Positions 1-64,000 of a DNA stretch of 64,000 nucleotides are shown piece by piece. This DNA comes from Ostreococcus lucimarinus (Eukaryota). The DNA is taken from assembly GCA_000092065.1 (NCBI GenBank), contig CP000582.1; one strand, 5' to 3'. The notes beneath the pieces were generated by a model. The model was not told where the DNA came from, did not search any database, and saw nothing but the letters and a program-made list of their open reading frames with translations. The translations under genes were made by a program, and so were the position numbers. How positions within the stretch are numbered: the first letter of the stretch is position 1; every line of letters starts with the position of its first letter.

Positions 1-583
1 TTGCGAACCTTCTGTGAACACAAAGTCCGGTTTCCATGCGGCCTCTTCCAGAGAATCTCTACTAGCACAAAACACTATTTCAGGCAAGTTTTCAGTTTAC
101 GAAATTGGGCCTGCTGAAGGATGAAAGTTGCTGCTGCACAGTGTACGAGTAAGCTAAGTTCGTACTTTGTTCACATGTATCTATCTACACGTAGACTCAC
201 ATAGTAACAACTCTCATTTAGCGGGACTATATTGCTACATTTCGACATTTCGCTCACTGCGATTGCCAAGATTCTATAGCAGTAAGGCAAGTATACGCAA
301 TATTTAGGTTGACAAATAAATGTAAAACGTACATGCCCACAAACAATAGCGCCGCACCTCGACGTGGGTACTAGACATCTCTCTGAAGCGCAGTACAGGA
401 TTGAATCGCACCATCTACAGTACTGATTTGACCGTTCGCAAAAAAAAATAATGTGATATCGTTTACAACACTTCGTTGTTACCGTCGCCTTCCCACAAAA
501 AAATTTGAGGGCTTGACGACTCAATAGTGAGGTGCGCAGTGGTGTTTTCAAAGTCATGGAAACATATATGTGGCAACATAATT

Positions 584-1868
584 TCACATCTTATCACGAT
601 TAAAGCTGTATTTTTTATCTAATTTGCTTACGTCCTCGAATGAAAAGGTGTTCATTTCATCGCCGCTGCCTTCTAAGAGTACTCTGAGTGAGCCTCCTGA
701 CGCATCCACGCTTATTACCGAACCGATACAACCGGCATTCTCTCCTCGTATAACTTTTATAGAAGCGCCAATGGCCTAGCTTACGCGTCAGACAAGATAG
801 AAGGCAGTGAGGACCTCTTACAGGAATTACTGTGCGTAGATGATCAGTCGATACTTTGGCTGAATTGAAAGGACCGATTCCCTCTAGCGTCGCCATCCCT
901 TTGTAAACGTTTGTGACAATGTACTTCTGTTTTGATTGCTCTCCCGGCGCGCAATAAATACGCATGATAGTTCCAACTAAGTGACTCTTGGCGAGTTGTT
1001 AGACACATGCCACCTTTTAAACTCACTTAGTCTCACCTGCTCCATCTGCGAAAGTTTCTAGAAAGAAAGGTAAGGGGAGTGCATTTCACACAATCACGTT
1101 GAAAGTCACCTCTTTGCGAGTTAAATCCATGTTAAAGCCAGTCTGCTGAAGTTTTAAGCCCGTAGGCTCATGCTGCTCAGGTTTTGCCGGTACTGCTCCT
1201 CGTTTCACCTGCCTCTCAATAAGCTGTGTTTGTTTGTGTGTTGGAACGAAAGATAAAATGAATCTTCAATTTGATTTACCTTTTCTTGCTTTCGCGCCGA
1301 TCCGTCATCCTCATGTGTTCGCTTTCGCGCCACAGCTCCTTGAAAAATCTTGCTCTCAGCATGCAAATATGTTATGAAAATCCCCTTATCGGTCTCGTCT
1401 ATCTCACAAACACCTTCTGCGACAAGGTGATGGACAAATTCAGTAAGGCTCGTCCAACGTGTCGCTGACCATGAGCATGTTAGACTGTGTAGATATGATC
1501 TTCAAAGAAGTCACCATTCATATGCACGTGCGTCTTGTTCGCTATCAACTCGTTGTAAACCTTGTTAGCTGCCACGCGTGAGTTGCGGTGGCTTAAATGA
1601 AGTCAGCAGTGAAAAAAGCTTTGGAACGATTGTCTTACTTTAATGAGAGCTCTGAGATGAACGCTGTCTTGAAGCGCGAAGAAAAGCCATCGACAACCTT
1701 TTTTTGATTCTGAGCAAAAACGGCGAGCTGGCGAACGTGCGCTGGTGAAGAGCAGTGGCACTTAAAACCGTTCTCGTCTCGGCACTGTTTCTCACACAGT
1801 TGACAATACCAACGGAGGCGTTGAAGGCCTTTCGACTTCAGTTGGTTTGATAACGATTTGGCGCTCAT
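584..1868 (-). CDS. KIN17: DNA/RNA-binding protein KIN17 homologue (multi-exon, span given)
   Basis: Exon 1 is ORF 1635..1868 (KSKGLQRLRWYCQLCEKQCRDENGFKCHC, the KIN17 zinc-finger signature). Downstream minus-strand exons are joined by ~50-nt GT..AG introns and read VYNELIANKTHVHMN|ATRWTSLTEFVHHLVAEGVCEIDETDKG. The C-terminal block reads DHLRTVIP / VIRGENAGCIGSVISVD...FSFEDVSKLD, with the stop at 584-586. Confidence 0.85.
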
Positions 1869-1996
1869 TTTAGCGTTTCATGAAACCATAGTTCAATGAG
1901 CAAACGCCCTCGCCACTTTCGCACTACGTGCTGTGTAGTAGCGACTGACCGGAATTTCCGGACTGGACCCCTCAAAATATCAAACTCACCTCGACA

Positions 1997-2025
1997 ACGT
2001 CATTACGTGAAGACGTCATTACGTG
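1997..2025. promoter_or_regulatory. Tandem duplicated 13-bp ACGT-core motif (acgtcattacgtg x2, 3-bp spacer) in the KIN17/SNW1 divergent intergenic region
   Basis: Direct reading gives acgtcattacgtg at 1997-2009 and again at 2013-2025. The site lies between the divergent start codons at 1868 (-) and 2099 (+). Confidence 0.4.
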
Positions 2026-2098
2026 CCGCTACACCGCAGCTTCATTAGTTGAGAAAACACGTTAAGAAAACACTTTAGCGCCTATCCATTGAAGACAG

Positions 2099-3210
2099 AT
2101 GGCGGTTCGAATGTTGCAATACGGCGACGAGCGAGCCTCGCGTGTTGACGACGTCGGCGGCGACGGTGGCGCTTTTCCTGAACGACGGCATATCGAAACC
2201 GGGGGCTCCCCAGCGTCGTTGGCTCAAGATTCGACACGTATAAGCCCGCATGGTGCCGTGTCGACATCGATCATAGATACAAAGGAAATATCCGTCGTTC
2301 AAAGTGATTTGCGGCTCGCTCGGTCTCAGGTAAGTTTTTTGTTGCTGTGAGCTTGTGTCTTCGACTGAGTCTCGTCTCTATCTAGATAATCACACCAGAG
2401 ACCAGGGCAAAACAACAAAAACAGCTCCAAGATGCGATCGACGGCAAGCTATACCCTCAGAAACATCTTACTGATCTGAAGGGAGGGAACACCCACGCCC
2501 AATACATCAAATATGCGCCGGTGGGTGCTCGAGAGCGAGTAATTAAAGTGCAGCAGCTACAACAAGACCCCTTGAGTCCACCAGCATTCCGCCTAAAAAA
2601 GGTTTGAAGCTTGTGGAGTGTTTCTGTTTCACATCTGAGATTTTCGATAGGCTCCTAGTGAAGCAAAGCCCACTGCAGTCGCAGTCGTTCAGAGTCCTCC
2701 ACGCAAAGTAACCGAAGAAGATAAAGAGGCATGGCGGATTCCTCCGTCAATATCGAATTGGAAAGTACGTCGAACTTTGTGTGAAGTTTATACCTTCTCA
2801 ATATTCTACTTAGAATTCGAAGGGCTACACTATACCCTTAGATAAGCGCCTTGCAGCAGATGGCCGAGGGTTAGTCGATGTGAAAATTAATGATAACTTT
2901 GCAAAATTTTCTGAGGTATCTTTACTATTGCATCGTCACTTCGGACGTGTTTGAATTGATTCATAGGCACTGTATGTTGCCGAACAATCTGCACGCGTTT
3001 CAGTTGAGACACGTGCAAATGTGCAAAAACAAGTGGCACTGCAGGAACAGATTTCGAGGGAACAAACTATTCGGCAAGTAGCGGCTCAGGCCCTTCGTGA
3101 TCAAAATGTAGAGAGCGAAGGTCTAGAGGAAAAGGTGAGTGGCATGCGAACACTACAACCTTTTATTTGACATCAAACTACAGTTAAGTCACAAGCGAAT
3201 GAAAAAATGA
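2099..3210 (+). CDS. SNW1: SNW-domain splicing/transcription cofactor (SKIP/SNW1/Prp45 homologue), multi-exon
   Basis: Exons joined by ~50-nt GT..AG introns read GDGGAFPE, HAQYIKYAP..RVIKVQQLQQDPLSPPAFRLKK, SPPRKVTEEDKEAWRIPPSISNWK and NSKGYTIPLDKRLAADGRGLVDVKINDNFAKFSE. These are the canonical SNW-domain blocks. The last exon ends in a stop at 3208-3210. Confidence 0.85.
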
Positions 3211-3242
3211 GTTGATCATTTTAGAGTTTGAAGCTTTCATGT

Positions 3243-5231
3243 TCAGAGCCTCTCCAGTGGTTCAATCCCTAACAATGAGAAAGTCAATTTCATTGTATAT
3301 AGTGTCCGCTCACACAGATAAATTCTACTTTCTTCATTGTCTCCACCTATTACTTTGCATTCCGCATAGAAGTTGTTGAAGGTACTACAAAGCGTGTAAA
3401 GGTACTCGCAGAGCTTTGAAGGTGCTAAGTCTTGTAGCGTTGTCAGTAGAGCATCTTGAAACTTGATAATCTGAATAGCTAAGAGTCGCTCTTCCTCGTG
3501 ACTGATACTGAATTGATCAGGTCGTCCTGCAAAGGAAGATTTTTGTAATATTGTCGCAACCCGCGCGTGCGAGTACTGCAGATACATAGCCGTGTTTCCC
3601 TTTAGGTCTAGCATTCTATCAAACGAAAATGTGTAGTTCGTCAGCCGATTGTTCTGAAGGTCAGCATATTTCACTGAACTCACACCTAGCACTTTGGATG
3701 CGTGCTTTATTTCGTCAGTAGTGAGATTTGTACCCTTTTCTTCTAAGAACTTAAAACATCGTTCTTCGGCCTCATCTAGTAAAGACTTCAATTTGACTGT
3801 TTCACCAGATCTCGTACGTAGACGTTTTCCATCTTCACCTAAAACAACACCAAAACCAACGTGCTCTAATGCCACTTGTGCGTCCCCCCACCCTGCTTCG
3901 TTCGCAGTTTTAAAAATTGCTTTGAAATGTTTGTGCTGCCCTTGATCTGTTACGTAAATGATTTTATCCGCCTTTTCGCTCATGATTCTGTGACGTACTG
4001 CCGCCAAATCTGTCGATGCATAGTTGAAACCCCCATCACTTTTGCGACAAATTACTGGGGTATCATCAGACTCAGTGAAAATGCAAAGCGCACCAGCATC
4101 TTCCACGATTAACCTTTTAGATTGAAGCTCATCAAGTACCGATGGGATCATATCGTTGTAGAAACTTTCTCCCTTCTCGACTATTCGGATTTTTAATCGG
4201 TCGTAGATCGTCTGAAACTCAGCTCGGCTTGCACTGCAGATTTGCCGCCACATATGTGCTGTTTCTGGATCATACGACTGAAGCTTGACGACCATATCTT
4301 TTGATTTTGCCTTGAAATCATCGTCAACATCGAATTTCTGCTTAGCTTGCTTGTAGCAAGCTTGCAGATCACTTACACTCGAGTCCGGTGATATGCCATT
4401 TTCCTTCATGAACTGAATCAACATTCCAAACTGAGTGCCCCAATCACCAACATGGTTCACGCGAGTGGTGGTATAACCACAGAATTCGAAAACATTGCAG
4501 AGAGTATCACCAATTATAGTGCTACGAAGATGACCGACATGCATTTCCTTTGCAATGTTTGGGGAAGAAAAGTCTACCAAAACGTGCCTTTTGATAGTAG
4601 GACCCAACTCTGCACTTTTGGTTTCTCTAAAAAGTTCCGAACGTATGTAGTTATCGGACAGGCGAAAGTTTATGAACCCAGGTCCGGCAATGGTGATGGA
4701 ATCAAACATTTCCCTTTCAGATATTCCGGCTACGATTTCATCAGCGACGTCACGCGGACTGCGAAAGCTAGTTTCCCCAGCTTTTGCAAGTGCAGAAAAA
4801 ATTTGCATAGCACTACTACTCTGGAAGTCGCCCAGCGAAGTATTAGCGCATTCCGCAACATCTATCGGTTTGTCGTAGTCAGGAAACCGCTCACGCACGG
4901 ACGACTCAACCATCCCTCTAAGCGTGCCGAGGATAGTATGTTCCGTCACACTAGCTTCTGCTGAACACTGTCGCCGCACGGCGCCTGGTCTTCGACGCAC
5001 GCCGCCAGTTCTTCGGCGCACAGCAGTCTGCCTTCCGGATTCAACGTGAATTCTCATATAATTCGATTGAAACGCTACATTTCGTAGCAAGCGGGCTGCG
5101 TAAACCATCGCAGACGACAACCCGGTGTTTCGGCCACGGCGCGGGGTTGACGCCAGGGCTATCCTCCTTGTTTTCTTCGATATATTCTTTTGCGTTTTTG
5201 GTTCAAATTTACAGCTGATGCTCGTAATCAA
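3243..5231 (-). CDS. Arginyl-tRNA synthetase with Arg-rich N-terminal presequence (true start may be an internal Met)
   Basis: 662-aa ORF. It carries the class I motif HVGHLRSTIIGD, the RLRTRSGETVKL block (MSTR-type) and a C-terminal DALR-like anticodon-binding region. The N-terminus MVYAARLLRN..RRRTGGVRRRPGAVRR looks like an organelle-targeting peptide. Confidence 0.9.
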   Translation of the reverse strand: MITSISCKFEPKTQKNISKKTRRIALASTPRRGRNTGLSSAMVYAARLLRNVAFQSNYMRIHVESGRQTAVRRRTGGVRRRPGAVRRQCSAEASVTEHTILGTLRGMVESSVRERFPDYDKPIDVAECANTSLGDFQSSSAMQIFSALAKAGETSFRSPRDVADEIVAGISEREMFDSITIAGPGFINFRLSDNYIRSELFRETKSAELGPTIKRHVLVDFSSPNIAKEMHVGHLRSTIIGDTLCNVFEFCGYTTTRVNHVGDWGTQFGMLIQFMKENGISPDSSVSDLQACYKQAKQKFDVDDDFKAKSKDMVVKLQSYDPETAHMWRQICSASRAEFQTIYDRLKIRIVEKGESFYNDMIPSVLDELQSKRLIVEDAGALCIFTESDDTPVICRKSDGGFNYASTDLAAVRHRIMSEKADKIIYVTDQGQHKHFKAIFKTANEAGWGDAQVALEHVGFGVVLGEDGKRLRTRSGETVKLKSLLDEAEERCFKFLEEKGTNLTTDEIKHASKVLGVSSVKYADLQNNRLTNYTFSFDRMLDLKGNTAMYLQYSHARVATILQKSSFAGRPDQFSISHEEERLLAIQIIKFQDALLTTLQDLAPSKLCEYLYTLCSTFNNFYAECKVIGGDNEESRIYLCERTLYTMKLTFSLLGIEPLERL

Positions 5232-5276
5232 ACTATTTTGTAGAGTATCTTTGATTTATAACGAGCGGCCTCGATT

Positions 5277-5729
5277 ATGTCCAGTAACGCTAAAAAACGT
5301 GCGAGGCGCCAAGGACGAGCATCACTTCGAAGCGCTTCATGGATCCGCTTTCCCCTGCGATTACGTTCTTCGACAAAGATGGCAAAGGCCGAACAAGTTA
5401 CATCGGTAGTCTAGTGCCAGATAAGCTGTTTTCTCCGATCCCAGGCCTTTGGTTCACCAACCAAGGCTCAGAGGTAACTCGTTCCAACGAACAAGCAAAA
5501 AACCTTTCGTTAGACAATAAGTCAGGTGTTGGAGCGACTGATGGATGCATACGAGAAGAATCCATATCCAGTACAAAACGAACTATGCGCACTCGCTAGA
5601 GAACTGAACGCGCCCGATTCACAAAAGGTAGGACTGTTTGGGCAATAGACGATAAGCCTTCTCTCACATTTTCAGATCGAGTCATTCTTCCGAAATATGC
5701 ACATGCGTTCGCAGCTTAGCTCTCAGTAA
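5277..5729 (+). CDS. Small multi-exon gene, degenerate homeodomain-like protein (exon structure not fully resolved)
   Basis: Spliced reading gives QVLERLMDAYEKNPYPVQNELCALARELNAPDSQK|IESFFRNMHMRSQLSSQ*. This resembles homeodomain helices 1-3, with a KKRARR basic stretch in exon 1. The upstream exon junctions are uncertain. Confidence 0.35.
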
Positions 5730-5902
5730 GCACTGGTCTAAAGATCCTGAGATGAAATAACTACTCCTGGATTACCATATACTTTTTTTTGTAATCACAG
5801 ATCGTGAAAAATTGTATACCAGCCAACTTCAAGCAGCAGCGCATGGAAATTTCATCTAAAAAGTCTATGCGCCAAAATAACTGTGCTCGTGGTGTGCTGC
5901 TG

Positions 5903-7570
5903 TCATACATTTTGTAGCATTAAATCTTGTATATCTCGAAGGAGCTCTTTCACTACTCCTCTATCCGGCAAGCCGTGAGCAAGTCCATATATAGGCGCCT
6001 TGCCTCCGGGAATCTTATCAAGGGTCCGTGATGTTTGAACAGCTTGTTTCAGATCATCAATCAAAGCATCAACAGACGAAATATTCGCTGGAGTTATACA
6101 AAAGTGAAGTGCGCTTGGATTCTGTAAAACAGCAAGTCTCCAACCTTTTGAAGATAATATATCATTGAGCACATAAACGTTGTTTGTTCGATCAGTTGTA
6201 CGCCACGCAACTACCATGGTTGCGTGTCGCCCAATCAGCTCCAAACCGTCCGTATCTGCCACCGCTTTACGGAGCTTAATCGCACTCTCAATTATTTCGT
6301 GTGCTACTCTTGAATATCCTTCGCGCCCCATATGTAACATGGCAGCCCACGTCTGTGCAATTAAACCTCCAGACCGTGAACCAGCAGGGGTTGGAGAAAT
6401 GTAGAGACCTCCTGTCCAGTCAGCAACTGAAGTATACTGAAACTGACGCAATACAGATGTTGAATACAGCACCACCGATGAACCTTTTTGTGCGTAGCCG
6501 TACTTATGCGTGTCTAAACTCATAGATGTAACACCTGCAAGTGAAAAATCAAATTTTGGGACGTGACTCTCAATCTCGCGCCCACTCAAGAACGGTAGGA
6601 TAAAGCCCCCCAAACAAGCATCAACGTGTAAGCAACACCTTTGACCTAGTGCTATATCAGAGAGCTCCTCGATCGGATCTATCACCCCATGAGGGTAAGT
6701 TGGGGCTGATGCGTATATCAAAATTGTCCGACGACTGAGTGCACGTTTTACAGCAGCCACGTTCATTTGACCATGTTCATCTGTGGGAACGCGCACGATG
6801 TTTATTTTGAAATATTCAGCTGCCTTGTACACTGCAGCGTGCGCAGAAACTGACACGATCCTATAAAAACTGTTTGTCATGATCAGCACTATTTATTTTA
6901 TAACTCAAACGTACATTTCTGGTCGAGAGATATGCTTGCTGTAGCACATAAAATCACGAGAAGCCCTGATTGCCGTAAGAATGCTTTCTGTGCCACCTGA
7001 TGTCACAGCACCACAAATTTCTGAATTGCTATCATTCGACACCAACATGCTGGTCATACTGACAACTTCAGACTCCATTCGTGCGACGCTAGGGAACGCA
7101 TCACCATGAAGTGGATTCGTATGGGCGAAATTACAGTACATCGAATTGCAGAGCTCGCGATGGGTGAGCTCCGTTGCGTATACTGTGCCGGTCATTTTTG
7201 AGGTGTGAAACAAGTGCTTACAGTCGTGTCCTTTGAGTTTATCTGCTTGTTTTAGAATCTCATGAATAGATTGACCCTCGCATGGCAAGTCTTGAGTCCT
7301 GTGTACCGGCAAAACTCCTGACTTCAAACCACTTTCAACTTCTGATAGTATTTTCTCTTTAGAACGCGCCACGAGATTCCGCACACCCGGTAGACTTCGC
7401 GCCAATCGAAAGAGCTTCTCCACATCTTGTCTTTGAGTTCTAAGTAATCCGTCGAGGATCTTGCACACGCCCGTAGCGAGAATATAGATCAGGAGTCCAC
7501 AAACCAACAATATTGGACTGACTCCACGTTCAAGGAGCGGAAACAAAGTTTGAAAAAAGTACCCGCACAC
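5903..7570 (-). CDS. DPL1: Sphingosine-1-phosphate lyase (PLP-dependent group II decarboxylase family), 2 exons
   Basis: ORFs 6905..7570 and 5903..6889 are joined by a 54-nt GT..AG intron, giving ..ISRPEM|IVSVSAHAAVYKAAEYF. Motifs include TSGGTESILTAIRASRD and SMSLDTHKYGYAQKG (PLP lysine), plus an N-terminal hydrophobic anchor. Confidence 0.85.
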
Positions 7571-7947
7571 GTTGACTGTGACGTAACATTAGATGGCATG
7601 AACAGGACGAAGGAAAACTAGGTGGCTTACGATGCAGAACACTTGCGCGAACTACTAAAACTATCATCGTAGTTGTAGCGGGCCGGCGCCTTCCAGTTAC
7701 ACAGTTACTGTTTCTCAGTTTCAGAGGCGACTGCAAAAGTATGCTTATGTCTACAGCTACATATGATATAGACCCATAGAGTAGTCGTAGGAAAGCTAAA
7801 CCCTCCTTCTCCCACCCCCGAGCGATAGAGGTAGTCGCTATAGGCTAGAGCTAGTACGCCTTCGTTCAGGAAGCTGTATCATTGCACGAAGCAATCAGAC
7901 GCGCAGTTTGTGGAGAGACCTGAAAGCCATCGCGCGCCGTTCTCGAC

Positions 7948-8413
7948 ATGGGCGCCAACCGTTCTGCATCTGAGGTCCGAAAGTTGGCTGAAGCTCCGTT
8001 AAACTTTGGCAAGGGCTCCCGCGCTTGTCTTTATTGCAAGCTAGTTCAGACGTACGAGCAGGTAAGTTGCTCACATACATTCGTTGTCTACTGAGTAACT
8101 GGACAATTTAAGTTCATCGACAACGGGTGCGGAAACTGTGTTACTTTGAACATGAAGGGGGACAAGGATCGTGTATCTGAACTAACAACGTCAAATTATT
8201 CTGGGTACGATGATCAGTCGCTTCTCCATTCTACACATTGAATATTCCTCAGGATGGTGTCACTATTAGATGGACGCGCGTCCTGGGTCGGCAAATGGCT
8301 AAGACTAGGTACTTGTGCTGAATGTTGAGACTCTCCTGGCTGATCACGCAACAGATACCTGTGTTCCTGGTTGTTATGCCCTTAGTTTGCATAGTTCTAC
8401 GTCCATTCGATGA
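7948..8413 (+). CDS. SPT4: Transcription elongation factor SPT4, 4 exons
   Basis: Spliced reading is ..GSRACLYCKLVQTYEQ|FIDNGCGNCVTLNMKGDKDRVSELTTSNYSG|MVSLLDGRASWVGKWLRL|DTCVPGCYALS... It has the four-Cys zinc ribbon and the NGN-binding region. The three introns are ~46-51 nt. Confidence 0.85.
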
Positions 8414-8510
8414 TTTGGATCTTGCTGATTTTGAATCACACTTGTATTCTACATCATCAGCACTCGTATGCGTCACATTTCGATAGCAAGTCTTGGAGAA
8501 CTGCACGAGG

Positions 8511-8542
8511 ACACACACACGCACACACGCACATACACACAC
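8511..8542. repeat. Imperfect (AC)n microsatellite in the SPT4/SufE convergent 3' intergenic region
   Basis: Direct reading: acacacacacgcacacacgcacatacacacac. Confidence 0.9.
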
Positions 8543-8565
8543 GGACTTGTAGAACTCAGTACGCA

Positions 8566-9335
8566 TCAAATGAAGCTACGCGCTTGCATTTGCATAAGAT
8601 TGAGCATATTAAGGAGTCCATTAGTCCGAGACGGCGTCAGAGCCGTTTTTAAACCTAGTTCCCCAAGGAATTCCGGTTTCACTTCTGCTATGTCTTGTGG
8701 TGAATTTCCACTCAAGCCTTTAATAAGCAGTGCCGCTAAACCTTTCGTGAGCTGAGAATCTGACTCCGCTTCGTAATAGACCAAACCTCCTCTGAAAGAA
8801 GGCACTATCCAAACCTTCATACGCTTAAAAATAGTCATGAAAAAGTGCGTTTAACGCGTACCTGCGACACACACCCCGGAACCTGCAAAAGTATCAGAGT
8901 TGGCCATTCAGTTGTATGCAGTACATACCTTGTAACGATCATCTAGAGCTTCCTGTTGATACGAATATAATTCCGATCGAGAATATCGAAAACGAACTCA
9001 CGGTGGATAATGGCTTCAGGGCCTTTGCCATGAACAAAAGTTGCCGGTATCTTTGCATGGGGTCAGGAACCTAGACGAGCCTGGAAAGTGAACCTGTGAT
9101 AACGTCGAAAGTAACGTGCCCATACCGCTTGAAATGACTGAACCAGCGCTGATAGGCTCTCCGGCATACTTTCGCGGTCTATTGCCTTAACTCTCGTCAA
9201 GTATGTGCGTAAACGTGCGTGTGCCGTATGTCGACACCTAAAGCGAGCGAAATTCGTGTTCGGAGTGGCTGTGGTTTGGTTCGTGCTCACACGTGTCGTC
9301 AACATGGACATAGACACCCCTAGTCGCCGGAACAA
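8566..9335 (-). CDS. SUFE: SufE-domain Fe-S cluster assembly protein with N-terminal presequence, multi-exon
   Basis: The last exon is ORF 8566..8838 (YYEAESDSQLTKGLAALLIKGLSGNSPQDI..LTPSRTNGLLNML). Upstream exons read LSALVQSFQAV, DPMQRYRQLLFMAKALKPLS and EALDDRYKVPGCVSQ, which contains the conserved SufE Cys. Confidence 0.8.
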
Positions 9336-9519
9336 GCAACGTGGCTATCCAGCACCCGCGTTCGCGCGTGTGTGTGTGGCTGGAATACGGCAGGGAGTGG
9401 GCAGAAAGAACGTTTTAGAAAAACAGATAGGCATCACTTTTCCACAGTATTACAAAAGCGGAGACAACAAAACATTACATTCGTGCGACGGAACGAAGCT
9501 CGTCGCCAGTCTGATGTGG

Positions 9520-11110
9520 CTAAATTCCTTCTTTTTTATTCGAAACGCTTGGGAACATCGTCATCGCCGTTGCTTCGTCGCTCCGTGGAGTATGTGTTTG
9601 CGGCAGACCTGTGGCCGATATCGGTAAATCATGACTCTTCTCAGAGCTCGGTGTGTTCTCCATAATAGAGATCGTCGAGCTCGGGATATCATCTCGTACA
9701 ACCATACTTTGTTGACGACGCAGAGCCGCGACGTGACGCTCATTCTCGTATTGAGATTTATCAAGGCTGGCTGAGAAGCCCTTTTCGCTCTTTTCGCTAA
9801 TATGCTCGACGTCAACACTGACATTACGAGTATTAGTCGAATCACGTGGTACTTCGTGGAAAGGCACACTGGGTTTGCAGGTCATCTTCGACAGGTTTTC
9901 CAAAAGATGTGCTCGAACCCCTTCAAGATATTCGCGAGTATTTTGATTCTCCATGTTGCTCGGTTGGATATGCAGTGTGTGAGTTGGGCCAAAATATTCT
10001 GAGTAGTCGTTTTGTGGCATAGCATCTACCAGTTCTCGATCAAGTAAGCAACCCGTTTCGTATGCCCAGCATCTGGCTACGTTCCGTATCGTGTAACCAC
10101 CGCCCCCAAGTACAAGTAAAGGTACGTTGAACGTAGTCATGTATTTGAGGCACTCTGCGTGACCTTTGATGGACAGATTGAAACAACCCAAACGGTCTCC
10201 AGAAAGAGAGTCTGCCCCAGATTGAAATACAACTGCATCGGGCTGATAGATCTCCATGACTTTTGACATCAACGGCTTGTAGAGAAGCTCGTAGCTTTCA
10301 TCATCTATTCCATCCTTTAGGGGTACGTTGACACTATAGTACTTGCCAGCATGTTGGCCGATGTCCTGCAAGTGCCCAGTCCCTGGGAAATATTCGCCGA
10401 ATTTGTGAAACGAAACCGTCATTACTCTGTCTGTCGTGTAAAACGCTTCTTCAACCCCGTCACCGTGATGAATATCTATATCAATGTACAAAACCCGCTG
10501 ATGTTGCTTGAGTAACTCCAATATCGCAAGTACAATATCGTTAACATAGCAAAACCCACTTGCTTCACTCTTTTTTGCGTGATGAAGCCCGCCAGACCAA
10601 TTTATGACAGTTTCTGATAGTCCATGATTCAAGCGGACAGCCCCTCCAACAGAGCCGCCTGTGTACAGTTGGCAGAAGCGGAACAGTCCGTCAAATACCG
10701 GGCAGTCCTCAGCAACATTGAACCTCTTCAACTGGCGCATGTGTTCATGCTGATTATCAGGGGTGACAAGGCGTAGAAATTCAATGTATTCGTCGCTATG
10801 AAATTGCGTCATGTCATCGGCTTGCGCGGGCGTGGGTTGAAACACCTACACGTGGAGAGTCAAGATCATGGAACACGTGATTTTCAACGGCTAGTCCACC
10901 GCTATCATCGCAACAACGTACCTCCATGTCTTTGTACAAATCGTAGTGTAAGAGCAGATTATGTGTCATTCTCATACGGTGCGGTTTCATTGGATGTCCC
11001 TACGAACGTAACAATCAGAAGCTGTTGCGTGATCCCTCTTCGTTTCTCACCTGTCCGTAGTAGAAGTTTCCCACTTCTTGGTCATAAAAGTATGCAATTT
11101 TCTTCTTCAT
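9520..11110 (-). CDS. RPD3: Class I histone deacetylase (RPD3/HDAC1-like), 3 exons
   Basis: Spliced reading is [20 protein letters not shown]|[26 protein letters not shown]|VFQPTP... The body of the ORF carries [19 protein letters not shown] and [15 protein letters not shown]. Confidence 0.92.
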
Positions 11111-11385
11111 CGCTGTCCCAGAATGATCCCTACGATATGGCGTTGCGTGTGCGTTCGCTCTCCAGGTTGCGTCCAGTAGTCGCGCGGCTGCGTTTCGCAG
11201 TTCTTCGGGCGAGAACCTTTTCCAGTTTGACTTGCGCGAAGCGCGAAACATAGCTTTCAAATAATCTATATATTGTATCTTTAGAGGCCGCTGACAAATT
11301 CAGCTCCAGTTGGTGTCTACAGTTGCCAGGTCGAGCACGTCGCGCTTCATACGTCGAGTACGCACATTTGTCCTCGTATGGGCCA

Positions 11386-11910
11386 ATGTTGATCGCGCGG
11401 GGTGCATTTTTCGGGTTTGCGGGTGCGACATTTTGTCTAGTACTATCATGTACGTCTACAATCGTGCTTTGATTTGATAACGAAACTTACTAATACTTCT
11501 GACGCCTAGGTTTGGGTGCTGCGTATGGTACGTCGCAAGCTGGGATCGGGCTGTGCAGAGGATCCGCAAAACGTCCGTCCGTCACTATAAAAGCGATAAT
11601 ACCAGTTGCCATGGCTGGTGTTCGAGGGATTTATGGACTAGTTCTGAGCATAATCATCTTAGCAAGTGCTACAAGTGCTGGGGAAAGCTACTCTGAATTC
11701 AGTGGTCTACTGCATCTATGTGCAGGCGTTTGTTGTGGTATGGCGCAGTTCGCGAGCGGAATTACAGTTGGAGTAATCGGTGAGAGCTCAACGCAAGCTA
11801 TTGTCACAAGACCAAGGCTGTTTGCACCCGCCATTTTGATTCTCATTTTCTCCGAAGCTCTTGCACTGTATGGACTGATTTCTGGTATGATTCTTGTGCA
11901 AACTAGCTAG
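11386..11910 (+). CDS. VMA3: V-type ATPase 16-kDa proteolipid subunit c, 2 exons
   Basis: Exon 1 reads MLIARGAFFGFAGATFCLVLS. Exon 2 reads ..GAAYGTSQAGIGL..IIPVAMAGVRGIYGLV.. and contains ILIFSEALALYGLI, the essential TM4 Glu. Confidence 0.85.
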
Positions 11911-12032
11911 CAAAATGAAATGCAGCAGCGCGGCATTATACGGAAGTGCGAGGAAACGCTTTCAACTAAATCACTGCAGACTAGTCGTCCCCTGATCTTG
12001 CATGCTTAGATTCTGCATACTTGACGGCACGT

Positions 12033-14198
12033 CTATTTGCTACTAGACGAAAGCTCTTCACTCAACTCATCTTTACTTATAAAACGTGCCACGGCTGCAA
12101 ATCTTAACAAGCTTGGCGTTGCCCGAAAAAGTGTAGGTGTAAAAATCAGACTTAGGGCTGTAGTTCCGAGGAGTAGAAGATAGAGCTTTCTCTCAACAAG
12201 GTTTGCACCAGAGGCTCTTGAAAGCAAAACGAAAGACAATTCACCCACTTGTGCGAGAGATACCCCAACTGTAAAACTAGTGTACAAATTATACCCGAAC
12301 GCCCGCACTACTACTGCGATCAAAGTTGTCTTAAATATAATTACGGCGAAAACTGACATGACCAGCACGTCCAAGTGTAACCATAGGAAATATGGGTTCA
12401 TGATAAGTCCAATCGATGTTAGAAAAAGCGCCGTAAAGATGTTACGAAAGGGTTCGAGACTATGGAGCGTCTGATCGGCGTAAGGCGTCGCCGACACCGC
12501 GACGCCAGCGACGAAAGCACCCAGTTCCATGGAAAGTCCTAGACGCTCCGAGGCACAGGCTACGATCAAGCAAAACGCAACACCCGTTAATTGATAACTC
12601 TCGTCACTGTGAGCTGCTACGAATCTGAATATTCGTTTAGTGATAATTCCAGAAAGGAGTGTAAATACTAGCACAAATATTATCATCTTCACAACAACGC
12701 CCGCAAAGCTCCAAAGTGTGGAGCCCTGGCTACTAGCAAGAACTGGTATAAGTGCGAACAACAAGCCTATAGTGCAGTCCTGCAAAATCAATGTCCCCAT
12801 TGTGATTTGTCCACAGAGCGTTCGGAGATTGTCTCTTTCTATCAAACACTTACCGACGACAGCTGTCGAACTCACGGAGAGAAAGGCACCGACAAATATT
12901 CCTTCTTTGGCAGATGCACCGGCAAAGTCACTCACTACACCGCAAACGAGCATCGAAAGAAGCATTTGAAGAAACCCACCATATACGGCCACACTTTGCA
13001 CTTGTCGAAGTTTCGTGATGTCAAACTCTAGACCAAGGCCAAACAGAAGAAAAATTATACCAAATTGGGCAAAGGTCTCAACTTGAACTAGTTCTACTAT
13101 CATGCCAAACCCACCAGGACCAACTAGTGAACCCGCAACAAGATAACCGGTGATTAGCGGCTGTTGTAAAAGGGCAAACAAAGAACCACCAGCAGCAGCT
13201 GAGCAGAGCATAATGACAAGGTCATTTATAAGTCTTAAATCTTGTTGTAGTTCCATCGTTCCCCGCTTTGGATTGGATATCACGAACTCGTTGTCGGCGG
13301 CATCGACTAAGCGGTCAACGTCTTCGGAGTTTTCCTTGTTCGCTCCAAACGCACGATCTATATCGCGTTTAACACCGACGAGCTGCGTCAGCAACGTGGT
13401 TTCTCTTCTGTTTGCCTGTTGACTATCTTCTGCCCCCTCCATACTCAACTGTTCCAGAGCTTTTTCTGCCTGGATATGTGTCTTTGTTTCTCCAACTGTT
13501 GCTTCATTTCGTTGTGTTGATACGCTCTCCACAACTTTATGAGATGCGTCGTCCTTCAGGTCTCTGGTGGCATCGTCAGAAGGTTCCGTAGCTACTTCTC
13601 CTCCGCGTGGCCTGTGAAGTCTAATGACAGTCTCCAGTGTTCCGCCTTCACTTCGAACGGTATTACTGAAACTTCTCCCTGCACCAGTTGCTGTTCCATG
13701 TACCGCCGTCTCCTCGTCTTCGAACTCTTTTTGTAAAAGTGTGTTGAATTGGGCCGCGATAGTCTTGTTGAAGACTCGCTCCTTGTCGGTATCCGCGGCA
13801 GCGAGTTCACTGTCCAGCAACTGACGGGCAAACGTACCACGTCCGTGTGCGCACGCCGGAAGCACTAGTACGACGATGAAACACAAACGCCAACATTGCA
13901 TGCTGCAAGCACGACTGTGCGCAGCGCTCGAGCGTGCAATTATTCCGCGGAAACCTGAACGACACAAGCGATCGTCGAAATTTTCGACTCGGAGACGAAA
14001 GTAGATTTTCCACAGAGAAAAATATAGAGACAAGTGAGCCATTAACATTATACTAGTATAAAATCCGCGAAATATAGCATAATTCCGCGTAATATATGAA
14101 AATCTATATCTACGTGAACCATGATCGCACCCTTTCCTTTCGCAAGAAAACCTTGGTACATTTAGATCATGATATACATCGGCGGCCTTCACACCCAC
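12033..14198 (-). CDS. CPA2-family K+(Na+)/H+ antiporter (KEA/Kef-like); likely true start at Met 13901 (signal-peptide-like MQCWRLCFIVVLVLPACAHG)
   Basis: 721-aa intronless ORF. The C-terminal ~400 aa is a polytopic membrane domain with the FLLFGLGLEF motif typical of Kef/KEA exchangers. The N-terminal half is a soluble acidic region. Confidence 0.75.
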   Translation of the reverse strand: MGVKAADVYHDLNVPRFSCERKGCDHGSRRYRFSYITRNYAIFRGFYTSIMLMAHLSLYFSLWKIYFRLRVENFDDRLCRSGFRGIIARSSAAHSRACSMQCWRLCFIVVLVLPACAHGRGTFARQLLDSELAAADTDKERVFNKTIAAQFNTLLQKEFEDEETAVHGTATGAGRSFSNTVRSEGGTLETVIRLHRPRGGEVATEPSDDATRDLKDDASHKVVESVSTQRNEATVGETKTHIQAEKALEQLSMEGAEDSQQANRRETTLLTQLVGVKRDIDRAFGANKENSEDVDRLVDAADNEFVISNPKRGTMELQQDLRLINDLVIMLCSAAAGGSLFALLQQPLITGYLVAGSLVGPGGFGMIVELVQVETFAQFGIIFLLFGLGLEFDITKLRQVQSVAVYGGFLQMLLSMLVCGVVSDFAGASAKEGIFVGAFLSVSSTAVVGKCLIERDNLRTLCGQITMGTLILQDCTIGLLFALIPVLASSQGSTLWSFAGVVVKMIIFVLVFTLLSGIITKRIFRFVAAHSDESYQLTGVAFCLIVACASERLGLSMELGAFVAGVAVSATPYADQTLHSLEPFRNIFTALFLTSIGLIMNPYFLWLHLDVLVMSVFAVIIFKTTLIAVVVRAFGYNLYTSFTVGVSLAQVGELSFVLLSRASGANLVERKLYLLLLGTTALSLIFTPTLFRATPSLLRFAAVARFISKDELSEELSSSSK

Positions 14199-14231
14199 GC
14201 CTTGTGTGAAACATAGGTAATTCTTTTACAC

Positions 14232-15197
14232 ATGATCGTACGCTGCCACGGTCCGCCAGCGTCACGTGTATTCTCACGACTTGGACGTATTCGTACGGCT
14301 CGAACGAGGACGGCTTTGAAGGGAGTAAGAGCCTTAGACGCGGCGCAGCCTTTTGACGGCGAGAACAAGCAACGGATGAGGGAACATAAAATAAAGTTGA
14401 AAATTGGCATTATAGGCTTCGGCAACTTCGGGCAATTTCTTTCGAAGCACTTCGTCGATCAAGGACATACAGTGATAGCTACATCGCGAGGCAACTATTC
14501 AGACATAGCCAAAGATCTGCGAGTTAGATTCTACCGAGATGCCGATGACTTTTGTGAGGAGCATCCAGACGTTGTGGTTGTCTGCACGAGTATACTGTCT
14601 ACTGACGCGACTCTGAGGAACTTCCCTCTACAGAGACTCAAAAGAAGTACTCTTTTTTGTGATGTGCTATCAGTGAAACAGTTTCCAAAGCAACTTTTCC
14701 AGCAACTCTTACCACCTGATTTTGATATATTGTGCTTGCACCCGATGTTTGGTCCGGATAGCGGCAAGCACGGTTGGAGAGACTTGCCTCTCGTTTTCGA
14801 TAAGGTTCGAATTGGGACCGAACCTTGCAGAGAAGAACGCTGCGCGAGACTCCTTGGAATTTTTGAGGCTGCTGGCTGTCGAATGGTGGAGATGTCGTGT
14901 GAAGAACATGATCGCCAAGCGGCCTCTTCTCAGTTCATAACCCATACAGTGGGCCGAATGCTCGGTACGATGGAGCTTACAGAAACAACGATTAGCACGA
15001 AGGGTTTTGAATCACTCCTATCACTTGTCGACAATACCTACAACGATTCGTTTGAACTCTATTATGGGTTATTCATGTATAACAAAAATGCAACTGCTGA
15101 GCTTTCTCGACTTGAGCTTGCATTTACAAAAGTGAAGGGTGAGTTATTCGATCGTCTGCATGAACGCATACGAAACGATATATTTGAGGAAAGTTGA
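14232..15197 (+). CDS. TYRA: Arogenate/prephenate dehydrogenase (TyrA), possibly with transit peptide
   Basis: KIGIIGFGNFGQFLSKHFVDQGHTVIATSR is a Rossmann motif almost identical in pattern to plant arogenate dehydrogenases. LCLHPMFGPDSG is also present. The ORF is intronless. Confidence 0.85.
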   Translation: MIVRCHGPPASRVFSRLGRIRTARTRTALKGVRALDAAQPFDGENKQRMREHKIKLKIGIIGFGNFGQFLSKHFVDQGHTVIATSRGNYSDIAKDLRVRFYRDADDFCEEHPDVVVVCTSILSTDATLRNFPLQRLKRSTLFCDVLSVKQFPKQLFQQLLPPDFDILCLHPMFGPDSGKHGWRDLPLVFDKVRIGTEPCREERCARLLGIFEAAGCRMVEMSCEEHDRQAASSQFITHTVGRMLGTMELTETTISTKGFESLLSLVDNTYNDSFELYYGLFMYNKNATAELSRLELAFTKVKGELFDRLHERIRNDIFEES

Positions 15198-15214
15198 GAG
15201 GATTTGCATATTAT

Positions 15215-18200
15215 TTAACACTGGCGATCGCTCCAAGAGAGACAAACCGTTGCTCCATTGAGGGAAATGTCTTTCATTTCACCGCGAAATAATTCGCCAG
15301 CGACAGTGCAGTATTCACGTGCACTTAAAATAGCCTCGATCTCGTCCACTTTCGAAGAACCTTGCACACTGACACTATCCATTTTGATCTTTGGTCGAAC
15401 AACGCTTATATTCATACAAAGTGCCGATGATATCTCAAAATTGTCCCGGCCAAACACAACGTGTCCGTCATCTTTCTCTATGGTTGGTATGCAACCTAGA
15501 GACTTAGAAATATAGTCACCTTGAGAGTCCAGCATTTGGTGGATGAATTCTTCGTCGCCGTCTCCCGTAATAGTGTAAAGCACTTGAACTTGATCGTTTG
15601 TACGAAGTCCAGCACTTTTACGTAGCTTTTGGACACGGTTCACAAGCAGGCGAGCAGATGCTGAGAACAAAATAGAACTGTCGACGCTTAGATCCAGTAT
15701 GACCATACCTCCATCGTCCACTGTAGCATAAGCTACGTTAGCATCCTCTTGATGATTGAAATGATACTTAACGATGATATCCGAAGAAGTAAGTTCATGA
15801 CCTGCAATTACGGTTGACTTGCCACTCTGAAAAGTCGCAATTTTGAACGGATCCCATGATTTGATTTCTTGTGAAATTTCTTTCATGGACTTGCCTACTC
15901 GTTTACCCAACGCGGCAAAATTAGGTTCGGCTTTTAGCGTCGCAAACTTTGCCGGGTCGGAGCTCACCTCCACACGTCTCACATTCAGCTCATCTCTCAA
16001 GTATGATAGAAGTGCGTTCTGCGAGTCCTCAAGAAACTCAGTGTCAGAGTCGACAATCGTTATTGCTGATAAAGGCATTTTCAGTGGCTTTCCGGTACGT
16101 TCGCGTACAGCTCGAACGGTCTCTATCACAGCCTGCATCTTTGAGACGGAGCTCTCGATGCGAGGGGAGGAGCTTTGATTGAACCGAGGGAATTCACAGA
16201 GGTGAATACTTTCCTCTGATTCTGGCAGACAACGGCGTAAGTTCTGGTACATATTTTCCACAAAGAAAGGTGTGAACGGAGCCATTGTCTTGCATATAGT
16301 GAGAAGGACGTTGAACAACACGTCCAGGGCACATCTTGACTCGTCCCCGCCGTCTTTTCCTTTCAACCTACCCCGGTTGTAACGAACGTATACATTAGTC
16401 AACTGACTTATAAAAGAAATCAGCCTTGGCACAACGGTGTACAACCTGTAGCTATGCATCTCTTCGGTGACAAATTGTACGAGCGAGTTGGTTGAAGACA
16501 GTATCCATATATCGAGCACGTTTTTTGACGTCGGCTCTCCTTCACTCGGTGTAAAAGGGATCGATGCGGTTTCCTCAAGAAGACGAACGTTTTGCACGAG
16601 AAAGCGATACGCATTGTACCAAGGTAAGAAGACATCCTTCAAGACTCCAAAAACACCCTCCTCTTTGAACCTGAGAGGTTCAGCTCGCACAACAGGACTA
16701 TCAATCAGATATAAGCGAAGAGCATCTGCTCCGTACTTGTCTAAGATGGTGTTCGGATCAGGATAATTCTTCAGTGACTTGGACATCTTCTTCCCGTCTG
16801 AAGCCAGTACCAGACCATTGCAAATCAAATTTTTAAACGCAGGTTTGTCGAACAAAGCAGTTGAAAGCACCATCAGAGTATAGAACCAACCTCGGGTCTG
16901 ATCTAGACCCTCTGCTACAAAGTCTGCTGGAAAAGCGCTTTCAAACCTTTCTTTATTCTCAAACGGATAGTGTTGTTGGGCATATGGCATACTTCCACTT
17001 TCGAACCAACAATCAAAAACATCTTCGACGCGACGAAGTGGTGGGAACTCTGGACCGCGACTCGATGGTATTTCAAGATGGTCAATGAAATGACGATGTA
17101 AGTCGGTCACAACTTTCCCAGTTAGTTTCTCAAGCTCTGCAATTGAACCCACCACAATAGTCTCATCACCAGATGGAGAGGACCACACAGGTATGGGTGT
17201 CCCCCAATATCGATTTCTAGATATTGACCAATCATGTGCACTTTCAAGCCAGTTGTGGAAACGTTTTTCTTTCACGTATGTCGGCACCCACTCAGTTTGC
17301 AAATTGTTTGCGACAAGTCGCTCTTTGATCTCCTCTACTTTCACAAAAAACGAGGCCACTGCCCTGTAGATGAGAGGCGTTCTTGAACGCCAGCAGAAAG
17401 GGTAAGAGTGCACAATTCTCGCATTATCAATCAGACGACCACATTCTTTCGCCTGCTGAATTAGTAGTTTATCAGCATCTTTGATGTACATGCCTATGTA
17501 CGGTTGGGCCGCTGGTTCCATAAAACACCCATTCGCATCCACCGGGTCAGGAAGCGCGTCATCTTTTTGGAGAACATTATTTTCAATGCACACACGATAA
17601 TCATCTTCACCATACGCGGGAGCTTGATGCACAACACCCGTCCCTGAGTCATCTGTCACATAAGAATCACAACACACAGTGAACGCTTTTGGTCCCAAAG
17701 AACCCTCAAACCAGTCAAATATCGGTTTATACTTCAAACCTGAAAGTGAACGACCACTGACTGATTTTAAAATGCACCACTCATCGTTTAGAACCTTAGT
17801 AATTCCCTTGCTTTTTTTTGTTGCATGAGGTAAGCTTTCCATGCGAGCCTCGGCCACGATATAAACATTGCCTTCTGGGTCCTTAAGGTAAACGTATTGT
17901 AATTCTGGATTGACACATAGCGCTGTGTTTGACGGAAGCGTCCATGGAGTTGTTGTCCACGCTACAAGCGACGCTCCAAGTTCACAGCCAACGACTGGAA
18001 ACGCAATCTGCGCAGAATATGATTTCACAATACCAAGCTGAAATAGACGAGCTTACCATAACCGCTGGGTCAGACACATCTCTGTAGTCCAGGCCAGCCT
18101 CAAAGTTTGATAGGGGGGTGTTACAGGCAGTAGAATATGGCATAACTTTAAATCCCTTGTAAATCTACCGAAGCGTTTTAAAAATGGGCTACATCATCAC

Positions 18201-19088
18201 GTGAAGGAAGTTAATACCAGTTTTTTATCGTCCAATGACTTGAAAACCCACCATATGCTTTCCTGCGCAACGCAATAAGAACATGCTACTTGTACTACCA
18301 GAAGACGTACCATGAAGTTTGGATCCATCGTTTTGTAATCATTTTCGAAGTCGATCCATCGGCCTATTCTTTTAACTGTTTTCTCCCACTCTGCAGAATA
18401 CCGAAGGACAATACTTCTACACTCTTCGTTGTAGTTTCCGATACCCATTTTAAGAACGTCTTCTCTCCCACCAATTTCTGAAATTTGACAGTGTGAATAC
18501 GATGTTCGTATTTTCAGAAACAAACGCACTTAATTTTTTGTCTATCTCATGCTCCACCGGTAGGCCGTGGCAGTCCCAGCCGAAGCGTCTCACGACGTGC
18601 TTCCCAGTTGTAGATGCAAATCGGGTCACGATATCCTATAATCGGATGAAACTGCTGTCGAACACGTCCCAAGCAACACAAACCTTGATGGTACCCGCCA
18701 AAAGGTGGCCATAGTGAGGAAGACCAGTCGCAAACGGAGGACCATCGTAGAAGACAAACCTGTAGAAATCAGTCAAGCAGTTGAAGTTTGAGAGGAGAAC
18801 GAGACTTACTCGGGTTTGCCCTCAGTGCGGCGTAGCTGTTCGCCAAACGCATCAATGTCGTCCCATAGTTTCAAGATGCGTAGCTCCTACGTCGAGTGCG
18901 TGAATTTGGCGCAGTTTACAGCGTTTCGTTGGGTCTCGCACTTCGTCGGGAAAAGAGTATTGCTGCCCTTCGACGACCTCATATAACGTCATTCTGGGCG
19001 ATGACGCAGAAAGCTCCTTTGAAAGCTGCTGTCGAAGTTTTCGTCGTCTTGAAGCCGTGCCGCTTCGTGAGGAGGGCTTTGTGTACAC
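15215..19088 (-). CDS. IARS1: Cytoplasmic-type isoleucyl-tRNA synthetase, multi-exon
   Basis: The main ORF 15215..18028 carries [14 protein letters not shown] (KMSKS). Upstream exons read [25 protein letters not shown] (HIGH), [19 protein letters not shown] and [30 protein letters not shown]. The start is either Met 19088 or the internal MTLYEV. Confidence 0.9.
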
Positions 19089-19347
19089 CGCGTTGAGGTT
19101 TTGGCCCTTCCGAGGTATTTATTACTGTTCGTATTTTTCGACTTGTAGCCACAAATCTACATGGTATAGCCTGAAAACGCCATCATGAAAAAACAACATC
19201 CTTCGTACTTACACAGAAAATCCATCTTCTTCACCCACACACCGCGAACTAACTATAGTAACTAGTACAGTACAGATCTACCTGTTCTGTGCCTGTAACA
19301 CGCGCGCGCCCGCCGCCACACCTGTCGTCAGCGAGGGACGACGAGCT

Positions 19348-20532
19348 ATGGGCGATACGAGCATGGTGCTGGAGCGCGCATCGCAAGATTTGATGAAACT
19401 AGAACTCGCTGGTATCATCACACCGCAGGAACGTAAGCATATATTTTCAACGCGCTCCAAACATGAGAATTCGCTGGCACGGCAGCGTGGTTCCAGTGAA
19501 CGCGCTTTTCTTGCATACAGTTCGTATGAGCTCGCTCTTGAGACTACGCTGCGGCTACGAATGAGAAAGAGCCGACATCACGCTCTCGCATCGACAGTCC
19601 AACAGCACGTACGCCGAGTCCTGGGTCGCGCTGTTCGTCAAAATACTTCGAGCCTTCATCTCTGGTACGTATTTGTACAGTACTGCGAGAAGCATGGTAG
19701 CAACAAATTATTATCTCGTGTGCTTGCGAAAGCGCTGAGATATCACACCGACAGCGTTGGACTTTGGTTGTATGCCGCAACCTTCGAGTTTCAGAAAAAC
19801 CTCAATGTGAATGCTGCTCGAGCTATCTTGCAACGTGCGCTGCGAAACTGCGCCGAAAAAGGCGACATCTGGTTAGCTTACTTCAAGATGGAAATTATGT
19901 ATGCGAACGTCATCAAGTCTCGGAAAGCGGCGCTACTATCCCAAAGTTTGACCGAAGCGACTGAGAGTAGCAAGGGTGGGATCCAACTGAAGGTTGAAGA
20001 TGGCGCGATTGCATTTCTGGTCTTTCACAAGGGCGCGTCTCAACAAGAACGAGATTCAAACTTGTGCCTGAGGATGCTCTGTGCTGCCATGGGCCTACAT
20101 CACGCTAGTACACTAATCGAGCGCATGCTCGCATCACGCATAGCATACGAGCAAGAGACAGCTACGGTAGCAAATTTTATTCTTCATAAGAAACGAACTC
20201 GTGCTACTTATCGCAGCTTGCATAAGTTGCTTAGTACGCGCGACGTATCAGCGCACATGGTGAACCAACTTCATGCCCTCCGGCGGACCCTGGAAGAATC
20301 TGAACTCAGCACCAGTACCTGGAGTAAATTATCTTTCCTATTAAAACGTGTCCATTATTCGGTGGAAGAAAAAGCCTTGCAAATGTTGAACAAGGCGCTC
20401 GTACTGCATTCGCTTGGTGTGGACACAAGATTTTCAAAGAGGCAGGGCGCACACGCAATGATAACATGTTTCAACTTTGAAGAACACGAATTTCTACAAA
20501 AAGGGCACTTTTTCAGTGCCCGAATGTATTGA
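19348..20532 (+). CDS. UTP6: U3 snoRNP / SSU processome protein UTP6 (HAT repeats)
   Basis: The N-terminus LERASQDLMKLELAGIITPQERKHIFSTRSKHENSL..FLAYSSYELALETTLRLRMRK and the following HAT repeats (LWYVFVQYCEK, LWLYAATFEFQ, IWLAYFKMEI) are colinear with UTP6. Confidence 0.7.
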   Translation: MGDTSMVLERASQDLMKLELAGIITPQERKHIFSTRSKHENSLARQRGSSERAFLAYSSYELALETTLRLRMRKSRHHALASTVQQHVRRVLGRAVRQNTSSLHLWYVFVQYCEKHGSNKLLSRVLAKALRYHTDSVGLWLYAATFEFQKNLNVNAARAILQRALRNCAEKGDIWLAYFKMEIMYANVIKSRKAALLSQSLTEATESSKGGIQLKVEDGAIAFLVFHKGASQQERDSNLCLRMLCAAMGLHHASTLIERMLASRIAYEQETATVANFILHKKRTRATYRSLHKLLSTRDVSAHMVNQLHALRRTLEESELSTSTWSKLSFLLKRVHYSVEEKALQMLNKALVLHSLGVDTRFSKRQGAHAMITCFNFEEHEFLQKGHFFSARMY

Positions 20533-20625
20533 CTCATAAATAACCACCGCTTATACCTACCATCTGAAACAGAATCACATTGCAGAAGTTGGAAAATAAG
20601 AGTCGTGCAGTCACGTGTTACCAGT

Positions 20626-23600
20626 TCAACATCGGTACTTCAGTTCCTGTGTTCGACATATCGATGTGGGTACTCCGTAAATTATGGGTGCCGCTCCAAC
20701 AAGGTACTTTAGCTGACACGCGTATCGTGCAACTCGTACAGCATCACTCGCACATTGGAACTCCGGAGATTCGTTCATAGAGTACGATAACCACTGCTCT
20801 AGCAATCGCGAAGAGAACCTATCAATGTCGCGATCAGTGACGTCCCACATATTAGCTATCACGATGGGAGCGCCAGCAAGTAGATATAGCATAGAGATAC
20901 TAGATAGTGATGAACACTCCATAATATCATATACACCACTCGAACAGCCCATTAATACCGTTGCAGTACAAATTGAAGCATCCTGGAAGGAGCCCGTCTT
21001 CAAAATATCTTGTCCTCCACCATGACCGAAATAAAGGTAGAAATCAAAGCTCTGGAGTGATTGGATCAATTCACTTGCGGTAGGCGACGTTCCGCTGACA
21101 CCATCCCACCCTGCTTTTGTCAGCAAAGGTTCAAGCTGTTGCTGTGTGCCGAGTAGATCGCCAGTCGGATTCAAAACAAAAAAAGTACTACTAATATTCT
21201 TTGCATGTCTTGTGTTGCTCTGGAAATCAGCGATACTTTGAGCGATAGCAACTGAGGGCGTTCTATATATGCGCTGATTATTTAAAGAATCAAGAGATTC
21301 CCAGGTGAAATGTCGCGTGACATCGTCAAGTGAAACAATGACAGCACTCCGCTGCAAAAAGCAACCAGCATTTGTCAGAGAAGTAGTTCTCTTCAGTTCA
21401 GCCAGATATTTCCGCGCAAAAGTGACCATGTCAGCAACATGTTCGCACGTGGATATTTTCTGTAACACGCTTTGTTTATCAGAAGATAAAACTAGGCACA
21501 CTGGAGCTGATTTATGTTCGCATGGATTCAACAGAAGAGACGAAAGTGCGAGCCTGAACTCGTCGTCTGTCATGCAATCTAAGCCATGGATAAGTAGCCG
21601 GAGCAGCTGCGAAGCTGATGCAACAAGCTGTAAATCTAGCTTTGATGCAAGAATCCGAAGTCTAGACATGAGTTCATCGTATAAATCTCGAAGTTGTTGT
21701 TGTTGCTGCAGCACTAAATCACCAAGTAATAGAACCCTCCACGCACCAAGTACGTCTATGTCAAGTTGAGAAAGTATCTTGCGGAGGCTAGCATCAAGTT
21801 GAAGTCGCTTTTCCCACCAGACAATTTTTGAACTTCTGCTGTCCACCGAAGTAGGTAGATTTTTCTGTTCTTTGATGATCCGTGAAAAGTTATGAAATAT
21901 TTCGCTAAGAAATGGGTTGGCGATTTGAACACAAAGCGCAGATCCGTCGACGCCACTTACTCTGGAGATGATCAGTTTGTCGCGGCGATTATCGTTGTCG
22001 GTGTGAGTGCACTTCACTATCCCTATTGTCAGCACCGGTGAACCCGTGATCGCTGTCTGTCGACATTTTTCTCCCAAGGCATTGTCTACACCAGCAAGTT
22101 CAGCGATTTCTTCACGAGATACTTGAAGACACTGGACTGCAGACGCAAACTGAGGAAATTGATCGCATTTCATCTTTCTCATCTTCCGAACGAAAGCCTC
22201 GTCGCACTGTAGCCACTTGACGGTTTTGAGCGTCAGTAAAGCTAGATACTGACTCCTTGTGACTGCTCCGTAGCAAGTTTGTAATCCGCTTGCTACTTTA
22301 CAGGGACTTTGTGTGTGATCAGAAATCATCAACGACAGAAGTCTCGACTGTAGTTCCCAAAGGATGATAGGAGTGTCACGACATCGCCATAACAGCTCCA
22401 TTACTTTGTTTCTCATTTCTATGGACATGCACACTGCGGGAGAGCGTGAATCCAAGCCCGGGCGAGGCATATCAAGTGGAAGGACTATTGAAAAGTCAAG
22501 CTTCAGTTCACATGAAAGTGAGAGAGCAACCAAAATTGGCTCATAATTCCGACAATCTTTCAACAGAGCCCCCAGGAGTGAAAATGATGTATCTGTATCT
22601 GGATCGTCCGAAGGTGTTAGAACTCCAAGATATAATAGCCTCGCATAAATTGAGCGAAAAGGACCCAACAACGAGGCACAAAGTGAGTGTTGTAAATGGT
22701 CAACATGCGCATTCACCTGACACCCACGTGACTCTGCCCTTCTATGCACAACGGCAGATATTTCGGCTATGGTTTCTCTAACTCGTGATATGTTCGTACC
22801 ACGAAACTCGGACTTATGCTCGTTTTCACAACACGAGCACTCTATGATTGAAGATAAAACCTTCGCATACACGTCCATCCTGGTATCGAAGATACTTTCT
22901 TGCGTTCTTCGGAAAAGGGCTCCATCGATAACCTCATGATAAGTCAAAAGCTCATCTCTAGCTTCTGTCAACCTTCCAAGTCGTTGATAAGTACCCGCCT
23001 TGCGTAAGTGTACAGCTCCTTGCAACGCATGCGAGCATACTCGGCGAGATAATTTCAAAGCTTCATCAAATGCGTGCAGGCTGGAAGACACCATGCCTAT
23101 CTCAGCGCAGATAGTTGCTTTCGTGCAGAGCGCTGATATGTAAGTCCCGACCACAAAAAAGTAGGAAACTTTTGGATCACATATACTTGCTTCTCCAGTT
23201 ACCTCTTTCACCGAGTCATGGTAGGAGCTGAGGCAATTTCGCAGGGAAGAAAGAGCAATTTCCACATAAGAGAATGCCTCGCTAATATGTCCTCTTTCTG
23301 CAGCAACACCTGCTAGAAGAAGTTTGGATCTCCCCTGATGAGCGCTACACGTTTTGGATATGCGTCTCTGCCACGGACGATGTCTATGAAGCGATAGTAG
23401 TAGACATGGCGCCGGAATTGGTGCCAGAAGAATAGCAGCAACATGGCTTGTTGTCTCCGGACAAATGAAATGTCTTAGCCTGTTTGATAAATGAGTAGAA
23501 CCTAAGGTATTCAACTTCTCGCAAATGTCTTGTATAGCTTCGAACATGCGTCGAACACCGTCTGAACTTTTTGCATTCAAGTGCTCTTCAAACACGCGAC

Positions 23601-25878
23601 AAAATTTTTCCAACTCGTGCAAACTGATTTCTTCCTGGATAAACATTTGTGCATGTTTAAAAGCTCCGCTTTCGTTGATGCTGATCAAAGCTAACGCAGT
23701 ACGACATGCGAACTCAATTGAAACCGCTAGGCGCAAGTATTCAGCATCAATTGCGCGCGCAACTTTCAGTAAGACATCATGATACACTTGTATTATTCCC
23801 GACTGTCCACACACCGCACATGCGCGGGTACGACACTGTCCAGATCCATGCGACACAGGAGGGAACATAACTTGGAGAAGATCAGAAACAGCTGCGATAT
23901 GCGCTGAGCTATAATTAATTCGCAACTTTTGCCAATCACTGAGCACTTCGATTGCGAATGTGAACAATGCGCTTTTCAACTGATGCCTCAAACACATGGA
24001 AATATTTGAACTGTCCCAAAATAGACATTCCTCAATAATTCTGATCAATATCTCGACAGTTTTCTCACGCTCTACTAATTGGGGAATGAAAGGTTTGAAT
24101 GTTTCCTTGTTTCCTGCAAAGCTGGTTGAGATTTCGGCATAAAGTACCAATATTGCTTTGAAAGGCATTTCAGACGTTCCGTAGTGATGCGATTCACTTA
24201 ACAAGAGTTTGACAGCATTTTCTTTTGACGTTTTGTGCAAGTGGTGGAATAGAGTTTTGATTCGACCATGTCTTTCGCCGCTTGTGTTGACTTCATTTGC
24301 TTCGAAACCACCCAAATGATCGCAACACCGCAAAGTTGTCCTGTAAAGTGCCTCTGCGGCTTCTTGGTGTCCTGTCTCGGCGCACTTCTGTGCAAGCGTG
24401 TGGATAGATCTACGTGTGGCTAAAGTATTGAAGCCATTCAAAAGCACGAGTTGACTCAAGGTGTGCATCGCAATCGAATCGTGTGTGAACTTGTGTTCCA
24501 AGTTATTCGTCTCGAGCTGAATGGCAAGCAGAGCGTTTGATAAGCATAGACTTGGCAATGCAGCACAGAAAGCATGGGGTGTTGTATCAATTTTCAGGCT
24601 ATACTCTGCAAGCTGCGCTCCGATTATAGCGAACTGTCGTATTTGGCATAAGAAGTCTGCGGTGCAATTCAAGTCTGCAGCACCTGCATCATATGCAAAG
24701 CGTTGGACTTCTCGTGCAAGTAAACAAAATGTGTGAAACAAATACTGAGGGTGGTCCAATTCTAATGCTCGTGAAAGCTCAACATTTGCGCACGCCAGTT
24801 CGCGCGACAAAACATTCTGATTGGACCGCAGAGTAAAATGAAGTGCAGTTTTTAGGGTCACAAGAAGCCAAGGTTCAACAGCACTTGGCAACATCGTATC
24901 AAGAAGTCGGAGGGCCTCAGCTTGAGTATCTGTTTTAACCGCTTGCTGCATAAGCTGCTTATAAATTGAAAAGAGCATGTCTTGCGTCATAAGCGCTTGC
25001 ATACGCGTCAAAGTTTCTCTTGAGATATCCTTGGCGCTACTATAGCATACAAGTTTCGTCGAAACTTGGAGCAAATATTCTTTGTTAAAGGTAGAGTTTT
25101 CCAGACAAAAGAGTATGACTTGAACAAATTTCTGCCGCGTATACATGGCCTCAGAAGAATTAGTCAAGCCTGATATCACGATGAAAGCTTTCAAGGCACT
25201 GTTTGTAAAACTGCGAACATATTTATCGGCGAAATCCCCAGACTGAGCAAGAACAAGTTTGAGGACAGGCTGCATGATGTTTGATACCTGTAGATAACCG
25301 TCCACCAGAATTTCCCTTCTATCTGGACTTGCTATCAGCGCGCTGATCAAATTCAAAACCAATCCAATAACCATCGTCACAAAAAGTTTATCTCCTCGTC
25401 GTTCGCCACAAATTTTCTCTACTTGAGATAGATCAAAGTTCTCAGTGCGCAACTGTTGAAAAAGATCTTTGAGTAACGCCCAGCAGTTGTGGATTGTCTT
25501 GTCATTTTCATGTAACGCGGCTAATCTTCGGATCAAAGTATATCGCAGACCAGAAATATTATCATCGTCGCCAGGTTTTCTCAACACCCAGAGCACATCA
25601 CACAGTTTTTCAGCAGCTGCCAAAAAACGTTGACGCTGTGACTTTGATTGTAGCGAAGTGCCAGCCAATAGCTTCAACGTGTCTTGTACTGCAGTAAACA
25701 TGTCTTGCATAAGATGATCTGATAGTGTCTGCAACTGCGATCGGTCTACTCTGATGAGTAAGTTGCAAGCTTCTGTAGTGAGAGCCTCAAAGTTCAGACA
25801 AGCTTTTCCGTATTCTGCTTGAGTGTGCGCGGCGGAATACTGACGGACAAGCCTTGCTATCTGTGCGTGCGAGTCCAT
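20626..25878 (-). CDS. ESP1: Separase (ESP1, peptidase C50), intronless 1750 aa
   Basis: The C-terminal caspase-like domain has the catalytic dyad context YLYFGHGGGQDIL ... VLMGCSSGVY. The long N-terminus is helical-repeat, as in separases. Confidence 0.85.
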   Translation of the reverse strand: MDSHAQIARLVRQYSAAHTQAEYGKACLNFEALTTEACNLLIRVDRSQLQTLSDHLMQDMFTAVQDTLKLLAGTSLQSKSQRQRFLAAAEKLCDVLWVLRKPGDDDNISGLRYTLIRRLAALHENDKTIHNCWALLKDLFQQLRTENFDLSQVEKICGERRGDKLFVTMVIGLVLNLISALIASPDRREILVDGYLQVSNIMQPVLKLVLAQSGDFADKYVRSFTNSALKAFIVISGLTNSSEAMYTRQKFVQVILFCLENSTFNKEYLLQVSTKLVCYSSAKDISRETLTRMQALMTQDMLFSIYKQLMQQAVKTDTQAEALRLLDTMLPSAVEPWLLVTLKTALHFTLRSNQNVLSRELACANVELSRALELDHPQYLFHTFCLLAREVQRFAYDAGAADLNCTADFLCQIRQFAIIGAQLAEYSLKIDTTPHAFCAALPSLCLSNALLAIQLETNNLEHKFTHDSIAMHTLSQLVLLNGFNTLATRRSIHTLAQKCAETGHQEAAEALYRTTLRCCDHLGGFEANEVNTSGERHGRIKTLFHHLHKTSKENAVKLLLSESHHYGTSEMPFKAILVLYAEISTSFAGNKETFKPFIPQLVEREKTVEILIRIIEECLFWDSSNISMCLRHQLKSALFTFAIEVLSDWQKLRINYSSAHIAAVSDLLQVMFPPVSHGSGQCRTRACAVCGQSGIIQVYHDVLLKVARAIDAEYLRLAVSIEFACRTALALISINESGAFKHAQMFIQEEISLHELEKFCRVFEEHLNAKSSDGVRRMFEAIQDICEKLNTLGSTHLSNRLRHFICPETTSHVAAILLAPIPAPCLLLSLHRHRPWQRRISKTCSAHQGRSKLLLAGVAAERGHISEAFSYVEIALSSLRNCLSSYHDSVKEVTGEASICDPKVSYFFVVGTYISALCTKATICAEIGMVSSSLHAFDEALKLSRRVCSHALQGAVHLRKAGTYQRLGRLTEARDELLTYHEVIDGALFRRTQESIFDTRMDVYAKVLSSIIECSCCENEHKSEFRGTNISRVRETIAEISAVVHRRAESRGCQVNAHVDHLQHSLCASLLGPFRSIYARLLYLGVLTPSDDPDTDTSFSLLGALLKDCRNYEPILVALSLSCELKLDFSIVLPLDMPRPGLDSRSPAVCMSIEMRNKVMELLWRCRDTPIILWELQSRLLSLMISDHTQSPCKVASGLQTCYGAVTRSQYLALLTLKTVKWLQCDEAFVRKMRKMKCDQFPQFASAVQCLQVSREEIAELAGVDNALGEKCRQTAITGSPVLTIGIVKCTHTDNDNRRDKLIISRVSGVDGSALCVQIANPFLSEIFHNFSRIIKEQKNLPTSVDSRSSKIVWWEKRLQLDASLRKILSQLDIDVLGAWRVLLLGDLVLQQQQQLRDLYDELMSRLRILASKLDLQLVASASQLLRLLIHGLDCMTDDEFRLALSSLLLNPCEHKSAPVCLVLSSDKQSVLQKISTCEHVADMVTFARKYLAELKRTTSLTNAGCFLQRSAVIVSLDDVTRHFTWESLDSLNNQRIYRTPSVAIAQSIADFQSNTRHAKNISSTFFVLNPTGDLLGTQQQLEPLLTKAGWDGVSGTSPTASELIQSLQSFDFYLYFGHGGGQDILKTGSFQDASICTATVLMGCSSGVYDIMECSSLSSISMLYLLAGAPIVIANMWDVTDRDIDRFSSRLLEQWLSYSMNESPEFQCASDAVRVARYACQLKYLVGAAPIIYGVPTSICRTQELKYRC

Positions 25879-26247
25879 CCCGACTGTGGTACTCTACTCG
25901 CGCATATCTAACTCCATTCTTTTCTCTTTTTCGCTGCTTCCTTTCAGCAGTGACGGCGTTGCCCGAGAGCTGTTTTTTTGAATTCCCTCGCTTGCTCTGG
26001 TGCGCGCTCTCGGCGGTTATCTCTCTCGTTCGAGAGCCGGTGCTTACTGGCGTGAGAACATATATTAACAATCTCTAGTACTATATATTGTATATTTCCA
26101 CTTTTTCGGGTAAATCATGTTATCTCCGCTTTAGTAAAAAAGAGGAGCACATCCACCTGCCATACATATAATGTGGCAAGATATGTCAAACTTTGCCTTT
26201 CTACGTTGGGATTTTGAATCGCCTGTTTTCGAGTAAATTGAACGATA

Positions 26248-26879
26248 TCAAACGGTGTACCGATCCTTTGCCCTACGCTCCAGTCGAATGGCATCATCGT
26301 GTACCATGTACCCGATTTTCTCACTTTCAGGGATGTCCAAAATGTCTTTCAAATGTCGACCAATAGCTACCTGTTCAGGTTCGCTTGACGCTGTCTTTGT
26401 CCACAAGGCGATTCGATGCTGCTTCTGCCGCACACTGATGACGGCTCCGCAAACTTCGGTGGTTTCACTGAATTGCTCGCCAATCATACACAAAAGAAGA
26501 TTCAACCAACTTTCGTCAAGCTCTTCCCCATCTTTCTGCTTTGGGACATAATATGTCCATTTGCCACCTTTTGCGCATGTCTCATCTTCCCACTTTGGCT
26601 CGATGCCCTCCTTGAACAAATGAAAATCCGTACCCATGATTAATTTGGAAGGTGTAAGGATGTTGTTGTACAGACACCAAAAGTCTTCCACAGTGTTGAA
26701 AGTATATACACTCCGAAGTGTTTGTCCCCATGTGGTCTGCTTCTGGCGACTGTGTGCTTCATCATCAATTCGGAATAACTAATTTGATGGAATGTGACTC
26801 ACCCGTTTGGATTATCAAACCACAAAGTCCACGTGTGTTCGAGGGGGTGCTTCGTCATTTGTTTGAAACCCTCGCTCAT
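26248..26879 (-). CDS. EIF4E: Translation initiation factor eIF4E, 2 exons
   Basis: Exon 1 reads MSEGFKQMTKHPLEHTWTLWFDNPNG. Exon 2 reads ..TVEDFWCLYNNILTPSKL..FKEGIEPKWEDETCAKGGKW.., which carries the cap-binding Trp residues. Confidence 0.9.
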
Positions 26880-27220
26880 GTTCGCTCTCGGGTTCGCACG
26901 AGCCCGGGATATTTGACGATATATGTGTACGCGCGCGTGGCGTAGCGGTCTACGTAGCTGTAGAGCGTTCCTGAGCAAACACGGGGTGCGGCGAGCGCAA
27001 GTGTCGGATCTTCCCGAGAAGGGACATACACGACCTGCGTTGCCAACTCTTTTTACACCACACTCTGTACTCAAACGTGAACTCCTCACAACTGATTAGG
27101 GTTTCATCGAAGTGTTTATTTTACACAAATAATAAAAATAAATAAACGAAGAGAGACGCGTCGCGAACCCACGCACGGTTCGCTCGTAGTTCTGCATCGC
27201 CGTGCAAACACACGCGCGAG

Positions 27221-30200
27221 ATGTCGCCGGGCGACGAGGAGTTCGTGCCGCTGGGTGAAGTCGAGGATGACTTGGTCACTTTCGACGAGGAGGTGAGCTT
27301 TCGCTGTACATCAAACAATTCCAGCAATGACGGTCGTTCACTAACAGGCGGCAATGGTGACTCAAGATGAGCAGAAAGCAGAGCTATTGGAATTAAAAGC
27401 GGAGGGAGAACTTCCACTAGATCAGCTACTTCTTCGATACGGAATTCAGCACGCGATTGATAAAGGGGGCAACACGAAGCAAGAGTCGAGGGAAACAGGG
27501 GCAGCTCGACAACCAACAGTTTCCTTGCGCTCCTTAAAAGTGGAGCCCCAGGCAGTAGCTGACAATACTGTTGCGTACAACGAAGCGGTATCCATCGCAG
27601 CTGAAATCACCAGTGAAGAGAACATAATACGTAGCTTCGAAAAGTTGTTGCACAAGACGGAATCGACAAAACCACTCCCACATTTTCCAGAGCCAACGAA
27701 AACGAAAAGTCACTGGCTTCACACGTTGGAGGAAATGTCTTGGCTTTCAGGCGACTTTTCGCGAGAGCGAAAATGGAGGTAAGGAATTCTAAAACCCGAC
27801 AATCTCACGTTTTAAATAAATAATTGACGCTAGGAAACGTTCGGCTTTGAAGGTGGCAACAACACTTTCAAAAATTCGTAAACGAGAAGTTCAAACCGAC
27901 ATGAAAAAGGCACACGAAGAATTAGTACTAGCCCGTAAGACGGCAAAAGCAATCGCAGGGTCTATTCTCACATTTTGGAACAAGGCTAACAAGGTATGCT
28001 TCGAAATTTGCCGCTTTTTTATCAACTCAGATGGCGTTTAGGTATTGTCGTTGCAACGCCAAGCAGCCGACGCACAAGCGCAGAAGATGAAGCTCGACGC
28101 ACAGTTAGGTATAAAACTTACACCTGTCAGAAATTTCACGCCTTACATATCAGTAGATGAGCTCGTCAAGGTCACAGAAGCCTACTCAGCGCGACTCGCC
28201 GCAAAGTTGAATACAAATCAGCCTTTTCCTTGCTACGGTGGAAACGTACGCACAGAGCAAAAACATAACATTGAACCTTCTATTGGCAGTGGATCAAACC
28301 TTTCTGTTCAGACTAGGAGTAACTGTTCTTCTACTGATATACTAGACTTTTCATTGCTCAAACATAGTTTACGTGACTATCAGCTGGAGGGTGTCAGGTG
28401 GTTAAGAAATTGCTATATCAATAATTTGAACGTACTATTGGCAGATGAAATGGGCTTGGGTAAAACTATTCAGACTATCGCTCTTCTTTCTATGCTCGCG
28501 ACCGAGTTTGGAAACTGGGGACCACACTTGATTGTTGTACCCACATCTGTTATGCTCAACTGGGAGGTTGAATTTAAGAAGTGGTGCCCAGCTTTGAAAG
28601 TGTTCACCTATTTTGGTTCTGTTCGCGAGAGGCGTTTGAAGCGGCATGGGTGGAGTAAGCCGAATAGTTTCCACGTTTGCATAACTTCTTATCGCATTGT
28701 TACTCAGGATCAGAGTATCTTTCGACGTAAAAATTGGGAGTATCTAATACTGGATGAGGCCCACATGATAAAGAATTGGCGATCACAGCGTTGGCAAGTA
28801 CTCTTAAATTTTAGTACGAAGCGTAGGCTCTTGATCACTGGCACTCCACTGCAGAATGAATTGATGGAACTGTGGGCGCTGATGCACTTTCTGATGCCAG
28901 ACTTATTTGGATCTCACTCTGAATTCAAAGACTGGTTTGCGAATCCAATGAGTGCTATGGTGGACGGCACTCAGTCGGTAAATGAGTTGATAGTTACCCG
29001 TCTACATTCTATCCTCCGACCATTTATTTTGCGTAGGTTGAAAATGGACGTCGAAAAGACGCTTCCAGAGAAACACGAACACATCGTGAAATGCGTCCTA
29101 TCCCGCCGGCAAAGGCGCCTGTACGAGGAGTACATATCCTCTAACAACACACTCAGGACACTAGCAAGCGGGAACGTCATGGGTGTGATGAACTGTCTCA
29201 TGCAGCTTAGAAAGGTTTGCAATCACCCAGACTTGTTCGCCGGAAGGCAGATATGTAGTCCATTTGATGTGAAACATGTATGTTGGCTATCATATTTCGT
29301 GTTGCTCACGAGTGCGCGCCTCAAATCGGCAAGATGCGGGATTAATCTTCGACTCAGTGGACCAAATGTGGCCGGCAATGGAAAAGAATTGAACCGCTAT
29401 AGATCGCGAGATCGAATTGAAGAACAGCATAATGTCGGCACTTCTTTCATGGAAAATATCGTGCTTCCATTATCAGAAGTACGAGCCGAACGCACAACAT
29501 TTCAAGCGACAAGTCTATCATTTTATGCCGCTCAAGCTCTACTGTCCAATATCACGGCACATACACGTTACGCAACAACTATATTCCCCAAAACAAAACA
29601 TCTATCACAGTTCGGTAGAATTGGCCAATTAGCTTGGTTTGAAGACTCAGCTGTCATAGATAATTTGATTCGCTTCACATTTATTATCCCAAATGTGAGA
29701 TCAACAACGCCATCCGTATGGTCTCTCAATGAATCAACACACTCTAGTGGTGGTCGATTTGAAGAATGCGCTCTCGGTCTTATGGCCCCAATCAGGAAAT
29801 TCGTCGCCAGGCAAAGTATGTTCGTTCCAGATAAACGCTTAGTACAGTTCGATTGCGGTAAATTGCAGATTTTGGCAACACTACTCCGAAAGCTGAAACA
29901 GGACGGTCACAAAGCATTGATATTCACCCAAATGACAAAAATGCTGGATGTATTAGAAGCATTTCTGAACTTGCACGGCTACACATATTGTCGCCTTGAT
30001 GGTAGCACCGGTGCTGAGCAGCGCCAGTTACTCATGCAACGGTTCAATAGCGATAAAAGACTTTTTGTCTTTATTTTGTCAACACGTTCCGGCGGATTTG
30101 GTATCAACTTAACAGGAGCAGACACCGTTATTTTTTATGATTCTGATTGGAATCCGGCGATGGACCAGCAAGCTCAAGATCGCTGCCATCGTATCGGTCA

Positions 30201-30588
30201 GACGCGGGAAGTGCATATTTACCGTTTGATAAGCGAAGGGACAATTGAAGAGAGTATACTTCAGAAAGCGGTCCAGAAACGTGAATTAGACAACATGGCG
30301 ATCCAATTGGGCAATTTCAATACGACGTCATTCAGTACACAGCAGGCACATTCGCAACAACATGCTGTCTCTGGTGAGACTTTGGAAAATGAGGCTATGT
30401 TTGAGCAAAAAAGATTTGAACGAATACATGATGTTGCAGCGCTAGGGGAGAGCGCTGCCGCCCACACGACTGAAAATACTGTAGACGAACACTACAAATC
30501 ACAACTACAGAGTGAAGATACGTTTGACCTGCAAGCACTCTTACCAGTTGAAAAGTATGCGCTCCTCAAGTGCGCTGCACAAAGTTGA
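27221..30588 (+). CDS. SWR1: SWR1/SRCAP-type SNF2 chromatin remodelling ATPase, at least 3 introns at the 5' end
   Basis: HSA domain: KSHWLHTLEEMSWLSGDFSRERKWR. Helicase motifs: LADEMGLGKTIQTIALL, LILDEAHMIKN and DWNPAMDQQAQDRCHRIGQTREV. A long insertion splits the two RecA lobes, as in the SWR1/INO80 class. Confidence 0.85.
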
Positions 30589-30728
30589 GTGTGAGAAACC
30601 GATGCGAGAGTGTGAGAAACTCTCAGAGTGATGCTTCGATCCATGTCACTTTGAGAGCTCGAAGCTCGAGTTTTATCTCTCAGAGTTTTCAAGATATGCT
30701 TTGAATTACATATAACTATAAATGGTTT

Positions 30729-31850
30729 CTATATGTACCCAAAGATGTTCACTGTTCTACTGAGGTTCTGGACAAAAGTAAAATATATATCTCCATGGAA
30801 AATACCAGTAATCACTTACCTGATCTGTTCATATTCAATCTCCCGTTGTAGACGGCGCTGGCGGATTTTCCGCGGAGTTTTGGTTTCTGGACTTCCCATT
30901 TTCCTTGTTCCCTGTCGCAGAGAGAAGCGTTAGATACAATCCAATATTTTTGCGAGTCTGGCCTACCTCTAAAGCATGTGAGTATCTAGCCGTAGAAAAT
31001 TGGTAGCTAGATTCGTAGACGCCAGCGTTCAATCGTTCCTACATATCGTTTCTCAAATTCGCGCCGTCATAACCTGGAGTAAGGCATACCAGCAACTCAT
31101 TTTCAATACTCGAGTCCAAACGCGCCGCCACTTGAGCCTTGTTTTCACGAAAGTTAATATTCGTATGCAAATTGTGTGCGCGAGAGACTTTACCTTACTT
31201 TCCGCTCTCGCATCGCGCTGTGTATGTCGTGCTGGCATTGTTTGGATTTTTTCCCTAAAGTCAGAGTAAATGAACTCGTCACGAACCAGTTGCACCTGAC
31301 TCACCTCCCAACTTTTTCTAATTTCCTTGAACGTATGAGTAGCTGAGTCAACTTTGTCAGACGTTGCTTGCTCTTGTGAACTAGAAACTTTGGCCTAATC
31401 CGCTTATCACGATCCTGTTCAAACGTTTCGGAATTTACTCACCAATGTCTCAGAGAAGAGTTTATCTGTTCCAGAGCTTCCGCATATTTGGGACTGAGTT
31501 CCGTCTTCTCCCACAACTTTGAAGGCATATGTGAACGCTCTACAGTCTTTGTGTATAGGTTGAGGATGCCTAGTTGAGTAAGTGAATTTCAGAACTTCAC
31601 AGTTCGCTAAGAGTAGCTCACCACACTCTTCTCGAATCGTCGCGTACTGACTGTTTGAAAGTGGACAAGAACTTCGGTTGCACATTCCAGTCAAGCTAAA
31701 TTCATTCCGACAAAAATTGGACGTCTCTGATGTAGCCCTATAGCTACATTGTCCATGGTTAATGATCTGTGTTATAGTATGGATGACGGGAAGAGTAGGA
31801 TCAAAAGTATCGTGCGGGCGCACCTGCCAAACTACTTCGTCACTTTGCAT
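30729..31850 (-). CDS. MAK16: Ribosome biogenesis protein MAK16, ~8 small exons
   Basis: Spliced reading is MQSDEVVWQ|[49 protein letters not shown]|[36 protein letters not shown].. Downstream basic/acidic exons follow. Introns are ~35-58 nt. Confidence 0.8.
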
Positions 31851-32043
31851 GGCTTTCGCCAAAGAGGAGAGAGAAGCGCGCGCAGCGGTAGGCTTATATA
31901 TATTCGACGGTATCGACCGATCGGCCAGCGAGCTTCGCTTGTCGTCGAAGATTGACTCGCCAGTACAACCTGCACTCAAAAGACGAGAACGTGCGCGGCG
32001 GCGGAACTAGGAAAAGTATTTTGTCCTTGTCATCTGATTGGAC

Positions 32044-32155
32044 TAGGCACTTTAGTGATCGTAACCTAGGCACTAAAGTGCCTAGGTTACGATTCAAATA
32101 GCTTTATATTATATTGTTATATGTATGATATGATATGATATCATATCATACATAT
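32044..32155. promoter_or_regulatory. Two palindromes in the MAK16/GR divergent promoter
   Basis: 32058-32093 is atcgtaacctaggcact-aa-agtgcctaggttacgat (17-bp arms). An extra copy of ctaggcactttagtg sits at 32044-32058. 32129-32150 is tatgatatgatatcatatcata, a 22-bp perfect palindrome centred on GATATC within a symmetric ATGAT/ATCAT block at 32121-32155. Confidence 0.8.
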
Positions 32156-32253
32156 CGTGGTACCACGTGTATGTTTTGTGGAGCCTCGACGGCGCGGTGT
32201 GGCCGACCAGGTATGTTCTTTGTCTTTCACGCGGCCGAACTTGACGCATTCGA

Positions 32254-33914
32254 ATGTTAGTCGCTAAACTATCATCACAAGGATTTAATCTCGTTCGTTT
32301 TCAAAAACGGACGGCGCTCCGGGTCGTCGCTTCTGCGAAAAATACGGAGGGTGCCCGCGTGATGCGTACAGCGGCCGTGAGGGGAGCTTCCTCAGAACAT
32401 GGTTTCGACTACGATATTTTCGTCATCGGTAAGTCATACTTTCACATCGCGCGTTTCTAAATCGAATGAATATTGGTAGGTGGGGGATCTGGCGGAGTTC
32501 GCGCGTCGCGAATGGCTTCAAGCGCGGGTGCAAAAGTTGGACTCTGTGAAATGCCTTACGACCCAATAAGTTCAGATAGGACTGGTGGGCTCGGCGGCAC
32601 TTGTGTAATTCGAGGTTGCGTTCCGAAGAAACTATTCGTCTTTGGAAGCGGATTTTCTGCCGATTTCGAAGACGCAAGTGGATTCGGATGGGTGTTGAGT
32701 GAACCCAAGCTAGACTGGAAGAGGCTACTCGACGCAAAATTGAAGGAAACAGAGCGTTTAAATGGGATTTATGAAAGGTTACTTGATGGTTCAGGTGTCA
32801 CATCCTACGTAGGCGCTGGGAAATTATTGGACAATCACACAGTCGAGATAACTGGACAAGAGGTACGAGAAGTTTTTTTCTCTAAACGTGTGCGTGTTGA
32901 AAATGAATATAGGGCTCAAAGGAAAGCGTGACTGCGAGAGATATCCTCATCGCCACCGGGGGGAGAGCTTATGTGCCCGACATCCCTGGTGCAGAGCTTG
33001 GCATAACGTCGGATGAAGCCCTAAACTTGACCGAGCTACCGAAGAAAATGGTGATAGTGGGTAGTGGTTACATTGCAGTCGAGTTTGCTGGTATTTTCGC
33101 TGGACTTGGCGTGGAAGTCGACTTGGTTTATCGTCAAGCCCTTCCTCTTAGAGGCTTTGACGATGATATACGCAGCACAGTCTACTCTAACTTGAAAGAG
33201 AGAGGAATTAATCAAATTTCTAGCTGTCAACTCGTCAGTTTGGACAAACAGTCGGATGGTCGGTTGTTGTTAAGAACGTCTACTGAAGAATTAGAAACGG
33301 ATGTAGTTATCTTTGCGACAGGAAGGATACCAAATACAACTAGACCGAAACTTGGGCTAGAAAGTGTGGGGGTCGAACTTTCTGCAACGGGTGCCATAAA
33401 AGTGGATGAATACAGTAGAACTACGGTGAGCAATATATGGGCTGTTGGTGATGTTACCGATAGAGTCAATTTGACACCGGTTGCGCTTATGGAAGGGATG
33501 GCCTTTGTAGACACAGTCGTAAGGGGTAATCCGACTAAACCGGATTATGAGAATATACCATGTGCAGTATTCTCTCAACCGCCCGTTGCGACCGTCGGTT
33601 TATCAGAAAACGATGCGATTATGAGGGGGGTTCGATGCGATGTTTTCATGTCTTCTTTCACTCCGATGAAATATTCTCTCTCTGGGCGTAAAGAGAAAGC
33701 TCTGATGAAACTGGTAGTTGATTCAGTCAGTCAAAGGGTATTAGGTGTGCACATGGTAGGCCCCGATGCGGCAGAAATACTTCAAGGTTTCGCAACAGCT
33801 CTGAAATGTGGAGCTACCAAGCAGCACTTCGATCAGACTGTTGGTATCCATCCCTCTAGTGCTGAAGAGTTCGTGACAATGCGTTCGTTGACGCGGACAG
33901 TGGGGGGCGAATAG
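32254..33914 (+). CDS. GR: Glutathione reductase (plant/organellar type) with N-terminal presequence, 3 exons
   Basis: Spliced reading is FDYDIFVIG|[50 protein letters not shown], which contains the redox-active disulfide. [26 protein letters not shown] and the [12 protein letters not shown]-terminal motif are also present. Confidence 0.92.
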
Positions 33915-34151
33915 GATGTAGGTAAGAATCATGGGCAGCGTTCTCAAGCATCAGGCAAGTACGCACGTTAGTCACACGCGAATTCATCATGAACAACCAA
34001 AGGAAAATCATTTGTCGCTTTGGCTCCATAGTCATGTATCGGCTCTACACTCATATTTAGTTTTAATACGACAACGAATCTAAATACCAGTCAAGCCTAC
34101 TCTCGCTGAACGAGAAAATCATCTGTTTTCGCACAGCATACTCGTAATATA

Positions 34152-35066
34152 TTAGCCAAACAGCACATTCAACGGATCAACTCTAGGAACAATCGACGTA
34201 ACCTGAGCATATTTATGTTCAGAATACTTTTCATGAATTGCTTGAAACTGATCTGGCTCATAAGCCATCATATCGGCATGAAGGATGTCGATGCACTGTC
34301 GCAATTTTGGTGTGTCTAAATCTACCAAGAACGGTATAATTTGTGGCTTTTCTCTACACAAGTAAAATTCTGCAAGGACAGTAGCTGCGGCGGCAATAAC
34401 CGCGGGAGGAAATTGCAGAAAAACACTTCGCATCAGCGTTACTTCAGACAAAAATGATGCCAAATGTGAGCACAACTGATCCGCTTTGATTTTCGATAGA
34501 TAAATTGTGAGAAATGTTTTCGTCGTCGTCAGCGTGACAGAGAAATCCAAACATTTTAATATGATTCGTTCCATCTCGATAATCTGAGATCGATCGTACG
34601 AGTTATCTGTTATAAAGCACAACTCTTCGATCTGTGGTGCATAGATTTCCTCATATTTTGCGGCTATGAATACGCATGTTATCCCCAACAACTGAAGTTT
34701 TGAACGACTTATTGGTAGCTGTTGCAAACACATATCCGTGTACGCCACGCTTAAAAATAGTGTTTCGGGTACGAGCTTATACTCTTCTGCAACTTCTATC
34801 ATCCAATCGACTAAAATACGTCTCATACTCATACTGATATCTGGGGAAGAAAGCCCAAGTTTGCTGGGAGGTTCCCGCTGCGACTTCAGAAGGTTGATGT
34901 AAATATCGTCTACAGTTGAGAACTTGTTAGACATTCTAACGTTATTCCCAGTCAGAGATGCCGCGGATACATCTTTGGCGTATCCCTGGCTCGCGCTCTT
35001 GTGAACCTGGTCTTCGGACGCAGAAGTTGATGGTGCTGAACCTGCTAATTTTGAGCTCTCTTTCAA
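34152..35066 (-). CDS. A/B-type mitotic cyclin
   Basis: The cyclin box MRRILVDWMIEVAEEYKLVPETLFLSVAYTDMCL is followed by a second cyclin fold. An additional 5' exon cannot be excluded. Confidence 0.85.
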   Translation of the reverse strand: MKESSKLAGSAPSTSASEDQVHKSASQGYAKDVSAASLTGNNVRMSNKFSTVDDIYINLLKSQREPPSKLGLSSPDISMSMRRILVDWMIEVAEEYKLVPETLFLSVAYTDMCLQQLPISRSKLQLLGITCVFIAAKYEEIYAPQIEELCFITDNSYDRSQIIEMERIILKCLDFSVTLTTTKTFLTIYLSKIKADQLCSHLASFLSEVTLMRSVFLQFPPAVIAAAATVLAEFYLCREKPQIIPFLVDLDTPKLRQCIDILHADMMAYEPDQFQAIHEKYSEHKYAQVTSIVPRVDPLNVLFG

Positions 35067-35428
35067 AAGAAAGCGGTTTGTGCTCGAGTTCGTGACATCG
35101 CGTAGTATTGTCAGGTGTCCCTAATTGAGAGCAAAACATGAGAAGATGCGGTTTTGCGTTGTTTTAACATCCGTACCGATTCGTCCACTACACCAGGAAC
35201 CATGTCGCGCCACGAGACTCCGTTTTTTTGAATTTGCCGACTTTCACTGCGACTGGCGAACGGTAGAGGGACCGCAGAGCGACGAAGGAGCGACGAAGGA
35301 GCGATCGTAGATCGTAGATTGCGTCCTCTGCAAGACCGCAAATGTCTTAAGGAATCGAGCTTGTGTAACGTGTTGCGATGTGAGTCGTCTGCGATTTTGA
35401 ACGGCGGGGTTCGTTTCGTTCCCAGCAC

Positions 35429-35518
35429 GGAAAAATTTATATATCGCCCCTTTAGAGAGTACCTACACACATGACGAGTCATGAACCGTGGATATATACG
35501 TATTTTACACCGTTTAGT
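35429..35518 (+). repeat. Inverted-repeat arm L (pairs with 36192..36279)
   Basis: ggaaaaatttatatatcgcccctttagagagtacctacacacatgacgagtcatgaaccgtggatatatacgtattttacaccgtttagt is the reverse complement of 36192..36279, apart from one 2-bp TA indel. Confidence 0.92.
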
Positions 35519-35519
35519 T

Positions 35520-36086
35520 CTAAAAGTTTGATTCTACAACATCTACGAGGTACTTACTAATGCTAATTTGCTCGCCTTTGCTTGCCTTGCGTTTGTGTTC
35601 ATCGACCATCTTCTCGTGCCAGCCCCTCTTCCTGCTCAACGCCGTATCACCCGCCGCGCCTCTCATAGGAATCGCAACCAGGTTCGACATACCGAGCACA
35701 CCATCGCCGTCCATTTTGCTATTCTTGGACATGTTTTGAGACATCTCTCTGTGTGTCTTCAAGTTGTGCATGAAACGTTGAAGTTTGTCGAGCGCGTCTG
35801 TGATGTGTGCGGCTTCATCAGGCTCGAACGTAAACTCCGGATCGAGTGCGAGTTGTATCATCTCGGTACACGATTGAACCCAGCGTGACTTTACACTCAC
35901 GTTGTCGAAAGCTGCTCCAAGGCTTCTCCGATGAGTTGGTAGAGAGGCTTCAACATTATCTGGAATCGCTGGAGTCACGTGTCTCCTGGAATCGCTGGAG
36001 TCACGTGTCTCCTGGAGCCCGGACGATACGTGAAGAGCATCACCGAACGGATCGTCGAAGGGATCATCGTCGCACTCGTCTTCCAT
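35520..36086 (-). CDS. Hypothetical 188-aa acidic protein enclosed by the inverted repeats (no recognisable family)
   Basis: The ORF fills most of the 673-bp interior between the IR arms. It contains a 26-bp tandem duplication (35961-36012) that switches reading frame yet leaves a long ORF. Confidence 0.35.
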   Translation of the reverse strand: MEDECDDDPFDDPFGDALHVSSGLQETRDSSDSRRHVTPAIPDNVEASLPTHRRSLGAAFDNVSVKSRWVQSCTEMIQLALDPEFTFEPDEAAHITDALDKLQRFMHNLKTHREMSQNMSKNSKMDGDGVLGMSNLVAIPMRGAAGDTALSRKRGWHEKMVDEHKRKASKGEQISISKYLVDVVESNF

Positions 36087-36191
36087 CCGACCATCGCCCG
36101 CACGCGCGACGACAACTGGCGCGACAGGCGTGGAAAAGACACGAGGCGAACGTGTTTTTCACCAAGGTAGGAATACTCTATTGTAGATGGC

Positions 36192-36279
36192 ACTAAACGG
36201 TGTAAAATACGTATATATCCACGGTTCATGACTCGTCATGTGTGTAGGTACTCTCTAAAGGGGCGATATAAATTTTTCC
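36192..36279 (-). repeat. Inverted-repeat arm R (pairs with 35429..35518)
   Basis: See arm L. The arm contains TATATA-like boxes and ATG codons, and lies between the divergent ORFs starting at 36086 (-) and 36446 (+). Confidence 0.92.
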
Positions 36280-36445
36280 CCCCGAACGCGTTTTTTGAAC
36301 GCGCCGGGGTTTAGCGAAACGCGATGGCGCAACCGTCGCGTTCGCGCGCCCGCCAGTGCGCGGTGCGGCCGCGGCCGCCCGCGGGTGCGCGTGAGTAGTT
36401 CGAGGTGATTCCGACGCGTCGCGTCCGCACGTCGTCGCGCGCCGA

Positions 36446-38239
36446 ATGCCTCGCACGTGCGTGTGCACGAACCCGAACTGCGACAAAGATGTCGAGCGAT
36501 TCGCGTTCCAACTCGGCAAGCACTGGAAAGACGACGTGCTCAAATCGATTCTATCGAGTCTCAGACCCGGAGCGGATGCTGATGACGTAGAAAAATACTT
36601 TTTGCGCGCGATGACGAAGCCCGATGGTGTTCGAGTGTCCTCGCAGCACTTCTTCTGGTACCATTTAGCATGGTCTCGAGGAGACCGCCCGAAGCTGGTC
36701 TTCAAAGATGGCGCGCACGTCCGGCCGACGTACATGCTCCATTCGAATCGGCCGACGTACGCGGGCGAACGAATCGTCGATCCGGCTCGTGTAGAATGTT
36801 TATCACCGCGCGAGACGCGTCTGCGCGTGAAGGCGCCGGCACGGGCGCCCCTTTCAGAGATTTCAAATTTGAATGAGGACGACGTGCATGCGACACAAGC
36901 TGGTGTCAGAGTTGGGATTAAACGGCGACGATCTGCTCCTGCGGCAATTTGCTCGCACAATCGCGCGCAAAACATGTCTTTGAACTCGTTTGAACGGGGA
37001 AGGCCGGGGGAAGAGACGTGCCGCGTGCAAGAAGGGACTATCCACAAGTTACGCTGTGATGAGTTGAAGTTGAGCGAGGCGCTGCGGGAAGAGCGTCAGC
37101 ACGCAGACGACGCGCGCGAGGACGTTCGTTTGCTCACGGAAGAACTTGAACGTATTCAAGAAGAAATGCACGACCAGGATCGAAAATCCTCGTTCGTAAC
37201 TATGCGATACTTGCGGGCGACGAGAGCTAGTGATAAGCAAATCAAAGCGCTTACTGGGTGGCCAACTTTGAAAACATTCGATGCTTTGTGGCGTTTCGTC
37301 AACGCGGGCGACCGCAATGCGACGCAAAACTTGTCGATTGTCAAACGAAAATGGAGGGGCGATTCGACGAGCGCGACGGGTTCGCATGGAACGGTCGTTC
37401 CGCGGAAAAAGAGCTTCAAATGGGAAGATGTATTTTTGGCGTGGTGGATGAGAGCGAAGATGGACTTGACCGCGGATCAACTTGCATACTTCGTCGGAAT
37501 ACACAAATCGACGCTTACACGTGCGCTACATCAAATGACATCATTTTTAACGGTTTTTATACGTGCTTACGGTGGCGACCCGATCGATCCCGAATGGATC
37601 CAGATGACAACAGGGGAGGATTGGAAAGAAGCATACGGGCAGAAACCTTATGAGATTATCGACGTGACTGAAGTGCCCATGGAGACTCCAGATGACCCAT
37701 ATATGCAGCGTTTGTTTTACAGTCATTATAAGAAGCGCTACGTGTGCAAATTTCTTGGCGCCTGTCACTCAAATTGTCTTGCCGCTTTCTGTTCAGTTGG
37801 GTTCCCTGGATCCATTTTTGACAATGAAATTTGCTTTGCTGGAAAGGATCATCCGATGCTTAATCATGCGGTACACCGAGCCAGCATCCGCCGGAGGACG
37901 TTCACAGACGAGAACGACGAAAATGTAGTCGTTCCCGAAACAATTGCAGCTGATCGTGGCTTTTGCGAAGGGTTGAATAGACAGTTTGAACGGGATGCGT
38001 TCAGGCTTGTGCACCCTGCGTTTTCAAGAGGCAAGAATGTGGCCTTCTCCAAGGAGGACATTCTCGACACCAGGGCGCAAGCATGTCGCCGAGTGCTAAT
38101 TGAAAATGCTTTCGGTCGCGTCAAGACGATTTGGAAGCGTATGCGCGGTCCAATAGCTATCTCCAAGCTGAAATCGGTGCATCAGGAGTGGCCAATAATA
38201 TTTTTCCTAGCGCTAGATTTACAAGCTTCGCTAAGGTAG
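36446..38239 (+). CDS. PIF/Harbinger-superfamily DDE transposase (DDE_Tnp_4 type), intronless
   Basis: HTH block: DLTADQLAYFVGIHKSTLTRALHQMTSFL. Catalytic blocks: EIIDVTEVPMETP (D), YSHYKKRYVCKF, GFPGSIFDNEI (D) and TIAADRGFCEG (D/E position). RRVLIENAFGRVKTIWKRM matches the R..VE..FG.LK..W..L signature. The N-terminus has a Cys/His pattern (CVCTNPNC ... SSQHF) reminiscent of a THAP-like finger; that last point is speculative. Confidence 0.8.
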   Translation: MPRTCVCTNPNCDKDVERFAFQLGKHWKDDVLKSILSSLRPGADADDVEKYFLRAMTKPDGVRVSSQHFFWYHLAWSRGDRPKLVFKDGAHVRPTYMLHSNRPTYAGERIVDPARVECLSPRETRLRVKAPARAPLSEISNLNEDDVHATQAGVRVGIKRRRSAPAAICSHNRAQNMSLNSFERGRPGEETCRVQEGTIHKLRCDELKLSEALREERQHADDAREDVRLLTEELERIQEEMHDQDRKSSFVTMRYLRATRASDKQIKALTGWPTLKTFDALWRFVNAGDRNATQNLSIVKRKWRGDSTSATGSHGTVVPRKKSFKWEDVFLAWWMRAKMDLTADQLAYFVGIHKSTLTRALHQMTSFLTVFIRAYGGDPIDPEWIQMTTGEDWKEAYGQKPYEIIDVTEVPMETPDDPYMQRLFYSHYKKRYVCKFLGACHSNCLAAFCSVGFPGSIFDNEICFAGKDHPMLNHAVHRASIRRRTFTDENDENVVVPETIAADRGFCEGLNRQFERDAFRLVHPAFSRGKNVAFSKEDILDTRAQACRRVLIENAFGRVKTIWKRMRGPIAISKLKSVHQEWPIIFFLALDLQASLR

Positions 38240-40336
38240 ATTCCGCGTCTCGCACGCGTCTGTAACCCTGTGTAAAGTACATTTGTGATTGTTCTCTTTT
38301 TCATATACGTCGAAATACTCCCTGAGAAGTGTTGATGGCTTGTTTCGCGACCACATCGCGCTTACATCAGGTGCAACTTCAGGGAGCTCCAAATCACCGT
38401 CACCGCGAGTGTCCACAGTGCATCGTCGCTTTGCGCGCCCAGCTTCGAATCGATTAAAGTCAATGTTGCTAAGAGGATTTTTGCGATTCATCGGATCCCC
38501 TTCGCCACTCGTGCCGAACCACTCACTTTCGAGCGACGTGCATGGATCAGCTGGTCGTTGCAACTTGGCAAAATACCAGAGCGCTGCGATGACATGGATG
38601 CACCCTCCGAAGTCTCCGCCCGCTCCCGCCTTGCACGCGCACGTCCCACGCTCGACACTGACGACATGGTCATGGACATGTTCATTCGTTTCTTCGTCGA
38701 TGCACCCATACTTGCATAACAAGCATACAGCGACGGCATAACGCTCTGCTTTGAGTGATGCCGGAATACCAACTCGGAACCACACGCGGAAGTGAGTTTG
38801 CATCCACGGATGCCCCACGTGCGCAAAACGAATCGGAAGGGGCGTCCGGGCGTGTATTCGTGCGTATCCTTGTCGATACGCTTTGGATCGAACCGGGTCG
38901 CCGTAAACGGACATCCCCGCGAGCCACGTCGTGATGATGTCCTCACCCATAAGCGGTGACGTCTCGCGGAAAAGCTCAACGTCAGTGCTCCACACTTCAG
39001 CATCCATTGGTGCGTCCAGATCGGGATCTAGCTCAGGGAATTGCGTCACCGGAAGATGAAAATGATGAACCAAATATGTATGAAGACTTTTCCCTTCTGG
39101 ATCCTGGACGTCGCCGTCGACGTCGATATCTAGCTCCTCGTACCGACGCTCAAGCTCCATCCTCTGTATGACCTCTGAGATGATGACATCTTTGTCCCGA
39201 ATATCCTGACATCCGCGGCGGCGATCGTTCCTACGCACGTTCAGCCAACGTATTAAATCCGATTTGGAGTTGTCCTCGACTCTCTTTTCCGGTAAAACGG
39301 CGCCTTTGATGAGATACTTGGGGATTCGTCTCGCCCGTGTTTCACCATGTCTAAAAAGGGCAGCCACTGCAACCAATTCAACGGGTTCGTGAGTATCCGC
39401 ATCGCGCAAACCTAAAGCGAATTCTTCGTTTTCTGAGTGATTTGCGTTGAATATGGTTGCGTCATTGAGCCAGCGTCTCTCTTTCGTCCGCATATCGTAC
39501 ACGATTGCTCGCTCAAAGCCCGCCAGGCTTTCCTCAAGTTTGAGAATTTGCGTGTCCTCATCACTCGCGTCGACGACGTCCTTCTTGACGAGGTATTTCA
39601 CAAAAGAGCGGATACTGAGAGTCTCTGCACTCTGTATGCACGCTACAATGGCTTTCAGAGCCGTTTGGGGTCCAAGTCCGGGAACTTTCCCCTCCCTGTA
39701 ATCACACCCGCTCGCCGCCGCCCACAAGCGCATGGCGGCGTCGCCGTGCATGCACATGAGCTCCGCAACTGTGTTCACCTCGTTCGTGTCTACCGGCATC
39801 CTCAGGTTGTTTCTGTTAAAAACGTTGCACTTTAACGTCGAAACGCTCCAAGACACCTTGTGGACGACCTTGGCGCACCCGAGCACCACTGCATCTGTGT
39901 CATCCGTCAACACGAAATCAACGAGACCACTCGACTCCATGTACTTCAACTGGTGATCTGATTCGTTTGGCGCCACGACGTACACGAATCCACGCTTCCG
40001 CACTTCATTCAGTATCCGAGGCAAATAACATCGTTCGAATTTTTCACCTATCGTACCTGCTCGCTTCGCGTGCGTCTCCTTCTTGTGTGCAGTCCTCGCA
40101 CCGTCGAAAACAAGGACTGGGAAGACACCTGCATTCACGAGCTTCGTAGCGCGCGAAATGACCGTTTCTACAGACGAATCCAGTTTATCCTGAACAGAAC
40201 CAGTTTTTCGCATCGCCCACCCCTGGTGTATCCAGATGTTTGCGTCTACCCCCGCTTTCGCGTTGGCGAACTCGCCGCCGATGGACGTGCGGACGACCGC
40301 ATCGTCGAACGCTTTCCACCCTGCGTCGACGCCCAT
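38231..40336 (-). CDS. EXO1/XPG/FEN1-family structure-specific 5' nuclease fused to a C-terminal SWIM zinc finger, intronless
   Basis: The probable start MGVDAGWKAF is at 40336. XPG-N: GVDANIWIHQ and PVLVFDGARTAHKKETHAKR. XPG-I: VVAPNESDHQLKYMESSGLVDFVLTDDTDAVVLGC. H3TH: GCDYREGKVPGLGPQTALKAI. SWIM: CACKAGAGGDFGGCIHVIAALWY. All acidic catalytic positions appear to be retained. Confidence 0.8.
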   Translation of the reverse strand: MGVDAGWKAFDDAVVRTSIGGEFANAKAGVDANIWIHQGWAMRKTGSVQDKLDSSVETVISRATKLVNAGVFPVLVFDGARTAHKKETHAKRAGTIGEKFERCYLPRILNEVRKRGFVYVVAPNESDHQLKYMESSGLVDFVLTDDTDAVVLGCAKVVHKVSWSVSTLKCNVFNRNNLRMPVDTNEVNTVAELMCMHGDAAMRLWAAASGCDYREGKVPGLGPQTALKAIVACIQSAETLSIRSFVKYLVKKDVVDASDEDTQILKLEESLAGFERAIVYDMRTKERRWLNDATIFNANHSENEEFALGLRDADTHEPVELVAVAALFRHGETRARRIPKYLIKGAVLPEKRVEDNSKSDLIRWLNVRRNDRRRGCQDIRDKDVIISEVIQRMELERRYEELDIDVDGDVQDPEGKSLHTYLVHHFHLPVTQFPELDPDLDAPMDAEVWSTDVELFRETSPLMGEDIITTWLAGMSVYGDPVRSKAYRQGYARIHARTPLPIRFAHVGHPWMQTHFRVWFRVGIPASLKAERYAVAVCLLCKYGCIDEETNEHVHDHVVSVERGTCACKAGAGGDFGGCIHVIAALWYFAKLQRPADPCTSLESEWFGTSGEGDPMNRKNPLSNIDFNRFEAGRAKRRCTVDTRGDGDLELPEVAPDVSAMWSRNKPSTLLREYFDVYEKENNHKCTLHRVTDACETRNLP

Positions 40337-40672
40337 ACGCACCAGAATTTGCAAACACGGCTACAACTCGATCAGAAATACATTTTGTCACCTGTTCATG
40401 TGCCTCCGCGATGCCCGACGCGCGTGCGCGCCACGACAGCAGCGTGAAAGTGACGGGGATGCGCGACGGGCCGAGCGAGTTCAAAAAAAGGACGAAAGGG
40501 CACCGGATTCGAGGTTTTCGTCGACAGTGGGTCATGACGAGTCACAAACGTTCGACTTAAATATGTAAAATGATAGGAAAACCTTAATGCAATGGGTCAT
40601 AATAGCTGAATATATATGGTTTCTCGTCGTAATGGACAAAAGTTGCTTTCATAAAAATAAGGATGTAGTTGT

Positions 40673-40789
40673 TACTGAGAGTGGGGTTCGAACCCACGCA
40701 GTCAATGACTACCAGAAATCTCACCAGTTTTTTCGGTGAAGCTTATTCGCACTTGAGTCTGGCCCCTTAGACCACTCGGGCATCCCAGC
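40673..40789 (-). tRNA. trnL-CAA: tRNA-Leu (anticodon CAA) with a ~34-nt intron after position 37
   Basis: Hand fold on the minus strand. Acceptor GCTGGGA/TCTCAGT (with G-U pairs). D arm CCC-GAGTGGTCTAA-GGG. Anticodon stem CCAGA/TCTGG with loop CT-CAA-G[intron]T. Long variable arm TAGTCATTGACTGC. T arm GTGGG-TTCGAAC-CCCAC. Discriminator A. A TTTTT run lies downstream (Pol III terminator). Confidence 0.85.
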
Positions 40790-40993
40790 ATGCGCAAAGT
40801 GTACAGCTCGCCGAACAAGTACTGTTGTCCCCCCCCATACTGCAGAAAAAAAGTATGGACTCTCATACATCCATGTGACTGACGCGCACGTTCTTACTCG
40901 TTCTTACTGAGTTCATCTTCGCAATGTATGGAGGCCGAAGAGTAATTATATTTTGTAGTTGAGCGCGGTTTTCTGTTCCATCAACGAATATCG

Positions 40994-42454
40994 CTAATCA
41001 AAAAAGCTATGGCTGATTGCGTCTAGTGCACTGATACGATCTTCTCGTTTGGGTGTGAGTAGCGCTGTCGCAAGCGCCCATCCCGCACCTTGTGCTGCGT
41101 CAAGTAAAGCCTCTCCCCTACAGCTTGAGCTCACGACCACACGATCATGTGTTCGCCACTCACTCAGATCATAACGATGGCGAGCAACTTCGTTCTTGAA
41201 TGTTAGTAAGCGTTCAGAATCACGGAGATACGGGAAACATAGCTGTAGCATGACGATACCCACGCTGAACATGTCGAATTTTCCAGGTTGATATATTTCC
41301 CAAAGTTCACTTAAATTGTCTGCAGTTGGTTGTGGTGCAGTCGAAGGAAGCAAATATATATCATCTGCAGAGCAGTATCTAGGGTCGGCTGGTCCTTCAC
41401 CGGGAACATAGTTTTTAGGAACTCCCAAGCACTGAGCAGCGGCACCCAGGTCGATGAACACAACTCCACCTTCTTCTGAGAAAACTATATTATCTGGCTT
41501 GATGTCTCGATGTACAATACCCACCGAATGTAAACTCTCCAAATTCTTCAGAATCGAACGCAGAACGAGTTTTATCATCTCACACTCAGTTGTACTTTGT
41601 GAAAGATTGTAAGCTTTGCGAGTAATTGTTTCGAGTGTTTCAGGTTTACGCAATGCTTCCCCAAGAGTAACCGAGCCACAGTATTCCCACATTAGCCAAA
41701 GGCCAGCTGGTAGCGTACCGTTGTAGATCTGACCTTCTTGACGCTGATCTATTTCGCAACAGCCGAAGAATCGAGCACACGATCCCTTCGCCAACTTGTG
41801 AACTGCCTCGTTCAGCTCAAGCTCTGCGTCTAAGAGCTCAGTCGCACCATACACATTTCTTTTTGCACATTTTAACACGACATCTCTTTCCTTCCACGTA
41901 CCACGGAACACAGTGCCAAAACTACCTTCACCAAGTGGTCCTGATTTTGATATTCGTATATCCTCGGGCTGCACGCCAACCGTTCGACGCAAGACAGCTG
42001 GACTATTCAACCTTTCATTTCGCTTCTTTTCCCAATAAGAGGCCATGTCTTCAGATTCTATCGAAAAAGTCTCAGGTCGTGAAAACGTGAGCTTGACTTG
42101 CACACTTTTTTGAGTAGATATGAAGGAGATGATGTCGTCGAAGTACACACCACTACAACCCGTCAAAGCGACGTTGTTTATTTCAATCGCATCAATAATA
42201 TCACCCACCGAAATAATACCACAATCAGCCGCGTGACTTCTTGGAGAGATGTCGGCAACATAAGCACCCTTATCGTCGTTCTGTGGCTGCAAAATTAAGC
42301 CCAAAGGCCTCTTCAGCGTCGTTTGAAATGACTCTTGTCTTGAGGAACCGCACGTTACACGTTTTCTACCACTGGACAACTTTTTGTTTTTCAACTGTAC
42401 TTTTTTCGATGTCGCCGCATTTACAATAGCGACTAGTGCTAAGCTGCGATTCAT
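40994..42454 (-). CDS. STN7/STN8/Stt7-family Ser/Thr protein kinase with N-terminal PDZ-like domain
   Basis: Kinase blocks IVHRDIKPDNIVF and FIDLGAAAQCLGVPKNYVPGEGPADPRYCSADDIYLLPSTAPQP ... FDMFSVGIVMLQLCFPYLRDSERLLTFKNEV..YDLSEWR are colinear with plant STN7 ([29 protein letters not shown]...). PDZ-like region: RPLGLILQP..GAYVADISPRSHAADCGIISVGDIIDAIE. Confidence 0.8.
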   Translation of the reverse strand: MNRSLALVAIVNAATSKKVQLKNKKLSSGRKRVTCGSSRQESFQTTLKRPLGLILQPQNDDKGAYVADISPRSHAADCGIISVGDIIDAIEINNVALTGCSGVYFDDIISFISTQKSVQVKLTFSRPETFSIESEDMASYWEKKRNERLNSPAVLRRTVGVQPEDIRISKSGPLGEGSFGTVFRGTWKERDVVLKCAKRNVYGATELLDAELELNEAVHKLAKGSCARFFGCCEIDQRQEGQIYNGTLPAGLWLMWEYCGSVTLGEALRKPETLETITRKAYNLSQSTTECEMIKLVLRSILKNLESLHSVGIVHRDIKPDNIVFSEEGGVVFIDLGAAAQCLGVPKNYVPGEGPADPRYCSADDIYLLPSTAPQPTADNLSELWEIYQPGKFDMFSVGIVMLQLCFPYLRDSERLLTFKNEVARHRYDLSEWRTHDRVVVSSSCRGEALLDAAQGAGWALATALLTPKREDRISALDAISHSFFD

Positions 42455-42646
42455 CTGCGACCGGGTGCACGCGTGGATCGAAAAGCGAGCAACTGTTCAG
42501 CTGTTTTTTGCATCTTACGTTGAGGAAGGGAGGTTTCGCGGGTTCGCTTAGTTTCTTAGTCGTCTTTTCCGTCTTGTCGAAGTGCTCGACGTTAAGTAAT
42601 TTAATATATTTGACATCAGAAATAAATATTTATTTCTTGTGATATA

Positions 42647-45600
42647 GTGACATATGACATCGTATTACAACGTTTTACCCCCACTTCGCAAGGACCGACC
42701 ACCCCATATCCATGTGCTATAAAAGCTAACTCAAAATGGAAGCTCGTACGTCTGAAACGCTTGGCGCTCGAGCGTTTCCGATGTCCGATGTTAACGCGCC
42801 ACAAACCGGAGAGCGTTCAGAATGGTACGCCCCGAAATGAATCACGAATGAGCAATCTAGACACACGCGCTATGTCGAACCCTTACTTTCAGGTCGGGCG
42901 ATGGGACTGCACGGACGAGCTCGAGGGGTGTCAATTCTCCGCGCCACATACGTCGGTGTCAGTTCCTAATTTCGAAGAGATTCAGACCCTTCACTACACC
43001 TGCGTGTATGAAGTGGCGATCACGTGTACACAGCGGCATGATATGCATAACGATGAGTTCGCGCATGTACTTAGTTCTGTCATCGAGCTCGCAAATCGCG
43101 TTGACCTGACACGACTTAGGCAACATCACTCCATAGATAACTTTGCCACACACGTTCTCACTTTTCGGTTCATTCTGGACCTGTTGAGGCAAACTTATCA
43201 GGAATACATCAAAGGAAGCATAGAAAATAATTCGTTTGAGCATGTCGAATTTACTTTCAACAATTGCATGGATGGTACGCACGGAATGGCAACATGCTTT
43301 AAACCGAATAAAAAGCATAGTCACCTTTGTTACATTTTGGATATTTCGCAGGCAGAAAGAAGTTGCAATGGTCGTACTGATGACACAAAATGCGTGCACG
43401 ACAAAATTACTATGAACGATCGCGTTCTTTCCGCGGCTAAGATCCCAGACAACGCAGTGAATAAACAATTCAGTGCTAGTATACTCAATGATGTGTATGG
43501 TTTCGATTCAAGTCTGTTCCATATTTCTCAGTCGGAAACCCTCTGCATGGACCCACAACAACGACTATTACTTCTTGCAGCAGCAGACTTATACCTGAGT
43601 AACACACGTGTTTGTCAACACGACGACTCCTTCTGCGTGCACGTCGGTGTATCGTGGAATGACTTTGAGGAAATTCGCAGAAAGTATAGTGCAGACTTTT
43701 TCTCCACTTATGATTCGACGGGAACATCAATAAGTGTCGCATCGGGTAGAATTGCGTATTATTTTGATTTCAAAGGGTGTGCTGTGACGATTGATACGGC
43801 TTGTTCATCATCTTTGGTTGCGTTGCATCAATCCATGTACGCAGCTGGCTCGCTCCGTGAATCAAGTGCACTTGTATGTGGCATCAACTTGATTTTGACA
43901 ACCACGATGACACATCGATTTCAGCTTGCTGGAATGATGTCTTCAGAGCATCGATGTATGACATTTGATGCACGCGCGGATGGCTACGTCCGGAGTGAGG
44001 CATGCAACATCGTACTCTTACACTTCAATGGCTTCACAAAAACTCATAGGAATGTACTGCGGCATGACGTTCATATGTCATGCGTCGTCAATCAAGATGG
44101 AACATCAACTGGACTTACGGCACCTAATGGAACAGCTCAGCGGAACCTGATGAATGAGTTACTATCGGACGTTTATAACCCTTCAAAACACGTTGGTGCT
44201 AAAATACATGCCCACGGCACAGGTACGCCTCTTGGGGATCCGATAGAGGTGTTTGCTATCAATTCTGCCCTCTCGTTTTCGTCACTGTGCAGGCTGTATG
44301 TGTCAGAAAAGTCGATGCGAGGGCACACAGAACCTGCTTCAGGTCTATGCAGCACCATACTTGCTTTCGTATCAGGTGCACAGTGCAAGCTACATGGTCA
44401 ACCACATTTACAGCAGTTAAACAATCATATACTAACATCGGTTGATGAAAGTATTTTTCAGCGTTCACTGCATTCCAGTTTTCCCTTAACTTCTATGGCG
44501 AGTGTCACCACAGTAAGCTCCTTCGCGTTCCAAGGGACGAACGCAATGGCTTCACTGACATATATCGACAAATGCAGTATTAGAGTGATTCGCAACACGT
44601 CAGGTCTGAGATCTTTGGTCAAGTTGGAGACTGAATCCCCTGTAAGACTCCCGTACACATTTTCTTGCCTTAGCATCGTCAATGGGAAAATGATACAGCT
44701 AACTTCAATGATTCACGACAAAACATTGAAGCGACTTTTGGATCATCGTGTAGCTGATATGCATCTTATGCCAGCCACAGGCCATCTTGAACTTGAAAGA
44801 GAGCTCACGAAGTGCGCTCTCGTAAGGAATGAACCATATCTTCTGACAAAGATCGCATTTATGCTGCCTCTCAAGCTTGATGAAAGCAATCAACTTATCA
44901 CAGAGATGAACACACATGGTCGCTTACGCGTTGGATGTGGCTCTGGCATATCCAATTACTGGTGTAGTACTGCACGACTTCAAATACCAGTAGGACGTGC
45001 CTGGTGCACGGACCGTACTTTTTATCTGACTAGTAAACTCGTTTCTCGGCGTTTCAAAGGTGCGACCGCAACAATAGCAGGGACGACGCCAATTCTCGAT
45101 TCACAAAATGTCGTGAATCCGTGTATCCAGGATGCGAGTCTACAATGCTCTGCATACGTCTTGAACACGTCAGCTTTCGCATCTGATACAACCTACATGG
45201 ACTGCGTATCGTTACTTAAGCTACCAACAACAATTCAAGACGTCATAGTTGTTAATCAGACAGGAAAAATACTTGTTAGATCGACGCATGTTGACATGTT
45301 GCAGAAGACGCAGCATGTGACTGAAAGTAATAACTCTGTCACAAGTAACTCTTCGAGTAACAATAAAACGCAGACATGGATACATCGTTTACTGTGTAAA
45401 GTATCAACCGTACGGATGAAAGCTGGCTTACGCACTCGCACATGCTTGGAACTCGCGAGATTGTTGTACCACGCGAGACAACAAAGAGTGCTGATATCAA
45501 ATATGCAAAACTTGCGTGAAGTAGGCAGTTTACATGCTCCAGAACTGATGCCCATCATGCGCGAAATGGGTCGTAAGTCAATGCAAGATATTAATTCGGC

Positions 45601-48600
45601 TAGTGCCTCTCTTTGCGCGGTTGCGCTGCTGCAGGCTTGCGGCGCTCGTGCGCGCGTTTCCGGCGCCCACGTGCGTGCAAACGACATCGTCCACGAGGAC
45701 GCTTCGGCCGCGCCCGCAGTCTGTGGATCGTGCGTGCGCGCCACCGTGCAATCTTCCGCGCAGGAACGCAGCGAGCCATTGGTGCTGAGTGTCGCGAGCG
45801 CCCCGCACACCGCGCCAGCCCGAGCGTTGCGATCGATCGCCGCCGGGGCGTCGATCGCCGGGGCGCTGTGCGTTGAGCGGCTGCTTCCGGCGTTCGGTCG
45901 CCGGACGCCCGCCGCGTCGCGCGACGGCGCGGCGACGACCACGGCGTCGCCGGCACCGAAAGTCTCGAGCGTGTTCGTGACTGGCGGTCTGGGCGCGTTG
46001 GGTCAGACTTCGGCGGCGTGGTACGCGCATCGAGGCGTTCGCCACGCCTACTTGACTGGTCGCCGCGGGCGCGGAGAGTCCCTTCTGCTGCGATGGTCGT
46101 CGCGCGGCGGTACCGACGTGAGCGCATTGCACGTGCTTCGCGTCGACGCGTGTGCGACCGACGAGGCGTCGTACGGCGGTGCGCGCGCGCACGCGCGCGT
46201 GCGCGCACACGGCGTGCTGCACGCGGGCGGCGTGCTACGCGACTCTTTGACTGCTCGCCAATCCGCGTCGGCCCATCGATACGTGTGGTCGTCCAAAGTA
46301 GTGTCCGCGCACGCATTGCTCCGCCAGTGCGTCGGCGTCGAGCGCGGCGCGCGTCACATCGCGCTGTTCTCGTCGGTGGCGGCGCTGCTGGGGAGTCCAG
46401 GGCAATGCAACTACAGCGCGGCCAACGCCGCGCTGGACGCGCGAGCCGCACACGAGTGGTGCCGCGGGTACGCGGTGCAATCCGTGCAGTGGGGCGCGTG
46501 GGACGGCGCGGGAATGGCGCTGACAAACGCGTCTGTACTCAGGAACGCGCGCACGACAGGCATCGGCGTGCTCGATCCGCAAGCCGGGCTCGGGGCCGTA
46601 CACGTCGCGCTTCAGGGCGCATCAGTGACGGGTCGCTGGCGGGCAATCCAAGGCGTCCTGGCCGTCGTCCCGTTCCAGTGGTCCGTGCTCGCGCGCGCGC
46701 AGCGCTCGCGCGCGCTGATTGCGGAGTACCGCGCGGAGTCGGCGCGGTCGAGCGCTCCAGTCGCCGTCCATCCGGGCGCCGAGGAAGACGCGGCGCGCGA
46801 TGTGTCAGATGAGAGCGTGCGGCAGATCGTGGCCTCCGCCGTGACGCGCGCGCTCGGCAGAGACGTGTCGGTGGACGCGTCGCTCATGGAAGAGGGCCTA
46901 GACTCGCTCGCGGCGGTCGAGCTCGGAGGGGCGTTACAAAAGGAAACGGGCGTGAACATGCCGGCCACGCTGGCATTTGACTACCCGACGATCACCGCGA
47001 TATCTGGGTACCTGAAGGGTGCGATGCTGGCGCGATCGCGTGCGCGCCAATCGAGCGGCGCGGCGTCCAGCGCCGCTCGCACGCGCGCCGCGAGCGGCGC
47101 GGTCGCGCATTCGCGCGACTCGATGCCAGGTATTGCATCCAACGCGCGCGAAATCTTGGGTCTTGCGCCCGTTGTTATGGCCATCAGACGGAGCGTGCGA
47201 CGACTCGACGCGGATGATCGAGAGCCAAAGCCTGCTCGACATGGCGGCTCGGCGTTGTTTTCATCGTTCGTGAGGTGCGTCATGGCAGAGCGAGCCTCTG
47301 AAGATCGCTTCGACACGCCATCGTTGGGCAGGCAGCCGAGCGCGACAGCGCGCGTGGTCTCCTTGACGAAAGCCAGAGATTTCACTACACAAGCTCTCGA
47401 CAGCATGCCGAAATGCAACGAGATTGAGCTGAGCGTCGTCAGCGCTGTGTCGAGTAAGGCATCAGGCGCGCACGATGCCGTGCGTGTGAACAACATGCGA
47501 CATGCGTGCGGCGAAGTGTGTGATCCACAAAGCTCAAAATCGCACGAGTTCGTCGCTCGGCGTCTTGTGCAGTTTGGGTACTTCATCGAGCGCAGCTTGT
47601 TTGACGGGGAGCAGTTCTCCGTAACGGCGCACGAGGCGCGGTTGATGGACCCGCAGCAGCGCGTGCTCCTGGAGAACGCGCTCGCCGCGACGAGTGCGAC
47701 GCCGCACAGCGCGCCGAAGCCAGCCACAGCCGTGTCCGTCGGCGCTTGGACGTCTCAGTACGCAGACATGTGCCGCGTGTACGAGCCAACGCCGGGGCCG
47801 TACTCTGGCGTTGCTTCCGCCTTGAGCGTGCTGTGCGGTCGCGTATCGTACACGTTTGGTATGCGTGGCCCGTCCGTGTGTGTCGACACCGCGTGCTCCT
47901 CCTCGCTCGTGGCCGCGCATGTTGCGAGCTCTCACTTGCGCGATGGATCGTGCGAGGACGCCCTCGTCGCCGGCGTGAGCGTGAACGTCGGCATCGGCAC
48001 CTTCCTCGTGGCCACCGCCGCGAGCATGCTATCGTTCGATGGTCGGTGCAAAACCTTGGATGCCAGCGCCGACGGTTACGCCAAGGGCGAGTGCTGCGTG
48101 GTCCTGCGCGTGTCGGTGGACGGGGCGAGCGCTGGAGCGCCCAAAGCGCCCGATCTTCCAAACGCCGAGTCTCCCTCTCTCGCTCTTCTCGAACAGACCG
48201 GTGTGAACCAGGATGGACGGTCGAGCTCGCTCACCGCACCAAACGGGCCGTCGCAGCAGGCACTCGTGGCCGATGCGCTTCTCCGCTCGGGGCTGCACGG
48301 CGACGCGCTCGGCAGGCTGGAGATGCACGGCACGGGTACTTCGCTGGGAGATCCGATAGAGGTCGGCGCCGCGCTTGAGGTTCTCGCGCCGCCGACGCGC
48401 GCGGACCGGGCGCCGTCCAGGGGCCCCGCGCTCACGCTTGAGGGCGTGAAGCCACGCGCTGGCCACTGCGAACCAGGGGCTGGCGCGGTTGGGTTGCTGT
48501 TTGCGATGGCAAACTTGACGGAGCGAGCCGTCGCGTCCCTCGTCCACCTGCGCCAGCTCAACCCTCACGTCGAGGCCGCGACGCGCCGAAACGCACCGTC

Positions 48601-51600
48601 GCCGCATGCGCGCGCGCCGGTGCTCGCGCGACAAGGCATGCCGCGACCGGATGACGGCGCGTCTGAGGCTGGAGCAGCGGACGCTGCTCGAGCGCGCGTG
48701 CGGCGATCCGGCGTGAGCGGCTTCGCGTTCCAGGGCACAAACGCGCACGCAATCATGGCCCGGGGACCCGGACAGGCGACTGCGCCCGGGTACACGGGAA
48801 GCACGCACACGGCGGCGCGTGCGTGGGAGCGTCAGCGCCACTGGTGCGCGCCAGAACGGCACTGCCTCATCGAGTCCGTGCGCGCTCTGCATCCTCGCGA
48901 GGGAGACTCGAGCGCGTTGGCGCGGTCGTGCGTGCGCCTGTGTCGGTCCGCGTCGCTCGCTGGCATGCTTGATCACGCCGTCGGGCTCCGGACGCTGCTA
49001 CCAGGCACAGCGCACGTCGAGATATGTCGAGCCATGGCGGGCGCGCTGGCAGACCAGCCGCTCGCCGACATCTCGCTGTCGCACGTATCTTTTGCAGCGC
49101 CCCTCGAGCTTCGAGCGCCGACGACCGACGTGCTGTGCGACGTCACGCCGCAAGGCGTGGCCCGCGTGGGCGTGCGCGTGTCGTCGTCCTCTGCCGCCGC
49201 GCCGTTCCTCGCGGGCGCGCTCAGCCGCAGAAGCGCCTCAAGAATTACTGCGTCTCCGGCGCACCTCTCGCGAGGACCGGCGATGCCCGCGCTGGACGTG
49301 CAGCCTTGTGTTCACGGCGCGAGCTGGCTGCGCTCGTCGCAGCGACGAGGCCCGGGCGCGGAGCACCGCGTGTACGGCGACATACGCGCGCGTCAGATGT
49401 CCACGCTGTCGGCTGCGGCGTATCACTCGCCGCCCGCAGTGCTCGATGCCGCGCTGCACGCGCTCAGCGCGTGCGCGCCGCCGCCGGGTAGCGATGCGAC
49501 AGAAGAGAGCCCGCACGTCCCGGCCACGATCGGCGGCGTCCGCACGCGAGGCGGGCACTCGGACATATACCGCGCCCGGTTCGCGCTCGCGACGGCTCCG
49601 CCTGAGCGCGGGGAGCGGAACGCGTCCACGCGCAGATCTCGTCACCACCTGTGGGACTGGTCGAGTCTTTCGGCGGCGCATCGAGGGTGCGTGGTGCACG
49701 CGCTGGAGTCTCGACGACTCGGTGGCGCCGCGGTCGTGCGCTCGCGAGCACAACAGCGCTCGAGGGCACCGCCGCCGCGTCGCGCGGCCGCGCCGCGTGT
49801 GCTTTATGGAGTCGGGCAACAGCGCGCGTGCGGCGCGGCGGATGGCCAGGGCGCGCGTCGACGCTCAACCCTCAACTCGCAGTGCTTTGTGGACGACGCG
49901 TCGCACCGCCGCGAGCTGATGGAGACCCACGCGTCACCATCGATCGCGCAAGGCAGCACGCGAAGCAGCACGCGCGCCTCTCTTTGCGCGGTTGCGCTGC
50001 TGCAGGCTTGCGGCGCTCGTGCGCGCGTTTCCGGCGCCCACGTGCGTGCAAACGACATCGTCCACGAGGACGCTTCGGCCGCGCCCGCAGTCTGTGGATC
50101 GTGCGTGCGCGCCACCGTGCAGTCTTCCGCGCAGGAACGCAGCGAGCCATTGGTGCTGAGTGTCGCGAGCGCCCCGCACACCGCGCCAGCCCGAGCGTTG
50201 CGATCGATCGCCGCCGGGGCGTCGATCGCCGGGGCGCTGTGCGTTGAGCGTCTGCTTCCGACGTTCGGTCGCCGGACGCCCGCCGCGTCGCGCGACGGCG
50301 CGGCGACGACCACGGCGTCGCCGGCACCGAAAGTCTCGAGCGTGTTCGTGACTGGCGGTCTGGGCGCGTTGGGTCAGACTTCGGCGGCGTGGTACGCGCA
50401 TCGAGGCGTTCGCCACGCCTACTTGACTGGTCGCCGCGGGCGCGGAGAGTCCCTTCTGCTGCGATGGTCGTCGCGCGGCGGTACCGACGTGAGCGCATTG
50501 CACGTGCTTCGCGTCGACGCGTGTGCGACCGACGAGGCGTCGTACGGCGGTGCGCGCGCGCACGCGCGCGTGCGCGCACACGGCGTGCTGCACGCGGGCG
50601 GCGTGCTACGCGACTCTTTGACTGCTCGCCAATCCGCGTCGGCCCATCGATACGTGTGGTCGTCCAAAGTAGTGTCCGCGCACGCATTGCTCCGCCAGTG
50701 CGTCGGCGTCGAGCGCGGCGCGCGTCACATCGCGCTGTTCTCGTCGGTGGCGGCGCTGCTGGGGAGTCCAGGGCAATGCAACTACAGCGCGGCCAACGCC
50801 GCGCTGGACGCGCGAGCCGCACACGAGTGGTGCCGCGGGTACGCGGTGCAATCCGTGCAGTGGGGCGCGTGGGACGGCGCGGGAATGGCGCTGACAAACG
50901 CGTCTGTACTCAGGAACGCGCGCACGACAGGCATCGGCGTGCTCGATCCGCAAGCCGGGCTCGGGGCCGTACACGTCGCGCTTCAGGGCGCATCAGTGAC
51001 GGGTCGCTGGCGGGCAATCCAAGGCGTCCTGGCCGTCGTCCCGTTCCAGTGGTCCGTGCTCGCGCGCGCGCAGCGCTCGCGCGCGCTGATTGCGGAGTAC
51101 CGCGCGGAGTCGGCGCGGTCGAGCGCTCCAGTCGCCGTCCATCCGGGCGCCGAGGAAGACGCGGCGCGCGATGTGTCAGATGAGAGCGTGCGGCAGATCG
51201 TGGCCTCCGCCGTGACGCGCGCGCTCGGCAGAGACGTGTCGGTGGACGCGTCGCTCATGGAAGAGGGCCTAGACTCGCTCGCGGCGGTCGAGCTCGGAGG
51301 GGCGTTACAAAAGGAAACGGGCGTGAACATGCCGGCCACGCTGGCATTTGACTACCCGACGATCACCGCGATATCTGGGTACCTGAAGGGTGCGATGCTG
51401 GCGCGATCGCGTGCGCGCCAATCGAGCGGCGCGGCGTCCAGCGCCGCTCGCACGCGCGCCGCGAGCGGCGCGGTCGCGCATTCGCGACGTACAACCATTA
51501 CTCAGCTCCCTCGTCTACGTCTATCATACGTTCCGCATGAAGTCAGCCGACGAACGACTCTTGGCATTAGCGGTCAATATTCTCACGAGCTTAGACACTT

Positions 51601-54600
51601 TAGCTCTGCGGGACCTTCGACCAGTAACTTTGAGGGAGTCCTCTTTGTTCGCATTCATAACTCCACCAAGCCCTTACCCGTGCATCCATATTTCATTGGC
51701 AACTTTTTGCGTTGTGACGAACTCGAGTTCGGCTTGTTTGGCGCACCGCACAGCGAATGGACTACTCTGGACGCGCGGCAGATTCTCTTGATTGAGAGTG
51801 TACACACTATCCAGCTGAACAACAGTTCAGACGTTTCATTGCGCACTCTAGAGACGACGGCTGTTCTTGTTGGAGCACAAGCGGTAGATTCAACTGACGA
51901 GCATAGCGTTGAGATACAGTACAACGCCTACTCTGGCGTTGCTTCCGCCTTGAGCGTGCTGTGCGGTCGCGTATCGTACACGTTTGGTATGCGTGGCCCG
52001 TCCGTGTGTGTCGACACCGCGTGCTCCTCCTCGCTCGTGGCCGCGCATGTTGCGAGCTCTCACTTGCGCGATGGATCGTGCGAGGACGCCCTCGTCGCCG
52101 GCGTGAGCGTGAACGTCGGCATCGGCACCTTCCTCGTGGCCACCGCCGCGAGCATGCTATCGTTCGATGGTCGGTGCAAAACCTTGGATGCCAGCGCCGA
52201 CGGTTACGCCAAGGGCGAGTGCTGCGTGGTCCTGCGCGTGTCGGTGGACGGGGCGAGCGCTGGAGCGCCCAAAGCGCCCGATCTTCCAAACGCCGAGTCT
52301 CCCTCTCTCGCTCTTCTCGAACAGACCGGTGTGAACCAGGATGGACGGTCGAGCTCGCTCACCGCACCAAACGGGCCGTCGCAGCAGGCACTCGTGGCCG
52401 ATGCGCTTCTCCGCTCGGGGCTGCACGGCGACGCGCTCGGCAGGCTGGAGATGCACGGCACGGGTACTTCGCTGGGAGATCCGATAGAGGTCGGCGCCGC
52501 GCTTGAGGTTCTCGCGCCGCCGACGCGCGCGGACCGGGCGCCGTCCAGGGGCCCCGCGCTCACGCTTGAGGGCGTGAAGCCACGCGCTGGCCACTGCGAA
52601 CCAGGGGCTGGCGCGGTTGGGTTGCTGTTTGCGATGGCAAACTTGACGGAGCGAGCCGTCGCGTCCCTCGTCCACCTGCGCCAGCTCAACCCTCACGTCG
52701 AGGCCGCGACGCGCCGAAACGCACCGTCGCCGCATGCGCGCGCGCCGGTGCTCGCGCGACAAGGCATGCCGCGACCGGATGACGGCGCGTCTGAGGCTGG
52801 AGCAGCGGACGCTGCTCGAGCGCGCGTGCGGCGATCCGGCGTGAGCGGCTTCGCGTTCCAGGGCACAAACGCGCACGCAATCATGGCCCGGGGACCCGGA
52901 CAGGCGACTGCGCCCGGGTACACGGGAAGCACGCACACGGCGGCGCGTGCGTGGGAGCGTCAGCGCCACTGGTGCGCGCCAGAACGGCACTGCCTCATCG
53001 AGTCCGTGCGCGCTCTTCATCCTCGCGAGGGAGACTCGAGCGCGTTGGCGCGGTCGTGCGTGCGCCTGTGTCGGTCCGCGTCGCTCGCTGGCATGCTTGA
53101 TCACGCCATCGGGCTCCGGACGCTACTACCAGGCACAGCGCACGTCGAGATATGTCGAGCCATGGCGGGCGCGCTGGCAGACCAGCCGCTCGCCGACATC
53201 TCGCTGTCGCACGTATCTTTTGCAGCGCCCCTCGAGCTTCGAGCGCCGACGACCGACGTGCTGTGCGACGTCACGCCGCAAGGCGTGGCCCGCGTGGGCG
53301 TGCGCGTGTCGTCGTCCTCTGCCGCCGCGCCGTTCCTCGCGGGCGCGCTCAGCCGCAGAAGCGCCTCAAGAATTACTGCGTCTCCGGCGCACCTCTCGCG
53401 AGGACCGGCGATGCCCGCGCTGGACGTGCAGCCTTGTGTTCACGGCGCCATCAGACGGAGCGTGCGACGACTCGACGCGGATGATCGAGAGCCAAAGCCT
53501 GCTCGACATGGCGGCTCGGCGTTGTTTTCATCGTTCGTGAGGTGCGTCATGGCAGAGCGAGCCTCTGAAGATCGCTTCGACACGCCATCGTTGGGCAGGC
53601 AGCCGAGCGCGACAGCGCGCGTGGTCTCCTTGACGAAAGCCAGAGATTTCACTACACAAGCTCTCGACAGCATGCCGAAATGCAACGAGATTGAGCTGAG
53701 CGTCGTCAGCGCTGTGTCGAGTAAGGCATCAGGCGCGCACGATGCTGTGCGTGTGAACAACATGCGACATGCGTGCGGCGAAGTGTGTGATCCACAAAGC
53801 TCAAAATCGCACGAGTTCGTCGCTCGGCATCTTGTGCAGTTTGGGTACTTCATCGAGCGCAGCTTGTTTGACGGGGAGCAGTTCTCCGTAACGGCGCACG
53901 AGGCGCGGTTGATGGACCCGCAGCAGCGCGTGCTCCTGGAGAACGCGCTCGCCGCGACGAGCGCGACGCCGCACAGCGCGCCGAAGCCAGCCACAGCCGT
54001 GTCCGTCGGCGCTTGGACGTCTCAGTACGCAGACATGTGCCGCGTGTACGAGCCAACGCCGGGGCCGTACTCTGGCGTTGCTTCCGCCTTGAGCGTGCTG
54101 TGCGGTCGCGTATCGTACACGTTTGGTATGCGTGGCCCGTCCGTGTGTGTCGACACCGCGTGCTCCTCCTCGCTCGTGGCCGCGCATGTTGCGAGCTCTC
54201 ACTTGCGCGATGGATCGTGCGAGGACGCCCTCGTCGCCGGCGTGAGCGTGAACGTCGGCATCGGCACCTTCCTCGTGGCCACCGCCGCGAGCATGCTATC
54301 GTTCGATGGTCGGTGCAAAACCTTGGATGCCAGCGCCGACGGTTACGCCAAGGGCGAGTGCTGCGTGGTCCTGCGCGTGTCGGTGGACGGGGCGAGCGCT
54401 GGAGCGCCCAAAGCGCCCGATCTTCCAAACGCCGAGTCTCCCTCTCTCGCTCTTCTCGAACAGACCGGTGTGAACCAGGATGGACGGTCGAGCTCGCTCA
54501 CCGCACCAAACGGGCCGTCGCAGCAGGCACTCGTGGCCGATGCGCTTCTCCGCTCGGGGCTGCACGGCGACGCGCTCGGCAGGCTGGAGATGCACGGCAC

Positions 54601-56623
54601 AGGTACTTCGCTGGGAGATCCGATAGAGGTCGGCGCCGCGCTTGAGGTTCTCGCGCCGCCGACGCGCGCGGACCGGGCGCCGTCCAGGCCCCCCGCGCTC
54701 ACGCTTGAGGGCGTGAAGCCACGCGCTGGCCACTGCGAACCAGGGGCTGGCGCGGTTGGGTTGCTGTTTGCGATGGCAAACTTGACGGAGCGAGCCGTCG
54801 CGTCCCTCGTCCACCTGCGCCAGCTCAACCCTCACGTCGAGGCCGCGACGCGCCGAAACGCACCGTCGCCGCATGCGCGCGCGCCGGTGCTCGCGCGACA
54901 AGGCATGCCGCGACCGGATGACGGCGCGTCTGAGGCTGGAGCAGCGGACGCTGCTCGAGCGCGCGTGCGGCGATCCGGCGTGAGCGGCTTCGCGTTCCAG
55001 GGCACAAACGCGCACGCAATCATGGCCCGGGGACCCGGACAGGCGACTGCGCCCGGGTACACGGGAAGCACGCACACGGCGGCGCGTGCGTGGGAGCGTC
55101 AGCGCCACTGGTGCGCGCCAGAACGGCACTGCCTCATCGAGTCCGTGCGCGCTCTTCATCCTCGCGAGGGAGACTCGAGCGCGTTGGCGCGGTCGTGCGT
55201 GCGCCTGTGTCGGTCCGCGTCGCTCGCTGGCATGCTTGATCACGCCATCGGGCTCCGGACGCTACTACCAGGCACAGCGCACGTCGAGATATGTCGAGCC
55301 ATGGCGGGCGCGCTGGCAGACCAGCCGCTCGCCGACATCTCGCTGTCGCACGTATCTTTTGCAGCGCCCCTCGAGCTTCGAGCGCCGACGACCGACGTGC
55401 TGTGCGACGTCACGCCGCAAGGCGTGGCCCGCGTGGGCGTGCGCGTGTCGTCGTCCTCTGCCGCCGCGCCGTTCCTCGCGGGCGCGCTCAGCCGCAGAAG
55501 CGCCTCAAGAATTACTGCGTCTCCGGCGCACCTCTCGCGAGGACCGGCGATGCCCGCGCTGGACGTGCAGCCTTGTGTTCACGGCGCGAGCTGGCTGCGC
55601 TCGTCGCAGCGACGAGGCCCGGGCGCGGAGCACCGCGTGTACGGCGACATACGCGCGCGTCAGATGTCCACGCTGTCGGCTGCGGCGTATCACTCGCCGC
55701 CCGCAGTGCTCGATGCCGCGCTGCACGCGCTCAGCGCGTGCGCGCCGCCGCCGGGTAGCGATGCGACAGAAGAGAGCCCGCACGTCCCGGCCACGATCGG
55801 CGGCGTCCGCACGCGAGGCGGGCACTCGGACATGTACCGCGCCCGGTTCGCGCTCGCGACGGCTCCGCCTGAGCGCGGGGAGCGGAACGCGTCCACGCGC
55901 AGATCTCGTCACCACCTGTGGGACTGGTCGAGTCTTTCGGCGGCGCATCGAGGGTGCGTGGTGCACGCGCTGGAGTCTCGACGACTCGGTGGCCTCACGA
56001 CGAATTCATTTTATCATAGCTTTACGTCTACGCAGGCATATAAGTTGGCTCATATTCCACGGCCAGACATCCTATCGCAGTCTTTCACTTCAATGAAGAC
56101 TATAAATGCTGTCGACAAAGCTAGCAGCACATTTACAGAACGCAGTAGTGATGCGATGGAAATTGTTAACGCCGTGCAACGCGAGATTTTGGAAATTTTA
56201 TCAACATTAACGACCAGTCCTGTAAGTTTAGATGATACACTTGCGAGCCACGGATTGGACTCACTGGGCATTGCATATTTTTTTATTCAAGTTGGCAAAC
56301 GGTTCAATGTTGAAGTGACTGTTGACAGTCTTGGCACGAACACCACAGTCAGTAGTATAGTGCATCAGATATCACAGATGCTTAGTGCAAGGGTGATTTT
56401 CCTACACACCAAGGACCTGGTGCGCGAGCGAAAAGCCGACAGCTCCTCAAGAAGAGGAAGGAGCACTGCGATCACATCGATGGTGTCTGCATACCGTCGA
56501 CACTTGCAGTCAACTGAATTCGAGCCCAAAGCCTGTTTTGCAAGAGGCGTACTTGCTTGCGCAATATTTACTATATTTATCATTGCGTACGGATATCACG
56601 CACACAGATTCGACATGTTTTAG
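42647..56623 (+). CDS. Giant modular type I polyketide synthase, apparently AT-less: (N-term unknown)-KS-DH-KR-ACP-KS-DH-KR-ACP-KS-DH(truncated)-KS-DH-ACP-TM helix; 4658 aa, single ORF
   Basis: 4x KS (DTACSSSL Cys, HGTGT, G-H). 4x DH-like (LLDHRVADMHLMP / MLDHA[VI]GLRTLLP, plus NPCIQDASLQ / AVLDAALHA). 2x KR (VFVTGGLGALGQ ... GQCNYSAANAALDA). 3x ACP (EEGLDSLAAVEL x2, SHGLDSLGIAYF). I could find no GHSxG/AFHS acyltransferase signature, and the KS-to-DH linkers are only ~28 aa. The first in-frame Met is 42647; a later Met start is possible. Confidence 0.9.
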   Translation: MTYDIVLQRFTPTSQGPTTPYPCAIKANSKWKLVRLKRLALERFRCPMLTRHKPESVQNGTPRNESRMSNLDTRAMSNPYFQVGRWDCTDELEGCQFSAPHTSVSVPNFEEIQTLHYTCVYEVAITCTQRHDMHNDEFAHVLSSVIELANRVDLTRLRQHHSIDNFATHVLTFRFILDLLRQTYQEYIKGSIENNSFEHVEFTFNNCMDGTHGMATCFKPNKKHSHLCYILDISQAERSCNGRTDDTKCVHDKITMNDRVLSAAKIPDNAVNKQFSASILNDVYGFDSSLFHISQSETLCMDPQQRLLLLAAADLYLSNTRVCQHDDSFCVHVGVSWNDFEEIRRKYSADFFSTYDSTGTSISVASGRIAYYFDFKGCAVTIDTACSSSLVALHQSMYAAGSLRESSALVCGINLILTTTMTHRFQLAGMMSSEHRCMTFDARADGYVRSEACNIVLLHFNGFTKTHRNVLRHDVHMSCVVNQDGTSTGLTAPNGTAQRNLMNELLSDVYNPSKHVGAKIHAHGTGTPLGDPIEVFAINSALSFSSLCRLYVSEKSMRGHTEPASGLCSTILAFVSGAQCKLHGQPHLQQLNNHILTSVDESIFQRSLHSSFPLTSMASVTTVSSFAFQGTNAMASLTYIDKCSIRVIRNTSGLRSLVKLETESPVRLPYTFSCLSIVNGKMIQLTSMIHDKTLKRLLDHRVADMHLMPATGHLELERELTKCALVRNEPYLLTKIAFMLPLKLDESNQLITEMNTHGRLRVGCGSGISNYWCSTARLQIPVGRAWCTDRTFYLTSKLVSRRFKGATATIAGTTPILDSQNVVNPCIQDASLQCSAYVLNTSAFASDTTYMDCVSLLKLPTTIQDVIVVNQTGKILVRSTHVDMLQKTQHVTESNNSVTSNSSSNNKTQTWIHRLLCKVSTVRMKAGLRTRTCLELARLLYHARQQRVLISNMQNLREVGSLHAPELMPIMREMGRKSMQDINSASASLCAVALLQACGARARVSGAHVRANDIVHEDASAAPAVCGSCVRATVQSSAQERSEPLVLSVASAPHTAPARALRSIAAGASIAGALCVERLLPAFGRRTPAASRDGAATTTASPAPKVSSVFVTGGLGALGQTSAAWYAHRGVRHAYLTGRRGRGESLLLRWSSRGGTDVSALHVLRVDACATDEASYGGARAHARVRAHGVLHAGGVLRDSLTARQSASAHRYVWSSKVVSAHALLRQCVGVERGARHIALFSSVAALLGSPGQCNYSAANAALDARAAHEWCRGYAVQSVQWGAWDGAGMALTNASVLRNARTTGIGVLDPQAGLGAVHVALQGASVTGRWRAIQGVLAVVPFQWSVLARAQRSRALIAEYRAESARSSAPVAVHPGAEEDAARDVSDESVRQIVASAVTRALGRDVSVDASLMEEGLDSLAAVELGGALQKETGVNMPATLAFDYPTITAISGYLKGAMLARSRARQSSGAASSAARTRAASGAVAHSRDSMPGIASNAREILGLAPVVMAIRRSVRRLDADDREPKPARHGGSALFSSFVRCVMAERASEDRFDTPSLGRQPSATARVVSLTKARDFTTQALDSMPKCNEIELSVVSAVSSKASGAHDAVRVNNMRHACGEVCDPQSSKSHEFVARRLVQFGYFIERSLFDGEQFSVTAHEARLMDPQQRVLLENALAATSATPHSAPKPATAVSVGAWTSQYADMCRVYEPTPGPYSGVASALSVLCGRVSYTFGMRGPSVCVDTACSSSLVAAHVASSHLRDGSCEDALVAGVSVNVGIGTFLVATAASMLSFDGRCKTLDASADGYAKGECCVVLRVSVDGASAGAPKAPDLPNAESPSLALLEQTGVNQDGRSSSLTAPNGPSQQALVADALLRSGLHGDALGRLEMHGTGTSLGDPIEVGAALEVLAPPTRADRAPSRGPALTLEGVKPRAGHCEPGAGAVGLLFAMANLTERAVASLVHLRQLNPHVEAATRRNAPSPHARAPVLARQGMPRPDDGASEAGAADAARARVRRSGVSGFAFQGTNAHAIMARGPGQATAPGYTGSTHTAARAWERQRHWCAPERHCLIESVRALHPREGDSSALARSCVRLCRSASLAGMLDHAVGLRTLLPGTAHVEICRAMAGALADQPLADISLSHVSFAAPLELRAPTTDVLCDVTPQGVARVGVRVSSSSAAAPFLAGALSRRSASRITASPAHLSRGPAMPALDVQPCVHGASWLRSSQRRGPGAEHRVYGDIRARQMSTLSAAAYHSPPAVLDAALHALSACAPPPGSDATEESPHVPATIGGVRTRGGHSDIYRARFALATAPPERGERNASTRRSRHHLWDWSSLSAAHRGCVVHALESRRLGGAAVVRSRAQQRSRAPPPRRAAAPRVLYGVGQQRACGAADGQGARRRSTLNSQCFVDDASHRRELMETHASPSIAQGSTRSSTRASLCAVALLQACGARARVSGAHVRANDIVHEDASAAPAVCGSCVRATVQSSAQERSEPLVLSVASAPHTAPARALRSIAAGASIAGALCVERLLPTFGRRTPAASRDGAATTTASPAPKVSSVFVTGGLGALGQTSAAWYAHRGVRHAYLTGRRGRGESLLLRWSSRGGTDVSALHVLRVDACATDEASYGGARAHARVRAHGVLHAGGVLRDSLTARQSASAHRYVWSSKVVSAHALLRQCVGVERGARHIALFSSVAALLGSPGQCNYSAANAALDARAAHEWCRGYAVQSVQWGAWDGAGMALTNASVLRNARTTGIGVLDPQAGLGAVHVALQGASVTGRWRAIQGVLAVVPFQWSVLARAQRSRALIAEYRAESARSSAPVAVHPGAEEDAARDVSDESVRQIVASAVTRALGRDVSVDASLMEEGLDSLAAVELGGALQKETGVNMPATLAFDYPTITAISGYLKGAMLARSRARQSSGAASSAARTRAASGAVAHSRRTTITQLPRLRLSYVPHEVSRRTTLGISGQYSHELRHFSSAGPSTSNFEGVLFVRIHNSTKPLPVHPYFIGNFLRCDELEFGLFGAPHSEWTTLDARQILLIESVHTIQLNNSSDVSLRTLETTAVLVGAQAVDSTDEHSVEIQYNAYSGVASALSVLCGRVSYTFGMRGPSVCVDTACSSSLVAAHVASSHLRDGSCEDALVAGVSVNVGIGTFLVATAASMLSFDGRCKTLDASADGYAKGECCVVLRVSVDGASAGAPKAPDLPNAESPSLALLEQTGVNQDGRSSSLTAPNGPSQQALVADALLRSGLHGDALGRLEMHGTGTSLGDPIEVGAALEVLAPPTRADRAPSRGPALTLEGVKPRAGHCEPGAGAVGLLFAMANLTERAVASLVHLRQLNPHVEAATRRNAPSPHARAPVLARQGMPRPDDGASEAGAADAARARVRRSGVSGFAFQGTNAHAIMARGPGQATAPGYTGSTHTAARAWERQRHWCAPERHCLIESVRALHPREGDSSALARSCVRLCRSASLAGMLDHAIGLRTLLPGTAHVEICRAMAGALADQPLADISLSHVSFAAPLELRAPTTDVLCDVTPQGVARVGVRVSSSSAAAPFLAGALSRRSASRITASPAHLSRGPAMPALDVQPCVHGAIRRSVRRLDADDREPKPARHGGSALFSSFVRCVMAERASEDRFDTPSLGRQPSATARVVSLTKARDFTTQALDSMPKCNEIELSVVSAVSSKASGAHDAVRVNNMRHACGEVCDPQSSKSHEFVARHLVQFGYFIERSLFDGEQFSVTAHEARLMDPQQRVLLENALAATSATPHSAPKPATAVSVGAWTSQYADMCRVYEPTPGPYSGVASALSVLCGRVSYTFGMRGPSVCVDTACSSSLVAAHVASSHLRDGSCEDALVAGVSVNVGIGTFLVATAASMLSFDGRCKTLDASADGYAKGECCVVLRVSVDGASAGAPKAPDLPNAESPSLALLEQTGVNQDGRSSSLTAPNGPSQQALVADALLRSGLHGDALGRLEMHGTGTSLGDPIEVGAALEVLAPPTRADRAPSRPPALTLEGVKPRAGHCEPGAGAVGLLFAMANLTERAVASLVHLRQLNPHVEAATRRNAPSPHARAPVLARQGMPRPDDGASEAGAADAARARVRRSGVSGFAFQGTNAHAIMARGPGQATAPGYTGSTHTAARAWERQRHWCAPERHCLIESVRALHPREGDSSALARSCVRLCRSASLAGMLDHAIGLRTLLPGTAHVEICRAMAGALADQPLADISLSHVSFAAPLELRAPTTDVLCDVTPQGVARVGVRVSSSSAAAPFLAGALSRRSASRITASPAHLSRGPAMPALDVQPCVHGASWLRSSQRRGPGAEHRVYGDIRARQMSTLSAAAYHSPPAVLDAALHALSACAPPPGSDATEESPHVPATIGGVRTRGGHSDMYRARFALATAPPERGERNASTRRSRHHLWDWSSLSAAHRGCVVHALESRRLGGLTTNSFYHSFTSTQAYKLAHIPRPDILSQSFTSMKTINAVDKASSTFTERSSDAMEIVNAVQREILEILSTLTTSPVSLDDTLASHGLDSLGIAYFFIQVGKRFNVEVTVDSLGTNTTVSSIVHQISQMLSARVIFLHTKDLVRERKADSSSRRGRSTAITSMVSAYRRHLQSTEFEPKACFARGVLACAIFTIFIIAYGYHAHRFDMF
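43480..44560 (+). other. PKS KS1 domain (AT-moderate composition)
   Basis: FDSSLFHISQSETLCMDPQQRLLL; TIDTACSSSLVALHQS (Cys codon near 43801); HAHGTGTPLGDPIE; SMRGHTEPASG; SSFAFQGTNAMASL. Confidence 0.85.
44600..45290 (+). other. PKS DH1 domain (AT-moderate composition)
   Basis: LLDHRVADMHLMPATGHLE (the HxxxGxxxxP variant with D) and NPCIQDASLQ (the DxxxQ motif). Confidence 0.65.
45960..46560 (+). other. PKS KR1 catalytic subdomain (GC-rich, repeat A copy 1)
   Basis: VFVTGGLGALGQTSAAWYAHRG; FSSVAALLGSPGQCNYSAANAALDA. Confidence 0.8.
46817..47013 (+). other. PKS ACP1
   Basis: VRQIVASAVTRALG..SLMEEGLDSLAAVELGGALQ..LAFDYPTITAISGYL. Confidence 0.85.
47560..48757 (+). other. PKS KS2 (GC-rich, repeat B copy 1)
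   Basis: FDGEQFSVTAHEARLMDPQQRVLLE; VCVDTACSSSLVAAHVA; EMHGTGTSLGDPIE; PRAGHCEPGAG; SGFAFQGTNAHAIM. Confidence 0.85.
48840..49726 (+). other. PKS DH2 (complete)
   Basis: MLDHAVGLRTLLPGTAHVE and YHSPPAVLDAALHALS. Confidence 0.65.
49976..51486 (+). repeat. PKS intragenic repeat A, copy 2
   Basis: See copy 1. Confidence 0.92.
50331..51384 (+). other. PKS KR2 + ACP2 (repeat A copy 2, offset +4371 from KR1/ACP1)
   Basis: Translation is identical to KR1/ACP1 except for LLPAFG->LLPTFG upstream. Confidence 0.85.
51684..52885 (+). other. PKS KS3, chimeric: divergent AT-moderate N-terminal part (to 51928) fused in-frame to GC-rich repeat B from 51929
   Basis: HPYFIGNFLRCDELEFGLFGAPHSEWTTLDARQILLIESV aligns with FGYFIERSLFDGEQFSVTAHEARLMDPQQRVLLENA of KS2/KS4. 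From Y|SGVASALS onward the sequence is identical to KS2/KS4. Confidence 0.8.
51929..53448 (+). repeat. PKS intragenic repeat B, partial copy 2 (1520 bp, from mid-KS to mid-DH)
   Basis: See copy 1. Both ends fall inside domains. Confidence 0.92.
52968..53448 (+). other. PKS DH3, truncated after the first half at the repeat junction (lacks the LDAALH half)
   Basis: MLDHAIGLRTLLP is present. At ..QPCVHGA|IRRSVRRLD the sequence jumps directly into the inter-module linker of repeat B copy 3. Confidence 0.7.
53447..55993 (+). repeat. PKS intragenic repeat B, copy 3
   Basis: See copy 1. It abuts partial copy 2 with a 2-bp microhomology (gc). Confidence 0.92.
53827..55993 (+). other. PKS KS4 + DH4 (repeat B copy 3, offset +6267 from KS2/DH2)
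   Basis: The motifs are the same as in KS2/DH2. Substitutions seen: ARRLVQ->ARHLVQ, SRGPAL->SRPPAL, DHAVG->DHAIG, HSDIY->HSDMY. Confidence 0.85.
56154..56385 (+). other. PKS terminal ACP3 (AT-moderate composition)
   Basis: AMEIVNAVQREILEIL..LDDTLASHGLDSLGIAYFFIQVGKRF..IVHQISQML. Confidence 0.8.
56531..56600 (+). other. C-terminal hydrophobic helix of the PKS (putative membrane anchor)
   Basis: ACFARGVLACAIFTIFIIAYGY is followed by HAHRFDMF and the stop. No thioesterase or reductase release domain is present. Confidence 0.5.
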
Positions 56624-56726
56624 TTACCAACGTCACGGCGGTAGGCTCATTGCCCTTGTAATTCAACTCCGTTCTCAAAAAGTTGTCTGTTAAGTACTTT
56701 GAGCACTGTTCAGCTCTCACCGCTGA

Positions 56727-56795
56727 CTCCCGACAGGAGTTAGCTAAAACTCCTGACAGGAGTTAGCTAAAACTCCTGACAGGAGTTAGCGAAAG
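56727..56795 (+). repeat. 3 x 23-bp tandem repeat, each unit = 13-bp palindrome CTCCTGaCAGGAG + 8-bp palindrome TTAGCTAA + AA
   Basis: Direct reading: ctcccgacaggagttagctaaaa / ctcctgacaggagttagctaaaa / ctcctgacaggagttagcgaaag. The array ends 3 nt before the ATG at 56799. Confidence 0.9.
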
Positions 56796-56798
56796 GTG

Positions 56799-57677
56799 AT
56801 GCCGAGGCGCACATCATTAGCCAACGGCAGCTCGCTGTACGACGGGTTGCGATTTAAGTCGAGCGGGTTCAAGCGTTCGGGCAGGAAAGTGAACTTTTAC
56901 ACGTGTAGTACGATCGACGACTCGGACAGAAACGCGTCCTCGACGGGGAGATGCACGTTCGAGGCGGAGATCCGGCACAGAGCCGCGACGGACGAGTACT
57001 TCATCACCAAGTACGTCGGCCATTCGTTCGGTTGCACCGCGCTCTCGCCCCACATCGACGGGGAAACGCGAGCCGAGCTCGTCGATGACGTGCAAATGCA
57101 AGCCATATCCCTGCAACGAGGTCGCGTCGCTGTACAATCGTGTATCGATTACGTGTTCCGGCGCTACTCGTACGTCGTCGACGAAGCGCCGGCTGCGTCG
57201 TTACTTCAGTGCGTGCGGCGACGAAGTTCGGTGGCCACTCGCAGAGAGGCTCTTAAGCGCTTCGCTCAGACGAAAGTGCGATCGAAATTACAGGGCGAAC
57301 TCATGACCTGCATCGCGCACTCGCGCCAAGTCATAACCTCGTTGAGCCTGACCGAACGCCCGACGTCACGCGACATTCGAAAGTATTATCATGTGTTCGG
57401 ATTGCTGCACACGCACTGCAGTCGTCTTCCGGAGTTCGACTCGCTCGCAACCGTATGGATGGCCGCAGATACGACTAGCAGCGCCGCGCTCATTCATGCG
57501 CTCGAGCTCGGCATCAAAAAATTCGACAACGCACTGCGCACCGTTCGCCCCGCGACTGCCTCACAAACTGAAGCCTTGCACAACGCTCACGGCCATCTTC
57601 CTCCTTACGATCTCAGTGAAGCCGAGGCGTTGACGGCTCTTCGTAGTATAGCGCGTTCTGCCCAAACACGTTCGTAG
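56799..57677 (+). CDS. GC-rich intronless orphan protein with N-terminal WRKY/FLYWCH/FAR1-like zinc-finger signature (possibly transposon-derived)
   Basis: YDGLRFKSSGFKRSGRKVNFYTCS...GRCTFEAEIRH...YFITKYVGHSFGC fits the beta-strand C..C...H.(H/C) pattern of WRKY-GCM1 superfamily DNA-binding domains. The rest of the protein has no recognisable family. An imperfect hairpin lies at 57690-57714, just after the stop. Confidence 0.4.
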   Translation: MPRRTSLANGSSLYDGLRFKSSGFKRSGRKVNFYTCSTIDDSDRNASSTGRCTFEAEIRHRAATDEYFITKYVGHSFGCTALSPHIDGETRAELVDDVQMQAISLQRGRVAVQSCIDYVFRRYSYVVDEAPAASLLQCVRRRSSVATRREALKRFAQTKVRSKLQGELMTCIAHSRQVITSLSLTERPTSRDIRKYYHVFGLLHTHCSRLPEFDSLATVWMAADTTSSAALIHALELGIKKFDNALRTVRPATASQTEALHNAHGHLPPYDLSEAEALTALRSIARSAQTRS

Positions 57678-58074
57678 CGAAGCTTCTTTGTTAAAGATGT
57701 CAAACATCGTTAACTATGTCATCTTTCCATAGTTTAAACCTCGTTTGCCTTTTTCACCATCAAGCGAAGCGAACCTATTGGATTTCACAACCCTCGTTGA
57801 CGTGTCACTTGAGGTCCAGCTCAGCTCGCCGTCATCGTCAGGACGCGGAAGAATCACACTGCGTTGCGCGCTGACCGGACTTCAAGAGCAAGAACAAAAT
57901 TGGTCGCTAATCCACAGCCAGTGCAACGATAGCAGTACAGTTCCTCTCTTCCGACAGCTCTGGTGTGTTTCCCAGCTCATGCCTGGCTCAGAGCCGCCGC
58001 CCACCATGGACCGGACGGACATAGCCACGTCTAGAAAACTCAGCCCGGAAGGCACGAGTCAAGGCGACCGTGAA

Positions 58075-61000
58075 ATGATGAGCTGGAGCCTTGCTTACGC
58101 GAGCAGGATACTACATACTCGAAAAAAATCGAAAGGGAAGCGCAAGTTCACATTTCAAGTGCGTGCTTTTATTACTTCATATTTTTTTCCTTAAATGTGC
58201 CGACAGCCAGTTGCCGACCAGCTTACAGCGATCAATATCGCCCCGTATCCTGACAGTGCGTTTGATCTCAATGTGCGACAACAGGCATTCGGTACTTGTC
58301 TACAACACGCCTTGCTTCACTGGCAGGAATTATGTTGCTCAAACGACTTCAACAGTTTCGCAGCAAAGGCTTCTATCAGGTGCCTCAGTCTACCTCAGCT
58401 CATTTTACACAAAAAGGAAGTAATGGGAGCTCTTTTGAATGGCATTAGATCAGGAAAATGCTATTCTCTTGAAGCGCTCTTTCATTGTCTCGTTGCCATA
58501 GCGAAAGATCTTGGTGCTAGCTTTGTCACATATTTTCCACTTTCAGTTGAGGCAATCACTTGCTGTCTGGAAGGAACTATGGAATTGGACGCGAACCACG
58601 TGGAGTCGGCGTTTCGGTGCCTCGCTACGCTCTGCACATTACTATGGCGGTCAGGCAAAGTTACAATGCTGCATATTTTAGAGTGTACGCGGCATATTAG
58701 AAACCATCCAAAGCAACATGTGCGCAAACTAGCAGCCCAAGCGGTTGCTCCGGCTGTACGAAGTTCGACTAATGAAATCATCTTAGCTAGTGTCAGAAAT
58801 CTCATCATGGAACACTCTATACTGTGTGAGTCAAGTCAGCAGGAACACAGGATAGAAGCAACGACATTCATGTTACACTACATTGCTGTTGGTCATGCGA
58901 GCGCGCTTCACTCAAAGTCGGACAGCGTGCTGAGAGCAGTTTTCGATCCAGACTTCGTACCTGAGGTACGGGGAACTGTCCGTCTAGTCATAGTTCAGAA
59001 CTTACTTGTTTCACTTGATGCATCTCTACCCAAGAGCGCCTTCAAAGAACTATGGAATTCATTTTTACATGTTATCAGTTCTTGTGCTGCTCAAGTGGGT
59101 AACAAGAACATATCAGAAGTCATGTACTTATCTGAGATAGCTATATCCATATGTTCTACAAGGTTCGAATTGTGTACAGATAGCTACAATAAGCTTTCTG
59201 ATTTCGTACACGCTTACTTCTTGTTTTGTACAACCAGTGCAAAACCAGTTGAGCAATCAAGTGTCACTACTTTTGTGCGGCTGCTGGCGGCACTTTCTTC
59301 ACGTAACGAGTTCAAAGCAATGCCAGTGTTAACATCTTTTCCTTGGTGTGATCTGATACGGACTATTGACAACTCTTCGATTACGCTGATACTAAGGGTG
59401 CTGATACAAAACATTGAACTGGGATGCGTCACAGCTCATTACATGAGTGAAGCCTTACTGATAGATTCGTCGCACTTGATTTTTCTTAGAGGATTCGAAA
59501 ACTCTTTAATGTTGGGCAAGATTATTCAAAAGGTGGCAGAATTTTCGAAGGATTTACACTCGAAGTTGATGCGAATCGACGATGCACTCTTGAAGTGGCA
59601 CTTCGAGTGTAAGCTGACATCGCTTGATTTTAGTGAAATATGGTCAACTCTCCAAATTTTACCGTATTTTGCCGACACTCGACTGGTGCAGAGCGTCATT
59701 ACTACCATGGTCTCATATGTCAAGCGTTCAAAAGAGGCAAGTGTGGATCAAAATGCCCTTTCCAGTGGTGCATCGGCTCTTCTCATGTCTTCACTTGAAG
59801 CTGATATACTTTGTCGAGAACTTGATACATCTTCAAATTGCAAGTTCTCGTTTGAACTTATTCGTTTCACTCTCTCATGTCGTATTTCTTCGCCGGCTGT
59901 GTGGTCTTCGTTAGCACGTCTAACTTCTTTGATTATACGGCGAGCCGATGAAATACCAGCCGAACTTATGCCAAGTGATCTGACAGAATGCATACGATCC
60001 CAAAATCGTCTTTTAAGGGTTTCTGTTCTTGAGTATTTAGCGATTATTGCAAACAATCATATGGGCATGTCACCCAAGTCGACTGAGTGTGTTACAGCCT
60101 TTTTGTATATGAACAGGTTGTCTCGTGATAGTGGAAGTATACTCGAATATTCCAGGAAGAGTATCAATTTGATCAGATCCTTGACTCGGAAACTCAGCGA
60201 CTTTGATGCCTCTGATCACGTTGCGGTGTTGAATATGGCTCTGGGAGCGTTGTATCTTCGTTTCAATCCACTATGGGATCCACTTGTAGAACTGATTGGT
60301 GTCTTGAGTGGATCCGATTCTACAGCGCTTCAGTTATTACAGGCAGAAATCCTTCGAACCAAGCAGGAAGTAATTGCTGACCACGATGTCCAAGAAACGA
60401 TTATTTTGTTCCCCACCGACAGCGATCAGACACGTGATGAAGTTTGTGAAGCTCTCAATCCTCAAGAGCGGAGTGTAGAACAGTCTCAACGTTTACAGCT
60501 GTTGATTACGTCTCTGCAGTACTGCACACTTATGGACCAAACTTTTGTACTTGATCTCTTTTTGGATGTTTATTCAGTCTGCCGTAGAAATGAATATAGA
60601 TATGTTGCTACACGGTATTCAGGCATAATTTTAGCTCTCTTAAAGCTTATGCAGAGTAAAGATGAGGTTCGTTCTCTCCTTCTTCGGACAAAATTAGATG
60701 CGCATCAGTTATACGAAGGCGTTTTCACAGCTTTGAAAGCTTTAGTGGGTGATGACAACGCGAACTTGGCATCAGAAGCGCTGAAGTGTATGGGCCTTTT
60801 GAAGTTAGATTATCTCCCTAATATTAGAGTTTCGCAACTATGCTTGCTGACGGATGTTCAGTCAGTGAAGCGCGCGTTAACTTCAATACAATTCGAAGAA
60901 GGTTCAGAGGATTCTGAAGTTTCACATGAGTTTCCTAAGATCCAAGAACGGCACCGGGAGGATGTCATCAGTATCATAGTAAGCATCCTGTCAAAATATA

Positions 61001-64000
61001 TTCTCTCAGGGAAAACTTCATTTAGCTCACTAAAGTCGATCATTTTGAGATGGTTCAGCTGTTTGAGATGTGCTGAAATGGAACCATTTATACATGGGCT
61101 GTTTGTACCCTTGATGAGACCTCATGAAATCAGACTACGTCATGGTACTACTGTATTCTCTACTCAAGCGATAAACTCAGCGATATCAGAAGCTTCACAT
61201 GGTACCTTGATCGCATTGATGTCACAGCTGCGAGAAGTGCATAAAGCGGTACCAATGCATTTGAGAAACTCCACGGATCTTATTCTTTCGGTGATGTTCC
61301 AAATTTTCATGAGAGCATGCAAGCGTCAAGATATCCAAAATGATGAGTTGCTTCGACTTAAAATCTTGCGGTCAAATTCGCTTCGGATGATTGCGCGCAT
61401 TATACCGATTGTGAAGTTCGAAGGTATAGAGCGCCATTGGCTCGATGCGAGTGAATGTTTGATAAATACTGTTAAGGGCTTGGAAAACGAATGCTCCGGC
61501 TCACAAGAACCCGCAGTGCTGTGCCTGCTTTCTTCAATCACACAACGTGTAGATCTCATCAAACTCCTCGAAACTCCCACCGGTCACAAACTTCTCGAAT
61601 ATGTTTTCGCTGTATTGAGCAGCCCAAAGACATCTGAACCATGTAGAAGAACAATTTTGAGCATGATCACCATGCTCCTCAACTCCGTAAATTCTGAGTT
61701 GGGTAATGATTGCACTGTCGCAAATCTGTCCGAAAAAATCGCTGCAGGCGTTCGTATGTCACTTATAAACGAGCTAAAACGCGGAAGAATACCGACATCA
61801 AAGCAATTTGGCGAAGATATGCTCTCTGAAATTCAGATTCTTGAACAATTAAGCAAATTTGAACGCTGCAGTCCGTGGAATATTTGTATGTTCAAAGATG
61901 TGTTAGAGATGGCGTGTACGAAACGTCTGAACAGTGGAAAACGTACTGAGTTGCTCGTTATGTTAAACTCTATACTTTCAGCACTATCTTTGGATGAGCA
62001 ACTCAGACGTGAGTCAGTTGAGAGGTTAGCATTTTTATATGCGACATTGAGAGCACCGTGCTCTAGGAGAGCATTGTTAGATCTCTTCAAAGCACTCGAT
62101 TATTCGCAAGACGGATATAGAGTTCGCATACTTCATGATTTGAATGCTTACTTGGATGGGCGCATTGGCGAAGTGGATCACGGTAGAAGAATTCGGGCAT
62201 ACGCCAAGTTGCAATCACGCTGGGGTGGAGAAGATGAAACATCAATGCAACTGTGGATTTATAACTCGCTGCATGATATATGTTCAAATGACAGCATTCT
62301 TCGTAATTCTGCAAAACTATTGATATATCGGTGTTTGGAAGTTGGTTCAACAGCGTCCTACAACTTCCAGCATGGGCCAAGTTCACGGCTAGTGGTGAAC
62401 ACTGTGTTGCCCTGGGTCGCAGAGCTACTCGGTAGACGGGACCCTCTTATTCGCAATTGTGGTATAGAACTATTAAGATATGCGGTGGTCCGAGGGCATA
62501 TTCTTGATTTTTGCTGTTTGTGTGATCAGAATGAAGAAGTCGATGTATTTCTGAACCTGTGCCACATCCAATCTCACAGGAGAGCCCGGGCAATACGACA
62601 ACTGCATGCGCCTGAAGTTTTAAGCTCTGTGGAGCCCAGACTATATTGGACGTATGTGATTCCTCTTTTCATGGTGTTTTTGGGCGATCCAAGTGCAGAT
62701 GTCGCAGCTACGGCCGTAGATGCTTTGGGTCACACGGTAAAAATACTCGAGTCTGCGGAATATGTCAAGGTTATTTGCCGCCTGTTGCACCTTGCGCACA
62801 GGGCCTCAGAATTACAGAAATTTCATCTGCGCGGTGCGACTTGCATGCTAGAAAATTTGAGAACACACTATGAACCTTACGGCGATTTTGATGATCGGTT
62901 AGTTCGCCGTGGTGAAGCGGCAGATTTGGGGGCTTTATATTCCACTGCACTTCCACTGGCACAGGCATGTATTACTTTGAGACGTGACGCTCAAAGTAGC
63001 GAACAAGGCTCAAGTCAATATCTACAGACAAGTGCAATTTCATGTGTTTCGAGTATGTTGGCACTTTTTGATCATGAAAAATCCGAAGCAGGGACACTTT
63101 GTATGCTCAAGTTCATCATCGAAAACATGAGCAGTCGGTCAGAGAAGTTGCGCGATAATGCAATGACAGCTCTCAAGTTCATTTCAATCAAATTGGGCGA
63201 AAGGCACTTGCCGTTGATCATTCGTGTTCTGCGAAATGGACGGACAACAGGCTTCCATCTCCATGTTCTCGGCAAAGCGATTCATGTGTTAGTGAGTAAC
63301 TGTGTGAACATGTCTCCAGAAATCGCCACAGTCGTTTTTGTGGAAATTGTTCCTACCCTGCAAGCAAATCTCTTCGGAAGCGCGCGAGATCGTATGGATT
63401 CAAAATCTACCAAACCCGTTGTTGAGGCTAAACCAAGTTATTCCTTGAAAACCATAAGCTTAATTGCCGCACTTTTGAAGGACGGAGATTCTTTGATCAA
63501 GTTTGTTCGTACATTTGTTAGGATGCTACCAGAGTCACCAGACAGCAGAAGTCAAAAGAATTTCGAGCTAATTTTACACGCTTTACATGAAGGATTGTTG
63601 CGAAATGCAAGTCTAGGGGTTCAAAATCTTACTTATCTTGCTGGTTCGCTCGTTGAAGAATACATCACTTCCTCCACCGTGGATACCGATTGTGATACGG
63701 ACACAAGTTTGCTTGCGTCAGAGTATTGTGTGAAAATTCATCAATTCGCAATCAGTTTACTATATGATGCACTCAAGTGTGCGGAAAAATTGCGTGATGA
63801 AAGACTTCCATGTGAAAGCGACCTCGAGGCTTTGAAAACGACGATCGCTTTGATGATGCGATGCTTGCTGAGCACGTCATATGAAGTACAGGTCGGGGCA
63901 ACGCGCATCTTAGCAAAACTTTTACGCTCCGGCTTGCTCGCGAAAGAAATTTCCGCAGAAAACTTAACTAAACGGATTATTCGTACACTTAAGTCGTGCA
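58075..64000 (+). CDS. UTP20: SSU processome component UTP20 (DRIM, HEAT/ARM repeats), 5' part; ORF runs off the window end
   Basis: This gene is absent from the supplied ORF track because it has no stop in the window. Exon 1 (58075-58158) reads ..KKSKGKRKFTFQ. A 48-nt GT..AG intron (58159-58206) carries an in-frame stop. Exon 2 starts at 58207 and reads PVADQLTAINI..LLHWQELCCSNDFNSFAAKASIRCLSLPQLILHKKEVMGALL.. It stays open in one frame to 64000, which I checked by hand translation. It contains the UTP20-typical FLNLCHIQSHRRARAIRQL block. Confidence 0.8.

Follow-up and report, generated by a model that had tools for sequence, protein, structure and literature searches.

HINTW on the avian W is an ampliconic sex-chromosome gene with GC-biased intrachromosomal conversion. 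The human Y palindromes are multi-copy sequences which lie in a GC-poor non-recombining region, are kept near-identical by intrachromosomal conversion and are richer in GC than their single-copy surroundings (PMC3723533, PMC5591018). For bacterial assembly-line polyketide synthases (PKSs), concerted evolution and gene conversion among the modules have been described (PMC8256042, PMC1592344, PMC4256081). In Ostreococcus, a low-GC outlier region is a candidate non-recombining mating-type locus, where GC3 has been read as the age of residence without recombination; genes of this region with paralogues outside it tend to a higher GC3, interpreted as recent translocation, and for O. tauri a genome GC of 0.60 is discussed against a mutational equilibrium of 0.36 (PMC8557840). 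In addition, passages of a recent preprint describe giant PKS genes, the BOC1 hypervariable PKS genes of the Mamiellales, as a conserved but structurally hypervariable feature of the outlier region (bioRxiv 10.1101/2025.04.21.649811).

The gene analysed here shares with these last its class, its compartment and the strain CCE9901. The window, i.e. the whole 64-kb stretch of DNA that was analysed, belongs to chromosome 2 (895,087 bp) of Ostreococcus lucimarinus CCE9901, whose proteins are matched exactly, and lies within the low-GC outlier or candidate mating-type region of that chromosome (PMC8557840; passages of bioRxiv 10.1101/2025.04.21.649811). By Pfam, the order of the PKS domains is KS1-DH1, KR-ACP, KS2-DH, KR-ACP, KS3-DH (N-terminal half), KS4-DH, ACP and a hydrophobic C-terminus, and the reading frame is kept across all junctions over 13.8 kb. 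The NCBI model XP_001416177.1 (4526 aa) starts at 43043; gene calls made on environmental contigs begin at 42788. The gene and its parts are as follows.

42788..56623, + strand: type I PKS gene, AT-less by Pfam (uninterrupted open reading frame, Pfam domains)
42788..45604, + strand: single-copy low-GC 5' part (KS1-DH1), GC 0.452, GC3 0.443, with no internal repeat
45605..47115, + strand: repeat A1 (KR-ACP), GC-rich, 99.8% identical to 49976-51486, GC 0.711, GC3 0.80
47116..47179, + strand: segment x, a 64-bp piece of ACP-KS linker (repeat map, composition)
47180..49726, + strand: repeat B1 (linker, canonical KS N-terminus with MDPQQR, KS core, DH), 99.6% identical to 53447-55993
49727..49975, + strand: segment y, DH-KR inter-module linker, single copy in this allele and GC-rich, GC 0.727, GC3 0.77
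49976..51486, + strand: repeat A2 (KR-ACP), differing from A1 at 3 sites
51487..51928, + strand: the island, ACP-KS linker and start of the KS3 N-terminal domain, GC 0.498, GC3 0.497
51929..53446, + strand: repeat B' (KS3 core and N-terminal half of DH), equal to B positions 622-2141
53447..55993, + strand: repeat B2 (linker, KS4, DH), directly abutting B' with a 2-bp overlap
55994..56623, + strand: single-copy low-GC 3' tail (terminal ACP and hydrophobic C-terminus), GC 0.445, GC3 0.445, with a PP-binding match

The GC-rich block (45605-55993) consists of module repeats that are 99.6 to 100% identical, KR-ACP being present twice and KS-DH two and a half times, with only about 20 variable sites among the copies. 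Specifically, B' is a mosaic, B1-like at B positions 1155, 1243 and 1244 and B2-like at positions 1710, 1801 and 1818, and it contains the catalytic motifs DTACSSS, HGTGT and GHCEPGAG. Because B2 is joined straight to B', module 3 has neither KR nor ACP of its own. Segment x and B positions 1-621 fill the place that in module 3 is taken by the island, the sole piece of the repeated modules with no partner copy in the gene. As in bacterial assembly-line PKSs, modules are far more alike within the synthase (99.6-100%) than between species (62-72%), identity breaks off inside domains and one copy combines the variants of the others; unlike those systems, this is a eukaryotic gene of a green alga, located in a non-recombining low-GC region, with about 30 points of GC3 between homogenised and unhomogenised tracts. 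No GRINS-type intense GC skew was found in the block (absolute GC skew at most about 0.15).

An earlier note, made from the letters alone, had pointed to a low-GC island inside the GC-rich block, and the computed composition bears this out. The island has a GC of 0.498 (GC1/2/3 = 0.565/0.435/0.497), corresponding to z = -5.5 relative to the remainder of the block 45605-55993, taken in all its 442-bp windows (mean GC 0.693, sd 0.036, minimum 0.577). The GC3 of the block segments is 0.72-0.80 (within B1, 0.725 in the first 621 nt and 0.777 in the remainder), that of the 3' tail (55994-56620) is 0.445 and that of neighbouring genes 0.41-0.50; the window background has a GC of 0.455 (sd 0.027), and the GC of the island is reached by 8% of background windows. 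The GC profile along the gene is not smooth, showing sharp edges at all four boundaries: over the 120 bp to the left and right, GC is 0.42/0.70 at 45605, 0.75/0.48 at 51487, 0.49/0.64 at 51929 and 0.69/0.42 at 55994. Repeat identity ends exactly at the two island edges, the outer block edges likewise fall where it ends, and the GC3 partition tracks the repeat map, with about 0.44-0.50 in unhomogenised parts and 0.72-0.80 in homogenised ones. The low-GC flanks, previously taken to have the composition of the surrounding genome, do not: since the window lies in a low-GC outlier region and the genome as a whole has a reported GC of about 0.60, this "AT-moderate host" composition is a regional anomaly. 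Elsewhere in the window, GC is also elevated in a polymorphic transposon block and in a single-copy open reading frame.

The island comprises a module-specific ACP-KS linker (about 76 aa) and the first ~71 residues of the KS3 N-terminal domain, with a degenerate LDARQI motif where the canonical type has MDPQQR. It is genuine coding sequence, as had been supposed, the coding frame having no stops in 147 codons and the other two frames 12 and 4, and XP_001416177.1 is translated straight through it. The Pfam PF00109 match begins at island residue 77 and extends into the GC-rich part; KS3 is a chimera in both composition (GC 0.498 vs 0.69 in the block) and sequence, and the conversion (homogenisation) boundary proposed earlier does fall inside the KS domain. 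The switch between YNAY and SGVASALS is indeed abrupt, the first 300 nt from 51929 being 100% identical to those from 47801 and 54068, and identity to the other B copies being 99.7% over about 1520 nt. The alignment of the island with the KS2/KS4 N-terminus, also claimed, proved positional only (BLASTP E = 0.25 vs KS2/4), and BLASTP against KS1 gave no significant match (E = 2.7). Judged by sequence comparison, the island is a different, old type of N-terminus, and not a diverged copy of that of KS2/KS4.

Its only significant homologue is the linker/KS N-terminus of the O. tauri outlier-region PKS XP_022840662.1 (E = 5e-8); its gene, OT_ostta02g00180, is listed among the outlier-region genes. 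In O. tauri, a conserved GARP-rich KR-ACP is followed by a divergent GARP-poor linker/KS N-terminus and by a conserved GARP-rich KS core: identity to O. lucimarinus is 70-90% over KR-ACP, 20-35% over 51407-51916 and about 80% from 51917, and in the same order the GARP/FYMINK of the O. tauri protein passes from 0.39/0.09 to 0.22/0.21 and then to 0.36/0.09. Because this arrangement is the same, we infer as ancestral state a mosaic of low and high GC that most likely predates the O. tauri-O. lucimarinus split, amino-acid composition serving as a proxy for the O. tauri DNA. Residence of the modules in the low-GC region probably goes back to before the split, and their high GC3 would then need an active maintaining force. 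As at the mating-type locus in general (PMC8557840), the single-copy parts of the PKS have a low GC3, judged by the neighbouring genes of the window; here, unlike there, high and low GC3 occur within one gene with boundaries sharp to ~100 bp, and age of residence alone fails to explain the pattern, since O. tauri has a homologue of the high-GC part in its own mating-type region. The GC-rich modules are closest to Mamiellales PKSs, namely those of O. tauri (62-72% aa identity), of Ostreococcus-like environmental contigs (58-67%) and of Bathycoccus (50%), and the best named bacterial match has 38%. Among the best 120 module matches no recent donor was found, none lying between 67% and 99% identity, and those at ~99% all come from this PKS locus.

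The reading that we favour, and regard as moderately probable, is that concerted evolution of the module cores ends where homology ends, GC-biased conversion keeping the cores GC-rich inside a non-recombining outlier region. The cores flanking the island (KR-ACP upstream, KS core-DH downstream) would be homogenised by ongoing unequal recombination and gene conversion; because no other part of the gene is homologous to the island, homogenisation would halt at both its edges, leaving it to evolve alone and fast, as its O. tauri counterpart does. The unhomogenised KS1-DH1, island and ACP tail would take on the GC3 of the non-recombining region, and the high GC of the cores would come from GC-biased mismatch repair in inter-module conversion, offsetting AT-biased mutation pressure. 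GC-biased conversion had been suggested earlier as an origin of the GC-rich type; it stands as the most plausible source and plausibly keeps the cores GC-rich, while the bias itself and its causal role are what we infer. In a back-of-envelope Moran-type model with n interconverting copies, the GC-over-AT fixation ratio would be r^(n-1), and the mutation bias from the literature, taken with r ~2 and n = 3-4, would give an equilibrium GC3 of ~0.7-0.85. The likeness to the Y palindromes is that of multi-copy, near-identical, GC-richer sequence in a GC-poor non-recombining region; the differences are that the copies are here tandem modules within one open reading frame of a haploid alga, with a putative GC bias of conversion, and that the GC contrast far exceeds the one reported there.

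Some observations count against this favoured reading. Segment y is single-copy in this allele and yet GC-rich, and KR-ACP has only two copies and yet the highest GC3, both of which need a past with more copies; moreover, the gene just downstream (56799-57677) has a GC3 of 0.68 without being repeated. Of the 8 changes that B2 alone has relative to the consensus of environmental copies, 5 go from GC to AT, which shows mutation pressure, not conversion bias. Homogenisation alone is insufficient for a high GC3, because the PKS module repeats of an unrelated low-GC alga (L027) are 99.9% identical with a GC3 of 0.335 vs 0.330 in unique parts, and because the Bathycoccus homologues are not GARP-rich.

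The overwriting scenario of the earlier note, extended to a module 3 that was at first wholly low-GC until an invading GC-rich type recently overwrote it on either side and left the island as the last remnant, appears unlikely. Near-100% identity to the other modules reaches right to the island edges, the island has the composition of the gene's other single-copy parts, and the environmental contigs, which carry segment x after both A copies and run A-x-B without the island, are readable as fully overwritten alleles; however, these are short-read contigs in which both repeat copies are identical, and may be collapsed-repeat traversals. The scenario also implies once-low-GC flanks, a version seen nowhere, and by the amino-acid proxy O. 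tauri already has the conserved GARP-rich KR-ACP and KS core around an island-like segment.

Somewhat more doubtful is a young stratum, i.e. GC-rich modules that a PKS paralogue on a normal-GC chromosome recently donated to the outlier-region gene, by a move or by ectopic conversion, and that have not yet decayed. The GC3 trend of translocated mating-type-region genes cited above (PMC8557840), the further type I PKS genes on standard chromosomes of O. tauri (PMC5498103) and the other GC-elevated patches of the window agree with it, but no sequence 70-98% identical is present among the best 120 module matches, and the homologous arrangement, island-type segment included, occurs in the O. tauri outlier region.

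We consider it improbable that the PKS block is a cryptic spot of recombination or conversion between MT+ and MT- haplotypes, with population-level GC-biased conversion there and not in the diverged single-copy parts. With a GC3 of 0.78-0.80, the block equals or exceeds what would be expected of the recombining genome, a level that conversion among 2-3 copies within the gene would attain only with a strong bias, and passages of bioRxiv 10.1101/2025.04.21.649811 report outlier-region PKS genes for both O. tauri mating types; against this, all recovered contigs have MT- type flanks.

That the block is foreign DNA, inserted in frame from a bacterium, a virus or another eukaryote, the other origin suggested earlier, is very improbable in spite of its sharp edges and of a GC of 0.70, above even the genome mean of ~0.60, given the Mamiellales relatives, the 38% of the best named bacterial match and an architecture that Bathycoccus shares, in which repeated KS modules of the VCVDTACSSSLVA type come after a distinct KS1. 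Equally improbable is an artefact, either a reference misassembly or the unspliced intron that the earlier note had named: the island does sit between near-identical repeats, is missing from several metagenome contigs and was not found in any JGI metagenome contig, but the frame is intact and free of stops, exact removal of 442 nt (not a multiple of 3) throws KS3 out of frame, the junction of the A end with the island recurs independently in ENA contig L029, which carries the island at nt 1-407 and has its own 9-bp indel, and the homologous O. tauri sequence, at the same position, is translated, as is the island in the NCBI annotation.

In the searched passages of bioRxiv 10.1101/2025.04.21.649811, neither a GC mosaic inside the gene, nor the island, nor a link to conversion is described. 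According to the same passages, CpG methylation and MNase signal are both elevated over the coding regions of PKS genes, which would fit a GC-rich, standard-genome-like block. Structural variants of the PKS between strains are also visible in the environmental contigs.

The separase, STN7-type kinase, Utp6 and Harbinger-type transposase ORFs of the window match exactly proteins of O. lucimarinus CCE9901, and the remaining ORFs are typical eukaryotic housekeeping genes; an exact-sequence lookup of the PKS translated from the ATG at 42788 did not retrieve that exact form among database proteins. Previous studies assigned CCE9901 to the minus mating type and named, as a candidate non-recombining mating-type locus, the low-GC portion of the big outlier chromosome, which is chromosome 2 in Ostreococcus; GC there is about 9-17% below that of the rest of the chromosome (PMC8557840; PMC5498103). 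For O. tauri, a genome GC of 0.60 has been discussed against a mutational equilibrium of 0.36, with the difference ascribed to GC-biased gene conversion (PMC8557840). The window background of 0.455 is consistent with the low-GC outlier region, so that the surroundings of the gene, described in the earlier note as AT-moderate like the rest of the genome, are a regional anomaly and not the genome norm.

The gene encodes a type I PKS in a single ORF (42647/42788-56623, plus strand), in which Pfam matches four KS, four DH N-terminal, two KR and three ACP domains; no acyltransferase domain was detected by the Pfam scan of 42788-56623, which makes the enzyme AT-less. At the C-terminus an ACP precedes a hydrophobic stretch, ACFARGVLACAIFTIFIIAYGY, which looks like a membrane anchor. 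Comparison of the gene with itself resolved the repeats and single-copy segments reported below, together with their composition.

Segments of the PKS gene and its surroundings
42788-45604, plus strand: 5' part of the gene, GC 0.452, GC3 0.443
45605-55993, plus strand: GC-rich block, segments with GC 0.62-0.73 and GC3 0.72-0.80 (segment x left out)
45605-47115, plus strand: A1, KR-ACP repeat, 99.8% identical to A2
47116-47179, plus strand: single-copy linker segment x, 64 bp, GC 0.56, GC3 0.57
47180-49726, plus strand: B1, repeat of linker, KS and DH, 99.6% identical to B2
49727-49975, plus strand: single-copy linker segment y
49976-51486, plus strand: A2, KR-ACP repeat, 99.8% identical to A1
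51487-51928, plus strand: single-copy island, GC 0.498, GC3 0.497
51929-53448, plus strand: B', partial copy corresponding to B positions 622-2141
53447-55993, plus strand: B2, repeat of linker, KS and DH, 99.6% identical to B1
55994-56620, plus strand: 3' tail, GC 0.445, GC3 0.445
56799-57677, plus strand: single-copy ORF of 292 aa just downstream of the PKS, GC 0.58, GC3 0.68
Neighbouring genes: GC3 0.41-0.50

In modules 2 and 4, segment x and the first 621 nt of B sit where module 3 carries the island; the two alternatives, of 685 and 442 nt respectively, are both 1 mod 3, and the frame is therefore kept. B' is joined directly to B2, which leaves module 3 with KS3 and half a DH but neither a KR nor an ACP of its own. 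Both island edges coincide exactly with the ends of repeat identity. The abrupt switch noticed in the earlier note is thus exact, and its conversion boundary inside KS3 holds, as identity to the other modules ends at the island edge within the KS domain.

The GC of the island lies 5.5 standard deviations below that of all 442-bp windows of the block (z = -5.5; mean 0.693, sd 0.036, minimum 0.577), and at all four edges the composition changes sharply, within 120 bp. The low-GC island, initially spotted by eye, is therefore borne out by the computed GC and GC3 and precisely located. Within the same ORF, GC3 is 0.72-0.80 in the repeats against 0.44-0.50 in the single-copy parts, the pattern looked for under GC-biased gene conversion. 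Intense GC/AT skew of the GRINS type was not seen: in 200-nt windows the GC skew of the block does not exceed about +/-0.15, and the AT skew falls to -0.43 at the start of every KS core, but in sequence poor in A/T.

The island frame contains no stop in 147 codons, compared with 12 and 4 in the other two frames, and the NCBI model XP_001416177.1 is translated through it. KS3 (51488-53446) is recognised as a KS domain by PF00109 (E = 1.3e-33, residues 77-249) and PF02801 (E = 4.4e-21), with a PF00109 score 28 bits lower than that of KS2; the island by itself gave no PF00109 match. As the PF00109 match starts at island residue 77, about 71 island residues fall within the KS fold, and the preceding 76 or so are part of the ACP-KS linker. 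The catalytic Cys-His-His motifs DTACSSS, HGTGT and GHCEPGAG are all found, all within the GC-rich part of KS3, and the N-terminal MDPQQR motif is degenerate in the island (LDARQI). Exact excision of 442 nt, being 1 mod 3, would shift the frame, and a spliceosomal intron is therefore rejected, also in view of the open frame and of the protein-level homology to O. tauri. Judged from the open frame, the PF00109 overlap, the NCBI model and that homology, the island is real coding sequence, as previously proposed.

In the environmental contig L029 (ENA ERZ27284477 k141_662492), the end of A runs into 348 nt of island sequence with no mismatch, and A has a private 9-bp indel; the A-island junction thus exists outside the reference assembly. 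An apparent second island/KS junction in this contig was rejected as an Illumina TruSeq adapter chimera (26-nt match at nt 397-422). The chimera was seeded by AGTTCAGACGT within the island, a sequence shared with 11 nt of the adapter; reads that have not been trimmed can therefore yield a spurious island/KS junction when this locus is assembled.

The island had been described as a diverged but alignable KS2/KS4 N-terminus; our comparisons do not support this, since neither the similarity to KS2/KS4 (E = 0.25) nor that to KS1 (E = 2.7) is significant. A HMMER search among 1.84 billion representative proteins returned no match at E <= 1e-3. The island is too divergent for a database of that size, and only small-database or pairwise comparisons are therefore informative. 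In such a comparison, the corresponding segment of the O. tauri PKS protein XP_022840662.1 (KR-ACP-KS, partial) matched the island with E = 5e-8 (64 residues, 34% identical). The two share departures from the canonical motif: where KS2/4 have MDPQQRVLLENA, the island has LDARQILLIESV and O. tauri has LNVQQLMLIETV. Relative to O. tauri, module 3 is 70-90% identical in the KR-ACP, 20-35% over 51407-51916 and about 80% from 51917 onwards. The GARP/FYMINK fractions, an amino-acid proxy for composition, follow the same course in the two proteins: 0.39/0.09, then 0.22/0.21, then 0.36/0.09 along XP_022840662.1, and 0.43/0.08 in the KR-ACP (A), 0.22/0.18 in the island and 0.49/0.06 in the B core of O. 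lucimarinus. The gene of XP_022840662.1, OT_ostta02g00180, is listed among the O. tauri outlier-region genes.

The other N-terminus type, with the canonical MDPQQR of KS2/KS4, is also old: an environmental Ostreococcus-like contig carries a relative that is 50% identical over that segment. On these comparisons, the two KS N-terminus types are older than the species, and the arrangement of conserved core, island-type segment and conserved core is most simply taken as ancestral. The overwriting of a low-GC module suggested in the earlier note, taken as a recent event, does not hold, as by amino-acid composition the same arrangement occurs in O. tauri. A distinct first KS followed by repeated VCVDTACSSSLVA-type KS modules is common to the O. 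lucimarinus PKS and Bathycoccus. Metagenome scans with the island and with the O. tauri island-like segment returned no match. A word-indexed protein search also gave none, but the same search missed an exact 198-aa substring of XP_022840662.1, and its negatives are not evidence of absence; the idea that the island is missing from public data was rejected, as XP_001416177.1, a non-representative cluster member, contains it.

As for the origin of the GC-rich modules, a search with the KS-DH unit (B) found matches of about 99% in one cluster only, whose named members are this locus in the reference and in metagenomes. The next matches were O. tauri (62% to the KS unit and 72% to the KR-ACP, for which the comparison was with the retrieved proteins), environmental contigs (58-67%) and Bathycoccus (50%); the best named bacterial match reached 38%. 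Foreign DNA, left as an option by the first reading, is not supported, the top non-self matches being O. tauri, Ostreococcus-like contigs and Bathycoccus. The protein search with the B unit revealed no recent donor, and the relatives L026, L028 (environmental contigs) and P0069 were rejected as donors, being only 58-68% identical. A recent translocation is the usual reading in the field for high-GC3 genes in the mating-type locus (PMC8557840); here, the protein search found no close paralogue outside the mating-type region, and in O. tauri the outlier region already holds the homologue OT_ostta02g00180, so that this explanation seems unlikely.

By contrast with the 62-72% amino-acid identity to O. 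tauri, module copies within the gene are 99.6-100% identical, as in concerted evolution. In addition, B' is a mosaic, matching B1 at B positions 1155/1243/1244 and B2 at 1710/1801/1818; the sites are few, but they show directly that the copies exchange sequence. In conclusion, the module cores are homogenised, one copy is recombinant, homogenisation ends where homology ends, and composition is partitioned likewise. Concerted evolution of modules is well documented in bacterial PKSs (PMC8256042, PMC1592344, PMC4256081), and the ampliconic and palindromic genes of Y (PMC3723533, PMC5591018) and W chromosomes offer a parallel for GC-rich interconverting copies in a non-recombining region.

Homologous modules occur in the low-GC region of two species, with cores only 62-72% identical. 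Sequence in a non-recombining, AT-drifting region would not be expected to hold a GC3 of about 0.8 without an active force, for which GC-biased repair is the obvious candidate; acting during inter-module conversion, such repair would maintain the observed GC3. According to a Moran-type argument of our own, a GC3 of about 0.7-0.85 would be reached, given the published mutation bias, if 3-4 copies interconvert and repair favours GC roughly two-fold; two copies would be insufficient. We tentatively propose, without yet holding it to be probable, that tandem modules in the non-recombining mating-type region escape AT decay via strongly GC-biased conversion, either between modules or with the haplotype of the other mating type, giving a block with GC 0.70, at or above the genome value of about 0.60, and edges at the end of homology. 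Exchange with the opposite haplotype may be regarded as a variant of the conversion reading.

The composition of the O. tauri protein, by the amino-acid proxy, is consistent with recurrence of the pattern; Bathycoccus homologues are not GARP-rich. Among the weak points of the conversion reading are that segment y and the KR-ACP are now at low copy number, yet GC-rich, and that the single-copy ORF at 56799-57677 has high GC3 without repeats. Only about 20 sites vary among the copies, and the private changes of B2, mostly GC to AT against the environmental-copy consensus, are as mutation would produce. A further repeated PKS was considered as an independent replicate.

L027 (ENA ERZ10645735 contig_14208), 4987-17205: PKS of an alga with flanks of GC about 0.36, module repeats 99.6-99.9% identical

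In its repeats total GC rises by about 10 points and GC3 is unchanged (0.335 vs 0.330). The difference is in amino-acid composition only, and with GC3 flat L027 gives no support to a rule that repeats are GC-rich. Among other repeats sought in the window for the GC-enrichment test, only a 90-bp inverted repeat was found.

Metagenome contigs 99.9% identical to the window are present in many samples. Several break off some 140 nt inside A1, as contigs are expected to do at a repeat, and others run from the sequence preceding A through A-x-B-y-A-x-B to the tail. Contigs L012-L017 are of the A-x-B type; the L012 product, of 3979 aa, equals the reference with x in place of the island and B'. No short-read contig shows a difference between its two repeat copies, so that these traversals may be collapsed. 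For this reason, and because L029 has the end of A followed by the island, which is thus present in at least one ENA sample, absence of the island from wild strains was rejected. We can conclude only that the PKS locus would appear structurally polymorphic, or is not resolved in metagenomes. A preprint describes hypervariable PKS loci in the outlier region (bioRxiv 10.1101/2025.04.21.649811), in agreement with a variable locus here.

Two processes already known, homogenisation of PKS modules and the rise in GC of copies that interconvert within non-recombining regions, are combined here in a new setting; in the literature searched we found no description of the GC mosaic inside this gene. The low-GC outlier regions of Mamiellales are explained by the loss of recombination-linked GC-biased conversion, argued so far from chromosome-scale correlations. 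This locus provides an internal contrast within one ORF, exchanging stretches having a GC3 of about 0.8 and non-exchanging ones of about 0.45, with boundaries sharp to about 100 bp. If biased conversion is the cause, the locus permits its direct test and measurement, and the gene would be a natural, internally controlled gauge of its strength in a haploid marine alga. It would also help to explain the persistence of giant PKS genes in these regions, and would tie the hypervariable structure reported for PKS genes of the outlier region to their composition and chromatin. In terms of PKS biology, the unit made up of ACP-KS linker and KS N-terminus is specific to its module and resists homogenisation, which bears on where natural recombination points lie.

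Other structural features were recorded. In the environmental contig L006/L016 (JGI 3300047157, 360 kb), window 44837-45604 is missing, at the cost of a net frameshift, and B position 1996 is followed directly by window 56238; these deletions may be further PKS structural variants or assembly errors. L026 (JGI 3300046169 Ga0494224_6240) is 8336 bp long, exactly two 4168-bp PKS module units that are 99.66% identical and contain frameshifts; its GC is 0.62, its nucleotide identity to repeat B is 68%, and it probably represents tandem modules of a related Ostreococcus-like PKS, assembled from long reads as a loop. Upstream of the PKS, the following were mapped.

35430-40598: transposon-associated block of 5.17 kb, GC 0.52-0.57, with XPG-like and Harbinger/PIF ORFs
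36446-38239, plus strand: Harbinger/PIF DDE_Tnp_4 transposase ORF, inside the block
38231-40354, minus strand: XPG-like ORF, inside the block
35429-35518 and 36192-36279: arms of the 90-bp inverted repeat, 97.8% identical

The block is replaced by 61 bp in the environmental contigs L008-L011 and retained in L006 and L007; as judged from these contigs, it is a transposon-associated insertion polymorphism in wild O. lucimarinus. The first arm of the inverted repeat begins exactly at the left edge of this insertion, and the two arms could delimit, as terminal repeats, a small nested element some 850 bp long. Finally, the 292-aa ORF, for which no Pfam match was found, is conserved in 13 environmental contigs and represents a second GC-elevated patch of the low-GC region, whose GC is not explained by repeats.

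Follow-up and report, generated by a model that had tools for sequence, protein, structure and literature searches.

A probable microhomology join behind the half dehydratase and tandem KS domains of the Ostreococcus lucimarinus polyketide synthase OluPKS1

How does a modular PKS gene come to encode two KS domains in succession, with half a dehydratase (DH) and no carrier protein (ACP) between them? The gene in question is in the low-GC outlier region on chromosome 2 of Ostreococcus lucimarinus CCE9901, and we studied it within a stretch of 64,000 nucleotides (the window). Its open reading frame (42647..56623, plus strand) opens with a GTG, from which it runs for 4658 codons. XP_001416177.1, the protein in the annotation (4526 amino acids), has an ATG start at 43043 and represents the same gene, which is OluPKS1 of Shelest et al. 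2015 (JGI protein 119561). That study (BMC Genomics 16:1015, Table S2) gives the protein as "KS-KR-ACP-KS-KR-ACP-KS2-ACP", AT-less/trans-AT, and non-iterative, so the adjacency of two KSs without an ACP between them is already on record. The table entry does not list the DH domains and gives the KS-KS adjacency without comment, and that study describes neither the GC mosaic and repeat map that we report here nor the half-DH with its microhomology join. OtaPKS3 of O. tauri, which is given there as "KR-ACP-KS3", has three KSs in a row.

The domain order that we found in OluPKS1 is KS1-DH1-KR1-ACP1-KS2-DH2-KR2-ACP2-KS3-DH3(N half)-KS4-DH4-ACP3. The Pfam ketoacyl-synt N and C domains each match four stretches of the protein, and in a motif scan DTACSSS, HGTGT, and K..xGH[CT] each occur four times, once per KS. 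The same scan finds two KR motifs in the whole protein, and there are three GxDSL carrier-protein serine motifs (all GLDSL, at residues 1417, 2874, and 4536). The catalytic motifs are intact in all four KSs, both KRs, and all three ACPs. There is no match to Acyl_transf_1 (E <= 0.01) in any of the 4658 residues, and only about 30 residues separate the KS C-terminus from the W-x5-W motif that opens the DH. No free-standing acyltransferase was found among the ten neighbouring ORFs that we scanned.

The repeat block of this gene is a GC-rich mosaic set in a low-GC gene. A native part at 42647..45604 (GC 45%, GC3 44%), which is confirmed by an independent contig, encodes an N-terminal region with no recognised domain, KS1, and DH1. 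Self-BLASTN then divides the centre of the gene into copies of two repeats. Repeat A (KR-ACP) is present at 45605..47115 (A1, with KR1-ACP1; GC 71%) and at 49976..51486 (A2, with KR2-ACP2), and these copies are 99.8% identical. Repeat B (post-ACP linker-KS-DH) is present at 47180..49726 (B1, with KS2 and a complete DH2) and at 53447..55993 (B2), and these copies are 99.6% identical. In B2, the post-ACP linker runs from 53447 to about 53860 and is followed by KS4 and a complete DH4. Between A2 and B2 are a unique segment, U (51487..51928; GC 50%), which encodes a native linker and the N-terminal part of KS3 (its protein includes ..FGAPHSEWTTLDARQILLIE..), and a partial repeat, B' (51929..53448), which corresponds to B positions 622-2141 and encodes the body of KS3 and the N-terminal hot-dog half of DH3. 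B' matches 47801-49320 and 54068-55587 over 1520 bp at 99.8% identity. The gene ends in a native low-GC tail (55994..56623) with ACP3 (about 56186-56365, GLDSL at 56252) and a hydrophobic C-terminal stretch. The repeats have a GC content of 68-71% (GC3 76-80%), as compared to 45-50% GC for the native parts of the gene and for the neighbouring genes. Because the repeats are 1.5-2.5 kb long and over 99.6% identical, chance is excluded as the source of this map, and chance also does not explain why the reading frame stays open for about 986 codons in the native parts of 45% GC.

The unusual feature is the boundary between B' and B2 at 53447..53448 (plus strand), where the end of B' overlaps the start of B2 by a 2-nt microhomology (GC). 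The join links B position 2141 to B position 1 of the next copy and is in frame, with the codon GCC (Ala) at 53447-53449. The DNA reads ...GTTCACGGC GCC ATCAGACGG... and translates to ..LDVQPCVHGA|IRRSVRRLDADDREPK..; the Ala codon can be assigned to either parent, so the protein-level break is VHG(A)|IRR. The join is covered by the 14-mer CACGGCGCCATCAG and by the 28-mer TGTGTTCACGGCGCCATCAGACGGAGCG, and a tryptic peptide across it would read ..GPAMPALDVQPCVHGAIR. The sequence-only reading of this stretch had claimed that a partial copy of repeat B stops in the middle of the DH and meets the inter-module linker before KS4, and both self-BLASTN and the in-frame translation agree. We also considered whether U and B' (51487-53446) might be spliced out as an intron, which would bring back the canonical order of three modules. 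We rejected this because the segment's ends are AC..GC instead of GT..AG, because its 1960 nt are not divisible by 3, and because it encodes an intact KS.

What is left of module 3? DH3 begins at about 52946, with HWCAPERH at 52967 and the catalytic His motif LDHAIGL (LDHAIGLRTLLPGT) at 53096, so its N-terminal hot-dog half is present (PKS_DH_N, E = 1.7e-8). The VLDAALHAL motif, which is present in DH2 (49439) and DH4 (55706), is missing. PKS_DH_N is the sole Pfam match (E <= 1) in 52967-53911, where KR and PP-binding are absent; there is also no PP-binding match between KS3 and KS4 at this threshold, and module 3 is not closed by a carrier protein. In module 4, DH4 is present and KR is absent, as the tail (55994-56620) has PP-binding alone (E <= 1). 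These results, with which the motif scan for KR and ACP agrees, bear out three earlier claims: that DH3 is a half dehydratase without the half that carries the Asp/His motif, that no KR or ACP lies between KS3 and KS4, and that DH4 sits in a module without a KR.

To place the break in the fold, we used the complete DH2, whose catalytic His is at 48968 (LDHAVGL) and whose Asp is within the motif at 49439. A sequence-only search of the PDB with DH2 was barely significant, and the fold was set by an AlphaFold model instead (pLDDT 71, pTM 0.74). The model is a double hot-dog, and in structure comparison it resembles the DH structures of GphF, CurJ, CurF, and PksJ. The break falls after model residue 168, in a low-confidence stretch between the halves (residues 159-169, pLDDT < 50), so it is predicted to sit in the flexible linker between one hot-dog half and the other. 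His53 precedes the break, and P206, D210, and P235 follow it. DH3 thus lacks the strands and the helix at 172-300 of the model, including these three residues. D52, H53, and P62 are invariant or nearly so in 22 DHs. Since the half-DH3 has the His but not the Asp, it cannot dehydrate; in terms of the model, it keeps His53 and loses Asp210 along with the second half.

The two KSs that flank the half-DH both appear to be complete. KS3 has DTACSSS (Cys at 52013), HGTGT (52454), and KPRAGHC, and KS4 has MDPQQR (53912), its Cys at 54152, and HGTGT at 54593, so that each has a full Cys-His-His triad. KS3 is chimeric, with its N-terminal part from U and its body from B', and it differs from KS4 at just 1 of 506 shared residues. 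By motif, KS3 is not a KS0 (a non-elongating KS), as both the HGTGT His and the active-site Cys are kept. Nor does the pair fit the KS-CLF type of PUFA synthases and type II PKSs, in which the active-site Cys is absent from one of the two domains; it is present in KS3 as well as in KS4. The earlier suggestion of a degenerate or non-elongating module, which had been offered beside non-colinear use of ACP2 or ACP3 by KS3 and an assembly artefact, was therefore half right: the anatomy supports a degenerate module, with no second DH half, Asp, KR, or ACP, but it lends no support to a non-elongating one in the KS0 sense.

We estimate a probability of roughly 55% that the rearrangement is real, recent, and mediated by microhomology, and that what it left behind is a redundant KS with no ACP of its own, together with a DH half that is dead. 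A native gene of low GC would have been overwritten in part by copies of GC-rich segments (KR-ACP and linker-KS-DH), which stayed near-identical, and one event would have tied B position 2141 to position 1 of the next copy via the 2 nt of microhomology. A join of this kind is what end joining, or a template switch in repair synthesis, typically leaves. In net terms, a module 3 that resembled module 2 would have lost 744 codons in frame, which encoded the second DH half, a KR, an ACP, and a linker. What the gene now encodes is a chimeric KS3, catalytically complete by motif, and an N-terminal DH half fused to a post-ACP linker. Without its own ACP, KS3 could presumably not complete a separate elongation cycle, and because KS3 and KS4 are so similar, competition between them is most likely, both for the chain that ACP2 carries and for ACP3's extender unit. 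In effect, OluPKS1 would be a three-ACP line with a redundant KS, and the dead half-DH would be a spacer. DH4 is probably a passenger of the copy-paste unit. We infer this functional part (the redundant KS and the three-ACP line) from the sequence.

The alternative that survives best, which we consider unlikely, is that the join is an artefact of assembly or cloning and that the real gene either has module 3 in full (KS3-DH3-KR3-ACP3) or has no more than three KSs. The join could then stem from a clone that was chimeric or had suffered a deletion, or from reads mis-placed among the long, near-identical repeats. Independent contigs confirm the boundaries DH1|A1, A1|link|B1, B1|unique|A2, A2|U, and U|B', the last two in contigs from ENA (L006 and L007, respectively). 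This confirmation covers every edge tested, a set that does not include the repeat-to-tail edge at 55993/55994. L006 might be taken as evidence of a full-length DH3 after U, but we rejected it because its link between U and repeat B runs through a TruSeq adapter; chimeras are common among the public short-read contigs that cover this region, which is compatible with an artefact. Also on that side, we found no public contig that directly spans the join among JGI metagenome, viral, and prokaryotic contigs, and no protein across it: a 240-amino-acid junction query gave one match, which does not span the join, and missed known relatives. The junction 28-mer had no matches in JGI metagenome, viral, and prokaryotic genome contigs, but a control 26-mer that is specific to U had none either, so these negatives carry little weight. 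Furthermore, other assemblies of near-identical genomes take different paths: in the metagenome contig L002 (JGI 3300047157), whose flanks are 99.97% identical to this genome, and in L005, repeat A is followed by the linker and B, and U and B' are absent. Finally, B' has no private SNP when the three B copies are compared. It is B1-like on the left (B positions 1155-1244) and B2-like on the right (1710-1818), as a consensus of mis-recruited reads could be.

Several observations argue against an artefact. Repeat collapse or expansion works through homology, and an adjacency with only 2 nt shared is not expected from it; the join also keeps the frame. B2 has its own variants within its first 621 bp, so there must be a second physical start of repeat B, with some neighbour upstream of it. 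In three different ENA assemblies, a contig begins no more than 12 nt into the repeat, at B positions 1, 4, and 12, even though the 64-bp linker that precedes B1 does not vary among five contig copies; contigs of ERZ5385955, ERZ23487890, and ERZ27279322 stop at the repeat edge. These breaks fit a second upstream context that converges there, and they give indirect support for the join. The haplotype of B' is distinct; it is a single combination, within the reach of one Sanger read, and a tree that pairs B' with B2 as sister copies can accommodate it. The O. lucimarinus reference was a finished Sanger genome, which also counts against an artefact. Overall, the possibility of an assembly artefact, which had been raised from the sequence alone, is weakened by the non-homologous 2-nt join and by the confirmation of the other boundaries, and it keeps some force because no independent sequence crosses the join.

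Another reading, which we find somewhat less probable still, accepts the join as real but views the gene as dispensable and decaying, with the rearrangement as one of several neutral lesions. Within the OluPKS1 gene, L002 has two further junctions, which share 0-1 nt of homology, are out-of-frame, and split the gene into two ORFs. If these are true variants, illegitimate joins recur at this locus, which favours a real join in our genome too, and the broken frame fits decay. In addition, the Pfam domain scan found no loading domain, thioesterase, or AT in OluPKS1; a search of 5.8 billion protein clusters gave no close orthologue of KS1-DH1 (the best matches after itself are 36-39% identical); and Ostreococcus sp. 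RCC809 was reported to lack any type I PKS (PMC4661987). On the other hand, the frame of 4658 codons is intact in this genome, even across about 1340 codons with a GC content of 45-50%, where chance alone would bring frequent stops. The KSs, KRs, and ACPs keep all of their catalytic motifs, and the differences between copies lean towards third codon positions (6/10).

The least probable of the rivals is that the join is real and used, with KS3 and KS4 acting serially on the single ACP3 (programmed iteration or non-colinear use) to give one extension more than there are ACPs and with the half-DH as a structural spacer: although both KSs keep Cys-His-His, the frame and all downstream domains are intact, the break falls in an inter-subdomain linker, and modular PKSs with iterating or "stuttering" modules are known, the repeats differ by only 0.2-0.4%, which leaves little time for selection of a new logic, the two KSs are so similar in their substrate-binding bodies that they are unlikely to discriminate between chains that differ by one extension, and module 4 has no KR and a DH4 that resembles a passenger.

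Other systems share some of these features. The modules of the mycolactone PKS of Mycobacterium ulcerans are near-identical at the DNA level and prone to being deleted or reshuffled by recombination. OluPKS1 is similar in its near-identical modules, but the mycolactone PKS is bacterial, cis-AT, and plasmid-borne, and its known rearrangements are homologous instead of microhomology joins. In Mamiellales, the giant PKS loci of outlier regions gain, lose, and rearrange modules between strains, and they reorganise even between a laboratory culture and its reference genome (bioRxiv 10.1101/2025.04.21.649811). That study covers the genomic compartment and gene family of OluPKS1, but it shows the largest PKS genes as domain cartoons, without OluPKS1 itself, a 4-KS gene, and without any base-level junction, and its supplements do not mention OluPKS1.

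Tandem KSs without an intervening carrier protein are also known from module 10 of OzmH, in the hybrid NRPS / trans-AT PKS for oxazolomycin, where they were treated as domain redundancy and tested by a Cys-to-Gly mutation (PMC9057759). OzmH and OluPKS1 are alike in being AT-less with two KSs in a row. However, the first KS of OzmH has a mutated triad (Cys-Asn-His), whereas KS3 and KS4 are both Cys-His-His, and the pair in OluPKS1 is nearly identical and is parted by a half-DH and a post-ACP linker. In an engineered trans-AT chimera (Mabesoone et al. 2024, Science; PMC11260071), product was still formed when an ACP-less KS stood immediately ahead of a second KS. That chimera is artificial and bacterial and was fused at LPTYPFx5W after the KS, while the join in OluPKS1 is natural and inside the DH. 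These two systems show that trans-AT PKSs can tolerate a tandem-KS arrangement, which favours a real join in OluPKS1.

More broadly, and as a speculation that we consider improbable, PKS genes in the low-GC outlier regions of Mamiellales might have been diversified by microhomology joins or template switches together with homologous duplication of modules. Such joins would tend to land in linkers between domains or subdomains and would yield translatable architectures; in this case, fully competent tandem KSs would share one ACP and perform an extra, non-colinear extension. Our findings do not open a long-standing question, as earlier publications already cover the gene, the order of its KSs, and how unstable these loci are. 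If the join is real, it would give a base-level picture of an algal assembly-line enzyme changing its module count, by an illegitimate in-frame join in a flexible linker within otherwise near-identical repeats. It would also provide a natural tandem KS pair, with both members active-looking by motif, as a small and usable test case. This pair bears on how well AT-less PKSs tolerate ACP-less KSs, which is relevant to PKS engineering.

The polyketide synthase (PKS) gene OluPKS1 is an ORF of 4658 codons (42647-56623, + strand) that includes the annotated "polyketide synthase" XP_001416177.1 (4526 aa). The flanking ORFs encode eukaryotic housekeeping proteins (separase, an SNF2 helicase, XPG, UTP6, tRNA synthetases, and an STN7-like kinase). 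The window's GC content (about 45%) fits the low-GC outlier region of chromosome 2, and from the literature on this outlier we take the source record to be chromosome 2. Shelest et al. 2015 (PMC4661987, Table S2) list the gene as OluPKS1 (JGI 119561), non-iterative and trans-AT, with the domain string "KS-KR-ACP-KS-KR-ACP-KS2-ACP". Because of the "KS2", the KS-KS adjacency was already on record; it is given without comment, and DH domains are absent from the listing. About 5 kb from the PKS gene lies what looks like transposon material: a pair of 86-nt inverted repeats (35433-35518 and 36192-36277; 97% complementary, 673 nt apart, with a 188-aa ORF inside) and, just downstream, a DDE_Tnp_4 transposase ORF of higher GC content (36446-38239, + strand; 52%).

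Self-BLASTN resolved the GC-rich core into repeat blocks whose copies are 99.6-99.8% identical. These are, in order, A1 (KR-ACP; 45605-47115), a 64-bp linker (47116-47179), B1 (post-ACP linker, KS, and DH; 47180-49726), a unique stretch of 249 bases (49727-49975), A2 (49976-51486), the unique segment U (51487-51928), the partial copy B' (B positions 622-2141; 51929-53448), and B2 (53447-55993), after which a low-GC tail begins at 55994. The end of B' and the start of B2 share 2 nt. At this join the sequence reads ...GTTCACGGC GCC ATCAGACGG..., with DH on the left and linker on the right; only "GC" is common to both, and the reading frame is continuous (..CVHGA/IRRSVRRL..). The sequence-only reading had described a partial repeat B that ends in mid-DH and runs straight into the linker before KS4, and this is what the repeat map and the join sequence show. 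It had also placed KS4 after KS3 with no carrier protein between them, and indeed there is no KR or ACP there: PKS_DH_N is the sole Pfam match, even at E ≤ 1. The whole protein has three carrier-protein serine motifs and two KR motifs. DH4 does sit in a module without a KR, as the tail 3' of it has only an ACP. The observation stands as written. The last 30 residues of the protein (..ACFARGVLACAIFTIFIIAYGY.., 56530-56620) reach a Kyte-Doolittle score of about 2.2 over 19 residues, and this strongly hydrophobic C-terminus may be a membrane anchor in the usual place of a thioesterase. Directly 3' of the gene is a 293-aa ORF (56796-57677, + strand; GC 56-58%) with no Pfam match.

DH3 keeps the His motif (LDHAIGL, at 53096) and is missing VLDAALHAL, which is present in DH2 and DH4. 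We aligned DH2, DH1, and 20 algal DH domains from homologue searches, and the resulting domain HMM covers DH3 at positions 1-169 of 268; motifs and coverage thus agree with the earlier claim that DH3 has the His half but not the Asp-motif half. The predicted structure of DH2 (pLDDT 71, pTM 0.74) has a double hot-dog fold and matches solved PKS dehydratases (GphF DH1, CurJ, CurF, CurK, PksJ DH1, and the erythromycin DH; E = 1e-10 to 1e-7, TM 0.5-0.7). In this model, the first half (residues 20-146) contains D52, H53, and P62, the second half (172-300) contains the nearly invariant P206, D210, and P235, and the linker between them (147-171) is of low confidence (pLDDT <50 at 159-169). DH3 ends after residue 168 in this numbering, which is within the linker, so it comprises the whole first half and none of the second. 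PKS dehydratases work by an established His/Asp mechanism, under which DH3 cannot carry out dehydration.

All four KSs have the Cys (DTACSSS), the His (HGTGT), and the second His (K..xGH[CT]). KS3 is chimeric: U supplies its N-terminal part, which is still recognizable as a KS start (..FGAPHSEWTTLDARQILLIE..), and from 51929 on it differs from KS4-DH4 at 1 residue in 506. We rejected the idea that KS3 is a KS0, as the catalytic motifs are all kept. Of the suggestion that module 3 is non-elongating or degenerate, the former finds no support in the usual KS0 sense, and the latter is supported by the half DH and the missing KR and ACP. Residues 1-285 of the ORF (42647-43500) have no Pfam match; among them, residues 78-102 (NPYFQVGRWDCTDELEGCQFSAPHT) are weakly similar to the N-terminal part of KS3 encoded by U (HPYFIGNFLRCDELEFGLFGAPHS) and could be a relic of an older KS start.

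Is the join real? The indirect evidence favors this on balance, and we put the probability at roughly 0.8. The junction 28-mer had no match in JGI metagenome contigs, viral contigs, or prokaryotic genomes; these negatives are uninformative because a U-specific control k-mer was likewise absent from the JGI contigs. A protein search centered on the junction found nothing spanning the join and missed known relatives as well. The alternative, also raised by the sequence-only reading, is mis-assembly. Mis-assembly of repeats gives wrong copy numbers via homology, and the join is unlike this, being a new adjacency with only 2 nt of homology; we also counted its being in frame toward its reality. 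Independent public contigs confirm the DH1/A1 and A1/linker/B1 boundaries (L003), B1/unique/A2 (L005, L006, and L010), A2/U (L006), and U/B' (L007, which is the size of a read and has an adapter at each end). No independent contig confirmed the B2/tail boundary (55993/55994). Private variants in the opening 621 bp of B2 mean that the B start is physically present twice, and the second one must have something upstream of it. If B had a second upstream context, as it does in the reference, the assembly graph should branch at the B start; three contigs that differ in ENA assembly and assembler (L001, L008, and L009) start at B positions 1, 4, and 12, and the 64-bp linker in front of B1 is identical in five of the five contig copies that carry it. 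B' has a haplotype of its own: it is B1-like (ancestral) at 1155, 1243, and 1244 and shares B2's derived state at 1710, 1801, and 1818, which fits B' and B2 as sister copies in a simple tree.

In favor of an artefact, B' has no private variant, and in L002 and L005 A is followed by linker and B, with U and B' absent. L002 (JGI 3300047157, Ga0494219_00130) is a 360-kb metagenome contig that matches the window at 99.97% identity in the flanks and has the 293-aa ORF in synteny. Its PKS layout is A-linker-B-unique-A-linker-B(1-1996). Its junctions (11794/11795 and 19737) correspond to window 44836/45605 and 49175(55442)/56238, so that B position 1996 meets 56238 and the tail is joined differently; both have 0-1 nt of homology and set the GC-rich block out of frame with the native ends. 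At 44836/45605, L003 agrees with the reference. L002 may be a genuine variant or an assembly error; in either case it shows that illegitimate joins recur in this gene or that its assemblies are untrustworthy. ENA contigs with Nextera or TruSeq adapter sequence (L001 at 2459-2477, L006 at about 405-421, and L007) are chimeric via the adapter. One ENA contig suggested a full-length DH3 after U; this is false, as that contig is chimeric in this way. L004 (JGI 3300046169), an 8.3-kb contig, carries a distinct related PKS (its DNA is 67-73% identical to that of repeats A and B) with tandem modules at a period of about 4.2 kb, so the repeat-module organization reaches beyond this species.

The N-terminal 2958 bp (42647-45604), U, and the tail (55994-56623) have a GC content of 45-50% (GC3 44-50%), the same as neighboring genes, and all repeat blocks have 68-71% (GC3 76-80%), with abrupt shifts at 45605 and 55994. 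The GC-rich modules look imported from beyond the low-GC compartment, and we infer that copies of them entered or overwrote a native PKS gene of low GC content and have since stayed near-identical. The 2-nt microhomology suggests end joining or template switching in repair synthesis. The net effect would match an in-frame deletion in a module 3 resembling module 2. By arithmetic on the self-BLASTN coordinates, 2232 bp (744 codons) would be gone: the second half of the DH, the 249 unique bases, KR-ACP, and the 64-bp linker. Alternatively, a repair tract may have copied B from 622 to 2141 and then begun again at B position 1. A pairing of B' and B2 as sisters is compatible with both origins.

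Already known are the prasinophyte family of AT-less modular PKSs, the duplication of modules (89-100% identity; PMC4661987), the structural instability of PKS loci in the outlier compartment (bioRxiv 10.1101/2025.04.21.649811), and the KS-KS order of OluPKS1. What is new is how the join is built at base level, along with the clean half-DH, the chimeric KS3, and the GC mosaic of the gene. A precedent for tandem KSs is module 10 of OzmH, where they are regarded as redundancy (PMC9057759). Those are not both active-looking, whereas KS3 and KS4 both look active by their motifs, which is new as well. A further precedent is an engineered ACP-less tandem KS, with which product was still made (PMC11260071).

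That the gene is dispensable and decaying seems unlikely, and serial use of ACP3 by KS3 and KS4 still more so. Without its own ACP, KS3 would not run a separate cycle; the half-DH and linker would act as an inert spacer, and DH4 would have been carried over with the copied unit as a passenger. Most likely, KS3 and KS4, which are nearly identical in the substrate-binding body, both take the chain from ACP2 and the extender from ACP3, which would make OluPKS1 a three-ACP line with a redundant KS.

What the first reader, a model, noticed from the sequence alone, without database searches (positions are those of the whole stretch)
56727..56795. Three 23-bp double-palindrome repeats abut the start codon of the GC-rich orphan ORF
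Seen: each unit contains a 13-bp palindrome CTCCTG-a-CAGGAG and an 8-bp perfect palindrome TTAGCTAA. Units 1 and 3 each carry one substitution. The array begins ~100 bp after the PKS stop and ends 3 nt before the ATG at 56799. Paired palindromes in phased tandem copies are typical of dimeric DNA-binding protein sites (operator-like or autoregulatory sites) or of subterminal repeats of DNA transposons. The adjacent ORF itself appears to encode a zinc-finger DNA-binding domain, so self-recognition is a testable idea. Transcribed, the units would also form three short hairpins in a 5' leader.
Basis: partly seen in the sequence, partly recalled or inferred. Interest (0 to 1): 0.5.

Follow-up and report, generated by a model that had tools for sequence, protein, structure and literature searches.

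The report
Palindromic minisatellite beside a Helitron remnant
The three 23-bp repeats are real, but they look like a young, copy-number-variable, hairpin-prone minisatellite lying next to a truncated transposon (Helitron) gene copy in the alga Ostreococcus lucimarinus, not like a conserved regulatory site for that gene.

Summary
In detail: three head-to-tail 23-bp units occupy 56727-56795, found nowhere else in the window. They start 103 nt after the PKS stop and end 3 nt before the annotated ATG.

The window is Ostreococcus lucimarinus CCE9901, apparently the low-GC part of chromosome 2. The "orphan ORF" is OSTLU_119562.

That ORF is the 3' remnant of a Helitron transposon:
- Distant homologues lie 35 nt downstream of a RepHel gene in ~9.3-kb elements.
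- The shared segment (56833-57778) ends in the same terminus (GCGAAGC mini-hairpin, CTAG, host T) in four different contexts.
- The window copy is 5'-truncated. It lacks a ~45-residue N-terminal stretch conserved in the full-length copy, in a partial 84%-identical copy and in the 36%-identical homologue.
- Its ATG and first 11 codons are flank sequence.

The array lies outside the shared segment. It is absent upstream of every other family member and from full Helitrons. In an 18-mer scan of metagenomes it occurs in tandem only at this locus. Wild alleles carry 2, 3 or 4 units.

Best reading (confidence about 0.6) is a locus-specific palindromic minisatellite that grew by slippage from a pre-existing quasi-palindrome. 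If transcribed it folds into one hairpin of about -50 kcal/mol just before the AUG. Autoregulation is not supported. Interest is low.

The parts
56727..56795 (.). Three tandem 23-bp units (the finding). Each holds a 13-17-nt palindrome (CTCCTG-A-CAGGAG, extendable to AACTCCTG-A-CAGGAGTT) and the 8-nt palindrome TTAGCTAA. Wild alleles have 2, 3 or 4 units.
56718..56798 (+). Extended quasi-palindrome. The flanks CACCGCTGA and GGTG pair around the array. The predicted single RNA hairpin is about -50 kcal/mol with 3 units, -37 with 2 and -63 with 4. A hypothetical 1-unit version folds at -24.
56624..56832 (+). Locus-specific spacer between the PKS stop and the 5' breakpoint of the Helitron-derived segment. 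It contains the array, the annotated ATG (56799) and the first 11 codons. It has no similarity to any other copy of the gene or to the full Helitrons.
56799..57677 (+). Annotated ORF OSTLU_119562 / XP_001416178.1 (292 aa). It is a 5'-truncated copy of a Helitron-associated accessory ORF with a conserved C..C..H..C pattern and a helical C-terminal domain.
56833..57778 (+). Helitron-derived segment. It is 98.8% identical to a copy in a different genomic context (locus B: L013-L016).
57764..57779 (+). Helitron 3' terminus: mini-hairpin GCGAAGC (57764-57770), terminal CTAT (57775-57778; CTAG in the other three copies) and host T (57779).
   Evidence: canonical features from PMC5148889 and PMC2267711
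42647..56623 (+). Upstream neighbour: a 4658-codon ORF encoding a multi-module polyketide synthase (KS, KR, DH and ACP domains; no AT domain was hit). It has a 68.5% GC core and low-GC ends.
58195..64000 (+). Downstream neighbour: the UTP20 gene. It runs off the window end.

Best explanation
The array is a young, locus-specific palindromic minisatellite (VNTR) with no demonstrated function.

**Origin (inferred).** A hairpin-prone quasi-palindrome of about 40 nt lay in the short spacer downstream of the PKS gene. Replication slippage or template switching on the hairpin duplicated it in 23-bp steps.

**Setting (shown).** The array sits 38 nt upstream of the 5' breakpoint of a 5'-truncated Helitron 3' remnant. 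The annotated start codon it abuts is an accidental in-frame ATG in flank sequence, so the abutment is a by-product of that junction.

**Consequence (inferred).** Any transcript that starts upstream of the array, or reads through from the PKS, would carry a hairpin of about -50 kcal/mol ending about 8 nt before the AUG. That should hinder scanning ribosomes, so the truncated ORF is probably poorly translated from that AUG.

**Shown versus inferred.** The repeat, its variability, its locus specificity within the data searched, the Helitron origin and the truncation of the ORF are shown. The slippage origin, the lack of function and the translational effect are inferred.
For: **1. Copy number varies in natural populations.**
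- 2 units: L040 and L042, from two samples.
- 3 units: the window and 13 other contigs.
- 4 units: L007, plus two similar places not shown.
- The end units are the degenerate ones and the central unit is the perfect one. In the 4-unit allele unit 1 is duplicated. Both fit slippage.

**2. The array is locus-specific.**
- It occurs only once in the window.
- In a metagenome-wide scan for an 18-mer, tandem copies occur only in contigs of this locus. The 7 single hits lie in unrelated sequence, at about the chance rate.
- There are no hits in viral contigs.

**3. It is not part of the gene family.**
- Homology to the other copies begins at 56833.
- The full-length copy (P0005), L003 and the 36%-identical P0094 share a conserved N-terminal stretch of about 45 residues that the window copy lacks.
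- None of them has the array or any tandem repeat upstream.

**4. The ORF is a Helitron remnant.**
- Homologues lie 35 nt downstream of a 2566-2587-aa RepHel in 9 contigs.
- GCGAAGCGAA(C/A)CTAG followed by T is conserved, and homology ends there in four contexts.
- The family has only 6 representatives among 1.84 billion proteins.

**5. There is no sign of constraint since duplication.** There are 6 nonsynonymous and 2 synonymous differences between the two 98.8%-identical copies.

**6. The fold.** The minimum free energy is -49.1 kcal/mol, z = -6.8. The flanks take part in the stem, and a 1-unit version already folds at -24 kcal/mol.

**7.** No Rfam family matches.
Against: - A 17-nt and an independent 8-nt palindrome in one 23-nt unit are unlikely by chance and could reflect a selected protein-binding or structural role.
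- The array is present in every contig of this locus. These contigs are 99-99.9% identical overall, so this says little about constraint.
- No transcript data were available. The position of the array relative to the PKS poly(A) site and the ORF's transcription start is unknown.
- No "empty site" (a PKS-UTP20 junction without the insertion) could be retrieved. It is therefore unknown whether the array pre-dates the Helitron remnant, arose at the junction, or came in with it.
- The alleles come from short-read metagenome assemblies. The 2- and 4-unit alleles each recur in independent samples, and the array (46-92 bp) is shorter than typical reads.
Confidence: 0.6

Rival explanations
1. The array is a cis-regulatory set of dyad-symmetric binding sites (an operator or promoter element). 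A dimeric DNA-binding protein, possibly the CCHC protein encoded next door, would bind it and control OSTLU_119562.
For: - There are two palindromes per unit, in phased repeats directly upstream of the ATG.
- The family keeps four Cys/His positions at 36% identity.
- A low-confidence model shows a helix followed by four strands around those positions.
- Each unit contains TGACAG. From memory, this is the core site of TALE homeodomain proteins. That is a lead only.
Against: - The array is absent upstream of every other member of the family, including the full-length 98.8%-identical copy and the Helitron-borne homologues.
- The window copy has lost the conserved N-terminal stretch, including the predicted helix of the putative domain.
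- Unit number varies from 2 to 4, and only the central unit has both palindromes intact.
- A transposon accessory protein would be expected to recognise transposon DNA, and the array has no similarity to it.
Confidence: 0.1
2. The array is a functional RNA or DNA structure. The long hairpin would act as a translational block in the 5' leader of OSTLU_119562, or as a 3'-end, stability or insulator element for the giant PKS transcript 103 nt upstream on the same strand.
For: - The predicted hairpin is -49 kcal/mol with z = -6.8, and it ends about 8 nt before the AUG.
- The two genes are on the same strand, only 176 nt apart.
- Each unit has stop codons in all three forward frames (read directly).
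Against: - Stability changes from -37 to -63 kcal/mol among natural alleles, which argues against a tuned structure.
- No known RNA family matches. The only hit, mir-1258, has E = 0.96 and 21 bits against a 74-bit threshold.
- There is no conservation beyond this near-identical population.
- Eukaryotic Pol II 3'-end formation does not normally use such hairpins (general knowledge).
- There are no transcript data.
Confidence: 0.13
3. The array is a terminal or subterminal repeat of a mobile element. It would be either the 5' part of a composite non-autonomous Helitron that includes the ORF, or the end of another transposon.
For: - It lies 38 nt from a Helitron-derived segment.
- Each unit resembles a Helitron 3' end: a hairpin followed by ...CTAA (features from PMC5148889).
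- The RepHel-bearing relatives carry two direct repeats of about 55 bp with palindromes upstream of RepHel.
- The window holds other transposon genes, for example a PIF/Harbinger DDE ORF at 36446-38239.
Against: - No other copy of the family (locus B, L031, L030, L003, or the full Helitrons L029 and L032-L039) has the motif or any similarity to the 56624-56832 flank.
- The exact 18-mer scan found no dispersed copies in metagenomic Ostreococcus-like contigs.
- There is no inverted partner array or target-site duplication around the segment.
- The unit does not resemble this family's own terminus.
Confidence: 0.08

Closest known systems
Minisatellites / VNTRs made of hairpin-forming (palindromic) units
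   Same: - The units are head-to-tail and 23 bp long.
- Copy number is polymorphic within a species (2-4).
- The edge units are degenerate.
- The array is confined to one locus.
- It has strong self-complementarity, which favours slippage.
   Different: - It is very short, with at most 4 units seen.
- The unit holds two separate palindromes.
- It sits exactly at a transposon-remnant junction and next to an annotated start codon.
Canonical (Helitron1-type) Helitrons and their accessory ORFs (this applies to the adjacent ORF, not to the array)
   Same: - The relatives of the ORF lie directly downstream of RepHel.
- The 3' end has a short hairpin a few nucleotides before a CTAG terminus, followed by host T.
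- There are no target-site duplications or terminal inverted repeats.
- Copies occur in several contexts. Plant Helitrons are also known to carry an extra gene (an RPA-like gene; PMC4683698 abstract).
   Different: - The window copy has no RepHel and no 5' end, and its terminus reads CTAT.
- The accessory ORF is a tiny CCHC plus helical-bundle family with no Pfam match, not RPA-like.
Operator or iteron-like arrays of dyad-symmetric protein-binding sites
   Same: The sites are phased, repeated and dyad-symmetric, and lie immediately upstream of a start codon.
   Different: - There is no conservation at homologous genes.
- Copy number is variable.
- Only one unit is fully symmetric.
- No cognate DNA-binding protein has been established.
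- The setting is eukaryotic.
Stable 5'-leader hairpins that block scanning ribosomes (general knowledge of eukaryotic translation)
   Same: The predicted stem is about -50 kcal/mol and close to the AUG.
   Different: Whether the array is transcribed as a leader at all is unknown. Stability also differs widely between alleles.

Membership tests
Minisatellite / VNTR | Head-to-tail repeats with a unit of about 10-100 bp | tested here: met
   Period 23, 3.0 copies, 95% matches, score 124.
Minisatellite / VNTR | Copy-number polymorphism among individuals of the species | tested here: met
   Alleles of 2 units (L040, L042), 3 units (window and 13 other contigs) and 4 units (L007 plus 2 similar places). 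All come from short-read assemblies.
Minisatellite / VNTR | Confined to one locus rather than dispersed | tested here: met
   Unique in the window. In the metagenome scan, tandem copies occur only in contigs of this locus. The complete genome was not available to search, and only an exact 18-mer was scanned.
Operator / autoregulatory binding-site array | Dyad-symmetric sites in phased repeats next to the regulated gene | tested here: met
   A 17-nt and an 8-nt palindrome per unit, with the array ending 3 nt before the ATG.
Operator / autoregulatory binding-site array | Sites conserved upstream of homologous genes | tested here: not met
   Absent from locus B, L003, L030, L031, L029 and L032-L039. 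Homology between copies starts only at 56833.
Operator / autoregulatory binding-site array | The adjacent gene encodes a DNA-binding protein that recognises the site | tested here: inconclusive
   C..C..H..C is conserved at 36% identity. There is no Pfam, PDB or fold match. Model confidence in that region is low. Binding cannot be tested here.
Helitron (the segment 56833-57778 that carries the ORF) | RepHel transposase in the element or in autonomous relatives | tested here: met
   There is no RepHel in the window. Homologues of the ORF (P0094 and P0099, 36-38% identity) lie 35 nt downstream of a 2566-2587-aa protein with Helitron_like_N and PIF1 domains in 9 contigs.
Helitron (the segment 56833-57778 that carries the ORF) | 3' terminus CTRR preceded by a short hairpin (PMC5148889, PMC2267711) | tested here: met
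   GCGAAGC, then GAA(C/A)CTAG, in locus B, L031 and the full Helitron L032. The window reads CTAT, one substitution. Homology ends exactly there in all four.
Helitron (the segment 56833-57778 that carries the ORF) | Insertion next to host T, without target-site duplication or terminal inverted repeats | tested here: met
   The first flank base is T in all four contexts (TGG, TGA, TTC, TAC). No duplication or inverted repeat is seen at the segment boundaries.
Helitron (the segment 56833-57778 that carries the ORF) | 5' terminus TC after host A | tested here: not met
   The copy is 5'-truncated inside the accessory ORF. No ATC occurs in 56624-56726. The segment is therefore a remnant, not an intact element.
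Transposon terminal / subterminal repeats (the array itself) | The same repeats at the ends of other copies of the element | tested here: not met
   No match to the unit or to the 56624-56832 flank in any related locus. No dispersed copies were found.
WRKY-GCM1 / FAR1-like zinc finger (a resemblance recalled from memory, for the ORF) | A significant profile or fold match to the family | tested here: not met

The most novel reading that the evidence does not exclude
The array is a haplotype-specific cis element of the candidate mating-type region. Its three TGACAG-containing dyads would be bound by a sexual-cycle regulator such as a TALE homeodomain dimer, or by the Helitron-derived CCHC protein. 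In that case a domesticated Helitron gene fragment next to the giant PKS would be switched on or off, and unit number (2-4) would tune the response.
Probability: 0.05. Interest if true: 0.55.

Novelty: new member of a known kind. Interest (0 to 1): 0.2.

Why it matters
The array matters little for its own sake. It is an ordinary short VNTR, and its striking position comes from a transposon-remnant junction.

It has some practical value:
- It is a ready-made length marker (2, 3 or 4 units) for O. lucimarinus populations carrying this chromosome-2 haplotype.
- It re-labels an "orphan" gene of the reference genome (OSTLU_119562) as a truncated Helitron accessory ORF.

The context is of more interest. 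A small, previously unnamed CCHC protein family rides with Helitrons in these picoalgae. Near-identical remnants of it sit in two highly divergent versions of the low-GC outlier region. This points to recent Helitron activity or exchange in a region thought not to recombine.

Tried and rejected
1. **Pfam on the ORF and its relatives.** Run at permissive E-values, it gave nothing.

2. **Structure prediction.** The window ORF gave pLDDT 51. The full-length relative gave 65.

4. **Empty-site search (PKS-UTP20 without the insertion).** A homology search with the first 400 residues of UTP20 returned no hit at all, not even itself. The translation was checked and is correct. The exact look-up of the PKS tail ORF was not on record.

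5. **Other copies within the window.** Searches for the flank, the segment or the unit found only chance 9-14-mers.

6. **Rfam.** Only a sub-threshold miRNA-like hit, rejected.

7. **Bacterial-type promoter/terminator scan.** It is irrelevant for a eukaryote and gave nothing useful.

8. **Literature.** There is no paper on OSTLU_119562 and nothing specific on Helitrons in Ostreococcus.

9. **Second palindrome as an automatic consequence of tandem repetition.** Rejected, because the two dyad centres are 10.5 nt apart, not 11.5.

10. **Retroposed copy (5' truncation with a common 3' end).** Rejected in favour of Helitron, because of the RepHel linkage and the CTAG|T terminus, and because there is no A-rich tail.

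Full report
**1. The observation**

Three head-to-tail 23-bp units occupy 56727-56795:
- CTCCCGACAGGAGTTAGCTAAAA
- CTCCTGACAGGAGTTAGCTAAAA
- CTCCTGACAGGAGTTAGCGAAAG

Tandem Repeats Finder scores the array 124, the highest in the window. The 21-mer core, allowing up to 3 mismatches, occurs only here in 64 kb and never in 100 shuffles.

The PKS ORF (42647-56623; KS, KR, DH and ACP domains) stops 103 nt upstream. The ATG of the next ORF is at 56799, 3 nt after the array.

The large palindrome has 8-nt arms (AACTCCTG-A-CAGGAGTT) and is perfect in units 2 and 3. TTAGCTAA is perfect in units 1 and 2. So only the central unit has both palindromes intact.

**2. Where the window comes from**

The 292-aa ORF is exactly XP_001416178.1 / OSTLU_119562 of Ostreococcus lucimarinus CCE9901, on an 895,087-bp record. 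The window is about 45% GC outside the PKS core.

The literature provides the setting:
- The low-GC part of chromosome 2 (the "big outlier chromosome") is the candidate mating-type region.
- CCE9901 is the candidate MT- strain.
- MT+ cells co-occur with MT- cells and usually outnumber them in metagenomes (PMC8557840; PMC7016971).

That this window lies inside that region is my inference from its base composition and from the chromosome-2-sized record.

**3. What the neighbouring ORF is**

The family is tiny. It has three clusters among 5.8 billion proteins and six representatives among 1.84 billion. It has no Pfam match.

*The distant homologues ride with Helitrons.*
- P0094 and P0099 (36-38% identity) lie 35 nt downstream of a 2566-2587-aa protein with Helitron_like_N and PIF1 domains, in nine contigs. 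Five of these contigs are about 9.3-9.4 kb.
- The one copy seen in genomic context (L032) ends ...CGCGAAGCGAAACTAG, followed by T.

*The same terminus closes the segment in other contexts.*
- The window segment ends ...AAGCGAAGCGAACCTAT, followed by T.
- Locus B (L013) and a third, 58%-GC context (L031) end ...GCGAAGCGAACCTAG, followed by T.
- All four flanks diverge immediately after that point.

A short hairpin a few nucleotides before a 3' CTRR terminus, with no target-site duplication, is the canonical Helitron end (PMC5148889; PMC2267711). The segment 56833-57778 is therefore the 3' remnant of a Helitron that carries the element's accessory ORF.

**4. The window copy is truncated, and the array is outside it**

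- Homology to the 98.8%-identical copy in locus B starts at 56833, as does homology to the 84%-identical L003.
- The full-length protein (P0005, 326 aa), L003 and the 36%-identical P0094 share a conserved N-terminal stretch of about 45 residues (...PRDNRRYRG...DGPYDS...AV.ALR..AL). The window protein lacks it.
- In the full-length model, that stretch includes the helix preceding the four strands that carry the conserved Cys/His positions.
- The ATG at 56799 and the first 11 codons are therefore flank sequence that happens to be in frame.
- The array lies 38 nt upstream of the breakpoint, inside a 209-bp spacer (56624-56832). That spacer resembles nothing in locus B, L003, L030, L031 or the full Helitrons.
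- None of those loci has a tandem repeat upstream of the ORF.
- Since the duplication, the two near-identical copies differ at 6 nonsynonymous and 2 synonymous sites, so no purifying selection is visible.

**5. Distribution and variability of the array**

- An exact scan of the metagenome collection for CTCCYGACAGGAGTTAGC returned nine stretches. Two have three tandem copies, and both are this locus at 99.7-99.96% identity. The other seven are single hits in unrelated sequence, about the number expected by chance.
- Viral contigs gave none.
- Across 19 further contigs of this locus, 13 have three units and L007 (plus two similar places) has four, with unit 1 duplicated. L040 and L042, from different samples, have two, with the central unit missing.
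- L010 and L011 start inside the array, so their unit number cannot be read. The hybrid contig L041 also carries three units.
- Together with the degenerate end units, this is the behaviour of a minisatellite that changes by slippage.

**6. Structure**

- As RNA, the 3-unit allele folds into one long hairpin of -49.1 kcal/mol, with z = -6.8 against shuffles. It does not form three small hairpins.
- The flanks CACCGCTGA and GGTG extend the stem.
- A hypothetical 1-unit version already folds at -24 kcal/mol. The 2-, 3- and 4-unit alleles fold at about -37, -50 and -63 kcal/mol.
- This suggests, by inference, that a pre-existing quasi-palindrome was amplified.
- It also means any transcript crossing the array carries a very stable stem ending about 8 nt before the AUG.
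- Each unit has stop codons in all three forward frames.
- No Rfam family matches.

**7. Interpretation**

The best-supported reading, with confidence about 0.6, is a young, locus-specific palindromic VNTR at the junction between the PKS 3' flank and a truncated Helitron remnant. Its contact with the start codon is incidental.

The rivals are:
- A real protein-binding array, about 0.10.
- A functional RNA or DNA hairpin, about 0.13.
- A transposon terminal repeat, about 0.08.

The ORF here is also a damaged copy of a transposon gene. The zinc-finger reading of the protein is plausible from the conserved C..C..H..C pattern, but no profile or fold search confirmed it.

**8. What could not be settled**

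- Whether the array pre-dates the insertion. No empty site could be retrieved.
- Where transcripts start and end.
- Whether the complete genome holds degenerate copies of the unit.
- Whether locus B belongs to the MT+ haplotype of the same species.
  - Its ELO gene is 63% identical in protein to the CCE9901 chromosome-2 ELO, and its GR gene is 66% identical in DNA to the window's GR gene.
  - Those values fit a divergent haplotype.
  - The species assignment remains an inference.

Noticed in passing
window 56833-57778; L013 4137-5082; L001 10345-11052; L031 1655-1843: The Helitron remnant is 98.8% identical between the window and a locus (L013-L016, L001) whose neighbours are far more divergent. 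ELO there is 63% identical in protein to the CCE9901 chromosome-2 ELO, and GR is 66% identical in DNA to window 32928-33914. The locus is probably the opposite mating-type haplotype. This would imply recent Helitron activity or exchange between haplotypes thought not to recombine.
   Followed up: partly
L041 (21.7-kb Tara Oceans contig) and L002: These are hybrid contigs. On the left they carry PKS, the array and the window-type ORF. On the right they carry the flank of the other locus (PTPA), which is 99.86% identical to L001. The switch falls in the last ~100 nt of the shared segment. They could be real recombinants or chimeric assemblies across the 946-bp repeat. This is unresolved.
   Followed up: partly
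window 42647-56623: The PKS ORF has a 68.5% GC core (about 45.6-56.0 kb) between low-GC ends (44%). It has near-identical internal repeats 4371 bp apart. Metagenomic contigs (L004, L023, L025) align with different numbers of these repeats. That suggests module copy-number variation or assembly collapse. No acyltransferase domain was hit by Pfam.
   Followed up: no
window 36446-38239 (+) and 35960-36016: A 597-aa ORF with a DDE_Tnp_4 (PIF/Harbinger-type) transposase domain lies in a GC-richer island (50-57% GC, 36-40 kb). Just upstream is a perfect 26-bp x 2.2 tandem repeat (CTGGAATCGCTGGAGTCACGTGTCTC) containing CACGTG. It is the second-highest-scoring array in the window.
   Followed up: no
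L032 about 180-330 (also L033-L036): The RepHel-bearing Helitrons have two direct repeats of about 55 bp (GCGCACGTGGGAGAGA.TTTTAAAATAGT...GTAGTCACTCCA) with palindromes just upstream of the RepHel start. They are unrelated in sequence to the 23-bp unit.
   Followed up: no
L013 2438-4377 versus L001 9700-10345: L001 is the L013 arrangement with a deletion of about 1.9 kb. The deletion removes a 189-aa ORF and the first ~240 nt of the accessory ORF, and fuses the rest to an unrelated upstream reading frame (P0002, P0018). From memory, the 189-aa ORF ends in a retrotransposon gag/pre-integrase-like motif. This is further structural variation around the same remnant.
   Followed up: partly
L029 4966-5001; L032 8088-8123: Only 35 nt separate the RepHel stop from the accessory ORF start, and the spacer contains GTGAGT. 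The two reading frames might be joined by splicing into one protein.
   Followed up: no
window 58195-59394: The word-indexed protein search returned no hit for the N-terminal 400 residues of UTP20, not even itself. Yet the 2432-aa product is on record next to this locus in many contigs. Very long proteins may be missing from that index.
   Followed up: no

What the first reader, a model, noticed from the sequence alone, without database searches (positions are those of the whole stretch)
56796..57677. Intronless GC-rich orphan with WRKY/FLYWCH/FAR1-like finger wedged between the PKS and UTP20
Seen: an 879-nt ORF whose composition matches the GC-rich islands rather than its neighbours. The N-terminal pattern (..GFKRSGRKVNFYTCS..GRCTFEAEIRH..YFITKYVGHSFGC) resembles the WRKY-GCM1 superfamily fingers found in MULE/FAR1-type transposases and FLYWCH proteins. 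The remaining ~200 aa have no family I recognise, and no transposase catalytic domain is evident. Inference: this is a solo or domesticated transposon DNA-binding gene, or the remnant of an element. Its position immediately 3' of the PKS raises the possibility that it arrived with, or regulates, the GC-rich PKS sequence. That last idea is speculative.
Basis: inference. Interest (0 to 1): 0.45.

Follow-up and report, generated by a model that had tools for sequence, protein, structure and literature searches.

The report
Beheaded Helitron passenger-gene relic
The small, GC-richer gene between the polyketide synthase and UTP20 of Ostreococcus lucimarinus is most likely a 5'-truncated, immobile leftover of the second gene of a rolling-circle (Helitron) transposon; it encodes a zinc-finger-like protein of an undescribed family and shows no link to the synthase.

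Summary
The ORF is real (ATG 56799 to stop 57677, 292 aa). It is exactly O. lucimarinus CCE9901 XP_001416178.1 / OSTLU_119562, a hypothetical protein in the low-GC candidate mating-type region of chromosome 2.

Its GC is 58%. Flanks are 44-47% and the PKS core is 68.5%, so it matches the genome average, not the PKS islands.

The C-X15-C-X22-H-X3-C pattern is present, and all four candidate ligands are kept in a 36%-identical homologue. No formal test places it in WRKY, FAR1 or FLYWCH. Pfam gave nothing, hhalign gave P=0.012 against WRKY and 0.34 against FAR1, and fold searches found only generic helical bundles.

Only window 56833-57780 is shared with the full-length 326-aa gene found elsewhere. 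The window copy lacks the first 45 codons.

In an O. mediterraneus-like genome the homologue lies 35 bp after a 2566-aa Helitron RepHel ORF in 9 contigs. About 100 bp after the stop, the two lineages share a terminal 15-mer (...GCGAAGCGAAnCTAG|T).

In the O. lucimarinus lineage no RepHel and no TIRs were found. Nonsense, frameshift and fusion alleles are common, and dN/dS is about 1 between its two loci.

Verdict: a Helitron ORF2 relic. The transposon-remnant idea is right in spirit, the MULE/FAR1 idea is unproven, and the PKS link is unsupported.

The parts
56799..57677 (+). Open reading frame, 292 aa plus stop. It is the annotated hypothetical protein OSTLU_119562 / XP_001416178.1.
   Evidence: ORF listing and sequence. 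Exact match to the NCBI protein. The identical protein lies in the same PKS-UTP20 context in 13 metagenome contigs.
56799..56832 (+). New 5' end of the ORF: the ATG and the first 11 codons (MPRRTSLANGS). This stretch is not homologous to the full-length gene.
   Evidence: Nucleotide homology to the full-length copy (L004) begins at 56833. tblastn of the 326-aa form matches only its residues 46-326.
56833..57780 (+). Helitron-derived unit: a 5'-truncated ORF2 plus a 103-bp 3' tail. It is shared at 98.8% identity with a second locus.
   Evidence: blastn of the window against L004 matches 56833-57780, 948 bp, 98.84%. L001, L002 and L004 all lose homology to the window at 57780. No TIR or TSD sits at the two ends.
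56835..57044 (+). Candidate zinc-chelating beta module (residues ~13-82) with ligands C36, C52, H75 and C79. It is WRKY-GCM1-like by pattern only.
   Evidence: The four residues are conserved in P0033, which is 36% identical and reads C-X10-C-X22-H-X3-C. AF2 on the full-length form predicts a helix followed by three strands at pLDDT ~40-80. hhalign against WRKY is in register but weak, P=0.012.
57060..57665 (+). All-helical C-terminal region (residues ~88-289) containing a four-helix-bundle-like core.
57678..57780 (+). 3' tail of the unit. It ends in the conserved terminal 15-mer GCGAAGCGAACCTAT (57764-57778). The other locus reads ...CCTAG followed by T.
   Evidence: The terminal 15-mer matches 14/15 the end of the tail of the O. 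mediterraneus-like Helitron copy L019 (...GCGAAGCGAAACTAG|T), although coding dS exceeds 2. It is the only match with at most 1 mismatch in the window. No convincing hairpin is present.
56726..56794 (.). Flanking 23-bp x 3 tandem repeat, each unit holding the palindrome CTCCTGaCAGGAG, directly 5' of the start codon. It lies outside the Helitron-derived unit and its role is unknown.
   Evidence: TRF score 124. Two copies in L014/L015 and three in the other contigs. Absent elsewhere in the window and at the second locus.

Best explanation
Window 56833-57780 is a 5'-truncated, non-autonomous remnant of the 3' part of a prasinophyte Helitron. It carries most of that element's second gene (ORF2) and the 3' tail.

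The intact element was seen in an O. mediterraneus-like genome.
- A ~2570-aa RepHel protein (HUH-type Rep plus Pif1 helicase) would carry out rolling-circle transposition.
- ORF2 follows 35 bp downstream on the same strand.
- About 100 bp after ORF2 comes a terminus of the form ...GCGAAGCGAAnCTAG, followed by T.

Full-length ORF2 is 326-335 aa and has three parts.
- A conserved N-terminal stretch with a helix.
- A Cys2-His-Cys beta module whose spacing fits the transposon-type WRKY-GCM1 fingers.
- A ~200-aa helical region built around a four-helix-bundle-like core.

Inferred function: the finger binds DNA and the helical part mediates self-association or partner binding. Plausible DNA targets are the element's own ends or its promoter. 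This would make ORF2 an accessory factor of the element.

The window copy lacks several things needed for mobility and probably for function.
- It has lost RepHel, the 5' end of the element and the first 45 codons of ORF2, including the helix.
- It starts at a fortuitous ATG in unrelated DNA.
- Its terminal CTAG reads CTAT, and it has no stable subterminal hairpin.

It therefore cannot move on its own and is probably a neutrally drifting relic that happens to remain open.

Shown: the truncation, the unit boundaries, the Helitron linkage of the homologue, the shared terminal motif, the defective alleles and the lack of a PKS link. Inferred: DNA binding, the accessory role and the loss of function.
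For: Identity and rarity
- The ORF equals OSTLU_119562.
- Only three 90%-identity clusters turned up among 5.8 billion proteins.
- Only 6 hits turned up among 1.84 billion representatives read in full by HMMER.

Truncation
- The full-length form P0005 (326 aa; L004-L007, contigs of 160-187 kb) aligns to the window only from its residue 46.
- Nucleotide homology covers 56833-57780 at 98.84%.
- The missing N-terminus is conserved in P0033, which is 36% identical over the full length.

Helitron linkage
- P0033-type genes lie 35 bp downstream of a 2566-2587-aa ORF with Helitron_like_N and PIF1 domains in L010 and L019-L026.
- RepHel and ORF2 occur together with at least two different 3' flanks.
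- Four of these contigs are 9.3-9.4 kb long and stop at the same base, as expected for a repeat.
- The same 1031-bp ORF2 unit, 100% identical, also sits without RepHel next to REV3. There it starts 29 bp before the ATG.
- Host flanks cluster at 90% or more with O. mediterraneus proteins.

Shared terminus
- The L004 tail ends ...CAAGCGAAGCGAACCTAG followed by T. The window tail differs only in the last base (T for G) and is also followed by T.
- The L019 tail ends ...TTCGCGAAGCGAAACTAG|T at the same distance from the stop.
- The last 15 nt match 14/15 although coding dS is 2.3.

Other 5'-truncated copies with intact 3' parts
- P0047, L008/L009 and L011/P0032.

No other element type
- No TIRs or TSDs, no Pfam domain and no viral relatives.

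Decay
- The window differs from L004 by 2 synonymous and 7 non-synonymous changes, dN/dS 1.14.
- Locus-2 alleles carry AGA->TGA at codon 95 of the full-length form in 10 contigs.
- Others carry frameshifts (P0054, P0018), a copia-Gag::ORF2 fusion (L001) and an out-of-frame indel (L003).

GC
- The ORF's 58% GC equals the genome norm inside a 44-47% region. This fits a recent arrival or continued gene conversion (PMC8557840).
Against: - No RepHel was found next to any O. lucimarinus-type copy, in the window or in 11 loci from the metagenome scan. The Helitron link for this lineage is therefore indirect, resting on 36% protein identity plus the terminal motif.
- The canonical subterminal hairpin is absent in the window and L004 tails: -2.2 kcal/mol, z about 0. 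It is only weak in L019 (z -2).
- The window ends CTAT, not CTRR.
- At the one empty site available (L044 against L019), homology resumes 12 nt after CTAG and the preceding base is G, not A. The exact terminus and the AT target are therefore not established.
- Only two loci exist in the O. lucimarinus population. All four flank combinations occur in contigs, so the sharp boundaries could partly reflect ectopic recombination or chimeric assembly.
- Deep dN/dS of 0.2-0.6, an ORF that is intact and invariant in 13 wild contigs, and an MMETSP transcript fragment of a near-identical copy (P0023) leave room for a function.
Confidence: 0.62

Rival explanations
1. Host gene captured by a Helitron. On this view ORF2 is an Ostreococcus host gene resident in the low-GC mating-type region. 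The O. mediterraneus-lineage Helitron picked it up, and the two O. lucimarinus copies are a host gene and its partial duplicate, kept similar by gene conversion.
For: - No RepHel was found in the O. lucimarinus lineage.
- Both O. lucimarinus copies lie in 45%-GC DNA typical of the chromosome 2 mating-type region.
- Gene conversion between MT haplotypes is reported in O. tauri (PMC8557840).
- Helitrons are known to capture genes (PMC5148889, PMC4289320).
- Deep dN/dS is 0.2-0.6.
Against: - The duplicated unit ends exactly at a motif shared with the Helitron tail (14/15 nt, ending CTAG|T), about 100 bp past the stop in both lineages. A captured gene would not be expected to bring the element's terminus back to the host copies.
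- Null alleles are common at the supposed parental locus.
- 5'-truncated copies with intact 3' ends recur in three lineages.
Confidence: 0.17
2. Domesticated solo WRKY/FAR1-type DNA-binding gene. This is the first reader's reading: a functional transcription factor derived from a MULE-type transposase, possibly regulating the adjacent PKS.
For: - The four ligands are conserved, with the 22-residue Cys-to-His spacing typical of WRKY-GCM1 (PMC1702500).
- hhalign against WRKY is in register at P=0.012.
- A helix is predicted before the first strand in the full-length form.
- The ORF is intact in every contig whose ORF flanks match the window on both sides.
Against: - No MULE, SWIM or FAR1 signal was found: Pfam gave nothing and hhalign against FAR1 gave P=0.34.
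- No TIRs.
- The window copy lacks the conserved first 45 residues, including that helix.
- dN/dS is about 1 between the two loci.
- The same unit occurs without any PKS nearby.
- The family is linked to a Helitron, not a MULE.
Confidence: 0.15
3. Chance ORF. On this view it is a non-coding open frame that stays open only because the DNA is GC-rich.
For: Long spurious ORFs of 315-336 aa occur on other frames of the GC-rich PKS core. There is no Pfam match.
Against: - Homologues at 71%, ~50% and 36% identity keep the frame over 214-335 aa.
- dN/dS is 0.2-0.6.
- The AF2 model is confident for the helical half, pLDDT 70-95.
Confidence: 0.03

Closest known systems
Non-RepHel ORFs carried by autonomous Helitrons: RPA-like genes of plant Helitrons, and the extra domain-less ORF of Fusarium FoHeli3 (PMC5148889)
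   Same: It is a second protein-coding gene inside the element, separate from RepHel. It is found only in association with the element, and truncated or non-autonomous copies are scattered in the genome.
   Different: - The protein has no similarity to RPA, OTU or AP endonuclease (no Pfam match).
- It combines a Cys2-His-Cys beta module with a helical bundle.
- It lies directly downstream of RepHel on the same strand.
- I found no description of such an ORF2. Ostreococcus appears in the held Helitron literature only as a count of 38 structure-predicted Helitrons (PMC6591975).
Transposon-associated WRKY-GCM1 fingers: the 'insert-containing' (FAR1-type) and HxC families of MULE transposases (Babu et al. 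2006, PMC1702500)
   Same: - There is a long insert between the two N-terminal Cys, and 22 residues between the second Cys and the His.
- The second dyad is mixed His/Cys.
- An aromatic residue (F) sits at the position of the WRKY Trp.
[quoted passage not shown]
- The domain is linked to a mobile element.
   Different: - The dyad is H-X3-C, not HxH or HxC.
- No significant sequence, profile or fold match was obtained.
- The associated element is a Helitron, not a MULE.
- There is no transposase or SWIM domain on the same polypeptide.
Classical WRKY domain (for example AtWRKY4-C, PDB 1WJ2). Three single-domain WRKY proteins are reported in O. tauri (PMC1702500).
   Same: The best, though weak, profile match is to WRKY: 62 aligned columns, 32% identity, both Cys in register, and a shared 'RAATD' turn.
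   Different: - There is no WRKYGQK motif.
- The Cys-Cys spacing is 10-15 residues, not 4-7.
- Pfam WRKY is not matched.
- Shuffle tests give p=0.01-0.04 for the O. lucimarinus form but p=0.25-0.67 for the O. mediterraneus-like form.
5'-truncated or fragmentary Helitron copies and Helitron 3'-end variants (canonical features as summarised in PMC6591975)
   Same: The 3' end is shared while the 5' start points vary. The terminus ends in CTAG followed by T (L004, L019). There are no TIRs or TSDs. A variant in L020-L026 has a mutated internal terminus and an extended tail.
   Different: The GC-rich hairpin expected 10-15 nt from the end is missing or very weak. The window copy ends CTAT. The 5'-TC end and the AT target could not be checked.

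Membership tests
WRKY-GCM1 superfamily (WRKY, FAR1/insert-containing, HxC, FLYWCH, GCM1) | Four metal ligands arranged as a Cys dyad and a His/Cys dyad, with about 22-23 residues between the second Cys and the first His | tested here: met
   The window protein reads C36-X15-C52-X22-H75-X3-C79. P0033 reads C-X10-C-X22-H-X3-C. All four residues are conserved at 36% overall identity.
WRKY-GCM1 superfamily (WRKY, FAR1/insert-containing, HxC, FLYWCH, GCM1) | Statistically significant sequence or profile similarity to a member family | tested here: not met
   - Pfam gave 0 families at E<=10 for the window protein, P0005 and P0033.
- phmmer and hmmsearch against PDB sequences found no WRKY or GCM chain.
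- hhalign against 10 FAR1 domains gave P=0.34.
- hhalign against 5 WRKY domains gave P=0.012, probability 3.5%. The FAR1-against-WRKY control gave 53%.
WRKY-GCM1 superfamily (WRKY, FAR1/insert-containing, HxC, FLYWCH, GCM1) | Four-stranded antiparallel sheet that superposes on WRKY4 or GCM1 | tested here: inconclusive
   - AF2 of P0005 predicts E66-70, E88-95 and E100-108 plus short bridges, at pLDDT ~40-80.
- The window-protein model has pLDDT below 50 there.
- The domain could not be searched on its own.
Transposon-type WRKY-GCM1 (FAR1/MULE) | [quoted passage not shown] | tested here: inconclusive
   A helix is predicted in the full-length form (H35-48 of P0005, pLDDT ~70-80). That segment is missing from the window copy, where homology starts at P0005 residue 46.
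Transposon-type WRKY-GCM1 (FAR1/MULE) | Linked MULE transposase core and SWIM finger, or TIR-bounded element | tested here: not met
   No Pfam domains. No inverted repeats at the unit ends. Flanks at both loci hold no MULE.
Helitron (canonical, Helitron1-type) | RepHel protein (Rep/HUH plus Pif1-like helicase) | tested here: not met
   The window and all O. lucimarinus-type loci gave no tblastn hit to the L019 RepHel. In the related element the feature is present: 2566-2587 aa with Helitron_like_N and PIF1 domains, directly upstream of the homologue in 9 contigs.
Helitron (canonical, Helitron1-type) | 3' terminus CTRR (mostly CTAG) abutting a host T | tested here: inconclusive
   - L004 reads ...AACCTAG|T and L019 reads ...AAACTAG|T.
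- The window reads ...AACCTAT|T, one base off.
- At the L019 empty site, homology resumes 12 nt after CTAG.
Helitron (canonical, Helitron1-type) | GC-rich hairpin about 10-15 nt upstream of the 3' end | tested here: not met
   Window and L004: -2.2 kcal/mol, z 0.05 to 0.39. L019: a 5-bp stem, -4.0 kcal/mol, z -2.0. L011: a 7-bp stem, -11.2 kcal/mol, z -2.5.
Helitron (canonical, Helitron1-type) | 5'-TC terminus and insertion into AT without target duplication | not testable with these tools
   The window copy is 5'-truncated. No contig reaches a verified 5' junction of the intact element. No TSD is present at the unit ends.
Helitron (canonical, Helitron1-type) | The same unit with identical ends in unrelated genomic contexts | tested here: met
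   - O. lucimarinus type: the PKS/UTP20 locus and the KDELR...PTPA locus.
- O. mediterraneus-like type: after RepHel with two different 3' flanks, and next to REV3 without RepHel, 100% identical over 1031 bp.
Domesticated transposon-derived host gene | Fixed syntenic position across species, intact frame and purifying selection | tested here: not met
   - The position differs between and within lineages.
- dN/dS is 1.14 between the two O. lucimarinus loci and 0.2-0.6 in deeper comparisons.
- Nonsense, frameshift and fusion alleles are present.

The most novel reading that the evidence does not exclude
ORF2 may be a true, previously undescribed Helitron-encoded accessory protein whose N-terminal module is a divergent WRKY-GCM1 finger. 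That would be the first link between this finger class and rolling-circle elements; until now it has been known from MULE transposases and their domesticated derivatives.

The two 98.8%-identical O. lucimarinus copies would then lie in the opposite, otherwise unalignable MT- (window) and MT+ (locus 2) haplotypes of the chromosome 2 mating-type region. They would record recent transposition or gene conversion between haplotypes that meet only in a zygote.
Probability: 0.22. Interest if true: 0.6.

Novelty: new variant of a known kind. Interest (0 to 1): 0.35.

Why it matters
For genome annotation, OSTLU_119562 should be flagged as a transposon-derived fragment. It should not be treated as a candidate regulator of the neighbouring PKS or as a mating-type-locus gene.

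More broadly, the work uncovers a small Ostreococcus-restricted protein family that travels with a Helitron as its second gene. It has no recognisable domain, but it carries a conserved Cys2-His-Cys module resembling transposon-type WRKY-GCM1 fingers.

If that resemblance is confirmed, the finger class would extend from MULEs to rolling-circle elements, and there would be a candidate end-binding or regulatory factor for Helitron transposition. Known accessory proteins of Helitrons are limited to RPA-like, OTU and endonuclease proteins.

The near-identical copies in what look like the two mating-type haplotypes could serve as a marker of recent genetic exchange in an alga whose sexual cycle has never been observed.

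Tried and rejected
- Pfam scans of the window protein, the full-length form and two distant homologues found no family at E<=10.
- phmmer and a family HMM against all PDB sequences gave only chance hits or none.
- AF2 on the window protein with 7 sequences gave an N-terminus at pLDDT below 50.
- The afdb50 library was unavailable.
- hhalign against a FAR1 alignment built from database proteins found no similarity.
- hhalign in global mode gave a meaningless end-to-end match and was discarded.
- The 'type B' relatives (P0002, P0018) at first looked like a paralogue with a different N-terminus. They proved to be a copia-Gag::ORF2 fusion created by a ~1.9-kb deletion.
- TIR and TSD search at the unit ends found nothing.
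- RepHel search in the window and all O. lucimarinus-type loci found nothing.
- Viral origin: two IMG/VR scans found nothing.
- Literature search for the locus tag found no paper.
- The supplement of PMC8557840 is not held, so the gametolog lists could not be checked.
- The idea that the ORF shares its origin with the GC-rich PKS core was rejected on composition (58% against 68.5%), on the low-GC spacer and on the PKS-free second locus.
Full report
1. What is at the coordinates

The window holds one uninterrupted ORF on the + strand. The bacterial-code listing starts it at GTG 56796. The first ATG is at 56799 and the stop ends at 57677, which gives 292 aa. This exact protein is XP_001416178.1 / ABO94471.1, 'hypothetical protein OSTLU_119562' of Ostreococcus lucimarinus CCE9901, on an 895,087-bp record.

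The window as a whole is ~45% GC. That is the signature of the low-GC part of chromosome 2, which the literature treats as the candidate mating-type (MT) region. CCE9901 is the MT- reference (PMC8557840, PMC7016971).

Upstream, the 4658-aa ORF is a modular type I PKS with 4 KS plus KR, ACP and DH domains. Downstream is a 2432-aa UTP20.

The ORF is 58.1% GC (GC3 68%). The PKS tail is 44.2%, the two intergenic stretches are 47.4% and 51.7%, UTP20 is 43.7% and the PKS core is 68.5%. So the ORF is compositionally foreign to its surroundings. It matches the genome norm of ~0.60 (PMC8557840), not the PKS islands.

2. The protein family

Pfam finds nothing. A word-indexed search of 5.8 billion proteins finds three clusters. 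A full HMMER pass over 1.84 billion representatives finds six proteins, all family members or fragments. No viral relatives exist in IMG/VR or BFVD.

The informative relatives are these.
- P0005, 326 aa, on 160-187-kb metagenome contigs.
- P0003, 71% identical.
- P0032, about 50% identical, C-terminal part only.
- P0033 and its cluster, 334-335 aa, 36% identical over the whole length.

3. The window copy is beheaded

P0005 and P0033 share about 45 N-terminal residues that the window protein lacks (...TPRDNRRYRGAGPI.S..R...I.DGPYDS...AV.ALR..AL).

Nucleotide homology between the window and the P0005 locus (L004) runs only from 56833 to 57780, 948 bp at 98.84%. tblastn of P0005 matches the window only from its residue 46. 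The ATG and the first 11 codons of OSTLU_119562 come from unrelated DNA that directly follows a 23-bp x 3 tandem repeat.

On the 3' side, L001, L002 and L004 all lose homology with the window at 57780, 103 bp past the stop. No inverted repeats or target duplications mark the two ends.

4. Where the unit occurs

In O. lucimarinus-type DNA (99-100% identical to the window in shared flanks) there are two loci.
- PKS-ORF-UTP20: the window, L014-L018 and L052-L057.
- 'Locus 2': KDEL receptor, Pyr_redox, ORF, PTPA, TAF4, ELO, TIMELESS, cyclin and RPE65 (L004-L007 and L033-L038). It is also 45% GC.

Locus 2 carries the full-length form, preceded in some alleles by a copia-like fragment. That fragment has a Gag with a CCHC knuckle and a gag_pre-integrase match at E=0.002.

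The apparent 'paralogue with another N-terminus' (P0002, P0018; L001) is an in-frame fusion of that Gag to the ORF's C-terminal 200 codons, produced by a ~1.9-kb deletion.

Contigs with all four flank combinations exist (L013, L002, L041). These are either chimeric assemblies across the 948-bp repeat or true ectopic recombinants. I cannot tell which.

5. The Helitron link

The P0033-type gene lies 35 bp downstream of, and on the same strand as, a 2566-2587-aa ORF with Helitron_like_N and PIF1 domains. This holds in L010 and L019-L026, which come from at least eight samples.

RepHel and the gene occur together with two different downstream sequences. One leads into host genes (thioredoxin and others; L019). 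The other is shared by L020-L026. Four of the contigs are 9.3-9.4 kb long and end at the same base, as assemblies do at repeat borders.

The same 1031 bp, 100% identical and beginning 29 bp before the ATG, also lies next to REV3 without RepHel. All three contigs that carry it (L008 and L009 next to REV3, L010 after RepHel) end at or within about 50 bp of the gene's stop. A further copy (P0047) starts about 10 codons in. P0032 (L011) starts after the finger.

Host flanks cluster at 90% or more with O. mediterraneus proteins. Contigs L044-L051 give an empty site for L019.

The gene is therefore the second ORF of a multicopy autonomous Helitron in that lineage. 5'-truncated copies that keep the 3' part are common.

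6. A shared 3' terminus

About 100 bp after the stop, the tails read as follows.
- L004: ...TTTTTCACCATCAAGCGAAGCGAACCTAG, followed by T.
- Window: the same, with the last base T instead of G, also followed by T.
- L019 (Helitron copy): ...CTTCTTCACACTTCGCGAAGCGAAACTAG, followed by T.

The last 15 nt match 14/15, although synonymous sites between the two genes are saturated (dS 2.3) and the rest of the tails barely align. In the window the motif occurs with at most 1 mismatch only there.

CTAG followed by T is the canonical Helitron 3' end (PMC6591975). The L020-L026 variant keeps a degraded internal copy of the motif without CTAG and runs ~220 bp further to ...CTATCTAG|T, which looks like 3'-end bypass.

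There are caveats.
- The expected GC-rich hairpin is absent in the window and L004 tails (z about 0). It is weak in L019 (5-bp stem, z -2.0) and clear only in L011.
- At the L019 empty site, homology resumes 12 nt after CTAG, after a G rather than an A.
- No RepHel was found near any O. lucimarinus-type copy, nor in the window.

7. Signs of decay

The window and L004 copies differ at 9 coding positions, 2 synonymous and 7 non-synonymous, dN/dS 1.14. Locus-2 alleles up to 4% divergent show synonymous to non-synonymous ratios of about 1:2.

Defective alleles are widespread.
- AGA->TGA inside the finger, in 10 contigs.
- A frameshift after 'EAEIR' (P0054).
- A frameshifted C-terminus (P0018).
- The Gag fusion (L001).
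- An indel in L003 that puts the N-terminus and the rest in different frames.

Deeper comparisons give dN/dS of 0.22-0.61, so the family has been under some constraint, as expected for a gene useful to its element.

An MMETSP transcript fragment (P0023) shows that a near-identical copy is transcribed in a cultured strain. I have no expression data for the window copy.

8. The fold question

In the window protein the candidate ligands are C36, C52, H75 and C79 (C-X15-C-X22-H-X3-C). P0033 has C-X10-C-X22-H-X3-C. The H of 'IRH' is not conserved.

Several features fit the transposon-associated WRKY-GCM1 families described in PMC1702500.
- The 22-residue spacing between the second Cys and the His.
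- The long insert between the two Cys.
- The His/Cys dyad.
- A conserved Phe where WRKY has its Trp.
- A helix predicted just before the first strand (AF2 on P0005: H35-48, then E66-70, E88-95 and E100-108; pLDDT 40-80).

The formal tests do not confirm membership.
- Pfam: nothing.
- phmmer and the family HMM against PDB sequences: nothing relevant.
- Foldseek against PDB: no hit below E=0.28.
- hhalign against ten FAR1 domains taken from the database: P=0.34.
- hhalign against five WRKY domains from PDB chains: P=0.012, probability 3.5%. The alignment covers 62 columns in register, with both Cys aligned and the His off by one. The FAR1-against-WRKY control gave 53%.
- Shuffle tests of Smith-Waterman scores: p=0.01-0.04 for the O. 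lucimarinus form and 0.25-0.67 for P0033.

I rate WRKY-GCM1 membership as plausible, about even odds, but unproven.

The C-terminal ~200 residues are confidently helical (pLDDT 70-95). Their only structural neighbours are generic four-helix bundles such as FAT, HPt and designed proteins, which says little about function.

9. Most likely mechanism

In the intact element, RepHel performs rolling-circle transposition. This follows from established knowledge of Helitrons (PMC5148889, PMC6591975). ORF2 is an element-encoded accessory protein.

I infer that its zinc module binds DNA and that the helical half mediates association with itself or with a partner. Plausible DNA targets are the element's own terminal or promoter sequences. 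None of this was tested.

The window copy has no RepHel, no 5' end, a point-mutated terminus, no hairpin and a truncated protein. It is best read as an immobile relic whose frame is still open.

Its higher GC fits either a recent arrival from normal-GC DNA or continuing conversion with the locus-2 copy.

10. Rivals

- ORF2 is a host gene of the MT region that a Helitron captured. This fits the absence of RepHel in the O. lucimarinus lineage. It does not fit the terminal motif shared at the unit boundary, or the many null alleles.
- A domesticated WRKY/FAR1-type regulator. The truncation, dN/dS of about 1, the missing MULE features and the PKS-free second locus argue against it.
- A chance ORF. 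Conservation excludes this.

11. Novelty and verdict

The feature itself is ordinary: a transposon fragment annotated as a hypothetical protein.

The unfamiliar part is the family. It is a Helitron ORF2 with no known domain and a WRKY-GCM1-like ligand pattern, restricted to Ostreococcus-type sequences. I found no description of it.

I file it as a new variant of a known kind, with moderate interest. Confidence in the Helitron-relic reading is 0.62.

Noticed in passing
window 42647-56623 (core 45605-55993): The PKS ORF has a low-GC head and tail (44-45%) and a 68.5% GC core. The core is built of internally duplicated module blocks that are 99.5-99.9% identical to one another. This is an odd composition for a gene inside the low-GC mating-type region. 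Concerted evolution or GC-biased conversion among the repeats is one possibility.
   Followed up: partly
window 56726-56794: A 23-bp x 3 tandem repeat lies between the PKS stop and the ORF start. Each unit carries the palindrome CTCCTGaCAGGAG. Copy number varies in wild contigs, with 2 in L014/L015 and 3 elsewhere. It occurs nowhere else in the window or at locus 2. Its function is unknown.
   Followed up: partly
window 32497-33911 (+) and 34371-34841 (-); L004 3973-5390 and 18005-18805: The window carries diverged homologues of two 'locus 2' genes: Pyr_redox at 66% aa identity and cyclin at 49%. Locus-2 genes cluster at 90% or more with MMETSP transcripts, and none of the named cluster members listed is a CCE9901 protein. 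Locus 2 may therefore be the MT+ haplotype of the region whose MT- form is this window. The 948-bp unit would then be 98.8% identical between otherwise unalignable haplotypes (PMC8557840).
   Followed up: partly
L013, L002, L041 against the window and L004: Metagenome contigs show all four combinations of left and right flanks around the 948-bp unit. L013 and L002 read PKS-ORF-PTPA, and L041 reads locus2-ORF-UTP20. The coding sequences are mosaic (P0015). This is either chimeric assembly across the repeat or real ectopic or inter-haplotype recombination.
   Followed up: partly
L004 7521-9830: A copia-like retroelement fragment sits immediately upstream of the full-length gene, flanked by 92-bp direct repeats. 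It holds a 387-aa Gag with a CCHC knuckle and a 189-aa ORF with a weak gag_pre-integrase match. It is absent in allele L027. A ~1.9-kb deletion fuses its Gag in frame to the ORF's C-terminal part in L001.
   Followed up: yes
L020-L026, 3' of the ORF2 stop: One variant of the O. mediterraneus-like Helitron keeps an internal, CTAG-less vestige of the terminal motif (CCATCAAGGCGAGCGGCGCC). It then extends ~220 bp to ...CTATCTAG|T. This is consistent with 3'-end bypass and acquisition of a new terminus.
   Followed up: no
L010 1-552; L019 1-387: The region upstream of the RepHel ORF contains a twice-repeated ~45-bp block (GCGCACGTGGGAGAG..TTTTAAAATAGT..AGTCACTCCA). It may be a promoter or a 5' subterminal repeat of the element.
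   Followed up: no
window 57745-58194: The 414-bp spacer between the unit's end and UTP20 is 51.7% GC and holds a 149-aa ORF with no assigned identity. It is not shared with locus 2.
   Followed up: no
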